Shown here: positions 1 through 25,914 of the stretch, one piece after another
Layout of the letters: each line of letters starts with the position of its first letter
Position numbering within the stretch: the first letter of the stretch is position 1
Notes under the pieces: model-generated
Seen by the model: the letters and a program-made list of their open reading frames with translations, nothing else
Databases searched by the model: none
Told to the model about the DNA's origin: nothing
Position numbers and translations under genes: made by a program
NCBI RefSeq assembly: GCF_000012905.2
Contig: NC_009007.1
Coordinates: forward strand, 65,018-90,931
Source of the DNA: Cereibacter sphaeroides 2.4.1
Lineage (GTDB): Bacteria; Pseudomonadota; Alphaproteobacteria; Rhodobacterales; Rhodobacteraceae
Direction of reading: 5' to 3'
DNA length: 25,914 bases

Positions 1-67
1 GGGCCCCAAGATCGCACACAAGACTACGAGGTGCAGGTCGATCAGAGCGCCGTCGCGGCAAGGAGTC

Positions 68-1003
68 GTGCCCCGCGAAGCTACTCTTGATGCAGGCACG
101 CCAAATGCGCGATCAATTTCGCTCGATGCTCAGCGCAGCTCTGTCGATGGAGCGATTGGCCAAGCTGAAAGCGATGCGCAAGGCGACCATCTCAACCTTA
201 CCCGCTACCATGGTGACAAGGTGAGGGAGGAAAATCCGCTGCTCGAATCCAACCGGTCTGCTCTGGCCAGTGGCGCTGAGCAGACGATTGGGGAGGCCGG
301 CTACAAGCGCGTGTTTGGTTGGCTGAACGTTGGCGCCGCCGAGGCGGCAGAGCTGCAGCAGGCACATCCTGCCGCTTGGACGTCGCCAGGCGCGGCTTTG
401 GATTACTACAGTCAGAACCCGGAAAAATTCATGGAGGTGCTCGGCCGCCCTTTCGTTGATGGCGACGACTTGCCCTCGTCGCCGGATAACCAGAATGCGG
501 CCCTGTATCCCTCGCCGATGCTGCCGAGAGCATACTCAGCGCAGGAGCGGGACGTCATGGTGCGCACCATCCTCGGCGAGGCCGCCGATCAGGGCAATGT
601 CGGCATGGCCGCAGTCGCGCTGGTAATCCGTAACCGTGCGGAAGACGTCAGGTTTCCCGACAATGTGGCAGACGTCAGCCTGCAGCCACGCCAGTTCTCC
701 GCTTGGAACGCGGATGGATCCGGGAACGCGCTGGTGTCGAAATACAATCCCGGCGACGCGGCTTATGAGCGCGCCGCCTATGTCGCCGATCTCGTGATGG
801 CTGGGCTTGTTCCCGACTTCACCGAAGGAGCCACGCACTATTACTCGCCGGCCGGCATGAGCCATCTGGTAGAAACTGGCTACCAGAAGAACCTCATTCC
901 GACTTGGCTAGAGAGGGAGACAGAAGCCCGTGATGCTCCGCCAGTCCGAATAGGCGGCCACGTCTTCACCGGTCAAGTGCGCCAGGGGGAGGAGGCGCGC
1001 TAG
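68..1003 (+). CDS. SleB/Hydrolase_2-family cell-wall (peptidoglycan) hydrolase; 5' end uncertain because the frame stays open to the window edge
   Basis: The C-terminal ~150 aa show the Hydrolase_2 pattern (ERDVMVRTILGEAADQG, GMAAVALVIRNRA, QPRQFSAWN, GATHYYSP, IGGHVF). GTG at 68 follows AAGGAG (60-65) with only 2 nt spacing. There is no in-frame stop between nt 2 and 68. Confidence 0.8.
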   Translation: MPREATLDAGTPNARSISLDAQRSSVDGAIGQAESDAQGDHLNLTRYHGDKVREENPLLESNRSALASGAEQTIGEAGYKRVFGWLNVGAAEAAELQQAHPAAWTSPGAALDYYSQNPEKFMEVLGRPFVDGDDLPSSPDNQNAALYPSPMLPRAYSAQERDVMVRTILGEAADQGNVGMAAVALVIRNRAEDVRFPDNVADVSLQPRQFSAWNADGSGNALVSKYNPGDAAYERAAYVADLVMAGLVPDFTEGATHYYSPAGMSHLVETGYQKNLIPTWLERETEARDAPPVRIGGHVFTGQVRQGEEAR

Positions 1004-1353
1004 TCCCATCCCCTCATGCGCGCACGAAAGGCGCCGATTCCAACACCTACTCTTGCGTAATACTGGTCTAGGCTGACGGGCGGTGCGTCGCCCCCAGCCG
1101 TCCCAGGACGCACGCGATGTGGGCCTGTGGTCACGGCCACACCGAGCAGCGACGCCATCAGGCCTAGGAGCATCGGAGCTCCCGCTTCTGCAACGAACCC
1201 GCCCCATAGAAGGGAGGTTCCGACAGCCAAAATCAGAGAACCCAGACCAATGCGGACAGCTCGCGTCAAAGGACTGATCTGCGGTGGAGCCGCGGAGTTC
1301 GCTGCCGGCACCCTTTGGTCATCAGAAGTCTTGCCCATCTCACCCGTCTCCAC
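1000..1353 (-). CDS. Hypothetical small membrane protein (two hydrophobic segments)
   Basis: The ORF has hydrophobic stretches IGLGSLILAVGTSLLWGGFV and APMLLGLMASLLGVAV and is convergent with the SleB-like gene. No family was recognised. Confidence 0.35.
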   Translation of the reverse strand: METGEMGKTSDDQRVPAANSAAPPQISPLTRAVRIGLGSLILAVGTSLLWGGFVAEAGAPMLLGLMASLLGVAVTTGPHRVRPGTAGGDAPPVSLDQYYARVGVGIGAFRARMRGWD

Positions 1354-1432
1354 TCAGTATAGCGTGCCGCTAGAGCAGAGGTGCTCTACGGCAGACATGA
1401 GCATCGGCAAGACGTCAATCCACAGTCTAACA

Positions 1433-1726
1433 CTACGGATTCGCTCTGCCAGATGCCTTCATAGTTCGCACATAGGACGCGAGCACGTCCTGCATTTTCT
1501 TGATGTGCCCCTTCCCATCGCCTTCCTCCTTGAAGAAGCGGAAGACTTCCGGATCCAAGCGCAAGTGAACCGACTTCCGAGATTCATGCTCCACAACCTC
1601 GGCGTTAGCCCAAAATTCCTCCGGAAGGTTCTCTTCCGTGGCATCTGGGCTGAGGTGGAGCTTGCCAGCATTCTTAAGCGCCCGCACCTCGTCTACTGAT
1701 AGCCTCTTCATACTTCCTTCTGTCAC
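1433..1726 (-). CDS. brnA: BrnA-family antitoxin (the start may be the internal Met at 1711)
   Basis: The size fits and the C-terminal pattern matches BrnA_antitoxin-type proteins (KSVHLRLDPEVFRFFKEEG..GHIKKMQDVLASYV). It lies immediately downstream of, and overlaps, the BrnT-like gene. Confidence 0.85.
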   Translation of the reverse strand: MTEGSMKRLSVDEVRALKNAGKLHLSPDATEENLPEEFWANAEVVEHESRKSVHLRLDPEVFRFFKEEGDGKGHIKKMQDVLASYVRTMKASGRANP

Positions 1727-1964
1727 GTCTTCCTCCCTTCCGAGTGGAAATGAGGCGGATAACGCTACCTCGTTGAACGTAAACCGTAACTATGCACAGA
1801 TCATCTACGAACCCGATGGCTACAATTCTGTCTTCGCCATAATCGTTGCGGGTATCGGGCGCCTCGACAGTGAGCCCATCAAAGATCAACGCTCCGTAAA
1901 GTAGATCGATCCCGTGCTTATCGATGTTTTGCTGACGCTTAACTTCGTCAAACTCAACTTCCAT
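1674..1964 (-). CDS. brnT: BrnT-family (DUF497) toxin
   Basis: It shows the DUF497 pattern FDEVKRQQNIDKHGIDL...DYGEDRIVAIG....IRLISTRKGGRRDRRKYEE. Toxin-first gene order is typical of brnTA. The upstream region (1965-2060) is AT-rich. Confidence 0.85.
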   Translation of the reverse strand: MEVEFDEVKRQQNIDKHGIDLLYGALIFDGLTVEAPDTRNDYGEDRIVAIGFVDDLCIVTVYVQRGSVIRLISTRKGGRRDRRKYEEAISRRGAGA

Positions 1965-2096
1965 TTCTGCCTCTCGTGCGGTCGGTAATGATGATGGTCC
2001 ATTTTCTACCCACTTTCATATTTTATGATTGGTTAATTTCTCATTCTGTGCAGCGACAGCGGACTCGCTCAAATCCGCTCTAAGGGCTCCACCAAC

Positions 2097-2125
2097 CTAT
2101 GTGTACACGAGTCGTGTGCACATAG
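2097..2125. repeat. 13-bp inverted repeat with a 3-nt spacer (CTATGTGTACACG agt CGTGTGCACATAG)
   Basis: Read directly from the sequence. There are 12 Watson-Crick pairs plus one T:G. It lies between the brnTA promoter region and the truncated end of the IS110 fragment. Confidence 0.6.
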
Positions 2126-2131
2126 CAACGG

Positions 2132-2815
2132 TTACACCATCCTGCGGTCTTGGCGTTTGCCCGACTGGCGCTGGACCGGCGCAAGGCCCGCCGCCGACGC
2201 CATGGCGTCGGCTGATGCGAAGCGGCGGACATCGCCGATCGTCGCGATGAGTTCTGCCGCGAGGAGCGCCCCCATCCCCGGCAGCGAGCGGATGAGGGCG
2301 CCGTCAGGGTGAGCTGCAAGCAGGGCCTCGAGGTCGTGATCGATCCGCGCGATCTTCATCCGCACGTCGATAGCCTCTGCGGCGAGTTCCCTGATCAGCT
2401 CCGCGGTTGCAGTTTCGCCCGGCACGGCGAGCCGCTGGTGCCGCGCCGCTGTCAGCGCACGGTCTGCCAGCTCCTCAATGCCTCGCAAGTGCGGAGTTTT
2501 CTTCAGATGGGCGACAATCCTTGCCCTGCCGGCGCGCCGGATCTCGGTCGGGGCGACATGGCGGGCCACAAGCGCCAGCGGCCCCTTCGACGTGAGATCG
2601 AGCACGCGTTCGAGACCCGGATGGATGCGGCAGAGCAAGCCGTGCAGGCGGGCAATGCGGCGTGTCTGGTCCTGGACCAAGTCGCGGCCCTTCACAACGC
2701 CAGCTGGCTGCGCGAACGGCACCGGCACCGAACGCCAGATCAGATCCGGGCCGAGCAGACGGCCCTTGAAACCGAAGCCGCCACGAAGTTCAGATCGGCG
2801 GCATGACCCGCGCAA
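2132..2815 (-). pseudogene. IS110-family transposase fragment lacking the N-terminal DEDD domain and the C-terminal ~90 aa
   Basis: The central and Transposase_20 region is recognisable (LVQDQTRRIARLHGLL..HPGLERVLD, IRSLPGMGALLAAELIATIGDVRRFASADAMASAAGLAPVQRQSGK). There is no N-terminal catalytic region, and the ORF ends just after SGK. Confidence 0.8.
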
Positions 2816-3121
2816 CGCGCTGTTTCACAACCGTGCCCCGGTACACAGGCTACTCGCCGTGAAGGTCCTGATCTGGTCTGGTCTGGCTGTAATCCAGAAC
2901 GAGCTGCAGCCGCACTCTTGAAATCTCAGCGCGAGTCTCCTATGCTTGATGTGCCCTAGGCAATTCTAGCTTCATTATGAGTAGGCTAGCATAACCGACC
3001 GGTTACCGACAATTGGGTTGATTTAGACGCGAACCCGTGTCGGTGGCCTATGCCATGACATATCGAAAACGATGAGATCGGACATCTGTCTCCGACACGC
3101 ACTGCTGAAAGGTGTGAAGGA

Positions 3122-3241
3122 ATGATAGATGTGCCGTCTGTTCTCGACGTTCTCGAGTTCGCTACCCGTGTTATGTCAGTCTGGATCGCTTGGCTGTCAT
3201 ATCGGAGATCGAAGAAGACTCGAAAGCGGAAGGCCCGCTAA
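3122..3241 (+). CDS. Possible 39-aa peptide (MIDVPSVLDVLEFATRVMSVWIAWLSYRRSKKTRKRKAR)
   Basis: Hand translation gives a hydrophobic core and a strongly basic tail. GAAGGA lies directly before the ATG, which is poor spacing. A hairpin follows at 3251-3270. It sits in an IS-debris region and may be fortuitous. Confidence 0.2.
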   Translation: MIDVPSVLDVLEFATRVMSVWIAWLSYRRSKKTRKRKAR

Positions 3242-3250
3242 TAGACAGAC

Positions 3251-3288
3251 CTAGCGGCTCAGGCCGCTAGGATCCCAACTTTTTTTTT
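3251..3288 (+). terminator. Hairpin CTAGCGGC-tcag-GCCGCTAG followed 9 nt later by a T9 run
   Basis: The 8-bp perfect stem (3251-3270) and the T-run (3280-3288) were read directly. The gap between stem and T-run is non-canonical. Confidence 0.3.
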
Positions 3289-3484
3289 GGCTTGTTGCGG
3301 CATTGTTGCAGAACTCGATCTGCAAAGGATTCACATCACGAATCCATGCGGTTAGACGGTTGGCATGAGCAAGCCCAAGCCCGCCCGTTACCGCACGACG
3401 AACTGGTCCGCCTACAATGCTGCGCTGCGCAGCCGCGGATCGTTGCTGATCCCCCTCTGTCAGGGCAGTTGTCACCGGTTCTGA
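3289..3484 (+). mobile_element. IS5-family (IS903-like) left end with a truncated transposase N-terminus
   Basis: GGCTTGTTGCGGCATTGTTGCAGAACTCGATC resembles the IS903-type terminal repeat. The ORF from 3365 begins MSKPKPARYRTTNWSAYNAALRSRGSL, the conserved N-terminus of this transposase group, then loses similarity and stops at about 3484. Confidence 0.55.
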
Positions 3485-3527
3485 ATCTGGAAGTGTATCC
3501 TGAGGCGGGCGGGACAGGACGAAGGGT

Positions 3528-3659
3528 TTGGCTTATCCACCGGAACGAAAGGCGGCGGTTCTCACGAAGATGCTGCCGCCGAACAACATGCCCCTGGGCC
3601 AGTTGGCCAAGGAGGAAGGGATCAGTGTCGCGACGCTCGCCAAGTGGCGGGCGGAGAGC
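3528..3659 (+). pseudogene. N-terminal HTH (Tnp_1-like OrfA) transposase fragment
   Basis: MAYPPERKAAVLTKMLPPNNMPLGQLAKEEGISVATLAKWRAES matches the HTH OrfA pattern of two-ORF IS elements. The remainder of the ORF looks like non-protein sequence. Confidence 0.45.
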
Positions 3660-3712
3660 GTCAGTGTCGCCGCCAGAGCGGTCACTGTTCATGCCGCCCT
3701 TGGTTCGGCCAA

Positions 3713-3892
3713 TCAGACGGCCTCTTTGGTCGCCTGGCCCCCCTTTTTCGACCGTAGGCTGGTCCCCGTGCGGCGCGCCTTGAGAAAGGTCGCGTTGATC
3801 ATCACCGTCTTCGGAACGGCGGCCTCAGCGGCCACGAGTGACAAGGCGAAGTATGCTGCCACGAACAGCGCCATTACTGACGCAAAGATCAT
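3713..3892 (-). pseudogene. Possible IS5-type DDE transposase internal fragment
   Basis: A hand-translated 59-aa ORF contains VMINATFLKARRTGTSLRSKKGGQ. This resembles the (I/L)D(S/A)T.(V/L)(K/R)AH..A......KGG block around the first catalytic D, which is N here. Confidence 0.3.
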
Positions 3893-4005
3893 GGTTCATA
3901 GCACAAAGATCGCGAAGCAGGTCTGAATCAGCCGGTCCATGGGGGAACTCCTCGGCTGGGTTTCCTCCATGATATCCGAGCTTCAAAAGCACCCGCGCGG
4001 TGGCC

Positions 4006-5208
4006 TCAGTCGTAATAATCGAAATGGCATGGCTCGCCGTTCCAGGCGCAATATAGTCGGTCATTACCCCAATAAAAAATTTCTCCGTCACGCTGCTCTT
4101 TGCGGACGCGGAAAACATTGTCTCCGTTGAAGTGCGGGAGGGAGAAATCGAAGCTTGGAACCTCGAGGCCGCGCTGACCGTGACCGTCATCGCTAATGGT
4201 GCGCCGCGGCAGGGGCATAAGGAGAGCTGCGTGGTTGCTCTCCTTCACGACCAGGGCGAAGCTGTTGTGGGTCGAGTTGTAGCCGTATGTCGTTCTCAAT
4301 AGTCGTCGATCGGCCCGTTCGCCTATTCCGGACATCAAGCCCTGAACATGCTGCGGCGTCACCAAGGTGGACTTGTCGCGGATAATGCCATCAGTCGCAG
4401 TTCGGCACCATTCAGCAACGTGGCTCGAATCCTTCAATGCCAGCCTGCCCTGGACTTTCTCTCGGGCGGAAAACCTCTTCGCGACCGGCGCATACGCGGA
4501 GGTTGTCACGAACATGGAAAAGTTTGCGTCCTCTGATTGCTGAATACCATATAGGGCTGCGACCTGGGTTTGGTCGATCTTGTTGCCGGCGCCGTATTTC
4601 TTGGCTTGAACAAGGGTGACGATGTCGCCAATCGGATCACGCTGAATGAGGCGAATATCCACGCCCTCATCACCGCGCCCAGGACCAAGCTCGACGTCGA
4701 AGCCCTGCGACTGGAAGATCCTCGCGAGGAGCGTCTCGTATTCCCGCCACTCTAACCGATAGAGGTCATCAGGACGGTGAGCGAAGTGGCGATAGAGCTC
4801 TTCGTATACATCCGCAGTATCCGGCTCGACGAGCCCGCACACCCATTGCCAGTGAAAATATGACGTGTATGCGGCGTAATCGCTGTCCTCGTCGGGGAAG
4901 ACCAGAGCCGTGGAGCTCTTGTCCTGCTCCAGCCAGCACCCGTGATCGGCTAGCAAATCTTGAAGACTGATCGCCAGCTCTTCATCCCCGTAGCCATTCA
5001 TTGACGCGGAGAGCTCGCCATCGAATGATATGACGGCAAGCACCGGTAAATCGAGCGGCTCGGCTCCTGGCCTGTCGAGATAGTTTTGCACCGAGCAATA
5101 GTCGGAAATTTCCCGCTCTTTTGCCCATGCCTCGATGGATGCCCTCAACCGCAGCAAGCTCTTCTCGACCTGCTGGTCCGCTAAATCCCTCACCCGGCTT
5201 GTCGTCAT
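4006..5208 (-). CDS. Mrr-cat (restriction endonuclease, PD-(D/E)xK) domain protein with unassigned N- and C-terminal regions
   Basis: The central block YETLLARIFQSQGFDVELGPGRGDEGVDIRLI......IVTLVQAKKYG.GNKIDQTQVAALYG......ANFSMFVTTSAYAPVA fits the Mrr_cat pattern (GD.G.D ... Q.K). The flanking ~150 aa on each side were not recognised. Confidence 0.75.
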   Translation of the reverse strand: MTTSRVRDLADQQVEKSLLRLRASIEAWAKEREISDYCSVQNYLDRPGAEPLDLPVLAVISFDGELSASMNGYGDEELAISLQDLLADHGCWLEQDKSSTALVFPDEDSDYAAYTSYFHWQWVCGLVEPDTADVYEELYRHFAHRPDDLYRLEWREYETLLARIFQSQGFDVELGPGRGDEGVDIRLIQRDPIGDIVTLVQAKKYGAGNKIDQTQVAALYGIQQSEDANFSMFVTTSAYAPVAKRFSAREKVQGRLALKDSSHVAEWCRTATDGIIRDKSTLVTPQHVQGLMSGIGERADRRLLRTTYGYNSTHNSFALVVKESNHAALLMPLPRRTISDDGHGQRGLEVPSFDFSLPHFNGDNVFRVRKEQRDGEIFYWGNDRLYCAWNGEPCHFDYYD

Positions 5209-5377
5209 GGAGCGACGCCCGTCATTCTATCAGATCCACCATGATAGAAGCATGACGGCGTCATCAGTCAAGCGAGGCTAGAGGCGGTTGGCCGGGTGCT
5301 GGGACTGGATCTGCAGGTGGCGTTCCAGCATGGGCCCGCCAAGGCGGCGCCAACCCGCTACCCCGCGTGCTGCTTCT

Positions 5378-5776
5378 CTAGACCCTACCGGCAAATGAAT
5401 GCGCCGCCTTGCGGCGGCTCCCCCCGCCGCAATGAGGTGGTCCAGCCCCAGGCAGATCCGGCGGCGTAACCAGCGGGGCAGGCGGCCGCCGCCGTAGCCG
5501 TGCAGGTAAATTTGGAGAAGGAGAACGCGCTTCACTGGACGTGCCCCGAAGCCGCCACAGACGCCGAGCAAGGGTAGCGGCGCTTACGAGCGCAAGGGCA
5601 TCGAGCGCAAAGCTCCCGAGCACGGCAGCGCTGGAGAGATCACCCGAGATCGGCAGCCATGGGCGCGGAAGCAGAGTGCAGAGGAGGGGCAGGGCGATGC
5701 CGGCGACAGGCAGCGCCCAGAATGCAATTCTGCGAGGCACGTCAGTAGCCGAGCCAGCGAAGGACGTCACCCGCAT
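5378..5776 (-). CDS. Putative small membrane protein; the 3' half is doubtful
   Basis: The N-terminal ~80 aa have two hydrophobic segments and GC-rich third codon positions. Third-position GC drops afterwards, and a second frame (5278..5571) takes over. Confidence 0.25.
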   Translation of the reverse strand: MRVTSFAGSATDVPRRIAFWALPVAGIALPLLCTLLPRPWLPISGDLSSAAVLGSFALDALALVSAATLARRLWRLRGTSSEARSPSPNLPARLRRRPPAPLVTPPDLPGAGPPHCGGGSRRKAAHSFAGRV

Positions 5777-5915
5777 CGTAGACCTCCCGATCGCCGCAGT
5801 CCCGCAGAAACTCGGCGACGCCTTCTGGCACTGGCACGCCGTGCACCTTCAGCTCACGGAGGGCTCTTTCCTTCGTGATGATCTCGCCCTCTGCGCTCTC
5901 GAGGTAGGTCATCAT
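5742..5915 (-). CDS. Hypothetical 57-aa protein (MMTYLESAEGEIITKERALRELKVHGV...)
   Basis: An internal ATG of track ORF 5742..6296 overlaps the stop of the upstream gene as ATGA (translational coupling). The upstream part of the long ORF is Arg/Pro/Gly-rich shadow sequence. Confidence 0.5.
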   Translation of the reverse strand: MMTYLESAEGEIITKERALRELKVHGVPVPEGVAEFLRDCGDREVYDAGDVLRWLGY

Positions 5916-6253
5916 TTTCTTTCCCGCTCCAGTCGATCCGCAGCCCATTCGGCCGCTGCGGCCAATCCGGGCGCGCCCCGCGAGAGCTCGTATTCCATCA
6001 GCCGCCGAGCGGCCGCCGCGTCGTTCATCACCATGCGCCGCAGCCTTCGCTCTTGCGGGTGAAGGCGCGCAGGCCCGGACTGCAACCGCCGAAGGAGGAA
6101 GCGGTCTCGGAAACGGCCCGCCAGGATGTCGGCCGCATGAAGCAGGCATGAATAATAGAGAAGGACCGCGCTCCAGATCAGCGCGGTCTGTGCCCCGGCC
6201 GGCAGGGCGCGGAACAGAAGCCGCAGGCCCTCTTCCGTGTCCTGCAGCATCAT
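5912..6253 (-). CDS. Hypothetical 113-aa protein with one hydrophobic segment
   Basis: It shares ATGA overlaps with both the upstream gene (at 6250-6253) and the downstream gene (at 5912-5915). The hydrophobic stretch is AQTALIWSAVLLYYSCLL. Confidence 0.55.
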   Translation of the reverse strand: MMLQDTEEGLRLLFRALPAGAQTALIWSAVLLYYSCLLHAADILAGRFRDRFLLRRLQSGPARLHPQERRLRRMVMNDAAAARRLMEYELSRGAPGLAAAAEWAADRLERERK

Positions 6254-6651
6254 CCGTCGTCACCCGTGTCGGCCGGGAAGAGGACCAGCTCGCCATTGAC
6301 CGGCACGGCGTCGAGATAGGCCTTGAAGATGTAGTTCTTCCCCGGCGCGGCCGGGAACGCCATGCCGAGCGGACGGAAGCGCGTGCGGTTGTCGCTGCCC
6401 GTGACCGGCGTCGTGACGCGCATCGGTGCCGCCGCCATGTCAGGCAGCCGAGGCGGTGCCGCCCGCGCAGCCTGATCCGCCGAGCCGGGGACGAACACGA
6501 TCAGCTCGCCATTGATCGGGTTGGCGTCGAGCCGGATCTTGAAGAGGTAGTTCTGCCCCGGCCGGGAGGGGAAAGCGACGCCGACCGACCGGAAACGGGT
6601 CTGGTCCTCGCCTGCCTTCACAAGTGTGGTCACGTTCAACACGTCAGCCAT
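6250..6651 (-). CDS. Hypothetical 133-aa protein built from two tandem ~51-aa repeats
   Basis: Residues 7-57 and 79-129 align without gaps (27 of 51 identical by hand count). The start overlaps the upstream stop by 8 nt (ATGGCTGA). Confidence 0.65.
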   Translation of the reverse strand: MADVLNVTTLVKAGEDQTRFRSVGVAFPSRPGQNYLFKIRLDANPINGELIVFVPGSADQAARAAPPRLPDMAAAPMRVTTPVTGSDNRTRFRPLGMAFPAAPGKNYIFKAYLDAVPVNGELVLFPADTGDDG

Positions 6652-7201
6652 GAGCTGGCTCCTTCAACTCGGGAATGGGGGCGAGGGCTGCATGAAGCGT
6701 CTCGCGGAGGGATTGGGCGCTGTAGTCGGTCGGCAGCTCCATCCACGGGATTCCGGCAGAGGCGCAGGCCCGGCGTTTGATGGCGTCACGGCCGAGCGCG
6801 TCGCGACGGTCGCGGCGGGTGCGGCCGTAGTGACCGCGGCCCTGATACTCGATCACGAGAAGCGGCCTGAAATCGGCATCGACAAGAAGGAAGTCGGCGC
6901 GCTTTGCATTGATCCGCCAGAATGCCTTCTGGCTGCGGGCTGCAAGAAACTCCCCGTAGGAGACCTGGCAGAGGAGCCGCGGCCGGGGCTCCGGCAGTGA
7001 GGAGATCGCCCGGCTCAGGGAGCGGAAGAGGCGTTGCTCCGTCCGGTTCAGGACCGGCCGCGCCGTGTAGGAGGTCTCGAACCTGATCCGGAGAACTGCC
7101 AGAACCAGGACAAGCGCCACGAGGAGGGCGAGGGCGAGCCAGATCCCCGTGGGGATCTGGCCGTCCGAGAGGAGAACCGAAGCGGGCTCGAACCCGTCCA
7201 C
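6644..7201 (-). CDS. DUF2726-domain (restriction-endonuclease-like fold) protein with an N-terminal transmembrane helix
   Basis: The TM segment is IWLALALLVALVLVLAVL. The DUF2726 pattern follows: LNRTEQRLFRSL....LLCQVSYGEFL.......RINAKRADFLLVDADFRPLLVIEYQG.GH......RD..GRDAIKRRACASAGIPWMEL. Confidence 0.75.
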   Translation of the reverse strand: MDGFEPASVLLSDGQIPTGIWLALALLVALVLVLAVLRIRFETSYTARPVLNRTEQRLFRSLSRAISSLPEPRPRLLCQVSYGEFLAARSQKAFWRINAKRADFLLVDADFRPLLVIEYQGRGHYGRTRRDRRDALGRDAIKRRACASAGIPWMELPTDYSAQSLRETLHAALAPIPELKEPAHG

Positions 7202-7202
7202 C

Positions 7203-7694
7203 TCAGCATCCTTTCTCGAACTTCACCTTCTCGAGCTGACCGATGCGCTGCGCGATCAGCATGGCGTCGTTCACGTCCTTGAGCTGCTGCGTGCTGGACT
7301 CCCGGCCGGCCACCGCGCCAAGGGCCGAGCGCCCGGCATCGGTGGCAAGGCCCACATTGCGCAGGCCGGTGGCCGACCCCGCGTTCATCATGGCCGATCC
7401 GCCGATGACCGTGGCACCCACATCCACGAGCCCGCCGATCATGGCCGACTGGCGCTGCCGCGCCCGCTGCTCGCGCTCAACCTCGGCATAACGCGCATAG
7501 AGGTTGCCGAGCCGCTGGTTGACGACCGGACAGCTCAGCGCATAGTCGTCCTTGGAGGGCGGCTGCGTGGCGGTCATGAGACCCTGCATTCCGGTGCCCG
7601 CCGTCACCATGTCGGTCGCGGTGCCGCCGGTCACGCAACCGGAGAGCGTCAGCGCCGCCGCCAGAGCGGTCACGGTCTTAGCGATCTTCGTCAT
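7203..7694 (-). CDS. Lipoprotein, function unknown
   Basis: The signal peptide carries a lipobox (AAALTLSG-C). AAGGA lies upstream of the ATG. Its stop is 1 nt from the start of the DUF2726 gene. Confidence 0.7.
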   Translation of the reverse strand: MTKIAKTVTALAAALTLSGCVTGGTATDMVTAGTGMQGLMTATQPPSKDDYALSCPVVNQRLGNLYARYAEVEREQRARQRQSAMIGGLVDVGATVIGGSAMMNAGSATGLRNVGLATDAGRSALGAVAGRESSTQQLKDVNDAMLIAQRIGQLEKVKFEKGC

Positions 7695-7733
7695 TCCTTA
7701 ACCTTACTCGTTGATTTTATTACATAATTCTCA

Positions 7734-8555
7734 TTATTGGGCCGCCGCCGTGGAGGCGGAAAGCCGATCGAAGGCGGCCGTAAGACGGTCGGCCGCCATC
7801 ATGCCGGGCACCACTTCTCCATCCCGAAACACGAATGCCGGGGTGCCGGAAATCGAGAGCGCCTGGGCGAGGCGTCGGTTGCCGTCAATGATGGACGTGA
7901 TGTCGTCCTGCCGCCCCCGCGCCACGAGGGCCGGATAATCGTAGCCGGCCGCTCCGGCGAGGATCGAAAGCGCGGCCTCGTTGAGACCGCCCTTGTGCGA
8001 CAGGAGCGCGTTGTGAAAGCCAAGGTAGGCCTCGTCGCCGTGCTCCGCGCGGACAGCCAGAGCGAGCCTTGCAGCGGCTTCGGAGGTGGATCCGAGGATC
8101 GGAAACTCTTTCATCACCACCGCCACATCGTTCCGGCCGGACAGGGCTGCAGCGAGCTCCGGCAGCGCGCCTTTGCAGTAGCCGCACTGGTAATCGAAGA
8201 ACTCTACGGCGACGACCGGCGCGCTGGCATTGCCCTTGCGCGCATCGGCTCCTTGAAACAGAGCCGCCGCCTCGGCCTCGACCGCCGCGCGGGCGCCGGC
8301 GGTCTGCTTCTCCTTCTCCTGCCGCTCAAGCAGGGCGAAAACCTCGAGAACTACCTCGGGATTGCTGAGCAGGACGCTGCGGACCTGATCGGCGAACTCC
8401 GGGCCCGGCTCGGATTGCTTTGCCCCCTGCCCCGCAGCGGCAAGTAACGGCATCACCACGCTCCCCGCGGCCATAACGAGCACACCAGCCAGCGCCCCCG
8501 CAATTGATGCGCGCGTCAAAACGCCGCGTCGCTGCACCTTATCGTCACAACTCAT
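7734..8555 (-). CDS. DsbA-family thiol:disulfide oxidoreductase (periplasmic)
   Basis: It has a CxxC active site in the thioredoxin context FFDYQCGYCKGALPEL and a hydrophobic N-terminal signal or anchor. The start is set at 8555 (AAGGAG 6-7 nt upstream) rather than the track start at 8630. Confidence 0.85.
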   Translation of the reverse strand: MSCDDKVQRRGVLTRASIAGALAGVLVMAAGSVVMPLLAAAGQGAKQSEPGPEFADQVRSVLLSNPEVVLEVFALLERQEKEKQTAGARAAVEAEAAALFQGADARKGNASAPVVAVEFFDYQCGYCKGALPELAAALSGRNDVAVVMKEFPILGSTSEAAARLALAVRAEHGDEAYLGFHNALLSHKGGLNEAALSILAGAAGYDYPALVARGRQDDITSIIDGNRRLAQALSISGTPAFVFRDGEVVPGMMAADRLTAAFDRLSASTAAAQ

Positions 8556-8714
8556 AGCCACTCCTTGCAAACGAGATCGGCGGTGTCGTGCAACTGCGCT
8601 GAATGGGGATAACCATCTCGGCGTTGTCACGCACTAACCAATCCGTCTTTGCTCCACATGTGCAAACTCGTTATTGAATAGCGTTATGTTTCAGTTTCAG
8701 CAAAGGGTTTTGAG

Positions 8715-10997
8715 ATGTCGCACCTCCGCAAGGGCCAGCCGACACAGTTCGTCCGCGGCGGCCAGACCACGCAGCACTGGTGGCGCATGGCGGCGCAGGT
8801 GGTCCGCACCTCGCTCTTCGTCGCGCTGGCGGCCTTCACCCTCACCTACACGGCTCTCGTGCTTGCCAATTACGAGCTGCGCTACATGCGCGAGACCTTT
8901 GCGAGCTGGACCGCGCATTACAACGTCCGGCTGGGCCGGCCGGAGAAGATCATTTCTTACGTCGATCACCTCGACCGACGGCTCGAGCGGACGGCAGGAC
9001 AGATCGCGGCTGACCATCGGATGAACGCTCTTGCGGACGAGTATCGCCGCAATGCCTCGCTCTTCGCCTGGTATGCTCTCGTTCCGGCGGCCGCGGCGCT
9101 TCTGATCAGCACCGCCATTTTCGCCTGGGCCGGACAGCGGGTCGGGCAGAACGAACATGTGCGGGGAAGCCGCCTCATAGACCAGCGGGATCTCGCGCGC
9201 TGGTCCATGAGAAAGTGGAAGGCATACCAGAAGCGCTTCGGCCTCGGCCTGAAAAAGGGGCCACGCTACACAATCGCCGGCATCCCGTTCCCTCCGAACG
9301 CCGTGGAGGCGCAGACCGGGATCTTCGGAACGGTCGGGGTGGGCAAGACCAACGCCATCAAGGAGCTGCTGACCACCATCCGGGCACAGAACGGCCGAGC
9401 CATCATCTACGACCGCATGGGTGGCCTCGTCCGCGATTTCTACGATCCGGCCACCGACATTATCATCAATCCCTTCGACGCCCGATCACACATCTGGTCG
9501 CCGTTCGGCGAAGCCAGCACCCCGGAGGCTCTGGCGCAGATCGCCGAGGTCATGATCCCGCAGCGCCCCGGACAGAACGATCCTTTCTGGTCACAGACGG
9601 CGCGGCTGGTCTTCGAATATTCGGCGCGCTCACTCCTTCGCGCCAAGCGACCGACCAACGCAGACCTGCGCCGCGCGATCATGACGATCTCGGCCGAAGA
9701 GCTGGAGAAGCTGCTCGCAGGCACGCCGGGGGCTCATTTCTTCGGCAAGCACGTCGAGAAGACGTCGGCCTCGATCCGCGCAAACATGATTGCGGAGCTG
9801 CGGTTCCTCGAGTTTCTGCGTGACGACGGTGAGCTCTTTTCGGCGCGAGAGTGGGTCAAGTCGGAGCGACCCGGTTTCGTGTTTCTGACCGGCGATGCCG
9901 AACACTCGGCCGCGACCCGCAACATTATCTCCACCATCATCGAGGTATCGGCCAACGCGCTGATGACCTGCGAAGAGAGCCGCGATCCGAAGGTCTGGTT
10001 CTTCCTAGATGAGGTGCCGTCCCTCAACCGCCTGCCCTTCCTGCAATCGAAGCTGGCGGAGATCCGGCAGTTCGGGGGGGCTTTCGTGCTCGGCTACCAG
10101 GTCTTTGCGCAGCTGGAAGACATCTACGGAGAGAAAGGCGCGCAGGCCATCGCCGGCAACCTCAACAACCGCATCGTCTTCAACACGCCGGACGCGCGCA
10201 CGGCCAAGCTCTTTTCCGAAAGCCTCGGGTTCGAGGATGTGGTCGAACAACGGGAAAACCTGAGCTTCGGGGCGCACGAGTCTCGCGATGGCGTGGCCTT
10301 CATGAGCCAGCGCACGGAGCGGCCCATCGTCACCGCCTCTGAGATCCAGGCGCTGCCTCAGTTCGAGGCTCTGATCCGCTTTGCATATGACGCGCCAACT
10401 GCGCGCGTCCGGTTCGAGCCTGTCCAGGTGGAGCCGAAGGCCGAGAAGATCGTGCCCTATCAGGGTGGCGGCTTCGCTCTGGATGCCATGGATCCGCACA
10501 AGGCCCCTGCCCCGGCCCCGGCGGCAGATGAGGCGTCACTCGCCACGCGCTATGCCCCGGAGCTGCTTGGAAAGGTGCAGGAGGAACGGCGCGCACGGTT
10601 CGCGAGCTGGACCCCGGCGCAGCAGATCGCGGCCTTTGACGACTGGTTCGCAAAGGGCCTGCGACCGGACTTCGACGCTGCAGGCTTCTCCTTGCTGGCC
10701 CCTCTCGACGGCGTGCCGCCAGAAACGGCCTGGGACCACTATTACCGACAGCGCGTCCAGGGACACGATGAACCGACTTTCCGCATCACGCCCAACATGA
10801 TGCAGATGGTCACTAACCGCCCCCGCGCCCGGGAGGGTGCGGGTGCGGCGGTGGCCGAGGTGCCTGCCTATGCGGATCTTCGCCGCGCGGCCGAGGAAAA
10901 GATCATTCCCTTCCCGGGTCGCCACGCTGCGCCGCCCCCTGCCCGTCCAGCTGACCCTCTCACTGCGGGAATGGATGAGGAGGGCTCGCTGCTATGA
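8715..10997 (+). CDS. Type IV coupling protein (TraD/TrwB/VirD4-type)
   Basis: It has two N-terminal TM segments, Walker A GTVGVGKTN and Walker B VWFFLDEVPSL. Its stop overlaps the relaxase start as ATGA. Confidence 0.9.
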   Translation: MSHLRKGQPTQFVRGGQTTQHWWRMAAQVVRTSLFVALAAFTLTYTALVLANYELRYMRETFASWTAHYNVRLGRPEKIISYVDHLDRRLERTAGQIAADHRMNALADEYRRNASLFAWYALVPAAAALLISTAIFAWAGQRVGQNEHVRGSRLIDQRDLARWSMRKWKAYQKRFGLGLKKGPRYTIAGIPFPPNAVEAQTGIFGTVGVGKTNAIKELLTTIRAQNGRAIIYDRMGGLVRDFYDPATDIIINPFDARSHIWSPFGEASTPEALAQIAEVMIPQRPGQNDPFWSQTARLVFEYSARSLLRAKRPTNADLRRAIMTISAEELEKLLAGTPGAHFFGKHVEKTSASIRANMIAELRFLEFLRDDGELFSAREWVKSERPGFVFLTGDAEHSAATRNIISTIIEVSANALMTCEESRDPKVWFFLDEVPSLNRLPFLQSKLAEIRQFGGAFVLGYQVFAQLEDIYGEKGAQAIAGNLNNRIVFNTPDARTAKLFSESLGFEDVVEQRENLSFGAHESRDGVAFMSQRTERPIVTASEIQALPQFEALIRFAYDAPTARVRFEPVQVEPKAEKIVPYQGGGFALDAMDPHKAPAPAPAADEASLATRYAPELLGKVQEERRARFASWTPAQQIAAFDDWFAKGLRPDFDAAGFSLLAPLDGVPPETAWDHYYRQRVQGHDEPTFRITPNMMQMVTNRPRAREGAGAAVAEVPAYADLRRAAEEKIIPFPGRHAAPPPARPADPLTAGMDEEGSLL

Positions 10998-13900
10998 TGA
11001 GCGTGAGCAACGTCTCGGCCGGCGCCGCTGCCAGCGGATACTATCAGGCCGAAGGGTATTACGTCGCCGGAAGCCCTGAGGCAGAGGCGGCAGCTTCGTG
11101 GTTCGGCAGTGCGGCTGATGAGCTTGTCGCAATGGGTCAGGAAGAGTTTGCGGGGCGCGTGGACGACGCTGCGTTCTCGGCCATGCTCGACGGTCACGCT
11201 CCGCCGACCCAACGCGATGCCGAAGGCCATTGGAAGGAAGGTCAGACGCTCGGCCGCGTCGTGGACGGGGAGCGGCAGCACCGACCGGGGATCGACCTGA
11301 CCTTCTCCGCCTCCAAGTCGGTGTCGATCATCGGTCTGGTCGCTGGCGATGAGCGCGTGATCGCAGCCCATGACGAGGCGGTGAAGGCCGCCATGAGCTA
11401 CGTCGAAGAGAAGTTCGTCCGGACACGTCGGGAGGTGAACGGCGAGATCGTGGCGGTCCCCGGCAAGATGGTGGCCGGGCTTTTCCGCCATGATACGTCG
11501 CGGGCCCTCGATCCGCAGCTCCATACCCATGCCGTCATACAGAACATGGTCCTCGGCGAGGACGGCAAGTGGACCGCCCTCTCCAACGAGGAAATCTACC
11601 GCAACAAGATGCTGATCGGGGCGATCTACCGCAACGAGTTGGCGCAGAACCTCGAGCGGGCGGGATATGCCGTCGAGCGTGTCGGCCATGACGGCATCAC
11701 CGAGATCAAGGGCGTCCCGCGCGAGCTGATGGATGGCTTCTCGAAGCGCCGCAAGGAGATCGAGGCGGCCCTCGATGAGCGTGGGATCGAGAGGACGGCT
11801 GTAGATAGCGCATTGGCAGCCCTCGCCACCCGCAGGAACAAGCAGAAGGGCATCGACCGGGCAGAGCTGCGTGAAGCGTGGGAGAAGGAAGCGCAGTCCA
11901 TGGGCGTCTCCCTCGATCAGCTTCGCGAGCTCCGGCAGACAGCCACTCTGACGGCAGCCACGCGCCTGCCCGGCGTGACGCGAGACGGGATCGCTGCGCC
12001 CTCCCCTGCTGATCGCGCCGCGGCCGCCGTCGAGTTCGCGATTGCGCATGTGAGTGAACGCAATGCCGTCTACTCCGGCTCCGAGCTGGTCCGCGTGGCC
12101 CTGAGCCGAGCCAAGGATGTGGGGATCCGGCAGATCGAGGGCGCCATCGCGACCAAGGAAGAGACGGGCCGTCTGGTGCCGGTCCATGTCCATGCCTGGA
12201 ACGAGAAGCGCTCGCCCGATGCCATGACCCGCGGGGAGGGCTTCTCCGGGACGCTGAAGGCGATGGGCACCGCGCCGTATCAGAACGACCCTAGAAACCG
12301 CGACTCCTTCTTCGTGACCATCGAGACGCGGAACGGGGAGCAGACGGTCTGGGGTGCCGGCTTGCAGGCGGCGCTCGAACGGCAGGAAGCCAGTCCGGGC
12401 AGCCTTGTCCATCTGACGGTGCAGGGCCAGAAGCCCGTGACGGTGATCGGCGCCGATGGCAAACCGGTGTCCGCCCATCGCAATCTCTGGACGGCGGAAG
12501 TCATCGAACGCGCCTCGGAGCGGTCGGATCGCTCCAACGGCCCTCAGCCGCAGCGGGAGACGATCAGGCTCTATTCGGACGATGCCACCCTTGCCCTCGA
12601 GCGCATGGTGCTGGGCGAGTATCGGGCAGCCCGGCGTCAAGGCGGAGTGGAGTTGCCAGCTCGCCTGAGAGTCACTGGCGGGATCAAGATGAGCGGAGAA
12701 GCTCTTCTGCGTGACCGCCTTGACAAGACAACTCTGACGGAGGGCCAGAAGGAAGCGGTCGCACTCGGTCTCACAGGCAGAGGCCGGTTCGTCGGCGTGC
12801 AGGGGTATGCCGGCACGGGCAAAACGCACATGGTGGAAACCCTGCGCCGCTATGCCGAGCGGGCGGGCTTCACCGTGGAAGGCGCGGCACCGACGAACAA
12901 GGCCGCCGCAGAGCTCGCCTCGGCAGTGCCCGCGGCCGGCACCGTCGCCCGCTTCCTGCTCGCGGATGCTCCGGGCGACAAGAAGCGCTCCATCCTCGTG
13001 GTCGACGAGGCTGGGATGATCTCCACGCGCGACATGCACGCCCTGATGACCAAGGCAAACGAGCTCCGATACGCTCGGGTTATCCTCGTAGGTGACGTGA
13101 AGCAGCTCGACCCGGTGAGCGCGGGCTCGCCCTTCGCGCAGCTCCAGAAGGCGGGAATGCCGACCGCCATCATGGCCGACATTCAGCGCCAGAGAAACGA
13201 AGATGCCCGGAAAGCCGTGCTCCATGCCATCCGCGGCGAGGTCCGTGCTGCCTTCTCGCGGATCGAGGATCTTCGCACGCCAGAGAAGAACCAGAGCTTT
13301 ACCGGCGAGGTTGCCCGGGCGTGGCTCGGATTGCACAGCTCGGTGCGCGAGCGGACCGGGATTGTGGTTCTGACCAACCGCGTCCGGGGGGAAGTTAATG
13401 CCGCGATTCGCGACGAGTTGAAACGGGAACATCGGCTCGGCGCTCAGGATGTGACGGTCGCCAGTCTCACGCCGCTCTCGCTCACCCGCGCCGAAGCGCG
13501 CGAGGCGGCCAGCTACAAGGCTGGTGACGTGGTGATCTCGGTGCGCAGCGTGGAGGGGTTGGAGCGGGACAAACTCTACCGGGTTACATCCACCCTGCCC
13601 TATCAGAACAGCATCACCTTGCGTCCGGAGGGAGGCGGCGCCGAGGTCGCGCTGACACTCGGACATGGGTCGAAAGCTGCGGGATCGCTCGCCGCATTCG
13701 AGGTGGGCAAGCGCGAATTTGCGGCCGGCGATGAGGTCAAATTCGCGATCACCGACAAGGATTGCGGAGCGATTAACGGTGCGCGCGGCCGGATCACAAA
13801 GGTGACGGAAGCCCAGATCGACGTCACGCTGCACGGCGGGCGGAAGCTCTCCGTGCCCACGGATTCACTCGCCGCCCGTGGCCTAGACCATGCCTATGCG

Positions 13901-14329
13901 GCCACCGCACACGACTTTCAGGGCGCCACAGTGGACAGGATCATCGTGGGCATGACCCCCGATGAGCAGCTCACCAGCCAGAAGTCCTTCTACGTCAATA
14001 TCTCCCGCGCGCGGGACCATGTGACGCTTGTGACGACCGATCCCGGGAAGCTCGCTGATCGGATTCAGCGTGAGACCGGCGAACGTCCGGCCGCGCTCGA
14101 CGCCTACGCGCAGCGGCTCTCGGACGAGCGGAACGCGGCCGGAAAGGTGCCGCAGAATGAGCCCCCCTCCCCTGCCCGCGACCCTGACCGGGTGCCGCAA
14201 ATCCTGCGCGAGCAGGCGCAGAAACTGCGGCAGGCGGAGCCCCCGCAGGAGCGCACTGATCGGCAGGTGGAGCAATTCCTGGCGCAGTTCGAGGAGAAAC
14301 AGAAGGTGAAGGAAGGACCGATCCGGTGA
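10994..14329 (+). CDS. MOBF-family relaxase-helicase (TrwC/TraI-like)
   Basis: The N-terminal TrwC relaxase domain carries the histidine triad context HDTSRALDPQLHTHAVIQN. The central and C-terminal part is a RecD-like helicase (GYAGTGKT, ILVVDEAGM, VILVGDVKQL, AATAHDFQGATVD). Confidence 0.92.
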   Translation: MMSVSNVSAGAAASGYYQAEGYYVAGSPEAEAAASWFGSAADELVAMGQEEFAGRVDDAAFSAMLDGHAPPTQRDAEGHWKEGQTLGRVVDGERQHRPGIDLTFSASKSVSIIGLVAGDERVIAAHDEAVKAAMSYVEEKFVRTRREVNGEIVAVPGKMVAGLFRHDTSRALDPQLHTHAVIQNMVLGEDGKWTALSNEEIYRNKMLIGAIYRNELAQNLERAGYAVERVGHDGITEIKGVPRELMDGFSKRRKEIEAALDERGIERTAVDSALAALATRRNKQKGIDRAELREAWEKEAQSMGVSLDQLRELRQTATLTAATRLPGVTRDGIAAPSPADRAAAAVEFAIAHVSERNAVYSGSELVRVALSRAKDVGIRQIEGAIATKEETGRLVPVHVHAWNEKRSPDAMTRGEGFSGTLKAMGTAPYQNDPRNRDSFFVTIETRNGEQTVWGAGLQAALERQEASPGSLVHLTVQGQKPVTVIGADGKPVSAHRNLWTAEVIERASERSDRSNGPQPQRETIRLYSDDATLALERMVLGEYRAARRQGGVELPARLRVTGGIKMSGEALLRDRLDKTTLTEGQKEAVALGLTGRGRFVGVQGYAGTGKTHMVETLRRYAERAGFTVEGAAPTNKAAAELASAVPAAGTVARFLLADAPGDKKRSILVVDEAGMISTRDMHALMTKANELRYARVILVGDVKQLDPVSAGSPFAQLQKAGMPTAIMADIQRQRNEDARKAVLHAIRGEVRAAFSRIEDLRTPEKNQSFTGEVARAWLGLHSSVRERTGIVVLTNRVRGEVNAAIRDELKREHRLGAQDVTVASLTPLSLTRAEAREAASYKAGDVVISVRSVEGLERDKLYRVTSTLPYQNSITLRPEGGGAEVALTLGHGSKAAGSLAAFEVGKREFAAGDEVKFAITDKDCGAINGARGRITKVTEAQIDVTLHGGRKLSVPTDSLAARGLDHAYAATAHDFQGATVDRIIVGMTPDEQLTSQKSFYVNISRARDHVTLVTTDPGKLADRIQRETGERPAALDAYAQRLSDERNAAGKVPQNEPPSPARDPDRVPQILREQAQKLRQAEPPQERTDRQVEQFLAQFEEKQKVKEGPIR

Positions 14330-14958
14330 GGAAGGACAACATCAACGACCGCTACAGGTTCGTGCTCGGCCCCCGCGCCAAGGCTCTGACGGAGACGCAC
14401 TGTCCGCCCGGTGAGCTTCCCGGCAGCGATCATCTGGAGGCAGGGATCGAGGCGCTGCAGCAAGCCCTTGAGGTCGAGCGCGGGGTGCTGCGGCGCCTGC
14501 AGGACGAGTTCGATCGACTGGATGGTCGGATGGTCAACCTCGTCTCTGCGCACAACCATGGTCTCCGGGGGCTGATGATGATGACCGGACAGATGGTTCG
14601 CGAGCTCAACGTCATCCGGAAGATCCTGATCGTCTCGGCGGCATCGAACAATGAGCAGGCCGAACGGCTCTACGACAAGGCGGTGCCGGCGATCATGGAG
14701 ATGCGCGCCACGCTCGCTGTCTGGCGGGAGCGCGAAGGTCTCGAGGTGCCCGAGTTCTCCTTCGAGCAGGAGGAGCGGATCCTCCAGCAGCTCGTCCAGA
14801 ACCCGGCCGAGCACCGCCATCCCGATCATGGCGAGGAGCCGGAGACGCTTGGCGAGGCGCTTGCGGAGCAGGTGCAGCGGATCGGCGAAGCCTTCGATCC
14901 GAGCCTCACGGATGAGCGCCACGAACGTGAAATGGAGATGGGTGACGATGAGCGGTAA
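14326..14958 (+). CDS. Hypothetical acidic, probably coiled-coil protein, translationally coupled to the relaxase
   Basis: The GTG start overlaps the relaxase stop (GTGA). GGAAGGA lies about 8 nt upstream. No family was recognised. Confidence 0.5.
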   Translation: MRKDNINDRYRFVLGPRAKALTETHCPPGELPGSDHLEAGIEALQQALEVERGVLRRLQDEFDRLDGRMVNLVSAHNHGLRGLMMMTGQMVRELNVIRKILIVSAASNNEQAERLYDKAVPAIMEMRATLAVWREREGLEVPEFSFEQEERILQQLVQNPAEHRHPDHGEEPETLGEALAEQVQRIGEAFDPSLTDERHEREMEMGDDER

Positions 14959-14992
14959 GGCCGATCCGAGCGCTCAGAAGGCCGAAAACTAC

Positions 14993-15032
14993 CGTGGCAC
15001 GTCGTGCCACGCGCGTGGCACACTGTGCCACG
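14993..15032. promoter_or_regulatory. Two adjacent perfect 19-bp palindromes (CGTGGCAC-n3-GTGCCACG) separated by 2 bp
   Basis: Read directly: cgtggcac gtc gtgccacg / cg / cgtggcac act gtgccacg. They start 35 bp after the stop of the relaxase operon. They are candidate protein-binding sites, oriT inverted repeats or an operator. Confidence 0.5.
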
Positions 15033-15070
15033 GCCCCGAAAAACAACGTAAATACAGCGCGTTGGGAGCC

Positions 15071-15093
15071 GGGGGCAAATTACGCCCCCTTTT
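15071..15093 (+). terminator. Rho-independent terminator of the coupling protein-relaxase operon
   Basis: GGGGGC-aaattac-GCCCCC stem-loop followed by TTTT. Confidence 0.6.
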
Positions 15094-15130
15094 AAGACGA
15101 AAAGCCTTTATTTATAAAGGCTTGAAGGCA

Positions 15131-15967
15131 ATGGGCAGCTTGCTGCGTCAGGTGTGTCCTCTTCAGACCGGAGAGGCAGCCGTAAGGCTGCCGATCCGAG
15201 GCCTCCTCGCCCTCGCCGTCGCAGGCGGATGCCTGCTCCTCGGCCCCTGCCCCGTCTCGGCCGAGGCTTGGAAAGCCTCGGCCGAGACCACCTGGGCGAG
15301 CGGGTCCTCCTTCAGTCCGCCCGCGGATCGCCGCCAGCCTGGCCCCGGTTCATCCTTCCTCGAAGCGCAGGCCAGCTCATCCTTCGCGCTCGTGCCGAGG
15401 GCCGCCCGCCAGAAGAAAAGCCGGGCCTTCGTCATGCCGACCGACCGCGATGAGTTCGTGCGAATCCGTGCGCTGGTTCATCACGCCGAAAGCGGCGCGG
15501 CCGGCTATGACGATTACCACCGAAGCGCACCCGTGCCCCCGCCCCGCGCTCCCTCGACCATGACGCTCGACCAGATCCGGCAATGGATCGCCGCTACGCC
15601 GGGGCAGCAACATGCCATCGGCCGCTATCAGATCATCCCCTCCACCTTGGAAAGCCTGGCCTCGCGCGCAACCCTCCCGGGCTCCACGCTCTTCAGCGCT
15701 CCGGTTCAGGACAGCATGGCCAGCATCCTCATTCTCGACGCTGGCTATGTGGAGCTGAAAAATGGCGCGATCACGCTCGACAGGTTCATGGACAACCTCG
15801 CCCGGATCTGGGCTGGCTTCCCCATGGCGAGCGGGAAGTCCGCCTATGAGGGCGTGGCCGGCAACAGAGCCACGATCAGCCGCAAATTCTACGCAGAGCG
15901 GATGGCCGAAATCTTCCCCGTAGAGGCCCGTAGAGACCTTCGGGCTACCGAGGTGGCGGCAAAGTAG
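15131..15967 (+). CDS. Secreted lambda-lysozyme-like muramidase/lytic transglycosylase (GH104-type domain)
   Basis: The C-terminal domain aligns by eye with phage lambda R (HHAESG vs AWSEGT, GRYQ, F..P.QD, IWAGFP vs IWASLP). The N-terminus is signal-like (LLALAVAGGCLLLG). The part of the track ORF upstream of 15131 overlaps the previous gene and is rejected. Confidence 0.7.
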   Translation: MGSLLRQVCPLQTGEAAVRLPIRGLLALAVAGGCLLLGPCPVSAEAWKASAETTWASGSSFSPPADRRQPGPGSSFLEAQASSSFALVPRAARQKKSRAFVMPTDRDEFVRIRALVHHAESGAAGYDDYHRSAPVPPPRAPSTMTLDQIRQWIAATPGQQHAIGRYQIIPSTLESLASRATLPGSTLFSAPVQDSMASILILDAGYVELKNGAITLDRFMDNLARIWAGFPMASGKSAYEGVAGNRATISRKFYAERMAEIFPVEARRDLRATEVAAK

Positions 15968-16060
15968 CGTGAGGGCCCCAGACGGGGCTCTCCGTGAGCC
16001 TGCGGTTAGGTGCCGAGTTGGTTCCTCCGGCACCATCAGCTAGCGCCGCTCCATCCCATC

Positions 16061-16516
16061 GCGACCGCACCGCCGCTTCGCCGCACCGCCGCACATCCGC
16101 ATGGCCGCCTCACCGCACCGCCGCACGTCCGCATGGCCGCCTCACCGCACCGCCGCACGTCCGCATGTCCGCATCACCGCACCGCCGCACGTCCGTATGG
16201 CCGCCTCACCGCACCGCCGTATGTCCGCATGGCCGCCTCACCGCACCGCCGCATGTCCGCATGGCCGCCTCACCGCACCGCCGCACATCCGCATGGCCGC
16301 CTCACCGCACCGCCGCACATCCGCATGGCCGCCTCACCGCACCGCCGCAGGTCCGCATGGCCGCCTCACCGCACCGCCGCAGGTCCGCATGGCCGCCTCA
16401 CCGCACCGCCGCACGTCCGCATGGCCGCTTAATCGCATGTCCGCACCGACGCATGTCCGCTTCGCCGCTTTGCCGCATGTCCGCATCTACGCCTTGACGC
16501 ATGTCCGCATCGCCGC
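16061..16516. repeat. 57 consecutive in-phase octamers NNNNCCGC with a 32-bp higher-order unit (11 copies, 16099-16450); candidate partition centromere and par operator
   Basis: GCATGGCCGC (variants GCATGTCCGC at 16163 and GTATGGCCGC at 16195) recurs at 16099, 16131, ... 16419 with exact 32-bp spacing. The octamer register is unbroken for 456 bp. The array ends 38 bp before the parA start. Confidence 0.85.
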
Positions 16517-16553
16517 CATAACGGATCGACAATCGAGCAGCCTGGAGACGGCA

Positions 16554-17285
16554 ATGAAAGTGATAACCGCTTACAGTCACAAAGGCGGAACCGGGAAGAC
16601 CACGGCGTTGATGATGCTGGCGTCCGCCATAGAAGCCCGAGGGCAGTCCGCACTATTGGTAGACTGCGACCCTCACCAGTCCTTCAAGGCTTACGAGACC
16701 CACAGCAAGAGCACGTCCCCGGCTATCTGGTCCGACAGGATGGACGTGATCTATCTGCACTATGAGGCGACGAAGGTCGCTGTCCTTGAACAGACGCTTC
16801 TCGACGCTGATGAGGGGGGCAGGTTCGACTACTGCCTCTTGAACCTCGCCGGGGTAGATCATCCCTTCAACCGCCACGTCCTGCGCTATGCCGAGCTGAC
16901 GCTCCTGCCGTTCGCGCCTGCGGCGCTCGACATGATGGAGCTGCCTGGGGCGCTTGATGTCCTCAGACAGCTCGGTGACCAAGGCGAGGTAGGGCAGGCA
17001 CGCGTTCTTTTGACAAAGATGCGCTCAAAGATGACCAGCGCTCAGACCGGCTACATTGACGCCGTGTTGGCCGGTTTCCCTGTGATGAAGACCCAGATCC
17101 GCGAAACGGCTGTCTTGGGCGACATTGTGATGCGAGGCCTTTTAGGAAAGGCCATCGCCGCGTGGGAGCCGGAGGCGAGCGGCCTGCAAAAGATGGAAAT
17201 CGCCCGTCTCCGCGAGGCGCTGGAAGAGTGTCAGGCACTGCTGGCGGAGGTCGATTCAATCATTGAGCTTGGAGAAGCGGCATGA
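16554..17285 (+). CDS. parA: ParA-family partition ATPase (no N-terminal HTH, type Ib-like)
   Basis: MKVITAYSHKGGTGKTT is a deviant Walker A motif. GGAGA lies 5 nt upstream of the ATG at 16554. The 151 codons upstream in the track ORF are translation of the repeat array. Confidence 0.9.
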   Translation: MKVITAYSHKGGTGKTTALMMLASAIEARGQSALLVDCDPHQSFKAYETHSKSTSPAIWSDRMDVIYLHYEATKVAVLEQTLLDADEGGRFDYCLLNLAGVDHPFNRHVLRYAELTLLPFAPAALDMMELPGALDVLRQLGDQGEVGQARVLLTKMRSKMTSAQTGYIDAVLAGFPVMKTQIRETAVLGDIVMRGLLGKAIAAWEPEASGLQKMEIARLREALEECQALLAEVDSIIELGEAA

Positions 17286-17842
17286 AGAACAAAGGCCTTC
17301 TTACTAGGGCAGGGGGCTCGCCTTTATCCTTCCGCAAGGATCCGGTGCCAACGGATATGCCCAATCGCATAGCGGCTGACGCCTCGGCCGCTCCTGTCGT
17401 TGCGGCAGATCAGCCGGAGATTGCTCGGGGCGAGACAAATCCTGTCGGAAAAGCACCTCGCGCCACCCCAACGCCACGGCGGCGGCAATCGCCATCGTCG
17501 GAGGACAAGGCCCCTCGCTACACGCTCCGCCTGACCGTGGAGGCGAAAGTCCTCGAGGAGCTCGATCGCCTTCTCGGCGACATGGACGACAAGAGTCGCA
17601 TCGCTGCGAAAAAGGCTCTGGTTCGCACATTCGCTTCCCAGGTGGCCGAAAGGACGCCGAAGAAGGCCGAATATGTGCCCACGGACCCCGTAGTCTATCG
17701 CATCGACCTGAAAATCCCGGACAGTCTGAGGGCGGCCATCTTGGCCGTTGAAGGCGCCAATCCCCTCGAACCGGCGGGCACCGCACTGTCCCGTAACCTG
17801 GCGCCCGTCTTCGCTGCTTTCGTCCGCAAGCTGGGAAAGTAG
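17282..17842 (+). CDS. Partition partner protein (ParG/ParB-like), putative ribbon-helix-helix centromere binder with a disordered N-terminus
   Basis: ATGA overlap with the parA stop. The segment PRYTLRLTVEAKVLEELDRLLG has a beta-strand then helix pattern typical of RHH proteins. The assignment comes from position and pattern only. Confidence 0.6.
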   Translation: MKNKGLLTRAGGSPLSFRKDPVPTDMPNRIAADASAAPVVAADQPEIARGETNPVGKAPRATPTPRRRQSPSSEDKAPRYTLRLTVEAKVLEELDRLLGDMDDKSRIAAKKALVRTFASQVAERTPKKAEYVPTDPVVYRIDLKIPDSLRAAILAVEGANPLEPAGTALSRNLAPVFAAFVRKLGK

Positions 17843-17942
17843 ATAACCGCAAATGAAGCGACGGGGCCAAGGTAGCCTCACCTCGGCAGCCCCGTCACAT
17901 CTGATCCAGGCGTCCCACGTTTGTCTCTATGGCGCATCGGGT

Positions 17943-17975
17943 GAGCCGTGAGACACCGCAGGTGCCTCACGGCTT
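17943..17975 (+). other. 33-nt stem-loop (14 bp) downstream of the par operon; possible terminator without a U-tract
   Basis: GAGCCGTGAG a CACC gca GGTG c CTCACGGCTT, read directly. Confidence 0.3.
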
Positions 17976-18165
17976 GCCCCTCGGCGAGAGCGGGGGGGAG
18001 GGGTCAAGGGGCCGCGCGGAGCCGCCCGGAGCCACGCGCAGCAAAGCGAGCATGGCGAGGACGGCGAGCACGGCGGGCGCTTGCGCCCCTTGCCCTTGAC
18101 CCCGATGGGGGCGGAGCCCCCCTGACGGCGCGCGTCTGCGCGCCATGCTCCTCACCACGGCGAAG

Positions 18166-19621
18166 CCACGCTGGCCGCCCACAATCTCGCCTGCGATCCC
18201 GGAGGGGTGACGGCGCGGCAGGTGCCGACGTGCCGGAAGGGCCGAAGGCCCCTAGGCTCGTCGGTGCCTGACGCGGCGGCGCGCCGGAGGGGAGGGCTCG
18301 TGCCACGCCGGCCGCCCGCAGATCTCGCCCGCAATCCCGGAGGGGTGACGGCGCGGCAGGTGCCGACGTGCCGGAAGGGCCGAAGGCCCCTAGGCTCGTC
18401 GGTGCCTGACGGGACGGCGCGCCGGAGGGGAGGTCTCGAGGCACGCCGGCCGCCCGCAGATCTCGGCCGCGATCCCGGAGGGGTGACGGCGCGGCAGGTG
18501 CCGACGTGCCGGGAGGGCCGAAGGCCCCTAGGCTCGTCGGTGCCTGACGCGGCGGCGCGCCGGAGGGGAGGTCTCGAGGCACGCCGGCCGCCCGCAGATC
18601 TCGCCCGCGATCCCGGAGGGGTGACGGCGCGGCAGGTGCCGACGTGCCGGGAGGGCCGAAGGCCCCTAGGCTCGTCGGTGCCTGACGCGGCGGCGCGCCG
18701 GAGGGGAGGTCTCGAGGCACGCCGGCCGCCCGCAGATCTCGCCCGCAATCCCGGAGGGGTGACGGCGCGGCAGGTGCCGACGTGCCGGAAGGGCCGAAGG
18801 CCCCTAGGCTCGTCGGTGCCTGACGGGACGGCGCGCCGGAGGGGAGGGCTCGTGCCACGCCGGCCGCCCGCAGATCTCGGCCGCGATCCCGGAGGGGTGA
18901 CGGCGCGGCAGGTGCCGACGTGCCGGGAGGGCCGAAGGCCCCTAGGCTCGTCGGTGCCTGACGCGGCGGCGCGCCGGAGGGGAGGGCTCGTGCCACGCCG
19001 GCCGCCCGCAGATCTCGCCCGCGATCCCGGAGGGGTGACGGCGCGGCAGGTGCCGACGTGCCGGAAGGGCCGAAGGCCCCTAGGCTCGTCGGTGCCTGAC
19101 GGGACGGCGCGCCGGAGGGGAGGGCTCGTGCCACGCCGGCCGCCCGCAGATCTCGGCCGCGATCCCGGAGGGGTGACGGCGCGGCAGGTGCCGACGTGCC
19201 GGGAGGGCCGAAGGCCCCTAGGCTCGTCGGTGCCTGACGCGGCGGCGCGCCGGAGGGGAGGTCTCGAGGCACGCCGGCCGCCCGCAGATCTCGGCCGCAA
19301 TCCCGGAGGGGTGACGGCGCGGCAGGTGCCGACGTGCCGGAAGGGCCGAAGGCCCCTAGGCTCGTCGGTGCCTGACGGGACGGCGCGCCGGAGGGGAGGG
19401 CTCGTGCCACGCCGGCCGCCCGCAGATCTCGGCCGCGATCCCGGAGGGGTGACGGCGCGGCAGGTGCCGACGTGCCGGGAGGGCCGAAGGCCCCTAGGCT
19501 CGTCGGTGCCTGACGCGGCGGCGCGCCGGAGGGGAGGGCTCGTGCCACGCCGGCCGCCCGCAGATCTCGGCCGCGATCCCGAAGGGGTGACGGCGCGGCA
19601 GGTGCCGACGTGCCGGAAGGC
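18166..19621. repeat. Tandem array of a 138-bp unit, about 10.5 copies, non-coding
   Basis: The phase marker CCCGGAGGGG occurs at 18198, 18336, 18474 ... 19440, with a variant CCCGAAGGGG at 19578. Spacing is exactly 138 bp with no indels. A degenerate remnant extends back to about 18119. Confidence 0.95.
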
Positions 19622-19711
19622 CCCCGCGGATCTCCGCTCGGCGTCCGGCTCTGGTCGTGCTTCCGCTTCCGGGATTTGGTGGGCGGGGCCTTTGCCCCGC
19701 CCGGTGGTTCC

Positions 19712-20575
19712 TCAGCCTGCCTTCAGCTCGGCCATGCGCTCGGTGAGCATCCAGAGCGCGCGGTTGAGGCCGCGGGACTGGTCGATGCCGGCCACCTCGC
19801 GGACGGTCTGGCGGCGGAAATGGCCGCTTTCGGTCCGGGTGCGGCCGCGCATCCCTCCGCGCAGGGTGTTCTCCTGCACCACGTTGAAAGCGGTCCACAG
19901 GTCGGTGGCGCGGTCGGTCGAGCGCCGCGGCCGCAGGAGCTCGGCCGGCGTGATCGGCGCTTCCTTGCCCTCGGCGGTGCCGGGGAAGCGAAGGCCGTGC
20001 GCGGCTTCGGCCAGGATCTCGCGCTCCCGGTCCTGCAGCTGGATAGCCTTGAACCGGTCCACCTGCTCGGTCACGCGGGGGGCCTCCTCAAGCACGCGAT
20101 AGGCGCCCTCGATGACTTCGCCAATGGCATTGCCGCTATGGCGGACCTTCACCTCGTCGAAGGTCTCGCCGCACATGAGGCCGTTGGCGCAGACAAACCG
20201 AAAGAACCCCGGGATCATCTGATAGGCGCTCGTGCCGTCATTCGCGTTGACCAGCACGATCTCGAACGCCTCGCCCTCGGCATTGACGATGCCGCGGTGA
20301 CGCAGGCGCAGCATGTGCTTCGTAAACTCGGCCTTGCCCTCGACTCGGGTGCGGGCCTGCTGAGCAAAGAACGGTTCGAATCCTTCCGCGCGCAGGCCAT
20401 CCAGCACGGTGACGGTGGGGACAGGAGCGAACCGGGCGCTGCGGCTCTCGTGAGCCTCGGTCGCAAAGATCGAGGGAACGCGCGCCATCAGCTCGTCATT
20501 CGTCAGCGGCTGATCGCCCCGGCTGTAGGCCGCGCCGCCGTTGCTCATCCCGCGCATATAGAAATGATAGCTCAT
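19712..20575 (-). CDS. DUF932-domain protein (common in plasmid and ICE transfer or leading regions)
   Basis: PLTNDELMARVPSIFATEAHESRSARFAPVPTVTVLDGLRAEGFEPFFAQQARTR....FTKHMLRLRH matches the DUF932 N-terminal signature. AAGGAGA lies 5-6 nt upstream of the ATG. Confidence 0.9.
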   Translation of the reverse strand: MSYHFYMRGMSNGGAAYSRGDQPLTNDELMARVPSIFATEAHESRSARFAPVPTVTVLDGLRAEGFEPFFAQQARTRVEGKAEFTKHMLRLRHRGIVNAEGEAFEIVLVNANDGTSAYQMIPGFFRFVCANGLMCGETFDEVKVRHSGNAIGEVIEGAYRVLEEAPRVTEQVDRFKAIQLQDREREILAEAAHGLRFPGTAEGKEAPITPAELLRPRRSTDRATDLWTAFNVVQENTLRGGMRGRTRTESGHFRRQTVREVAGIDQSRGLNRALWMLTERMAELKAG

Positions 20576-20894
20576 CGTCGTCTCCTTCGGTGCGCAACGG
20601 TGGGGTCTTTGCCCTCATCCGCCAGTGGGGCGCGGCCTCTCCGATCTGACCTCTGGAAAGCACCGCGTGCTTTCCGGAGGACAGAGCGGGGAGGGCGAAG
20701 CCCTGCCTGCGGCCACGGGGCCGGATGAGACAGGGGCCGGTGACGGGGAAAATTGGGGGGCACCCGCGCGGGCTCGCCCGCGTGGGGGGAGCCGATTTTC
20801 TCCGGCGCCGGTGACGCGCCCCAGGCGCGGCATCACAACCCCTGTTCAGCCGGAACCGGGGATGTCAGGCGGATCCAGCACCTGCAAAAAGTGT

Positions 20895-20947
20895 CGCGCC
20901 GCTCCCGCGGCGCGTCCTTGCCAACTCGATCCGCGCCTTCGCGGATC
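20895..20947. repeat. Diverged partial third copy of the two-hairpin 5' part of the 202-bp element
   Basis: CGCGCCGC-tccc-GCGGCGCG is followed 13 nt later by GATCCGCG-cctt-CGCGGATC TCCA. The second hairpin arms and the TCCA are identical to those in the copies at 22243 and 23321. Confidence 0.5.
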
Positions 20948-21643
20948 TCCATCGACCTCACCGCATCGAGGAGAGCTGCAGCCCGATCGGCAAGGCCCGC
21001 GCTCTCAGCTCGCCCGCGCGAGGATCGTCACCCGAATGGGCGGAGACAGGGCGTCCTATCGGACCATGCACGGCTGCGACATGACCGGCTCGGAGAGACG
21101 GGCAGGGCGCCCGCCGCGCAGGGACGAGAGGGCGTCATGGCTCCGGTCCCGGCCGCTTGCGGACGGGACTAGAGCCGTGCCCCGGCTACGCCGGGGTCGC
21201 GCCCAGACATCCCCTACATGCGCAAGGAAATGCCTCCTGCCTAATCATCACTACATGCGCCTATCCGAATACATTAAAGTGTCCGCCCCTGAGAAAGAGG
21301 TAAGGAGCCGGAGTATCAAGTCCCATCTACTAACCGTCTGATACCAAATGACTAATTCAAGGCAGCCACCAAGTATAGCGTAAATGCCAACGGACTGAGG
21401 ATTGTCGGTCAGCCGGGTCAAGCAAACAATCTTCGTTCGCAGGCGCCAACTGGTGGATAAATCTTGGGCCTCGTGTTTGACCGTAAAGTTTCCGAGGCTG
21501 TATATCTGGCACGTCCACTAAAAGGACGCGGCCCGCTCTGCCCTGGCCGGCAGGCGGGCCGCTCGATCTCGACGCGGGCCAAGATCAGGTCACGAGTTAT
21601 GTCTGACACAGGCCCGCACCTTCGTAAACTGTTAGGAGGTGTC

Positions 21644-21802
21644 ATGAAGGCATACCAAGCGAAGCGGGCTCGGATCCGCTTTAACAATCCGATGACGGGC
21701 TGGGCGATAGACGCCGAGGGACACGCAGCCATCTTTGGCGTTATCGTCATCATGACGGGGCCGCCGCTCATCGCCATGGCGTTGAAGCTCCTCCACCCGT
21801 AG
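21644..21802 (+). CDS. Possible 52-aa membrane peptide (MKAYQAKRARIRFNNPMTGWAIDAEGHAAIFGVIVIMTGPPLIAMALKLLHP)
   Basis: AGGAGG lies 5 nt upstream of the ATG. It has one hydrophobic helix and is followed by a 10-bp-stem hairpin. The upstream part of track ORF 21464..21802 has no support. Confidence 0.35.
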   Translation: MKAYQAKRARIRFNNPMTGWAIDAEGHAAIFGVIVIMTGPPLIAMALKLLHP

Positions 21803-21820
21803 CAAAGGCACAGCGCAATC

Positions 21821-21846
21821 GTCAGCCCGGCTCCCGCCGGGCTGAC
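21821..21846. terminator. GC-rich hairpin between convergent genes (GTCAGCCCGG-ctcccg-CCGGGCTGAC), no T-tract
   Basis: A perfect 10-bp stem, read directly, located between the 21644..21802 (+) and 21872..22162 (-) ORFs. Confidence 0.4.
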
Positions 21847-21871
21847 CCTGCGACAAACAGCGGGCATTGGA

Positions 21872-22162
21872 TCAGCGCGCTGAAAGGAACCACAGCCGCT
21901 CGGCCGGGATGAACTCGGCAACATCCGTCCAGCCGAAGGCACGCTCCGATATAAAGTCGGCCATGGCCAATAGGACGTGCGCCTCAACCTGCGGCCGGCT
22001 CGAGCAGGGTGCCCAAAATTGCCCGGCGAGCACACGACCGTCTGGCAGAACGTGAGCTCGAGCGCGGATTGGCGGCTCGAGGATGAGCACCTCGTGCTCG
22101 CTTTCACTCACACGGTCCACGATGACATTCTGCTCCATGGCGGGACGATCTCCCATGGGCAT
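21872..22162 (-). CDS. Hypothetical protein (the start may be the third Met at 22138)
   Basis: An ORF with GC-rich third codon positions. GGAGA lies upstream of the Met at 22138. No family was recognised. Confidence 0.45.
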   Translation of the reverse strand: MPMGDRPAMEQNVIVDRVSESEHEVLILEPPIRARAHVLPDGRVLAGQFWAPCSSRPQVEAHVLLAMADFISERAFGWTDVAEFIPAERLWFLSAR

Positions 22163-22210
22163 TTAGATGACGTTACGGCGGGCCATATCGCCGGCGGCAC
22201 GACCCTTTTA

Positions 22211-22412
22211 CAGCGCCGCGCGGAGCGCGGCCGGAGTATCTTGATCCGCGTCCTCGCGGATCTCCACTGTCGGCGCCCGTCTTATCCAGCCCGCCATGGC
22301 CTTCGGCCGTGGCGGGCCCTGCAGGTGCGGAGCTGAACGCAGCAATCACGCGGCGCAGAGAAGCGGAGCACCTGTGGGTAAGACGGGCGCCGCGGCCGAG
22401 AGCTCTCGGCCG
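22211..22412. repeat. 202-bp structured repeat, copy A
   Basis: It aligns without gaps to 23289-23490 (constant offset of 1078) with about 10 mismatches. It contains at least four hairpins and a 17-bp long-range stem. Confidence 0.9.
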
Positions 22413-22654
22413 AGCGGCGGGCAGAAGGAACTTATCTGCCTGCCCGTCCGCGCGCTCGTGTGGATCTCACGTCGACGCGGGATGCGGCCGGAGGCCGCGA
22501 TCGCTCGCGGTCGATACGGGTCCGGCCTGTGCGTCATCCGGCCAGGCCATAGCGGCAATCCGAAGCGCGCGCGCTGAGAAAACGGGACGGCCCGAGCGTG
22601 ACCCATGCTCATTCTCGGCATGCAACAGGACGGCTTGATTGCCAAGAAGGGCGT

Positions 22655-23203
22655 TTAGACTAGTTGAAAGCCGAAGGCCCTCCTCGCGTCAGGGTCTCCC
22701 CAGCGCGAGTCGAGGTAGTTATTTAGCAGTCGATAAAGTAGCTCGTGAACAAGGTGGATGTCTGTGGAGGCCGATCCGTCAAAGCGGCAGATCACGGTTT
22801 CCCCGCTGATCCTCACTTCTACGTTTCCAGAAGCACGCACGCACTCGACCTTAGCTTGCACAATCTGCTTAGGAAATGCGTTCGGTGCCGGCTCCAGAAC
22901 AATGCCCAGACCGAACTCAAACGTGCCATCGCTGCAGCTGACGACGGCATCGTTGAAGGCGTCTTCGTCACTGATAGTTCCATCGGATCTCACACGGTAG
23001 AGCGGCACATACCGGTGATACGTTGTGGTGCCATCCCTTTTAGCCTCGTAATACTTCGGCATACCGAGAAAATTCTGCAAACCGTTTGCCACGAGCGCTG
23101 CGAACCGGTTGTTCTCCCGCACAAACTCACGCGTGGCCTTCTCCCGTTCGCAGAATTTTTGACGGATAATCTCGTATTTCGTCCCGCTCTGCTCGTCACT
23201 CAT
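22655..23203 (-). CDS. Hypothetical 182-aa protein, lower GC than its surroundings
   Basis: A clean ORF whose codon usage is visibly richer in A/T-ending codons than the backbone genes. It is bracketed by the two 202-bp repeats. No family was recognised. Confidence 0.6.
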   Translation of the reverse strand: MSDEQSGTKYEIIRQKFCEREKATREFVRENNRFAALVANGLQNFLGMPKYYEAKRDGTTTYHRYVPLYRVRSDGTISDEDAFNDAVVSCSDGTFEFGLGIVLEPAPNAFPKQIVQAKVECVRASGNVEVRISGETVICRFDGSASTDIHLVHELLYRLLNNYLDSRWGDPDARRAFGFQLV

Positions 23204-23288
23204 CGTCCGTAGCCCTTGTTATCCCGGTTTACGTTGGTCAGTTTACTGTTCCGCTTGGGCACTGTCACCGTTCGCACCCGCCCGATTG

Positions 23289-23490
23289 CAGCGCCGCGCG
23301 GAGCGCGGCCGGAGTATCTTGATCCGCGTCTTCGCGGATCTCCACTGTCGGCACCCGTCTTATCCAGCCCGCCATGGCCTTCGGCCGTGGTGGGCCCTGC
23401 AGGTGCGGAGCTGAACGCAGCAATCACGCGGCGCAGAGAAGCGGAGCACCCGTGGGTAAGACGGGCACCTTGGCAGAGGGCTCTCTGCCG
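23289..23490. repeat. 202-bp structured repeat, copy B
   Basis: See copy A. This copy is in direct orientation. Confidence 0.9.
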
Positions 23491-23543
23491 CCGCTGCCAC
23501 TGGACGGGGTGCCGCGTGCAGCTCCTTGAGTGCGGCATCGTTC

Positions 23544-24761
23544 TCATCCCACACGGCGCTGGAGCGCTATCAGTGATCCATGAAGGTTCAGGCTTCCGTT
23601 TCGAGCTCGTTCCGTCATGGCCCGCAGCATCCCGCCCGGGCTCCAGACGGGGTTCACCGGGCGATAGCGGTTGGCATCGAGAACTAGCACGCACAGCGCT
23701 GCTGGGAGATCGCCCATTGCATCGGCCGCATCGTCCCAGGCGCTGGCGTTGACACCAAGTGCTGGCAGGATCGCGATCGCCGCCTGAATGAAATCGTGCG
23801 CCGTGAGGGTGCTACCGCTACGTCGGCCGGCATCCAGATACATCTGCATGTCGGGAGACGCTGCCTCATAAAGCTGCGCCGGGGTGAAGGTTTCCAAATA
23901 TCCGGGCTTGAACCCTCGGTCGGCCAAGCCACGCTTTTTTTCGTAGTACGATGCCGTGCCGAACGGCGCGGCATCTGTCTTAATGCAGTCCGCCCGCTTG
24001 CGGGCGGTCCGCTCAATGGCGGAGGAGCCGCTACAGACAGGATTTTCTTTAGTTGTATCTTGTATATGAGGCCGGAAGGAGTTTTCCGGCACGCCGGAAG
24101 AATCTTGCTGCATTTCGAGGAGCTGGAGCGCCTCGCGCGTAGCGTTATCCACACATCGAAGGAGGGTGCGAAGCTCGCTCTCGCCCAAGCCGTCGTAGCG
24201 CCGAGGCATGGTCTCAAGGATCTCGGCCGGGCCGGGAGCCACTTTGTCCAGAGCGGCAAGACGACTGAGGGTCTGGCTCAGGATCCGGCGCGACGCCGAC
24301 ACGCGACGCTTCAGGATCTGACGCTCACGCTCTTCCGCCTCCAGCTGCTCCACAATGCGTAGCAAATGCGGGAACGATTCGATCAAGGGAGCAAACGAGA
24401 TGCCCTGGATAAGCTCGCCGCCGGCAAAGCGACCGCGACTGCCGTCAGCGGCAAGGTTTCGCTTTAGAAGGCCAAGCCGCTCGAGGCGCGCCTCCTGATA
24501 GCGCAGCGCGCGTGGTGTCACTCCGAGGCGCGCCGCCACTTGGGCCTGTTGCATGAAGCATACCGCGTCCCGCGTCTCATCCCGCCAGTCGCTGGGCCTC
24601 GTCGCCTGGATCATGACCAACAACGCACGCAGGCACGCGCTCGAGAGGCCCAAAGGCGCGCTGCACGCAGTGACTAGCCGCTCCACATCGCTGCGCTGAA
24701 ATCGACCGGGCAGGGTCGGGTAGGATTCTTCGGGTTCGGCCCGAAGCTGGTTCGTTAACAT
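23544..24761 (-). CDS. repC: RepC-family plasmid replication initiator, without adjacent repA/repB
   Basis: Blocks aligned by eye to RepC of repABC plasmids: VCFMQQAQVAARLGVTPRALRYQEARLERLGLL, QGISFAPL, RPHIQDTTKENP (compare ERHIQNSNPES), and LGVNASAWDDAADAMG...SPGGMLRAMTERARNGSLNL. The start is set at 24761 (AGGAAAGAGC before the ATG), giving 405 aa. Confidence 0.88.
   Translation of the reverse strand: MLTNQLRAEPEESYPTLPGRFQRSDVERLVTACSAPLGLSSACLRALLVMIQATRPSDWRDETRDAVCFMQQAQVAARLGVTPRALRYQEARLERLGLLKRNLAADGSRGRFAGGELIQGISFAPLIESFPHLLRIVEQLEAEERERQILKRRVSASRRILSQTLSRLAALDKVAPGPAEILETMPRRYDGLGESELRTLLRCVDNATREALQLLEMQQDSSGVPENSFRPHIQDTTKENPVCSGSSAIERTARKRADCIKTDAAPFGTASYYEKKRGLADRGFKPGYLETFTPAQLYEAASPDMQMYLDAGRRSGSTLTAHDFIQAAIAILPALGVNASAWDDAADAMGDLPAALCVLVLDANRYRPVNPVWSPGGMLRAMTERARNGSLNLHGSLIALQRRVG
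24041..24153. other. Candidate oriV inside repC: an AT-rich stretch plus a perfect DnaA-box consensus
   Basis: GATTTTCTTTAGTTGTATCTTGTATATG (24041-24068) is by far the most AT-rich stretch of the gene. TTATCCACA lies at 24145-24153. In characterised repABC replicons the origin lies within repC. Confidence 0.4.
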
Positions 24762-24768
24762 GCTCTTT

Positions 24769-24794
24769 CCTCGCTCTTTTTTTCGTGAGCGAGG
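24769..24794 (-). promoter_or_regulatory. Hairpin in the repC leader that sequesters the Shine-Dalgarno region
   Basis: On the mRNA strand: CCUCGCUC-acgaaaaaaa-GAGCGAGG, immediately followed by aaagagcAUG. The 3' arm contains the GAGG of the RBS. Confidence 0.4.
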
Positions 24795-24919
24795 CGGTCC
24801 CGGCATAGCTTCCTTGTTCGCAGAAACTGCGTTTTTCGCTTGCCTGATTATTGGGGAGACGCTACAACCGACCTTGATCTTTGAAGGTTGTTCAGGGTTG
24901 GCTCCCTGGGCTGTAGCAT

Positions 24920-24958
24920 CCCCCCCGCCGGTTACCGCCGCGCGGGGGTTACTTTTTT
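24920..24958 (+). terminator. Plus-strand rho-independent terminator antisense to the repC leader (3' end of a candidate ctRNA)
   Basis: CCCCCGC...GCGGGGG stem with an inner CGG/CCG, followed by ttacTTTTTT. The reverse complement has no trailing T-run, so it acts only on the + strand. Confidence 0.5.
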
Positions 24959-25327
24959 CTGTAGTGTCGCGTGTCCTTCCGAATCTGGCCGCCACCATGG
25001 CGTAGATTGCTGTATACGCCGATCTTGCCCCGAAATGTAGCAAAGACCACAAGCACCTGCGCCTAGCAAGGCGTGGGTGTCTTCATAATGAGCTGCGCAC
25101 GTCGGTTGTCCGCTCAGGGGGCGCTGCCCCCCCGCGATGCCGATGGCCGAGCGCAAGCGTCGGCGGGCCGGTATCCCCACCTTCCTCCGCCTGCGGCTCC
25201 GTGCAGGCGGGTGATCCCCCTCCGGCCCGCCGAGCCAGGCATCGCACCCCCCGCGTTCGCCACGCGGCAGACCGACATGGGCGCGTCCCGCGACCATGCC
25301 GATCAGCACGGATTTTGGAGAACCGTC

Positions 25328-25531
25328 ATGAGTAAGAAGCGAGCCACCACGGCTGTTATCACCCACAAGCTTTATGCACAGTGGCCCGGGCAGCCTGAGA
25401 CGCACATCGGCTTTCGCGCGATGACCAACATCGGGTCCAGCATCGAGATCCTGTTCGAGCCGCTGCATCTCGAGAACGCCTCCCTTAGAGCTGAGAGCTG
25501 GCGCGCCTCACCGAAGGCTGTTCCACAGTAG
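25328..25531 (+). CDS. Possible 67-aa protein (MSKKRATTAVITHKLYAQWPGQPETHIGFRAM...)
   Basis: GGAGA lies 6 nt upstream of the internal ATG of track ORF 25073..25531. No family was recognised. Confidence 0.3.
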   Translation: MSKKRATTAVITHKLYAQWPGQPETHIGFRAMTNIGSSIEILFEPLHLENASLRAESWRASPKAVPQ

Positions 25532-25914
25532 TCTGCGCAGCGAGAGCGGCTGGGAAGGCGATCAGGTTGCTCGCATCAAGGCGCGGAGCAACCCGCGTCT
25601 TCCCGACCCAACACCTGACGGACCCGGGCGTAAGCGGCACATGAGCCAGCCTCAACGCCAAACTGCGCCAGCAGTCGACGCAACGCCGCGTGTGATCGAA
25701 CGACTCGTGGCGCTGGGTGCGACCGCGAATAGAGAACAGCTCGCGCGTAAGCCCAAATCTACTGACAGACTGAACCCCGCCGTTCCCGCTCGCTGCAAAA
25801 GAGAGTTCAAGGTGCCATCACGTGTCTGGGTCGACATGTCGCAAGCCTCATTCCTGTGGATGAACACGAATTCCTCACTATCTGCCGCCGGCGATGAGAA
25901 TCTATATGATCTGA

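Follow-up and report, generated by a model that had tools for sequence, protein, structure and literature searches.

Introduction

What is the function of a long block of short direct repeats that abuts a plasmid parA gene, and which protein reads it? The block in question lies in a stretch of 25 914 nucleotides from Cereibacter sphaeroides 2.4.1 (contig NC_009007.1, positions 65 018–90 931), which is referred to below as the window and to which all coordinates refer. The array, parA, the gene that follows it, their control elements and the cassette that contains them are all on the + strand. Centromeres built of direct repeats are familiar from the region ahead of short parA genes, and the array alone is an element of the expected kind. 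It had been put forward as a candidate centromere in the preliminary description of this DNA, and at the sequence level that reading is supported by the type of ParA, the ATGA coupling of the two genes, the abutting position of the array, a promoter-like element and the recurrence of such arrays in 11 of 12 loci. We consider it probable that the array serves as both centromere and operator, and is thus the cis site of a type Ib-like partition cassette that is complete in itself and consists of the array, parA and the gene for a partner protein.

Plasmid setting

Plasmids from derivatives of Cereibacter (Rhodobacter) sphaeroides 2.4.1, namely a 153 kb molecule and the 43.5 kb plasmid pDx, match the window with 100% identity. 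The matching plasmids are typed as conjugative, MOBF and MPF_F (F-type). The gene order is T4CP (8715–10997), TrwC relaxase (10994–14329), two hypothetical genes, the octamer array, parA, the partner gene, an array of 138 bp repeats, DUF932 and a solitary repC. The cassette is carried by pDx, in which no other par system is annotated. The 153 kb plasmid also has repABC, so the cassette need not be the sole segregation system of that plasmid.

The 138 bp tandem array had been named earlier as another place in which the real centromere might lie. It has 10.6 copies here, 5.5 copies in the paralogous module, 3.5 in pORIO2 and one in pORIO3, and its position differs among them. Because copy number and position vary in this way, and the repeat is no constant feature of the module, it is unlikely to be the centromere.

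Sequence organization of the array

The octamer array (16061–16516) is 456 bp long, which corresponds to exactly 57 octamers in a single unbroken register. All boxes are direct repeats that share one orientation, and no phased GCGG was found on the opposite strand of the array. Of the 57 octamers, 51 are NNNNCCGC and end in CCGC, three end in ACGC, two in CCGT and one in TCGC, and the central CG is invariant (57/57). An A follows the box in 42 of 56 cases, and a pyrimidine comes next in 54 of 56. The core is therefore better described as CCGCA(Y) plus 2–3 variable bases than as a strict tetramer; of the 'tetramer box' proposed previously, the 8 bp register stands and the strict four-base core does not.

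The register was compared with chance using 1000 dinucleotide-preserving shuffles of the region, in which the best-phase count of CCGC was recorded. The shuffled sequences gave 4.8 ± 1.1 with a maximum of 10, against an observed equivalent count of 50. The box count and the shuffles bear out the earlier claim of 57 in-phase octamers over 456 bp, with the variants listed above. No second phased CCGC array was found in the window or in the whole 153 kb plasmid. The array is identical across six independent assemblies of strain 2.4.1 derivatives, and an Rfam scan of the window gave no family. The preliminary description was right in that the array ends close to the parA start codon, but the gap measures 37 bases and not 38.

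A higher-order repeat is superimposed on the octamers. In the TRF analysis the period was 32 bp and the copy number 13.2, at 90% matches. By eye, the segment 16093–16444 comprises ten full 32 bp units and one decayed unit, of which the ten near-identical units (ACnTCCGC ATGGCCGC CTCACCGC ACCGCCGC) form a core at 16093–16412, as defined by TRF and by the register. The 32 bp organization noticed earlier is thus retained, with the count of eleven core units revised to ten full units plus a decayed one. The supra-unit core appears to be a recent amplification, and this would account for the extreme length of the array, since a C. azotoformans system that is 96–98% identical has only about 20 boxes. 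The array of the C. azotoformans orthologue has about five units of a different 32-mer.

The parA-proximal end (16435–16508) is degenerate. It contains four exact GCATGTCCGC boxes at 16435, 16451, 16475 and 16499, and is conserved in pORIO3. The spacings of 16, 24 and 24 bp agree with the decay into 16 and 24 bp intervals that had been reported for this end. Overlapping it is a promoter-like element at 16494–16522, identified by eye and by comparison, which consists of TTGACG (16494–16499), N17 and CATAAC (16517–16522) and is identical in pORIO3. We regard it as the putative parA promoter. A consensus promoter and terminator scan of 15900–16650 made no call, the element being missed because of the C at position 6 of its −10 hexamer. 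The last two boxes of the array form the spacer between the −35 and −10 hexamers, which suggests an operator. A −35-like TTGAC hexamer lies within the last repeats, at −51 to −63 of the start codon, in nine of 13 homologous loci, and a plausible −10 hexamer follows 17 bp downstream of it in these loci. The ribosome-binding site of parA, GGAGA (16544–16548), is placed 5 nt ahead of the ATG at 16554. The locus thus has the type Ib layout, in which an adjacent repeat array overlaps the inferred promoter.

Coding status of the array

No stop codon interrupts the array in any of the three + frames, and the PGAP/RefSeq annotation starts ParA inside it, giving a protein of 330 aa. The array might accordingly be coding sequence, either for a P/R/H-rich N-terminal extension of ParA or for an overlapping ORF, and a 298 aa version of ParA is also present in the protein collection. 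However, the three ORFs that cross the array contain an identical P/R/A/H-rich repeat of 32 aa in every frame. The 32 bp period is not a multiple of 3 and therefore yields one peptide repeat in all three frames, as expected of non-coding DNA. Other observations point the same way. The C. azotoformans orthologue, which is 98% identical, is annotated at 243 aa; all homologues are 241–246 aa in length and start with MKVI.AYSHKGG behind a Shine–Dalgarno sequence; and the arrays upstream of the homologues are unrelated in sequence, with periods of 8 or 9 bp. We consider a coding array extremely improbable, and it was rejected on the frame-independent peptide repeat. The array is non-coding and the long RefSeq start of ParA an over-extension; the earlier judgement that the overlapping His/Pro/Arg-rich ORFs are artefacts holds for the same reason.

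ParA

The parA gene (16554–17285) encodes a deviant-Walker-A ATPase of 243 aa without an N-terminal HTH, as delimited by Pfam, NCBIfam and the starts of its homologues. The Walker motif KGGTGKT occupies residues 10–16. The best Pfam model is VirC1 (2e-21, full-length alignment), with a score of 76.8 bits against a gathering score of 24, and CbiA was also matched. The NCBIfam VirC1 model scored 75.9 bits, which is far under its equivalog cut-off of 313, so that ParA does not qualify as a VirC1 orthologue. The NCBIfam model ParA_partition matched at 7e-19, likewise far under the equivalog cut-off. The closest solved structures are those of TP228 ParF/ParA (E = 1e-7). All ParA homologues are of similar length and begin with M(K/R)VI(T/A)AYSHKGG. 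The short ParA lacking an HTH that had been read from the sequence is thereby confirmed, and its size and motif are those of type Ib ParA proteins (PMC3235114).

The partner protein

The gene downstream of parA (17282–17842) encodes a partner of 186 aa. Its start overlaps the parA stop codon (ATGA, 17282–17285), and the two genes are in all likelihood translationally coupled through this overlap. The partner has a conserved N-terminal peptide, MKNKGLLTR, a disordered linker of ∼75 aa and a predicted ribbon–helix–helix (RHH) domain at residues 79–185. In the alignment of the family MKNKGLLT(R) is almost invariant, the linker is variable and of low complexity, and the C-terminal half is conserved.

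Family searches placed the protein outside known groups. Pfam and NCBIfam gave no family for the partner, a Pfam scan of 27 family members gave no ParG, VirC2 or RHH family above threshold, and a k-mer indexed search returned only the partner itself. A tblastn search of the 72 556 plasmids in PLSDB, a set that presumably includes Ti plasmids, gave matches in Cereibacter only. Among 1.8 billion proteins, 31 representatives of the family were found at E < 1e-3; lengths in the family are 181–209 aa.

The structure of the partner was modelled using AlphaFold2 (AF2) with an alignment of 27 sequences, which replaced a single-sequence model of such poor quality (pLDDT 51) that its fold search was meaningless. 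In the alignment-based model the pLDDT exceeds 93 for residues 79–185, and the elements are β79–87, α88–98, α103–123, β136–144, α147–157 and α165–185. The domain is thus predicted to contain two RHH motifs in one chain, i.e. a single-chain tandem RHH. The preliminary description had given the partner an RHH-like segment; the model agrees with this in fold but not in number, as there are two β–α–α motifs and not one. A Foldseek search with the model placed F TraY (9f0y_E) at the top (probability 0.99, TM score 0.50), and VirC2 (2rh3) was matched with a probability of 0.97, a TM score of 0.44 and E = 0.011; the E-values of these matches are modest (0.008–0.011) and the TM scores (0.44–0.50) are normalized to the target. 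We take VirC2 to be a single-chain RHH, and 2rh3 aligned to the partner model as a single chain. The match of the partner to a NikR RHH profile is weak (E = 0.27). Comparison of the two RHH halves using hhalign gave an in-register but weak alignment (E = 0.0019, probability 14.5%), and an internal duplication is therefore suggestive only; like the NikR match, this result agrees in direction with the predicted fold.

Type Ib ParB proteins are 46–131 aa in length and act both as centromere-binding protein and as repressor (PMC3235114). The position and coupling of the partner gene fit such a small dimeric binding protein, but its size and its predicted single-chain architecture do not.

Homologous loci

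Homologues of ParA with 45–74% identity occur in the Rhodobacterales, in Cereibacter, Paracoccus, Pseudogemmobacter, Roseinatronobacter, Phaeovulum, Celeribacter and Sinirhodobacter, and in metagenomes. Thirteen loci with ParA homologues (55–98% identical), located by ParA alignment, were compared. One of them (L015) was left out of the array count, as its contig begins 8 bp upstream of parA. An 8 or 9 bp direct-repeat array was found upstream of parA in 11 of the 12 loci that could be judged, ending 40–120 bp before the gene; upstream of parA in the remaining locus (L016) there are only a few degenerate boxes. Three contigs of metagenomic or draft origin (L013, L015 and L020) break at or in the array.

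The arrays differ in box, period and length. In pORIO3 there are about 20 octamers of the same box type as in the window. Short boxes are found in L005 (about 51 copies of CCGCCAnnC, 9 bp), L006 (13 copies of GTGCCGCC), L019 (16 copies of CGAACCGC) and L020 (about 17 copies of GGTAGACCC), with 9 bp repeats in L013 (ACGCTGGAA) and L014 (TACGCTATC). L017 has ACGCA boxes in a 26 bp unit, L012 has CACA-type octamers and L007 has TCC(A/G)A octamers. The paralogue on the 153 kb plasmid (L008) and pORIO2 have about 93 CCGGCA boxes in a 75 bp unit, and about 93 CCGGCA boxes are also present in L003.

The box sequence differs by clade and tracks the β-strand sequences of the partner. Partners with the strand RFYF are paired with CCCGG(C/T)A boxes, those with RYTL[VI]LKV are paired with CCCGCCAGA boxes and those with KYSL are paired with perfect 8-mers. 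Across the homologues ParA stays 55–75% identical, while the partners fall to 23–43%. The co-variation of box and partner could in part be simple co-inheritance.

Gene order is constant around these arrays. The arrangement T4CP–TrwC–hyp1–hyp2–gap–parA–partner was found in all 11 loci with upstream sequence, and the leading-region genes ArdC, SSB and DUF932 lie downstream of the cassette.

Cassette exchange between plasmid backbones

The 153 kb plasmid holds two copies of the transfer backbone, and their comparison delimits an exchangeable cassette at 16005–17908, which contains the array, parA and the partner gene. Positions 8001–16004 of the window are 99.6% identical to the second copy (L008), and the match ends 57 bp short of the array. 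Within the cassette, alignment to the paralogue is limited to the first 480 bp of parA (69%). Similarity resumes at 17909, 67 bp past the stop codon of the partner, and the right flank is about 95% identical. The ParA of the paralogous cassette is 62% identical, its partner is 28% identical and its box is CCGGCA. The only other diverged block found between the backbones is repC (85%). The relaxase, T4CP and hyp1 are 98–99.6% identical between backbones with swapped cassettes, and one C. azotoformans strain has the same pair of cassettes on its two related plasmids, pORIO2 and pORIO3.

Replication and partition determinants must differ if sister plasmids are to reside in one cell, so that the divergence of the cassette and of repC fits an incompatibility or partition determinant; for transfer genes there is no such requirement. 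We regard the array, parA and the partner as probably forming one functional maintenance unit, and the exchange of the whole cassette is the strongest argument for this.

Comparison with known systems

TP228 parFGH is the nearest system in terms of function, whereas in fold the partner comes closest to VirC2 and TraY. ParG of TP228 is a homodimer of 76 aa, whereas here a single chain of 186 aa, with no sequence similarity to ParG, has both predicted RHH halves. The two systems share a short Walker ATPase without an HTH and a downstream partner of RHH fold (predicted here) with a flexible N-terminal tail. They also share short boxes with an 8 bp period, mostly direct, that run into the promoter of the operon (PMC3130281; a putative promoter here). 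At TP228, 20 degenerate ACTC boxes with 4 bp spacers lie upstream of parFG, and one ParG dimer is bound per 8 bp unit of ACTC box plus spacer at parH/OF (PMC3130281). The geometry given for ParG in the preliminary description is correct, and so is the remark that the present array is analogous but GC-rich and much longer, as it has 57 boxes over 456 bp where TP228 has 20 over about 160 bp. The boxes differ in sequence, with ACTC and AT-rich spacers in TP228 and CCGCA(Y), a core of 5–6 nt, with GC-rich surroundings here. A 32 bp higher-order repeat is a further difference, as is the use of 9 bp periods by related loci.

In the Ti plasmid system the overdrive sequence is a single short element, whereas the array here has 57 boxes and the cassette behaves as an exchangeable module of the incompatibility type. 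VirC1/VirC2 and the present proteins are alike in pairing a ParA-like ATPase with a protein of ∼200 aa that has a single-chain RHH (predicted here) as its C-terminal half, and both pairs are encoded near relaxase genes; the partner nevertheless has no detectable sequence homology to VirC2, and ParA is under the VirC1 equivalog threshold. The cis site to which VirC1 binds lies close to the nick site (PMC4949242). F TraY comprises an entire RHH dimer within one monomer, and three copies bind DNA as a train (PMC12117103). Like the partner, for which this is predicted, it is a monomeric single-chain RHH acting on adjacent direct repeats, but it lacks both a ParA partner and a long N-terminal tail, and its three sites next to nic serve a relaxosome role.

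The δ/ω system of pSM19035 and those of pTAR, pB171 and pMF1 resemble the proposed cassette in placing RHH-type or small ParB proteins on contiguous short direct repeats over promoters, but these proteins are homodimers of 46–131 aa and the repeats are far fewer; the ω repeats are 7 bp heptads. StbA of R388 is a protein of the HTH type whose gene precedes that of the ATPase, with repeats arranged as two sets of five 9-mers, and differs from the partner in showing no homology to it. The StbA/StbB/stbDR locus resembles the present one in belonging to a MOBF plasmid, in its ParA-like ATPase operon and in having direct repeats that adjoin the transfer region (PMC4949242).

Alternative explanations

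The array may instead belong to a transfer module of the VirC1/VirC2–overdrive kind, as an enhancer near oriT that would be bound by the ParA-like ATPase and the tandem-RHH protein and that aids assembly of the relaxosome or its positioning at the type IV secretion system; such a role could possibly replace plasmid segregation or be added to it. The position of the cassette always right after T4CP, TrwC and two hypothetical genes (11/11 loci), with ArdC, SSB and DUF932 downstream, means that participation in DNA transfer has to be reckoned with, in place of partition or alongside it. In keeping with it, the best Pfam and NCBIfam model for ParA is VirC1 over the full length, the fold of the partner matches VirC2 (2rh3) and F TraY, which are relaxosome accessory factors and not centromere-binding proteins, and about 1 kb upstream lies a twin palindrome with an AT-rich tract, a candidate for an oriT-like site. 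Links between partition and conjugation are documented for VirC1, R388 StbAB and R1 ParMR (PMC4949242). Searches for R388-like and F-like nic sequences gave no matches or matches at chance level. We nevertheless judge a transfer module rather unlikely, chiefly in view of the wholesale exchange of the cassette between backbones whose relaxase, T4CP and hyp1 are nearly identical. A factor that has to contact the relaxosome should evolve in step with it, incompatibility pressure explains the exchange better, and the identity of the relaxase across swapped cassettes argues against any role that needs contact with it. In addition, ParA falls far short of the VirC1 equivalog cut-off (76 versus 313 bits), no homologue of the partner matches Pfam VirC2, tblastn with the partner found only Cereibacter among 72 556 plasmids, and the operon has a repeat-embedded promoter-like element of its own, as in type Ib par loci. 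That the cassette family bridges type Ib partition and VirC1/VirC2 in evolution and function, with a ParF-like ATPase and a single-chain RHH protein that cover a very long array of boxes, both segregating the plasmid and delivering the adjacent oriT or relaxosome to the F-type secretion system, is a conceivable but unlikely combination of the two.

A different doubt concerns the number of boxes that matter and not their nature. Only the promoter-proximal boxes might be functional, as an autoregulatory operator, with the core of 32 bp units being a neutral minisatellite expansion that has no role in segregation. The 32 bp units are about 90% or more identical and so are young, the near-identical C. 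azotoformans system makes do with about 20 boxes in place of 57, and relatives differ widely in box number, with a range of about 10 to about 93. Long arrays of 13–93 boxes are, however, usual in the family and extend far upstream of the promoter, beyond the needs of an operator, and the centromere activity of TP228 drops as boxes are removed (PMC3130281). We therefore think it improbable that the core is without function in segregation.

Proposed mechanism

The best reading remains a partition cassette that would be analogous to TP228 parH/OF, although the binding proteins of the two show no detectable homology. In the mechanism that we propose, the 186 aa partner would bind each CCGCA(Y) box through a two-stranded β-ribbon, with one monomer per box. 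The met boxes recognized by MetJ have the same 8 bp spacing. Short tandem boxes are read by a single-chain RHH in the case of F TraY, which forms trains on direct repeats (PMC12117103). With an 8 bp period, each successive bound monomer would be turned by about 270°, and four boxes (32 bp, or about three helical turns) would return to the same face of the DNA. From this geometry it is proposed that up to about 57 partner monomers would coat the DNA as a helical train. As 32 bp corresponds to about three helical turns, successive 32 bp units stay in phase with the helix; in addition, this length is probably just that of the segment exchanged in unequal crossing-over.

The N-terminal MKNKGLLTR peptides, on their long flexible linkers, would contact nucleoid-bound ParA–ATP and stimulate its ATPase, and this stimulation would drive the separation of plasmids as in TP228 ParF/ParG. 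As the putative −35 and −10 hexamers of parA are separated by the last boxes, binding of the partner may also autorepress the operon. Binding by the partner, its stoichiometry, the stimulation of the ATPase, repression and segregation are all steps that we infer.

Significance

No description of this module was found in the searchable literature, which is no proof that none exists. The analysis of the array corrects the RefSeq start of ParA and accounts for the breaks found here in assemblies of these plasmids. The arrays, with 57 to about 93 boxes, are unusually long. The partner family is undescribed and has no Pfam entry, and its predicted tandem RHH would be a fixed, asymmetric reader for unidirectional boxes of 8–9 bp.

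The exchange of the cassette as a whole between near-identical, co-resident conjugative backbones offers a natural system in which the evolution of partition specificity and incompatibility can be followed. Through the fold link to VirC2 and TraY and the constant adjacency to the relaxase gene, the long-suspected connection between partition and conjugation becomes testable. If the family does bridge the two processes, the partner, with its two RHH halves covalently fused into a dimer, would be the first of its kind among centromere-binding proteins, and the cassette would be a tractable model for the recruitment of partition machinery to conjugation.

Start of ParA and contig ends at the arrays

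In the RefSeq/PGAP annotation, ParA is a protein of 330 amino acids whose start lies within the repeat array (N-terminus at 16293–16553 of the window; gene at 17394–18386 in L001, a locus of NZ_CP015289.1), and a 298-residue version is present in the protein collection. The real ParA almost certainly comprises 243 residues and starts at 16554. Three metagenomic or draft contigs with a homologous parA, L013 (1–176), L015 (1–8) and L020 (1–215), begin in or exactly at the repeat array, and box arrays of this kind appear to break short-read assemblies regularly.

Further repeats around the cassette

Directly 3′ of the cassette, at 18165–19620, the window carries a 138 bp tandem repeat in 10.6 copies with 96% identity. 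Its period is divisible by 3, and both strands contain long open reading frames that are unannotated in RefSeq. The repeat is present in one copy in pORIO3, 3.5 copies in pORIO2 (a related plasmid of the same C. azotoformans strain) and 5.5 copies in the paralogous module on the 153 kb plasmid of the 2.4.1 derivatives, where it separates the box array from parA.

In pORIO3, octamers of the same CCGC type form a second array, shorter than the first (L002, 9552–9654), downstream of the DUF932 gene and approximately 300 bp from its 3′ end. The boxes of the cassette of pORIO2 are of the CCGGCA type, yet a remnant of about six CCGC-type boxes occupies the same position near its DUF932 gene (L003, 8895–8945). 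A second CCGC-type array is absent from the window, in which the 138 bp repeats fill the corresponding region.

In Pseudogemmobacter hezensis (L006, 1839–2005), an 8/24 bp repeat (CGCCAGAC CGCCAGCC CGCCAAAA) lies within the TrwC relaxase gene, at its 3′ end. The boxes of this repeat are closer to the CCCGCCAGA candidate centromere boxes of other clades than to the GTGCCGCC array of L006 itself.

Twin palindromes 3′ of the relaxase gene

At 14993–15120, between or within the two hypothetical genes 3′ of the relaxase gene, two adjoining palindromes, each GTGGCAC-n3-GTGCCAC, precede an AT-rich tract, in a plasmid of 64% GC. The same architecture, with a different sequence, is found at the equivalent position in three other loci with a homologous parA (L005, L012 and L014). 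The element may serve as an operator or as oriT; when known nic sequences (R388-type and F-type) were searched for, there was no match or only matches at chance level.

Composition of the 153 kb plasmid

NZ_CP015289.1 (`plasmid a', 153 kb; L001 and L008–L010) contains two near-identical copies of both the F-type transfer region and the T4CP–relaxase block, together with two par cassettes, a single repABC and two solitary repC genes that share 85% identity. The plasmid has the appearance of two sister plasmids joined in a cointegrate, and pDx, the 43.5 kb plasmid of a 2.4.1 derivative that carries the cassette of the window, is one of these two standing alone.

Follow-up and report, generated by a model that had tools for sequence, protein, structure and literature searches.

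What kind of element is a run of long, near-identical repeats that separates a partition operon from a DUF932 gene on a conjugative plasmid? The question arises from a stretch of 25,914 nucleotides of Cereibacter sphaeroides 2.4.1 (contig NC_009007.1; hereafter, the window), in which Tandem Repeats Finder (TRF) delimits 10.6 tandem head-to-tail units of 138 nt on the + strand (18165..19620; 96% matches, 0% indels), confirming the count of about 10.5 in the original prediction. The array begins within the linker of a unit and stops inside a core. A repeat search gave 11 in-register copies with a uniform spacing of 138; the first copy is partial and 1 nt shorter than the rest, and each full unit carries 3-6 differences, at about 8 dimorphic sites (unit positions 1, 26, 31, 73, 110/112 and 132/137, from an in-register listing). 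The G+C content of the array is 0.77-0.79, versus about 0.63 in the flanks, and its GC skew is +0.07 to +0.12. Over the 5.5 kb compared, the window matches the 153-kb conjugative D-E plasmid of C. sphaeroides 2.4.1 at 100% identity. The array sequence is the same in 5 independent complete assemblies of 2.4.1 derivatives and in 1 draft, and thus is not an assembly artefact.

The flanking genes are those first claimed, i.e. a ParA/VirC1-like ATPase with its 186-aa partner upstream and a minus-strand DUF932 gene downstream. ParA1 (16554..17285, + strand) is a Walker-type partition ATPase (VirC1/CbiA/AAA_31 in Pfam), whose true start is 16554, where the alignment of ParA1 with ParA2, its counterpart at a second locus of the plasmid, begins. 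Partner1 (17282..17842, + strand; 186 aa), which would bind the centromere of par1, matches no family and is found in Cereibacter alone. The DUF932 gene (19712..20575, - strand; Pfam E = 3.8e-45) is convergent with the par operon. Downstream of the partner1 gene, the segment that we call the leader starts after 66 bp and the array after 323 bp. On the other side, the right junction and DUF932 3' flank (19621..19711) contain a G+C-rich hairpin at 19681-19702, and homology with azotoformans plasmids picks up again at 19625. Two familiar classes had rightly been set aside. The units abut with no unique sequence in between, which is not the arrangement of a CRISPR, and at 138 bp they are not classical iterons, which are units of about 17-22 bp near an origin or rep gene; repC lies about 4 kb away, beyond DUF932 and two further genes.

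Coding potential and anatomy of the module

As stated in the original prediction, three frames are open over the array (18004..19548 and 18152..19300 on the - strand, 18207..20102 on the + strand). The strict period of 138 without indels, also claimed, holds for the 18165-19620 array but not for its relatives, in which units of 137, 138 and 139 nt occur: the units measure 137/138 nt at the second locus on the same plasmid, and 138/139/138 nt on plasmid pORIO2 of C. azotoformans. Owing to these 137- and 139-nt units, no reading frame is kept, and the ORFs of the related arrays are broken, reaching at most 198 aa with none crossing a whole array. The G+C content by codon position is flat in the array (0.82/0.73/0.80, versus about 0.67/0.48/0.80 in the flanking genes), and at the second position it is 0.73-0.82 in all the array frames, as against about 0.48 in real genes. 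No protein homologue of the minus (18004-19548) or plus (18207-19619) frame was found among 5.8 billion clusters, nor any Pfam match to the array frames. PGAP annotates no gene on the array; the draft annotation AKVW01000007.1 calls a 514-aa minus-strand ORF there as a gene. Frame-breaking unit lengths, flat codon-position G+C and the lack of protein homologues strongly support the non-coding reading, and the array is almost certainly a non-coding satellite.

The array belongs to a two-part module, made of a fixed 256-bp leader followed by 0.75 to 10.6 units of 137-139 nt. The leader (17909..18164, + strand) is a non-coding segment that an alignment of four contexts and blastn identify as the constant 5' neighbour of the array. 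In that alignment it is 99% identical between both loci of the D-E plasmid, and a conserved leader ORF is excluded because its G-runs carry indels. It contains an inverted repeat (17939..17979, + strand) whose 19-nt arms are separated by a loop of 3 nt. The motif GCAGGTGCC is present in each unit and in this inverted repeat, and nowhere else in the 26 kb.

Each unit can be divided into a conserved core (about 85 nt) and a linker (about 52 nt) that evolves faster. The sub-motif CCGGRRGGG occurs three times in a unit, giving 31 occurrences in the array versus 3 in the remaining window. Folding predicts in every unit a 52-nt nested hairpin (for example at 18495..18546, + strand), the stems of which are invariant in 15 distinct units. 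In the predicted fold, the outer stem is 12 bp long, includes two G.T/G.U pairs on the + strand, and encloses middle stems of 3 bp and 2 bp and a 5-bp inner stem (GGGCC/GGCCC) with a GAA loop. As single-stranded DNA, the hairpin folds at -25.9 kcal/mol on the + strand (z = -5.8) and at -20.7 on the - strand (z = -4.3), and three units folded as RNA give z = -3.6 on the + strand and -1.9 on the - strand, an asymmetry of hairpin folding that hinges on no more than two wobble positions in each hairpin. Across the 15 distinct units, 97.7% of the hairpin cells are paired. Variable columns are fewer in the hairpin (3 of 52) than elsewhere in the unit (19 of 87; p = 0.015), a modestly significant difference that homogenisation or mutational bias, rather than selection, could explain. 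A covariation analysis of the same 15 units found 0 compensatory pairs, invariant stems being uninformative on folding.

A scan of the leader and array detected no terminator-like site; the hairpin is followed by ACGCGGCGG and is not a classical terminator because it has no U-tract. The leader and array hold no promoter-like site either, with no -35/-10-like pair in 15900-21400. Searched at the gathering score, Rfam 15 had no match in the whole window; relaxing the threshold to E up to 10 added chance-level miRNA/snoRNA matches only (17-22 bits).

Copy number, distribution and the two partition loci

In long-read assemblies the array has 10.6 copies on the D-E plasmids and 8.6 on the 43.5-kb plasmids, which have cleanly lost units 3-4 and of which a second 8.6-copy allele has one converted unit; elsewhere it has 5.5, 3.5 or 0.75 copies, pORIO3 having kept the leader and 0.75 unit. 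Copy number and unit order shift by whole units, even among laboratory sublines of one strain. The array thereby shows what defines a minisatellite, or VNTR: it is non-coding and head-to-tail, and its copy number differs by whole units among close relatives. At least 3 copies are kept in 4 of the 5 long-read contexts, in two species and each time beside par genes, and this repeated retention could mean a maintenance function.

The search of plasmid databases that had been suggested as a check returned Cereibacter plasmids only, with variable copy number (10 records with the module in PLSDB). Two module sites, and no others, are present on the 153-kb plasmid. An exact 35-nt core pattern had 0 matches in metagenome and viral collections. 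A loose hairpin-arm pattern with a variable gap gave at least 120 single chance matches among genome contigs, in high-G+C genomes, and none of those listed resembled the unit or the leader. The DUF932-bearing MOBP plasmids of Cereibacter have no long-unit array. A metagenomic relative, L132, shares the order MobF-hyp-hyp-repeats-ParA-partner...DUF932 at 67-71% identity; the leader and unit are absent from it, and two terminator-like hairpins lie behind its par operon. The plasmids with the module are typed as conjugative, MOBF/MPF_F, and among PLSDB plasmids the module is confined to a single small F-type lineage of Cereibacter, that of the 'S factor'-like elements D and E.

Directly upstream of the ParA1 start is a second, quite different array, in which TRF finds 13.2 copies of a 32-bp unit made of 8-bp CCGCAY sub-repeats (16065..16517). 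It has 4.8 copies in pORIO3, and L132 has CCGCCTTT x 20 at the equivalent place. It is probably the centromere/operator of par1, to which the partner protein would bind. Each of the two parA genes has its own distinct array of 8-9-bp sub-repeats immediately upstream, and we infer that such arrays are the centromeres of these type-Ib-like par loci. The two par systems have diverged: ParA1 and ParA2 share 62% aa identity (69% at the nucleotide level for parA) and the partners 28%. Neither Partner1 nor the two genes after mobF had a match in Pfam, NCBIfam or PDB indicating a DNA-binding fold; the second gene after mobF has an endolysin-like C-terminus. The module follows par1 at the first locus and precedes par2 at the second, about 140 bp upstream of parA2; between the loci, next to the near-invariant leader, the array is about 94-95% identical.

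Possible roles of the module

We tentatively favour, at somewhat less than even chances, the reading of the array as a lineage-specific, recombination-driven non-coding hairpin minisatellite. Unequal crossing-over or slippage, together with homogenisation between both plasmid loci, would drive the changes in copy number. It is possible, though on balance doubtful, that such an array is selectively near-neutral. A modest, dosage-type effect as an RNA or ssDNA structural element is a serious possibility, but still short of being probable. Of the roles first proposed, an array of ssDNA or RNA structures appears to agree most closely with the anatomy, the hairpin being nested and asymmetric between the strands. 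Complementarity that is nested within a strand, with wobble pairs on one of the two strands, points to a folded single strand and not to a protein site in duplex DNA, and any effect would therefore most likely be exerted by the + strand hairpins. The module is preceded by a + strand operon in 2 of 3 contexts, and by a centromere-like repeat array in the third. In read-through RNA, the hairpins might form a block of stable stem-loops buffering the neighbouring transcription units; action in ssDNA is less likely.

One might speculate further that the leader and array are a previously undescribed strand-specific plasmid element or structured maintenance site, with copy number as a control knob, although we find this rather improbable. 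Here + strand RNA from read-through or driven by the leader, or else + strand ssDNA, would display about 10 identical hairpins of 52 nt and about 30 GGAGG-type motifs, and would act as a dosage-tunable sponge or insulator setting par/tra expression and plasmid establishment. Alternatively, it would be a new structured maintenance site common to co-resident plasmids. Either way, copy number could be a rapidly evolving control knob.

Among the explanations that compete with a hairpin minisatellite, the one that survives best, while still unlikely, is a cis-acting duplex DNA maintenance site that would serve as an accessory centromere, for pairing or handcuffing, or in incompatibility, and whose palindromic core a plasmid or host protein would bind. 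In every context a par operon lies no more than about 1 kb from the array, an inverted repeat is built into each unit, copy number is also variable in the region's other arrays, and both the concentration of CCGGRRGGG and the confinement of GCAGGTGCC to the module would suit a binding site. As is usual for repeat centromeres, the module adjoins a par operon at both loci; a centromere repeat should also co-vary with its cognate binding protein, and here the module is about 95% identical beside partners only 28% identical, each system having its own upstream short-repeat array. The module did not co-diverge with the adjacent par systems, and relatives of the plasmid persist with under 1 unit (pORIO3) or none (L132). 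A module nearly unchanged at two diverged par loci and near-absent or absent in relatives speaks against a centromere or incompatibility site specific to one par system, as does its position, downstream of one par system yet upstream of the other. Moreover, it is common to the D and E parts of the plasmid, which are separate records in an earlier reference (PMC6256690), and two replicons residing together would be expected to become unstable if they had a centromere or incompatibility site in common. The 52-nt nested complementarity, with its bulges and wobble pairs, is also atypical of a protein site. On this sequence evidence, the module is probably not a par centromere. The second centromere, the handcuffing array and the incompatibility determinant of the original prediction are all disfavoured.

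It is improbable, too, that the array specifies a long or processed non-coding RNA acting in trans, for instance a GGAGG/GGGAGGG-rich multi-hairpin + strand RNA that would sponge anti-Shine-Dalgarno sRNAs or an RNA-binding protein. The module and the upstream operon are co-oriented in each context, the + strand folds better than shuffled sequence and carries about 31 purine-rich GGAGG-type motifs, and a precedent exists in the same organism in the tandem CcsR1-4, four homologous, 3' UTR-derived sRNAs that are ccaF1 co-transcripts (PMC8034643). However, there is no Rfam family even at E = 10 and no promoter-like site in the leader or array, the GGGAGGG motifs are mostly buried in predicted stems, and the element is dispensable in pORIO3 and L132.

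Very improbable is a conjugation element active as ssDNA, in which the hairpins of the transferred strand would be priming (ssi) or Frpo-like sites, or in which the leader would be oriT, so that the array would enter the recipient first. Besides the MOBF/MPF_F typing and the strong ssDNA hairpins on both strands, what suggests this is that the leader opens with ACGTTTGTCTCTATGG, followed by the 19-nt-arm inverted repeat. We take ACGTTTGTCTCTATGG to resemble the nic region of R388; it is unique in the window and is the sole TTGTCTNTA match there. Yet 12 of 100 shuffles had at least one TTGTCTNTA match, and the R388 geometry would require the inverted repeat on the other side of the motif. The conventional position of oriT would be the AT-rich divergent region at 8631-8786, upstream of the coupling-protein/relaxase operon; with oriT there, the F and R388 geometry would have the array transferred late, and as the weaker-folding minus strand. 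The closest relatives of the relaxase outside Cereibacter are less than 46% identical. For the S factor of 42 kb, a 1992 paper reportedly mapped oriV, IncB and oriT. In Frpo elements the hairpin rebuilds -35/-10 boxes, in the leading region and upstream of genes templated by the T-strand (PMC11541004); the array hairpins reconstitute no such boxes. Weakest of all is a 46-residue-repeat protein encoded in one of the three open frames, to which we give practically no credence: its frames, open throughout the array, and the 514-aa call of the draft annotation stand against units of 137 and 139 nt that destroy each frame in the relatives and already refute it, gene-unlike second-position G+C, and the want of homologues or a Pfam match.

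The hairpin minisatellite that we prefer matters even if neutral, as a hypervariable marker for 2.4.1 sublines, and it marks a mosaic, recombining region that joins or separates the D and E plasmids. It also breaks or collapses short-read assemblies and has been misannotated as a 514-aa protein. If functional, it would be an unusual long-unit array of single-strand structures beside partition genes, with a dosage that changes within laboratory time scales. As 2.4.1 is a genetic workhorse with plentiful RNA-seq, the function of the array is directly testable.

Comparison with known repeat systems

Among conjugative plasmids, the Frpo/ssi elements (PMC11541004) are, like the array, long imperfect hairpins, and they work in one plasmid strand only. 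They rebuild -35/-10 boxes upstream of leading-region genes, whereas the hairpins of the array are without boxes, repeated tenfold and probably late-entering. In R. sphaeroides itself, CcsR1-4 (PMC8034643) are also homologous structured tandem units 3' of a gene; these four units have two hairpins each, loops with CCUCCUCCC and an Rfam-type conservation across alphaproteobacteria, whereas the array matches no RNA family and presents the purine-rich complement on its co-oriented strand.

REP/BIME elements share with the array G+C-rich imperfect palindromes that fold in RNA, at operon ends or between convergent genes, and REP/BIME elements can make upstream mRNA more stable. REPs, however, are 20-40 nt long, dispersed genome-wide and clustered in alternating orientation, whereas the array is strictly head-to-tail and occupies two sites of the 153-kb plasmid.

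Repeat centromeres are a further point of comparison. The sopC site of F consists of 12 x 43 bp downstream of sopB, and sopC, parC1/parC2 of pB171 and parC of R1 are all, like the array, tandem direct repeats beside a parA-type operon, with an inverted repeat in each unit and about 10-12 copies. Their units are 6-43 bp long and co-vary with the binding protein, whereas the unit here is 138 bp long and, unlike in these systems, the module is nearly unchanged at two diverged par systems, on opposite sides of them, and near-absent from pORIO3.

The mycobacterial VNTRs of the MIRU type are likewise non-coding and intergenic, with tandem units of tens to about 100 bp, a fixed orientation relative to transcription, a strain-variable copy number and a mostly unknown function. 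Unlike MIRUs, the Cereibacter module is plasmid-borne, sits at two loci of one lineage, has a longer unit, and combines an invariant 52-nt hairpin with a fixed 256-bp leader.

The array and its non-coding nature

A head-to-tail 138-bp array free of indels, as described in the original prediction, was recovered by Tandem Repeats Finder as a single array at 18165-19620 of the window (period 138, 10.6 copies, 96% matches, no indels), and by a repeat search of the window as eleven in-register copies with a spacing of 138 throughout. When aligned in register, each full unit departs from the consensus at 3-6 positions. The differences between units fall on about eight dimorphic sites, with linkage of 110 to 112 and of 132 to 137 and position 1 of the next unit, and the two unit types tend to alternate, giving a weak 276-bp super-period. 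The G+C content of the array is 0.77-0.79 vs about 0.63 in its surroundings, and its plus strand is G-rich. No description of the 138-nt repeat was found in the literature consulted or in Rfam. In kind, the array is a plasmid-borne bacterial minisatellite with a hairpin core, curious rather than startling. It is known from two species only, dispensable in relatives and unstable, and its function would be easy to probe in so well studied a strain.

The three ORFs listed in the original prediction are all found in the window, and its reading of the array as non-coding was borne out by the unit lengths of relatives, G+C by codon position and protein searches. The 153-kb conjugative D-E plasmid (NZ_CP015289.1) carries a second, paralogous module of leader plus array (locus 2, 12208-12960; 6860-7613 of its segment L125), with 5.5 units of 138, 137, 137, 138 and 137 nt; those of plasmid pORIO2 of C. 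azotoformans measure 138, 139 and 138 nt, and the changes in length are confined to the linker segment. Divisibility by three thus holds for the window array alone, and not for the family. No ORF crosses the locus-2 array, where the longest has 198 aa. In the best frame of the window array, G+C by codon position is 0.82/0.73/0.80, vs about 0.67/0.48/0.80 in the flanking genes. Neither the minus-frame nor the plus-frame ORF has a homologue among 5.8 billion protein clusters, the array ORFs have no match in Pfam, and PGAP calls no gene on the 138-nt array. Given the 137- and 139-nt units, the codon-position G+C and the absent homologues, a protein-coding array is effectively excluded. A 514-aa ORF annotated across the array in one draft (AKVW01000007.1; L215, 6723-8267) is regarded as spurious.

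Anatomy of the module

A 256-bp leader (17909-18164) precedes the array in all 4 sequence contexts and is 99% identical between the two D-E plasmid loci. It contains an inverted repeat with 19-nt arms (17939-17979), and its G-runs show single-base and 12-nt indels, so that the leader is non-coding too. One G-run motif, GGGGGGGAGGGGTCAAGGGG (17992-18011, plus strand), fits the G-quadruplex pattern; its length differs between plasmids, and plasmid pORIO3 lacks part of it. The left boundary of the module is constant in every context; its right end varies within the unit, at core position 36 in the window, 25 in locus 2 and pORIO2, and 64 in pORIO3.

Of each unit, about 85 nt form the core (GGGTGACGG...GCGCGCCGGAG) and about 52 nt the linker. 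All units share the 9-mer GCAGGTGCC, whose only other occurrence in the 26 kb is a single copy in the inverted repeat of the leader; CCGGRRGGG occurs three times per unit. The core holds a 52-nt nested hairpin, with a 12-bp outer stem, 3-bp and 2-bp stems and then GGGCC-GAA-GGCCC. The outer stem has two G.U/G.T pairs on the plus strand, where the minus strand has A.C mismatches instead. The predicted ssDNA fold has -25.9 kcal/mol (z = -5.8) for the plus strand and -20.7 (z = -4.3) for the minus strand; three units folded as RNA give z = -3.6 and -1.9, respectively. A comparison of 15 distinct units (three arrays, two species) shows 26 of 33 pairs to be invariant and no compensatory change, covariation being neutral on folding; variable columns are fewer in the hairpin (3/52) than elsewhere (19/87, p = 0.015), and the three variable positions are bulges or weak pairs. 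With its 52 nt of nested complementarity, tolerated bulges and wobble pairs on one strand only, the unit looks more like a single strand that folds than like a protein site in duplex DNA.

Plasmid context, copy number and partition systems

The 5.5 kb around the array (15900-21400) are 100% identical to the ~153-kb plasmid of Cereibacter (Rhodobacter) sphaeroides 2.4.1 and its derivatives, named plasmid D-E in a genome announcement (PMC6256690), as a combination of plasmid E and fragment D of the older reference. The gene order in the window begins with the coupling protein (8715-10997) and the MobF/TrwC relaxase (10994-14329), continues with two unassigned genes, a 32-bp x 13 array, ParA1, its 186-aa partner and the 138-nt array, and ends with DUF932 and then RepC, both on the minus strand. 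On NZ_CP015289.1, F-type transfer modules are present twice in near-identical form (99.4% identity over coupling protein-MobF; two traL-traG blocks), beside two solitary repC genes and one repABC cassette; the 5.6-kb transfer region next to the module is 99.4% identical between the two loci. The plasmid resembles a cointegrate formed by a pair of related conjugative elements, and separate 43.5-kb plasmids with par1 and the array occur in other sublines. A 627-bp block upstream of DUF932 (20582-21207) has a 97% identical duplicate in pORIO2, in pORIO3 and at D-E locus 2, located next to three small genes, marking a mosaic, recombining region.

The second unassigned gene after mobF (14912-15967) has a C-terminal endolysin-like match (phrog_90, E = 6.6e-12), and its product may be a transfer-associated cell-wall hydrolase. 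At the junction of the two unassigned genes, the palindromic repeat CGTGGCACACCGTGCCACG is present twice (14993-15032); it recurs at 4622-4661 of L125 and at 4651-4693 of L132, a metagenomic relative with similar gene order, where it is 88% conserved vs 64-67% for its flanks, and may be a conserved cis site, e.g. an operator or relaxosome site.

In PLSDB the unit was found in ten records, from Cereibacter only; the partner of ParA1, too, is restricted to Cereibacter. There are no further copies of unit or leader on the 153-kb plasmid beyond the two loci, and the 35-nt core pattern has no match in metagenome or viral collections. Whether copy number varies between relatives, a question raised with the original prediction, could be answered from long-read assemblies: it is 10.6 in the D-E plasmids of 2.4.1 (five assemblies and one draft), 8.6 in the 43.5-kb plasmids (units 3-4 cleanly lost) and likewise in the 43.5-kb plasmid CP186572 (L218), with one unit converted, 5.5 at locus 2 of C. 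sphaeroides, 3.5 at its equivalent in pORIO2, and 0.75 in pORIO3 (leader and one truncated, diverging unit). Two contigs, one metagenomic, with 3.6 and 0.6 copies were left out as probably collapsed. The series indicates that the array grows and shrinks by whole units within laboratory time scales.

In small ParA systems, the centromere/operator usually lies directly upstream of parA. Alignment with ParA2 places the true ParA1 start at 16554, so that the 32-bp x 13.2 array (16065-16517), with 8-bp CCGCAY sub-repeats and strong negative GC skew, is wholly upstream of parA1, and is probably the par1 centromere/operator. The ParA starts inside this array given by PGAP and the ORF list (16293 or 16101) are probably wrong. 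The CCGCAY array is reduced to 4.8 copies in pORIO3, and L132 has CCGCCTTT x 20 in the equivalent position. The 138-nt module is downstream of par1 at locus 1 and upstream of par2 at locus 2, where it splits the upstream repeats of par2, with a 75-bp x 10.2 array made up of AACCCGGCA-type sub-repeats on one side and promoter-proximal copies of this sub-repeat on the other; judging by sequence, each par system already owns a conventional upstream repeat array. A hypothetical protein that PGAP places across the 75-bp x 10 centromere-like array, on its minus strand (WP_198404988.1; NZ_CP015289.1 10998-11789, L125 5651-6442) is probably spurious, as 75 is divisible by three.

Possible roles of the array

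That the array is a duplex DNA maintenance site is unlikely, even if par genes are always close by and the units have motifs of their own. ParA1 and ParA2 are 62% identical, their partners only 28%, and the short sub-repeats differ between loci (CCGCAY for par1, AACCCGGCA for par2), whereas leader and units are 94-99% identical; the module has thus not co-diverged with either binding protein. L132 shares the order MobF-two genes-8-bp repeats-ParA-partner...DUF932 at 67-71% nucleotide identity to the window, with neither leader nor long-unit array, and has two terminator-like hairpins after its par operon. Together with the 0.75 unit of pORIO3, this shows that the array is not required for the transfer, partition or replication functions of the backbone. 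Moreover, D and E, separate records in the earlier reference (PMC6256690), both carry the module, and co-resident replicons that have a centromere, handcuffing or incompatibility site in common would be expected to become unstable. The second centromere, handcuffing and incompatibility roles first proposed are hence disfavoured, the module being shared by diverged par systems and dispensable in relatives.

Less probable still is an array RNA acting in trans, e.g. as a purine-rich sponge, for which the tandem CcsR1-4 sRNAs of the same organism set a precedent (PMC8034643), but which has no Rfam match. We give very little credence to a function as ssDNA in conjugation. At the very start of the shared leader, ACGTTTGTCTCTATGG (17917-17932; the only TTGTCTNTA in the window) resembles the R388 nic region, but the match is statistically weak (12/100 shuffles also match) and the leader inverted repeat is on its wrong side. 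The conventional oriT place of this MOBF plasmid is upstream of the coupling-protein gene, in the AT-rich divergent intergenic region that separates it from a minus-strand DsbA-like gene (8631-8786), where a small inverted repeat (TTTGC...GCAAA) precedes GTTATTGAATAGCG; with an oriT there, the array would be transferred late and on the strand that folds less well. The hairpins also lack the -35/-10 boxes that define Frpo elements (PMC11541004).

It is well supported that the array is a non-coding, lineage-specific minisatellite of hairpin-bearing units, that recombination makes it expand, contract and homogenise, and that it became common to two related conjugative elements via exchange of a mosaic segment. 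In the window and pORIO3 the module follows a plus-strand operon and is flanked by convergent genes; its locus-2 counterpart comes after the centromere-like array of 75-bp repeats and before parA2. A scan of leader and array found no promoter-like or U-tract terminator signal. Our best guess is that plus-strand read-through RNA would carry a block of very stable stem-loops, which could buffer the transcription units nearby or shield the upstream message in the manner of REP-type hairpins, with an effect that would scale with copy number and be non-essential. A selectively near-neutral satellite is almost as likely as this stem-loop block, and we doubt that the array is a new strand-specific plasmid element.

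Follow-up and report, generated by a model that had tools for sequence, protein, structure and literature searches.

Strand-biased structured elements in the putative leading region of a Cereibacter sphaeroides conjugative plasmid

Introduction

Single-strand promoters of the Frpo/ssi type have been described in the F plasmid (Frpo1 and Frpo2) and in ColIb-P9 (Masai & Arai 1997; Bates et al. 1999; Couturier et al. 2023, PMC9849209). Frpo1 and Frpo2 are 92% identical as published, and ygeB, which adjoins the F oriT, is under Frpo1 control (PMC9849209). F also carries ssp2, a single-strand promoter that in addition stalls complementary-strand synthesis (bioRxiv 10.64898/2026.01.09.698686). The STAXI motif is a conserved structured element that occurs close to ssb, antirestriction and integrase genes in mobile elements, and its authors discussed a possible action as single-stranded DNA (Weinberg et al. 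2010, PMC2864571). In pLS20, conAn antitermination involves regulatory cassettes repeated ahead of establishment genes (PMC6294495). YubP/YgeB (median position 1 from oriT, strand 1; Samuel et al. 2024, Suppl. Table 1), DUF736, ArdC and DUF4942 are leading-region families on strand 1, and a family with YedK/SRAP members has strand -1 (Samuel et al. 2024).

Here we describe a window of 25,914 nucleotides from Cereibacter sphaeroides 2.4.1 (NC_009007.1:65018-90931), which belongs to a MOBF/MPF_F plasmid. An original prediction held that each minus-strand gene in a block of this window is preceded by a copy of one hairpin element, and that these copies may act as single-strand promoters during transfer. 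Conserved, strongly structured modules do make up the intergenic DNA of the block, and the evidence for such a role attaches to a different element, X1, which abuts the start codon of a DUF932 gene.

Results

Gene content and the transferred strand

The protein encoded by the DUF932 gene (Table 1) is 45% identical to F YgeB (E 4e-89), and YgeB is itself a member of PF06067 (DUF932). The original prediction had noted DUF932 genes as frequent in leading regions, and the gene is supported as a typical member of such regions by the homology with YgeB, the oriT-adjacent, Frpo1-controlled position of ygeB and the median position of its family.

Table 1 Features of the window. Positions are counted from its first nucleotide; a point in the strand column denotes no strand.
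Feature	Position	Strand	Remarks
TrwB-type coupling protein (8715-10997) and TrwC/MobF relaxase (10994-14329)	8715-14329	+	
Candidate oriT or operator	14959-15130	.	Four GTGGCAC repeats forming two hairpins (14994-15031); AT-rich palindromes
Tandem array	18165-19620	+	138 bp x 10.6; 96% matches; GC ~78%; + strand more structured
DUF932 gene	19712-20575	-	Pfam PF06067, E 3.8e-45
X1	20576-20890	+	~315 nt; abuts DUF932 start codon; proximal part of repeat X
X2	20891-21207	+	Distal half of X; contains the originally predicted partial copy
Variable spacer	21208-21530	.	AT-rich (GC 0.50), unstructured, non-homologous between sister plasmids
Sigma70-like promoter CTGACA-16-TAAACT (21603-21630), RBS and 52-aa membrane-type small ORF (21644-21802)	21603-21802	+	Promoter conserved
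96-aa ORF	21872-22162	-	No family match; 88 aa from 22138 in RefSeq
Copy A (module Y)	22203-22412	+	Four hairpins, including palindrome 22243-22262 and a ~120-nt long hairpin
182-aa ORF	22655-23203	-	Rare family: 8 homologue clusters, 55-59% identity
Sigma70-like promoter GTGACA-17-TAAACT	23240-23268	-	Predicted, double-strand type; between copy B and 182-aa ORF
Copy B	23281-23490	+	Partial duplicate of Y; palindrome 23321-23340; folds more weakly than copy A
Solo repC	23544-24761	-	Orientation as establishment genes
Z	25114-25321	+	Structured module, ~92-95% identical to sister-plasmid copies; ends at start codon of + strand small genes

In F, nic lies on the strand that is template for ygeB and is followed by orf169, ygeB/ygeA and Frpo1, in this order (cf. 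PMC9849209), and the layout of the window would mirror this if oriT lay at the candidate site at about 14959-15130. This segment has mobF and a 210-aa ORF upstream and a 278-aa ORF with a weak endolysin-like match downstream, and its core, GCGTGGCACACYGTGSCACGGCC, is kept at the same position in Leisingera. The GTGGCAC repeats of the segment recur in the 138-bp array, several units of which contain GTGCCAC within the unit consensus TCGTGCCACGCC, and the repeats could be partition operators rather than oriT. AT-rich DNA ahead of the coupling-protein gene (8555-8714) and ahead of the MPF_F operon (23700-24130 of locus L001) provides other oriT candidates; an oriT at either place, with the usual polarity, would make the minus strand the transferred strand. 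The opposition of strands between the catalogued leading-region and YedK/SRAP families is seen in the window and in its relatives as well. This orientation, the F-like content and order of the genes and the candidate oriT at 14959-15130 favour the + strand, which is most likely the one transferred, and we infer that the block belongs to the leading (establishment) region of a conjugative plasmid of the S-factor-like MOBF/MPF_F kind.

Folding across the region showed the same preference. Structured elements between 14 and 26 kb favour the + strand, and 17 of the 21 strongly structured 200-nt windows in this interval were more structured on it. The Rfam 15 covariance models matched nothing at E <= 1 in the whole window and gave chance-level matches only on an array of X1 copies from Shinella.

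X1 is a member of a widespread, strand-biased family

The DUF932 start codon is abutted by repeat X (~630 bp, 20572-21207), which consists of X1 and X2 and recurs at 96-98% identity ahead of other genes in sister plasmids. The site at 20895-20947, within X2, had been read as a diverged partial copy of the hairpin element; the element profile matched 46 nt only (E 0.018, 11 bits), and the site is not a decayed copy and belongs to the separate repeat X.

The + strand of X1, which is the template strand of DUF932, is predicted to fold into a 75-nt hairpin, a GCGAAGC mini-hairpin and a ~170-nt branched long hairpin (-121.3 kcal/mol, z -8.75). Folding of the element beside DUF932 favoured the + strand by 28.6 kcal/mol (strand-difference z 7.9), and X2 favoured it as well (z 3.3). 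As a positive control, the F elements Frpo1 and Frpo2, which are ~460-nt repeats, 89% identical by local BLAST and ending ~20 nt before start codons, were biased in the same direction as X1 and more weakly (z 2.3 and 1.1); Frpo1 itself folded with a z of -6.6.

X1 belongs to a family of 26 copies at 12 plasmid loci (one to four copies per locus) in eight genera: Cereibacter, Paracoccus, Leisingera, Ruegeria, Dinoroseobacter, Roseobacter, Shinella and Sinorhizobium. All 26 copies are on the strand of the neighbouring establishment-type genes, and nearly all of them, lying upstream of a gene, end within ~50 nt of a start codon. The genes that follow encode DUF932, DUF736, DUF3768, ArdC-type and ParB/Spo0J proteins (the last of ~620 aa), or are small ORFs. 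In Roseobacter pROLI83, the X1 array is located upstream of the relaxase gene and points away, an arrangement that does not fit a simple geometry.

The template strand outfolded the sense strand in each of 17 representative copies, by 9.6-29.5 kcal/mol, and this strand difference exceeded that of composition-matched shuffles (z of the difference 0.9-7.5). Folding z scores were -4 to -9.5 for the template strand and 0 to -4.4 for the sense strand, and the predicted structures contained 118 G.T pairs on the template strand compared to 33 on the sense strand. Compensatory changes were present in 14 of the 37 pairs of the consensus structure. Two conserved hairpins have GNA or GNRA loops on the + strand, as in GCGAAGC, and loops of this type are stable DNA mini-hairpin loops.

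X1 and copies A and B yielded no conserved -35/-10 elements; the best candidates scored 8/12 and were not kept between clades, and no site in X or Y reached 9/12 in a box scan. This absence is uninformative, because the same scanner also misses the genuine Frpo1 and Frpo2. Of the elements in the block, X1 is the best candidate to act as a single-strand promoter or primer.

Copies A and B are structured but restricted to Cereibacter

The two copies at the centre of the original prediction are genuine: they form a 210-nt direct repeat, are 94% identical and, as single-stranded DNA, fold far beyond shuffled sequences. Copy A with its flanks (22195-22420) reached -83.2 kcal/mol on the + strand (z -7.0 against shuffles) and -79.8 kcal/mol on the minus strand (z -6.2); copy A alone gave z scores of -10.4 (+) and -7.4 (minus), and copy B of -6.0 and -4.6. 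The predicted advantage of the + strand, which is large at the DUF932-side element, was marginal here (3-7 kcal/mol; difference z 1.2 and 2.4).

It is also true, within the window, that each of the three sites has a minus-strand ORF behind it in gene sense, at ~350 nt from DUF932 (the site in X2), 41 nt from the 96-aa ORF and 78 nt from the 182-aa ORF. This link with the genes is not conserved, however. The copy-A module is on the + strand, with a small ORF on one side and SRAP-VapBC on the other, in pORIO2/3 of C. azotoformans and in the part of the same record that is plasmid A. Homology of module Y with sister plasmids reaches 22575, and the copies were found in Cereibacter only, at syntenic plasmid positions. 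Copy B is not upheld as promoter of the 182-aa gene, which has its own predicted sigma70-like promoter. A MITE or other small mobile repeat was rejected as the identity of the copies, which have no terminal inverted repeats (CAGCGCC... / ...CTCGGCCG) or flanking duplication and occupy syntenic sites only.

Copies A and B might have no promoter role at all. Y would then be the intergenic or leader DNA of a + strand unit (small ORF, Y, SRAP-VapBC) from which SRAP has been replaced here, copy B would be a recombination remnant from the joining of a low-GC 182-aa cassette with repC, and the position of both copies upstream of minus-strand ORFs would be incidental. Consistent with this scenario, Y ends no more than ~35 nt from the SRAP start at three loci (L002, L003 and L016), after the conserved small ORF and its promoter, and between Y and Z, where plasmid A has SRAP-VapBC, this plasmid has the 182-aa ORF, copy B and repC. 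The 182-aa ORF sits in a cassette (22576-23280) that is flanked by copy B and has a GC content of 0.55, compared to about 0.70 in the flanking copies; copy B spans just 205-210 nt and has lost pairs of the long hairpin, and the sister copy in plasmid a lacks most of the 96-aa ORF, sharing just its first ~70 nt. In the opposite direction, copy A ranks with the most structured 200-nt stretches in the scan of 12 kb (z -9.3), the last hairpin shows one compensatory C-G to A-T change between copies A and B, and the module of GC hairpin and palindrome described below is present in every Cereibacter copy of X, which argues for function. We consider the scenario as a whole rather doubtful. Copies A and B are more likely to be accessory structures or protein-binding sites than promoters of the 96-aa and 182-aa genes, for which they are weak candidates.

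A shared palindrome and possible double-strand regulation

All that X and copies A and B have in common is a module of ~55 nt composed of a GC hairpin, a palindrome and TCCA. In X2, the GC hairpin (20895-20914) is terminator-like, with a T-run on the minus strand, and is followed by the palindrome (20928-20947). The exact 20-bp palindrome, GATCCGCG-N4-CGCGGATC, occurs at 20928, 22243 and 23321, always with the orientation unchanged and TCCA after it. When up to 3 mismatches were permitted, the search returned five matches (two of them 3-mismatch sites elsewhere) against 0.95 expected, a number reached in 0 of 100 shuffles. In copies A and B, the palindrome is bracketed on the minus strand by TGGAGA-N20-GATACT.

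The RP4 leader operon and the R388 regulators are operator networks with zygotic induction on double-stranded DNA. By comparison with these, the modules could be ordinary double-strand cassettes, in which a dimeric repressor or activator encoded by the plasmid uses the palindrome as its operator, X1 is a long structured 5' leader RNA, and early expression arises because no repressor is present when the DNA has become double-stranded. The three exact sites in one orientation are what an operator would look like, and their placement in a 20-bp spacer between the two hexamers in copies A and B is, as read from the sequence, a MerR-like geometry; MerR-family genes abut X2-like DNA in sister plasmids, including one that abuts X in pORIO3. 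However, no MerR gene is annotated in the window, and the putative -35/-10 hexamers are poor in X2 and not kept in the sister copies, which have TCGAGA and GACATT in their place. Similarly, X1 reaches the RBS, as a leader RNA would, and the 182-aa gene has a promoter of the sigma70-like type, but the sense strand of X1 folds markedly worse and the excess of G.T pairs is on the antisense strand. The hairpin and T-run immediately before X1 also leave no room for a recognisable promoter. We regard double-strand regulation as an unlikely explanation of the block.

It is highly improbable that X1 is the source of a FinP- or Sok-like cis-antisense RNA, transcribed from the + strand, that represses the establishment genes in plasmid carriers and is absent in fresh transconjugants: the structure and wobble pairs of X1 are on the strand antisense to the genes, G.U-type wobbles on the + strand would be equally compatible, and F-like leading regions carry antisense-controlled loci (hok, whose antisense control is described in the literature, is annotated in that of F), but the gene-proximal end of X1 showed no promoter-like site on the + strand, the distal end, where the hairpin T-run is on the minus strand, showed no + strand terminator, and homology ends at the start codons of unrelated genes, so that a promoter covering the RBS would fall in non-conserved coding DNA.

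Discussion

The original prediction of single-strand promoters is partly supported once it is moved from copies A and B, with their Cereibacter-only distribution and inconsistent link to minus-strand genes, to X1. At a probability of about 45%, we propose that the block is a leading region, that the + strand is transferred, and that X1 works like Frpo of F. An oriT situated between the relaxase operon and DUF932 (candidate 14959-15130) would be the entry point of the + strand, which would serve as template for DUF932, the 96-aa ORF, the 182-aa ORF and repC. Hairpins of X1 in the incoming strand would provide a double-stranded entry site for RNA polymerase, and the downstream gene would be transcribed ahead of complementary-strand synthesis, which the X1 transcript may also prime.

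More tentatively, X1 may represent an undescribed class of single-strand-active leading-region element that is widespread among conjugative plasmids of Alphaproteobacteria (Rhodobacterales and Rhizobiales, among them plasmids of Agrobacterium, Sinorhizobium and Shinella) and does the job of Frpo without sequence similarity to it or recognisable sigma70 boxes. Such a class would imply a different recruitment of RNA polymerase or primase to the incoming T-strand.

Among the described systems, STAXI differs from X1 in being a tandem pseudoknot of Enterobacteriales with UUCG loops that favour RNA, and its Rfam model is unmatched in the window and in the Shinella X1 array. RP4, R388 and pLS20 resemble the block in having repeated regulatory cassettes ahead of establishment genes, and the 20-bp palindrome with its three sites is operator-like; those systems act on double-stranded DNA or sense RNA, whereas X1 is structured on the antisense strand. 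Neither X, Y and Z nor the X1 profile showed similarity to the F leading region by blastn (word size 7) or nhmmer, with all E >= 0.05. X1 further differs from Frpo in being GC-rich, with no recognisable conserved -35/-10, and in having two hairpin domains and a mini-hairpin in place of one hairpin of ~330 nt; its hosts are Alphaproteobacteria. In F, ssp2 is a second, distinct class of stem-loop within the one leading region, which suggests a possible role for copies A and B as very stable hairpins placed among leading genes. Several copies in one orientation, each upstream of a leading operon, are a trait of Frpo that copies A and B share in part. Like Frpo, the X1 family is made up of repeats a few hundred nucleotides long that share one orientation and stop shortly ahead of start codons of leading-region genes, and copies of one plasmid closely resemble each other; the + strand of X1 has a very stable long stem-loop on the template strand, and copy A is strongly folded too; and the gene that follows Frpo1 in F, ygeB, encodes a DUF932 homologue of the gene that follows X1 in the window.

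Plasmid layout

The window sequence is also present in NZ_CP015289.1 and its relatives (100% match), and a 43.5-kb version of the plasmid exists as well. The plasmid is of the MOBF/MPF_F type, and its features are arranged as follows.

Features of the window and their positions
Feature	Position	Strand	Remark
TrwB-type coupling protein	8715-10997	+	
TrwC/MobF relaxase	10994-14329	+	
210-aa ORF, then intergenic DNA with many inverted repeats, then 278-aa ORF	3' of mobF		
Candidate oriT	14959-15130		intergenic, downstream of mobF and a small ORF; two adjacent hairpins at 14994-15031
32-bp tandem repeat	16065-16486		13 copies, 90% identity
VirC1/ParA-like gene, then 186-aa ORF		+	
138-bp tandem array (10.6 copies)	18165-19620		between 186-aa ORF and DUF932 gene; 18046-19725 including degenerate ends
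DUF932 gene	19712-20575	-	
Repeat X	20572-21207		630 bp
X1	20576-20890		gene-proximal half of X
X2	20891-21207		distal half of X
Promoter of conserved small ORF	21603-21630		
96-aa ORF, 182-aa ORF	between DUF932 and repC	-	
Copy A of module Y	22203-22412	+	
Low-GC cassette	22576-23280		carries 182-aa gene
Copy B of module Y	23281-23490	+	
Solo repC	23544-24761	-	
Module Z	25114-25321		
F-type mating-pair operon	begins just beyond right end of window	+	

Homology of the 278-aa ORF to orf169/SLT was rejected: no match came from BLASTP, Pfam or PDB, and its sole match was a PHROG endolysin (4e-12). The 5' part of the VirC1/ParA-like ORF is overlapped by the 32-bp repeat, which has 8-nt subunits (CCGCANNN) and a strong negative GC skew and resembles an array of iterons or operators. 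Since its unit length of 32 bp is not divisible by 3, the real start of parA is probably downstream of the repeat. Solo repC genes in the same orientation occur inside establishment-gene arrays of Agrobacterium, Paracoccus and Cereibacter plasmids (L147 3960-5240; L143 2493-3749; this window), often with an adjacent thermonuclease gene. The 152-kb "plasmid a" record of NZ_CP015289.1 (L016, L017, L001, L015) holds the coupling-protein/MobF module twice in near-identical form, along with two F-type tra operons, a single repABC and two solo repC genes. It resembles a cointegrate of two 2.4.1 plasmids or their fusion during assembly.

Repeat X and the X1 family

A single-strand promoter role had originally been proposed as possible for hairpin copies upstream of the DUF932, 96-aa and 182-aa genes. 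The repeats are real and the biology is of the right kind for this region, but the role was given to an element that does not fit it. X1, directly before the DUF932 gene, is the best candidate for a promoter or primer active on single-stranded DNA, with promoter activity and the identity of the T-strand (the strand transferred in conjugation) both putative.

Repeat X is 96-98% identical to the DNA that directly precedes other genes on the minus strand of sister plasmids. In C. azotoformans pORIO2/3 these are ParB-N-terminal and DUF3768/DUF4942 genes; in the plasmid-A part of NZ_CP015289.1 they are a DUF3768 gene and a small ORF. Its homology is limited by the start codon on one side and by a sharp edge at 21207 on the other, past which lies an AT-rich spacer without homology between the plasmids. 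Across many alphaproteobacterial plasmids, X1 was conserved at 70-80% in intergenic DNA. When the retrieved loci were searched with a profile, 26 copies were found in 12 loci (1-4 per locus) from Cereibacter, Paracoccus, Leisingera, Ruegeria, Dinoroseobacter, Roseobacter, Shinella and Sinorhizobium. All 26 copies are oriented with the gene strand, and nearly all end no more than about 50 nt from the start of an establishment-type gene. The downstream genes comprise DUF932, DUF736, DUF3768, an ArdC-like metallopeptidase, a ParB/Spo0J protein of ~620 aa and small ORFs, often in arrays with ssb, methylases and toxin-antitoxin pairs.

Helices in the X1 alignment were preserved despite sequence change (for example, AACAGGGG/CCCCTGT versus TCAAGGGG/CCCCTTGA), one hairpin had a different sequence in each clade, and 14 of the 37 consensus pairs were retained via double changes (RNAalifold). 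X1 is a member of an undescribed, widespread alphaproteobacterial family: Rfam searches of the window and of the Shinella array gave no family of this type, and full-text literature searches on these topics yielded no description of it. A metagenome scan with a degenerate X1 pattern, which was too loose, gave 120 loci, none of which fitted the X1 profile.

X2-like DNA (87.6% identical) occurs without X1 beside MerR-family genes on a non-mobilizable 124-kb Cereibacter plasmid (L148 12001-12242), where the distal X edge overlaps the 3' end of a MerR-family CDS; a MerR-family gene also lies at the distal edge of X in pORIO3 (L003 13204-13479). Module Z, the third of the conserved structured repeats, keeps ~92-95% identity from plasmid to plasmid (also L016 18547-18763 and L002 9818-10024); it ends at the start codon of differing plus-strand small genes and carries a TCCGCCTG motif resembling one in X1.

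Strand bias of folding

The strand antisense to the gene, which is the plus strand in the window, folded better in all 17 representative X1 copies, by 9.6-29.5 kcal/mol with DNA parameters and by 13-36 kcal/mol with RNA parameters. Against dinucleotide shuffles of ten copies, with both strands folded, the strand difference was in excess at z 0.9-7.5, with the template strand at z -4 to -9.5 and the sense strand at z 0 to -4.4. The predicted structures contained 118 G.T pairs on the template strand versus 33 on the sense strand. The plus-strand fold of X1 comprises a 75-nt hairpin, a GCGAAGC mini-hairpin and a branched hairpin of ~170 nt, and the Shinella copy folds alike. On pairs common to both alifold structures, G.U and A.C counts were neutral (32 versus 36), owing to poor MAFFT alignment between clades, and single-sequence folding with shuffles was adopted in place of alifold pair counts. 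A sliding scan of 14-26 kb found that 17 of 21 strongly structured windows favoured the plus strand.

Hairpin copies A and B

Copies A and B of module Y, a 210-nt hairpin element, proved to be genuine repeats (94% identical) that fold well beyond shuffles on both strands; coding and spacer controls in the window showed no structure. The plus-strand preference was weak in these copies (strand difference z 1.2 for A and 2.4 for B) compared with X1 (z 7.9) and X2 (z 3.3). All three sites originally named carry an exact palindrome, GATCCGCG-N4-CGCGGATC, followed by TCCA, but the third, upstream of the DUF932 gene, is no decayed copy of Y, as the element profile aligned over only 46 nt there (E 0.018). 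It shares with A and B a ~55-nt module made up of two hairpins (a GC hairpin and the palindrome), which at the third site lies within the distal half of the separate repeat X. A scan of the genome collection for the palindrome plus TCCA gave only chance matches in coding DNA, and a profile search found no X1-like element upstream of the 96-aa ORF, the 182-aa ORF or repC.

Module Y is confined to Cereibacter plasmids. Its copies in pORIO2/3 and plasmid A are on the plus strand, between a conserved small ORF, which has its own promoter, and SRAP-VapBC, and end ~35 nt short of the SRAP start; in the window the 182-aa ORF, copy B and repC occupy the SRAP-VapBC place. The 182-aa gene, which encodes a member of a rare family, has a sigma70-like promoter (GTGACA-17-TAAACT) between its start and copy B and lies in a low-GC cassette (GC 0.55 versus about 0.70). 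The long hairpin of copy B has lost pairs, and its last hairpin is maintained through one compensatory change. The start region of the 96-aa ORF is common to plasmid A, where the greater part of the ORF is absent; this ORF showed no similarity to YgeA and was rejected as its homologue. The palindrome sits in a 20-bp spacer between weak minus-strand hexamers, a MerR-like geometry, and these hexamers are not constant in sister copies. A MITE reading fails, as the element has no terminal repeats. Copies A and B make better sense as accessory modules (structured or protein-binding) or, in part, as products of recombination. As direct repeats of 205-210 nt they bracket the cassette, which could be deleted by homologous recombination between them, and Frpo1 and Frpo2, the single-strand promoters of the F plasmid, flank flm in much the same way.

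Putative leading region, oriT and T-strand

Several lines converge on the block as a probable leading region with the plus strand as putative T-strand. YubP/YgeB/PF06067 is a leading-region family on strand 1 at median position 1 (Samuel et al. 2024, PMC11541004, Suppl. Table 1). The Rhizobiales DUF736 family (Riorf102, Tiorf76, y4eB; strand 1, position 8), ArdC and DUF4942 (both strand 1) are also leading-region families, and the family including YedK/SRAP members is on strand -1 (PMC11541004); SRAP here is on the opposite strand to DUF932-type genes.

In that study, the leading side of oriT is the one facing away from the relaxase (PMC11541004). A plausible candidate oriT downstream of mobF contains four GTGGCAC repeats as two adjacent hairpins, followed by AT-rich palindromes, one of them perfect (AAGCCTTTATTTATAAAGGCTT); a terminator-like hairpin is also present. 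In a MOBF plasmid of Leisingera (L144 960-1010) the core of the candidate is conserved in the corresponding position. RefSeq annotates a CDS through this region. With oriT here and the relaxase entering last, the plus strand would be the T-strand and DUF932 the first gene templated. These repeats may instead be partition operators, because several units of the 138-bp array also carry GTGCCAC, as part of the unit consensus TCGTGCCACGCC. Alternative oriT sites are the AT-rich DNA upstream of the coupling-protein gene and that upstream of the MPF operon, either of which would, with the usual polarity, make the minus strand the T-strand. A further caveat on geometry is that the array of Roseobacter litoralis pROLI83 is directed away from the relaxase gene.

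The 138-bp array (96% matches, GC ~78%) is without annotated CDS and more structured on the plus strand; it may serve the VirC1/ParA-like protein as a centromere or overdrive-like array. pROLI83 has a centromere-like stretch of more than 15 GCAGTG/ACAGTG repeats between its ParA and relaxase operons (L020 5600-5920).

Comparison with the F plasmid

To our knowledge, single-strand promoters have been proven experimentally only in the enterobacterial F and IncI plasmids; elsewhere they have been inferred from similarity or from -35/-10 boxes. If our reading of X1 is true, it would extend the mechanism to alphaproteobacterial plasmids, including relatives of symbiosis and Agrobacterium plasmids, before establishment and anti-defence genes. 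X1 would then be a searchable marker of leading regions and of T-strand polarity where oriT is unknown, and would flag downstream orphan genes as early-expressed establishment candidates. It would also offer a defined ~315-nt substrate for biochemistry.

No sequence similarity was found between the window elements and the F leading region, so X1 is at best like Frpo in action and no member by homology. No sigma70-like site of at least 9/12 was found in X or Y on either strand, and the scanner finds none in the genuine Frpo1/2 either; the best X1 box candidates (GACA-N16/17-(T)GAAAT of the Rhodobacterales copies, for example) are not kept in Rhizobiaceae. As a positive control, Frpo1 and Frpo2 of the F leading region were folded on both strands. 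They form a 464-nt repeat, 89% identical, ending about 20 nt before ygeA and ssb, and showed the same template-over-sense bias as X1, but weaker (z 2.3 and 1.1). F YgeB belongs to the DUF932 proteins and shares 45% identity with the window protein along its entire length (E 4e-89), and ygeA and ygeB are controlled by Frpo1 (PMC9849209). The order in F is nic, orf169, ygeB/ygeA, Frpo1, with the nic sequence on the template strand of ygeB. The F leading region also has a ParB/Spo0J protein of ~650 aa, ssb and antirestriction genes, the same gene set as the alphaproteobacterial arrays.

Follow-up and report, generated by a model that had tools for sequence, protein, structure and literature searches.

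A repeated, self-folding non-coding element on a conjugative plasmid of Cereibacter sphaeroides: a candidate single-stranded DNA initiation element

Introduction

What is the role of two near-identical, non-coding and strongly self-folding sequences that lie between the MobF relaxase and the F-type tra operon of a conjugative plasmid? The question is raised by a locus of Cereibacter sphaeroides, in which the two copies (here A and B) have a DUF932 gene, repC and small ORFs as neighbours. The 25,914-nucleotide stretch of DNA that was analysed (the window) belongs to a MOBF/MPF_F plasmid, and the original prediction, made from its letters, had left three options for the repeat: a structured RNA, a single-stranded element of the T-strand or a MITE-like repeat. 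The T-strand option emerges here as the best supported of the three, mostly through the context of the copies and less through the repeat itself. To our knowledge, enterobacterial IncF/IncI plasmids are the only ones for which early expression from the incoming single strand has been documented. In these plasmids it drives anti-defence and SOS-suppression genes, and it is a target for blocking plasmid spread.

Results

Extent and predicted fold of the two copies

An independent repeat search recovered A and B as ungapped direct repeats of 210 nt with 94% identity (Table 1). They had been described as 202-bp direct repeats differing at about ten positions; the repeats are real and gapless, and ten differences were indeed counted within those 202 bp, while the true extent includes 8 nt more on the left. 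Folding of the plus strand as DNA, at minimum energy, recovers every helix that had been named; H1 and H2 are joined there in a three-way junction, closed by a short ACAG/CTGT stem (22210-13 with 22267-70). The plus-strand fold of copy A reaches -82 to -83 kcal/mol (z of -7.0 to -9.4 against dinucleotide shuffles) and that of copy B -69 kcal/mol (z of -4.5 to -5.7), stabilities that are far beyond those of shuffled sequence.

The strand preference of this fold is modest. Minimum free energies favour the plus strand over the minus strand by 3-7 kcal/mol in A, in B and in the copy carried by the pORIO plasmids of C. azotoformans, and the minus strand gives z-scores of -6.2 to -6.8 for A and -3.4 to -4.5 for B (plus versus minus, -9.4 versus -6.8 for A and -5.7 versus -4.5 for B). 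Strand specificity had been argued mainly from wobble pairs said to be acceptable only on the plus strand. This argument fails, since the two GGCGCC to GGCACC changes in B, which give A:C on the plus strand, give G:T on the minus strand; of the wobbles in the core helices, five are G:T pairs compatible with the plus strand and two are compatible with the minus strand, or three when a weak inner stem is counted. In the terminal hairpin, the compensatory change was confirmed as C:G in A and A:T in B, and no other compensatory pair exists in the repeat; the A:T to G:T change also claimed for this hairpin falls on position 22401, which belongs to the 4-nt loop and cannot pair.

Table 1. Positions of the repeat copies, their helices and neighbouring features in the window
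Feature	Position	Strand	Remarks
MobF relaxase (TraI/TrwC-type)	10994..14329	+	
Candidate oriT	14960..15130	+	two GTGGCAC-n3-GTGCCAC inverted repeats, A/T-rich tract, further palindromes
DUF932 gene	19712..20575	-	directly downstream of M1
M1	20576..21207	+	structured non-coding super-element of ~640 nt, directly upstream of the DUF932 gene
Divergent third H1'-H2' module	20897..20947	+	inside M1; partial copy missed in the original prediction
orf88, hypothetical gene	21872..22138	-	start 64 nt from copy A
Repeat copy A	22203..22412	+	three-way junction (P0, H1, H2), long-range stem enclosing H3, terminal hairpin
H1 hairpin	22215..22231	+	GCCGCGC-gga-GCGCGGC
H2 hairpin/palindrome	22243..22262	+	GATCCGCG-tcct-CGCGGATC, then TCCACTGTC; module common to A, B and the M1 elements of other genera
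Long-range stem	22271..22392	+	~22271-22292 with 22374-22392; encloses H3 (22290-22316) and inner stems
Terminal hairpin	22394..22411	+	18-nt palindrome; bears the sole compensatory pair, 22397:22408
Extension of copy A	22413..22575	+	non-coding; 89% conserved in C. azotoformans pORIO2/3
orf182, hypothetical gene	22655..23203	-	start 77 nt from copy B
Sigma-70-like promoter match	23240..23268	-	GTGACA-17-TAAACT, between copy B and orf182
Repeat copy B	23281..23490	+	94% identity to A; start 54 nt past the repC stop codon

A deeply conserved element shares the H1-H2 module

The third, divergent H1'-H2' module in the window lies within a longer element, M1. In pORIO2/3, M1 is 98% conserved and stands before a different gene, and homologues occur on plasmids of at least eight alphaproteobacterial genera, always directly upstream of minus-sense genes of leading-region type (DUF932, ParB-like, ArdC-like zincin, DUF3768, DUF736 and DUF4942). 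The consensus fold shows compensatory changes in 33 of its 52 pairs. By per-sequence energies, the plus-strand fold is the better one in all 12 copies, by 9-29 kcal/mol with DNA parameters, and composition-controlled z-scores are more negative on the plus strand in 8/8 lineages. We judged strand preference by these two measures because wobble counts depend on the strand whose structure is predicted (G:T 49 versus A:C 44 over the union of pairs in the MAFFT alignment, and 13 versus 4 over the intersection). M1 carries no plus-sense promoter or terminator; its H1' is terminator-like on the minus strand (20914 to 20895), since a T-run follows the hairpin. No Rfam family corresponds to M1, and literature searches aimed at it gave no description. 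Whatever its mechanism, M1 is a strongly covarying, strand-specific and widespread non-coding element that is absent from Rfam.

In plasmids of Cereibacter, Leisingera, Ruegeria, Dinoroseobacter, Paracoccus, Sulfitobacter and Roseobacter, the distal half of M1 opens with the H1-H2-TCnnCTGTC module known from A and B, and this start is conserved. The stems of H2 vary by lineage yet stay complementary; this covariation is given by inspection, as the cross-genus MAFFT alignment of the module is structurally inconsistent. Along with this module, A and B share with M1 their orientation and plasmid region, and in both a long-range stem starts just after H2 (e.g. ACTGTCTCT...AGAGACAGT in Leisingera). 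M1 has in addition a proximal half (hairpins 1 and 2, with the GGACAGAGCGGGGAGGGCG and GGATGTCAGGCGGA blocks) and a T-run after H1, both absent from A and B, and no homology to M1 could be detected in the sequence of the long-stem domain of the two copies. Hairpin 2 of M1 bears an xxGACA-N16-18-AAAwTy island, recognised by eye in six of the eight lineages; this part is missing from A and B.

The H2 palindrome itself occurs three times in the window against 0.11 expected, each time in intergenic DNA upstream of minus-sense genes, and could be thought to act as a site in double-stranded DNA. The perfect 8+8 palindrome (GATCCGCG-N4-CGCGGATC) would then be the operator of a plasmid-encoded dimeric regulator, such as a ParB/KorB-like global repressor of establishment genes, or a recombination site, and the remainder of the repeat would be hitch-hiking sequence. 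In favour of such a site, H2-like palindromes occupy the corresponding position in the M1 of other genera, beside operons for large ParB-like proteins, and H2 is directly followed by breakpoints in the homology between plasmids (query position 379). It would nevertheless leave unexplained the conservation over 210 nt, the long-range stem and the z-scores of -9.4 and -5.7, and a stem that varies while staying complementary is the prediction of a hairpin and only loosely that of a protein site. We hold a double-stranded site to be very unlikely as the explanation of the repeat.

Two further readings of H2 were rejected. It starts with TGATCC, as does the RpoE (sigma-E) promoter consensus TGATCC-N15/16-CGTA (PMC5036791, PMC5507510), but no CGTA lies at the right distance. 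H2 with the 8 nt that follow was also considered as a mimic of a TrwC-type nic site, a reading dropped because an identical H2 is present in the MOBP plasmid p.D.

The complete repeat is confined to Cereibacter plasmids

A BLAST search with copy A against 72,556 plasmids, F and IncI1 included, gave matches in Cereibacter alone. Patterns were no more productive: H2 followed by TCCA matched 11 times in 185,579 species genomes, all of them chance hairpins by nhmmer, and the long-stem pattern CGTCTTATCC-N65-95-GGTAAGACG matched 24 times in metagenomes, with no homologous sequence among them. Diverged homologues of the long-stem domain were thus found in none of the collections searched (plasmids, species genomes and metagenomes). 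Rfam was scanned over the whole window at the gathering score, and more permissively over 21800-23900 (E up to 10) and 20400-21900 (E up to 1), with nothing credible emerging. No family reached its gathering score anywhere in the window, and the best sub-threshold matches on the repeat were xerDC, at 17.6 bits of the 72.5 needed, and Bp2_287, at 13 of 70.

The repeat is found in three different gene contexts in two species, and between the plasmids of C. sphaeroides and C. azotoformans the non-coding modules are 89-98% conserved while the adjoining genes differ. These features bear on the possibility that the repeat is a functionless scar of recent duplication or recombination, perhaps a MITE-like selfish repeat, in which a GC-rich palindromic stretch was copied once or twice. 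Its very narrow distribution, with plasmid BLAST matches in Cereibacter alone, the identity of at least 89% among all known copies, and the fact that most single-sided stem changes are plain transitions, the neutral expectation, would all fit. Three flanking contexts in two species with unrelated neighbouring genes, a module and an orientation shared with the deeply conserved M1, and an extreme folding stability do not. Nor does the repeat look like a MITE: its ends are not inverted copies of each other, a search for inverted-repeat pairs at a minimum length of 30 found none, and no duplicated bases are common to the flanks of the two copies, so that both terminal inverted repeats and target-site duplications are absent. 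A scar is in our view very improbable.

In C. azotoformans, homology continues for 160 nt past the right end of copy A, which likewise speaks against a MITE. This extension is unlikely to be coding, as pORIO2 and pORIO3 differ in it by a 2-nt indel; copy B lacks it. It ends ~30 nt before the ATG of a plus-sense gene for an SOS-response-associated peptidase (SRAP) in pORIO2/3, where no minus-sense gene follows the repeat and the peptidase gene lies on the other side. Such an arrangement, like the better folding of the plus strand, could be expected of a plus-sense structured RNA. H1-H2 would then be a promoter/operator region (TTGATC-N18-CACTGT, or GATAGT as the second hexamer in pORIO), and the long stem with the terminal hairpin would form an sRNA of ~135 nt or serve as 5' leader to a plus-sense gene further on, the RNA from copy B being antisense to the 3' end of repC. 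The pORIO hexamers, TTGATC-N18-GATAGT, match at 8/12 positions by eye, and the terminal hairpin could be a terminator, since sRNA terminators of R. sphaeroides can be without a U-run (PMC5036791). On the other hand, the promoter match of the window copies is poor (~6/12) and did not register in the promoter scan, the -35-like sequence is not kept in the H1-H2 modules of M1 type, neither copy in the window has a plus-sense gene after it, and no Rfam family covers the repeat. Single-stranded DNA is also the easier explanation for the folding of M1 on the plus strand, antisense to all of its downstream genes and with neither promoter nor terminator in the plus sense. We regard a structured RNA as unlikely, while giving it more weight than either the double-stranded site or the scar.

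The copies precede minus-sense genes

In the window, a minus-sense ORF starts 64-77 nt from each copy, so that the plus strand, which folds better, is also the template strand. This relation holds for orf88 and orf182 and fails for the pORIO copy. Neither orf88 nor orf182 has a match in Pfam, PHROG, NCBIfam or PADLOC. Homologues of orf182 are accessory genes in a phage and beside an integrase, and the loci of these homologues contain no element like A/B. The sigma-70-like match between copy B and orf182 (Table 1) is of a type for which ~1.1 occurrences are expected by chance in the scanned region.

The minus-sense arrangement could also mean that A and B are 3'-UTR or intercistronic parts of a repC-orf182-orf88 transcript, serving as exonuclease barriers, processing sites or weak terminators in the manner of REP/BIME sequences. 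Copy B indeed follows the repC stop codon closely (54 nt) and copy A starts 243 nt past the stop of orf182; in p.D, H2-H1 directly follows the stop of an upstream DUF945 gene, and in every genus the H1 of M1 type has a T-run behind it on the minus strand, as intrinsic terminators do. Being largely palindromic, the hairpins would form in minus-sense RNA too, as the minus-strand z-scores of -6.8 and -4.5 indicate. A and B themselves lack the minus-strand T-run after H1, however, and no rho-independent terminator was called in either copy on either strand, whereas H1' of M1 qualifies on the minus strand. The minus-strand fold is consistently the less stable one, two G:T pairs present in all copies turn into A:C mismatches in minus-sense RNA, and the pORIO copy lies downstream of no minus-sense gene. 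Structure in a minus-sense messenger is therefore quite unlikely to account for the repeat, somewhat more so than a plus-sense RNA.

Which strand is transferred

In four other plasmids, canonical nic motifs lie on the folding strand of M1, beside the relaxase operon. They are of MOBP type in p.D (CCTATCCTG|C) and pORIO6 (TATCCTGC), and of MOBQ type in Sulfitobacter W002 and pROLI18 ((T)AAGTGCGCCCT). Judged by these motifs, the folding strand of M1 is the transferred strand in all four, with M1 in the late-entering part rather than the leading part of the two MOBQ plasmids.

On the C. sphaeroides plasmid, a search for the MOBF nic motif TGCGTNNNGTNTNNNGC gave one match, which is at chance level. 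A candidate oriT (Table 1) sits between mobF-orf198 and a lytic-transglycosylase-like ORF, and would place the two copies within the leading region, 7-8 kb from its start. An alternative, F-like oriT is suggested by an inverted repeat upstream of the pilin/traL genes, at ~26.69 kb of L004. It would also place A and B in the leading region, 3-4 kb away, but with the folding strand as the non-transferred one. Our tentative inference is that the plus strand may be the one transferred.

Discussion

The results presented in this study lead us to favour, tentatively and at somewhat less than an even chance, a reading in which A and B are single-stranded initiation elements of the T-strand, of the Frpo/ssi kind. 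The preference comes from their leading-region-type context, from an orientation like that of M1 and from the folding of M1 on the strand that bears nic in four plasmids. On this reading A and B would belong to the establishment (leading) region of the plasmid and act in cis, as DNA, in the phase right after conjugative entry, when the window's plus strand, being the one transferred, is still single. Each single-stranded copy would collapse into a compact multi-hairpin body, and this body would act as a single-strand initiation signal at which RNA synthesis starts on the single-stranded template. The RNA may be the transcript of the minus-sense gene just 5' on the plus strand (orf88 for A and orf182 for B) or, alternatively or additionally, a primer for synthesis of the complementary strand. 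Once the duplex has formed, the structure and its activity would vanish. The Frpo/ssi elements of F and ColIb-P9 operate on this principle. For A and B the scheme presumes that they share the mode of action of M1 and that RNA synthesis does initiate at them.

Several observations speak against the T-strand reading. An F-like layout, with oriT near pilin/traL, would make the minus strand the transferred one. The fold of A and B prefers the plus strand modestly, and their variant pairs are mixed (two or three A:C beside five G:T). The pORIO copy has no minus-sense gene after it, and in the two MOBQ plasmids M1 is in the late-entering part. The defining feature of Frpo, a -35/-10 reconstituted in the stem, was not seen by eye in A or B, and a scan of both strands gave no sigma-70-like pair of hexamers with 9/12 or more matches inside either copy. 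If the T-strand reading holds, recognition of the A/B type would have to rest on structure or on a non-standard plasmid or host factor.

It is also conceivable, and we put this with a little more reserve than the T-strand reading of A and B, that A/B and M1 together represent an undescribed alphaproteobacterial class of single-stranded initiation elements on the transferred strand (promoters and/or priming signals), unrelated to the enterobacterial Frpo/ssi in sequence and architecture, the A/B type being without recognisable sigma-70 boxes. If true, the principle of early expression from the incoming strand would be general across distant backbones (MOBF, MOBP and MOBQ) and hosts. Sequence and structure would then provide handles for finding the leading regions and early genes of Rhodobacterales and Rhizobiales plasmids, among which early genes would be those for DUF932, DUF3768, DUF736 and ArdC-like proteins as well as orf88 and orf182. 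The A/B type would in addition offer a case of single-stranded DNA recognition that is possibly independent of reconstituted -35/-10 boxes.

Among known systems, a partial resemblance is to the G4-type ssi signals for DnaG primase, reportedly described by Nomura, Masai et al. in 1991. These are stable hairpins of the template strand with a 5'-CTG-3' a few nt 3' of the hairpin. In A and B, H2 is followed by TCCACTGTC, with CTG 4 nt past H2. Leisingera, Ruegeria and Roseobacter pROLI83 have a similar, semi-conserved CTG after H2 (TTTG in Dinoroseobacter). There is no homology to the G4-type signals, and the resemblance is that of one trinucleotide, which is weak evidence. STAXI and other Rfam motifs have been proposed to act as single-stranded DNA near ssb or antirestriction genes. 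A and B resemble them as repeated, structured, non-coding sequences beside establishment genes of a mobile element that possibly act as single strands; they differ in belonging to no Rfam family at the gathering score, with matches at chance level at E up to 10.

Several classes of single-stranded DNA promoters, unrelated to each other in sequence, are known in IncI1/IncF plasmids (PMC12672017). Classes 2 and 3, of pESBL/F, were mined as hairpins upstream of early-induced operons (PMC12672017), which is the approach taken here; they have reconstituted -35/-10 boxes and were validated by RNA-seq and 5' RACE in transconjugants (PMC12672017), whereas A and B come from sequence alone. Class 1 comprises Frpo1/Frpo2 (ssiD) of F and ssi1-3 of ColIb-P9/pESBL (Masai & Arai 1997; PMC9849209; PMC12672017; PMC11541004). 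A and B have no detectable similarity in sequence to the known Frpo/ssi elements, since the plasmid search with A, F and IncI1 included, matched Cereibacter alone, and no recognisable reconstituted -35/-10 or UP element. They form a three-way junction of two short perfect GC hairpins and a long stem, where Frpo is one long imperfect hairpin, and their host, unlike those of Frpo/ssi, is a GC-rich alphaproteobacterium. The similarities are those of organisation. Like Frpo/ssi, A and B are non-coding sequences of a few hundred nt in what is, for them, the probable establishment region of a conjugative plasmid, with a very stable multi-stem fold as single-stranded DNA, and are built of mosaic modules prone to recombination between plasmids. 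Frpo1 and Frpo2 are direct repeats with 92% identity that lie 5 kb from each other, and both precede leading genes templated by the T-strand (PMC9849209); likewise A and B are near-identical direct repeats (94% here, 92% in F), each standing upstream of a gene templated by the folding strand.

Results

A repeat finder independently detected copies A and B as an ungapped direct repeat of 210 nt with 94% identity, and 10 differences were counted within the 202-bp limits of the original prediction, which had put them at about 10. When the plus strand is folded as DNA, the minimum-energy structure has all of the helices listed there. It adds a 4-bp stem, 22210-13 pairing with 22267-70, which closes H1 and H2, the first two hairpins, into two arms of a three-way junction. 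Both copies greatly exceed dinucleotide shuffles in stability: copy A folds at -82 to -83 kcal/mol (z -7.0 to -9.4) and copy B at -69 to -70 kcal/mol (z -4.5 to -5.7). The compensatory change at 22397:22408 (C:G in A, A:T in B) is genuine and is the single such pair, set against a chance expectation, by our own rough estimate for 12 differences and about 70 pairs, of ~0.08 events. Two finer claims were not borne out. The supposed A:T to G:T change of the terminal hairpin, at 22401, sits unpaired in a 4-nt loop, and the wobbles are not confined to the plus strand, with 5 plus-compatible versus 2-3 minus-compatible pairs. The wobble evidence is mixed because the two GGCGCC to GGCACC changes of copy B, A:C on the plus strand, are G:T on the minus strand.

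An Rfam scan returned no family for the repeat or for M1, the structured element upstream of the DUF932 gene, and no description of A, B or M1 was found in the literature searched for this work. A MITE-like origin, once suggested, is contradicted by the absence of both terminal inverted repeats and target-site duplications. Scanning called no terminator-like or sigma-70-like sites within A/B. An RpoE promoter at the start of H2 (TGATCC) was ruled out, since the required CGTA is absent.

The search for homologues yielded Cereibacter plasmid relatives and none beyond (BLAST, 72,556 plasmids). Matches are in C. sphaeroides, plus one each in the C. azotoformans plasmids pORIO2 and pORIO3 (94% identity). 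Nothing beyond chance matches came from pattern scans, which covered 185,579 species with a single genome each as well as JGI metagenomes; the family is thus narrow and young. That the repeat is a functionless recent duplication is very unlikely: only non-coding modules are common to the window and pORIO2/3 (see table) and the adjoining genes differ, so that this is not a mere local duplication. The pORIO copy of A carries a 160-nt non-coding extension ending ~30 nt short of the ATG of a plus-sense gene for an SOS-response-associated peptidase (MCNLYS...), with no minus-sense gene to its left. This context favors a plus-sense structured RNA or leader, a reading that we consider unlikely. The rightmost common module folds with z-scores of -5.4 (plus strand) and -3.9 (minus strand), and its 60-nt core recurs several times per plasmid (82-91% identity) in Sphingobium, Novosphingobium, Paracoccus, Shinella, Methylobacterium and Ensifer.

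Queries with the repeat, M1 and the candidate oriT showed the window to be identical to a 153-kb plasmid of 2.4.1-type Cereibacter (Rhodobacter) sphaeroides strains. This plasmid is conjugative, its relaxase being of the MOBF class and its mating-pair system F-type. The start of orf88 is 64 nt from copy A, and that of orf182 is 77 nt from copy B. Neither protein matched a family; homologues of orf182 are found as accessory genes within a cluster for phage morphogenesis and beside an integrase.

Features of the window and of comparison plasmids
Feature	Position	Strand	Remarks
T4CP	8787-10997	+	
MobF	10994-14329	+	then, in order, orf198, lytic-transglycosylase-like ORF, ParA, small ORF, 138-bp array
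Annotated ORF	14912-15967		probably really starts at 15131
Candidate oriT	14960-15130		
32-bp array	16065-16486		
parA (annotated)	16293-17285		
138-bp array	18165-19620		
DUF932	19712-20575	minus	then M1, 637-nt structured spacer
Common to window and pORIO2/3	20572-21207		98%
Third H1'-H2' module, divergent	20897-20947		
52-aa ORF	21644-21802	+	between M1 and orf88; region 21603-21846
orf88	21872-22138	minus	then copy A
Common to window and pORIO2/3	22193-22575		89%
Copy A	22203-22412		
orf182	22655-23203	minus	then copy B
Copy B	23281-23490		
repC	23544-24761	minus	after copy B
Common to window and pORIO2/3	25114-25321		95%; core 25169-25231
Pilin-like gene, traL-E-K...traG	outside window, past repC	+	
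M1 copies, p.D (L024)	6001-6347, about 7300-7700, about 9600-10000		
M1 copies, pORIO6 (L030)	32515-32915, 33856-34225		
nic motif, p.D	35 nt upstream of mobC		CCTATCCTG|C; M1 4.2 kb into leading side
nic motif, pORIO6	upstream of mobC		TATCCTGC
nic motif, Sulfitobacter W002 plasmid	between mobQ and divergent mobilization gene		TAAGTGCGCCCT
nic motif, Roseobacter pROLI18	as in W002		AAGTGCGCCCT
tra blocks, NZ_CP015289.1	73.9-95.2 kb (L004), 117.7-139 kb (L016)		repC-pilin-traL...traG

Several other features of this plasmid deserve mention. A 32-bp unit (CCGCATGGCCGCCTCACCGCACCGCCGCACGT, 8-bp sub-period) is repeated thirteen times in tandem (90% matches), from upstream of the annotated parA into the gene; the array resembles a centromere or a set of iterons, and parA may have been annotated with the wrong start. 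The 138-bp array (10.6 tandem copies, 96% identity, a ~45-nt hairpin in each) is unannotated in the plasmid record and folds without strand preference, and the long ORFs on both its strands may merely reflect a period divisible by three. The 52-aa ORF, whose protein is conserved in pORIO2 and hydrophobic in its C-terminal half, is preceded by a promoter match (CTGACA-16-TAAACT) and followed by a hairpin; its product could be a Hok/Flm-type small membrane toxin, a kind that occurs in the F leading region. Finally, the 153-kb "plasmid a" assembly holds two tra blocks with mostly identical WP accessions for the tra proteins and different RepC proteins, TraB, TraV and TraC being fragmented in the second, which suggests a cointegrate or large duplication.

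M1 (~640 nt, non-coding) is extremely structured, with a plus-strand z of -11.2. Unannotated fragments of it, often several to a plasmid, are present in Paracoccus, Ruegeria, Dinoroseobacter, Roseobacter, Sulfitobacter, Leisingera and Shinella, for a range of at least 8 alphaproteobacterial genera (comparison loci L002, L003, L017-L024, L030 and L031). At every locus inspected, M1 is directly upstream of a gene that is minus-sense in M1 orientation. These genes (DUF932, large ParB-like proteins, ArdC-like zincin, DUF3768, DUF736, DUF4942 and small ORFs) are of kinds typical of plasmid establishment regions, and genes for SSB and toxin-antitoxin systems, oriented alike, are close by. When 12 copies representing 8 lineages were aligned, compensatory double changes were seen at 33 of the 52 pairs of the consensus fold. 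The plus strand, template of the downstream gene, is the more stable in 12/12 copies (by 9-29 kcal/mol with DNA and 13-35 with RNA parameters) and has the more negative z-score in 8/8 lineages under a composition-controlled shuffle (for example, -7.0 versus -2.1 in C. sphaeroides, -4.3 versus 0.0 in Paracoccus). Since the fold is specific to the template strand, a 5'-UTR structure of the downstream mRNA is ruled out. Two blocks, GGACAGAGCGGGGAGGGCGAAGCCC and GGATGTCAGGCGGA, are highly conserved, and by eye hairpin 2 contains a paired xxGACA-N16-18-AAAwTy island in 6/8 lineages that could be a reconstituted promoter. The small MOBP/VirB-type plasmids p.D (C. sphaeroides) and pORIO6 have 2-3 same-orientation M1 copies in the first few kb past the nic motif, each fronting a different gene (DUF4942, DUF945/DUF932, others).

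After a conserved GGATGnCAGGCGGA block, every M1 runs through an A-rich tract, H1, a spacer, H2 and TCnnCTGTC-like bases, followed in several genera by a long-range stem. A T-run comes after H1 on the minus strand. H2 is a GC-rich perfect hairpin whose stem sequence varies by lineage with complementarity kept (GATCCGCG, AATCCGCGCG, GATCGCGG, CCGGC, ACCGCGT); that A/B are instead a duplex protein-binding or recombination site centered on H2 seems very unlikely to us. Because A/B follow the same order (H1, H2, TCCACTGTC, long stem) and p.D has an M1 with an H2 identical to theirs, we regard A/B as a lineage-specific variant built on the M1 distal module. This view comes from architecture and not from full-length homology: A/B have neither the M1 proximal half nor the T-run, and sequence homology between their long-stem domain and M1 was not detectable. 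The terminator-like H1 of M1 and the position after repC favor a minus-sense intercistronic or 3'-UTR structure for A/B, which we nevertheless judge quite unlikely.

Four plasmids have a canonical nic motif beside the relaxase operon on M1's folding strand. The polarity of this motif on the nicked strand, with relaxase genes entering last, is established for RP4 and RSF1010-type origins. On these sequence grounds, the folding strand of M1 in these plasmids, which represent about two independent lineages, is both the transferred strand and the template of the genes downstream. In both MOBQ plasmids (W002, pROLI18) M1 is among the late-transferred parts. No nic site was found in the window's own MOBF plasmid. 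The candidate oriT, a conserved non-coding segment between mobF-orf198 and the lytic-transglycosylase-like ORF, has two GTGGCAC-n3-GTGCCAC inverted repeats, an A-rich tract and the palindromes GGGGGC...GCCCCC and AAGCCTTTAT/ATAAAGGCTT, and is conserved in pORIO2/3, pRSKD131B and a Rhodovulum plasmid. An oriT here would make the plus strand the T-strand and place A/B 7-8 kb into the leading region; with the alternative, an F-like origin ahead of the pilin gene, the T-strand would be the minus strand.

Discussion

By itself, the A/B repeat offers thin direct evidence, and its main interest is its tie to the broad and strongly supported M1 element. The best-supported reading, which we advance tentatively, is that A and B may be Frpo/ssi-like initiation elements that act in the transferred strand while it is single-stranded. 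The crucial part that such a reading calls for, a reconstituted promoter, was found in neither A nor B by a site scan and inspection, and the hairpin-2 part of M1 with its xxGACA-N16-18-AAAwTy island is absent from them. As a variant of the same model, A/B could carry a G4-like primase signal, a class in which hairpins are followed by 5'-CTG-3', here 4 nt past H2; this alternative draws on one trinucleotide.

Several ssDNA promoter classes, unrelated in sequence, are already known (PMC12672017). Reports so far concern IncF and IncI plasmids of enterobacteria, and candidates have been put forward in an insect metagenome and a Streptococcus element (PMC11541004; PMC12672017). If the ssDNA reading is true, A/B extend a known kind of element by a new variant. 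Frpo1 and Frpo2 of F, whose activity is restricted to ssDNA and which are recombination substrates, each precede leading genes whose template is the T-strand (PMC9849209). The M1 plasmids with a nic motif share this geometry, the folding strand being at once T-strand and template (PMC9849209; PMC11541004). A/B offer a close parallel, since Frpo1/Frpo2 (92% identical; PMC9849209) and A/B (94%) are both near-identical direct repeats, each copy placed before genes.
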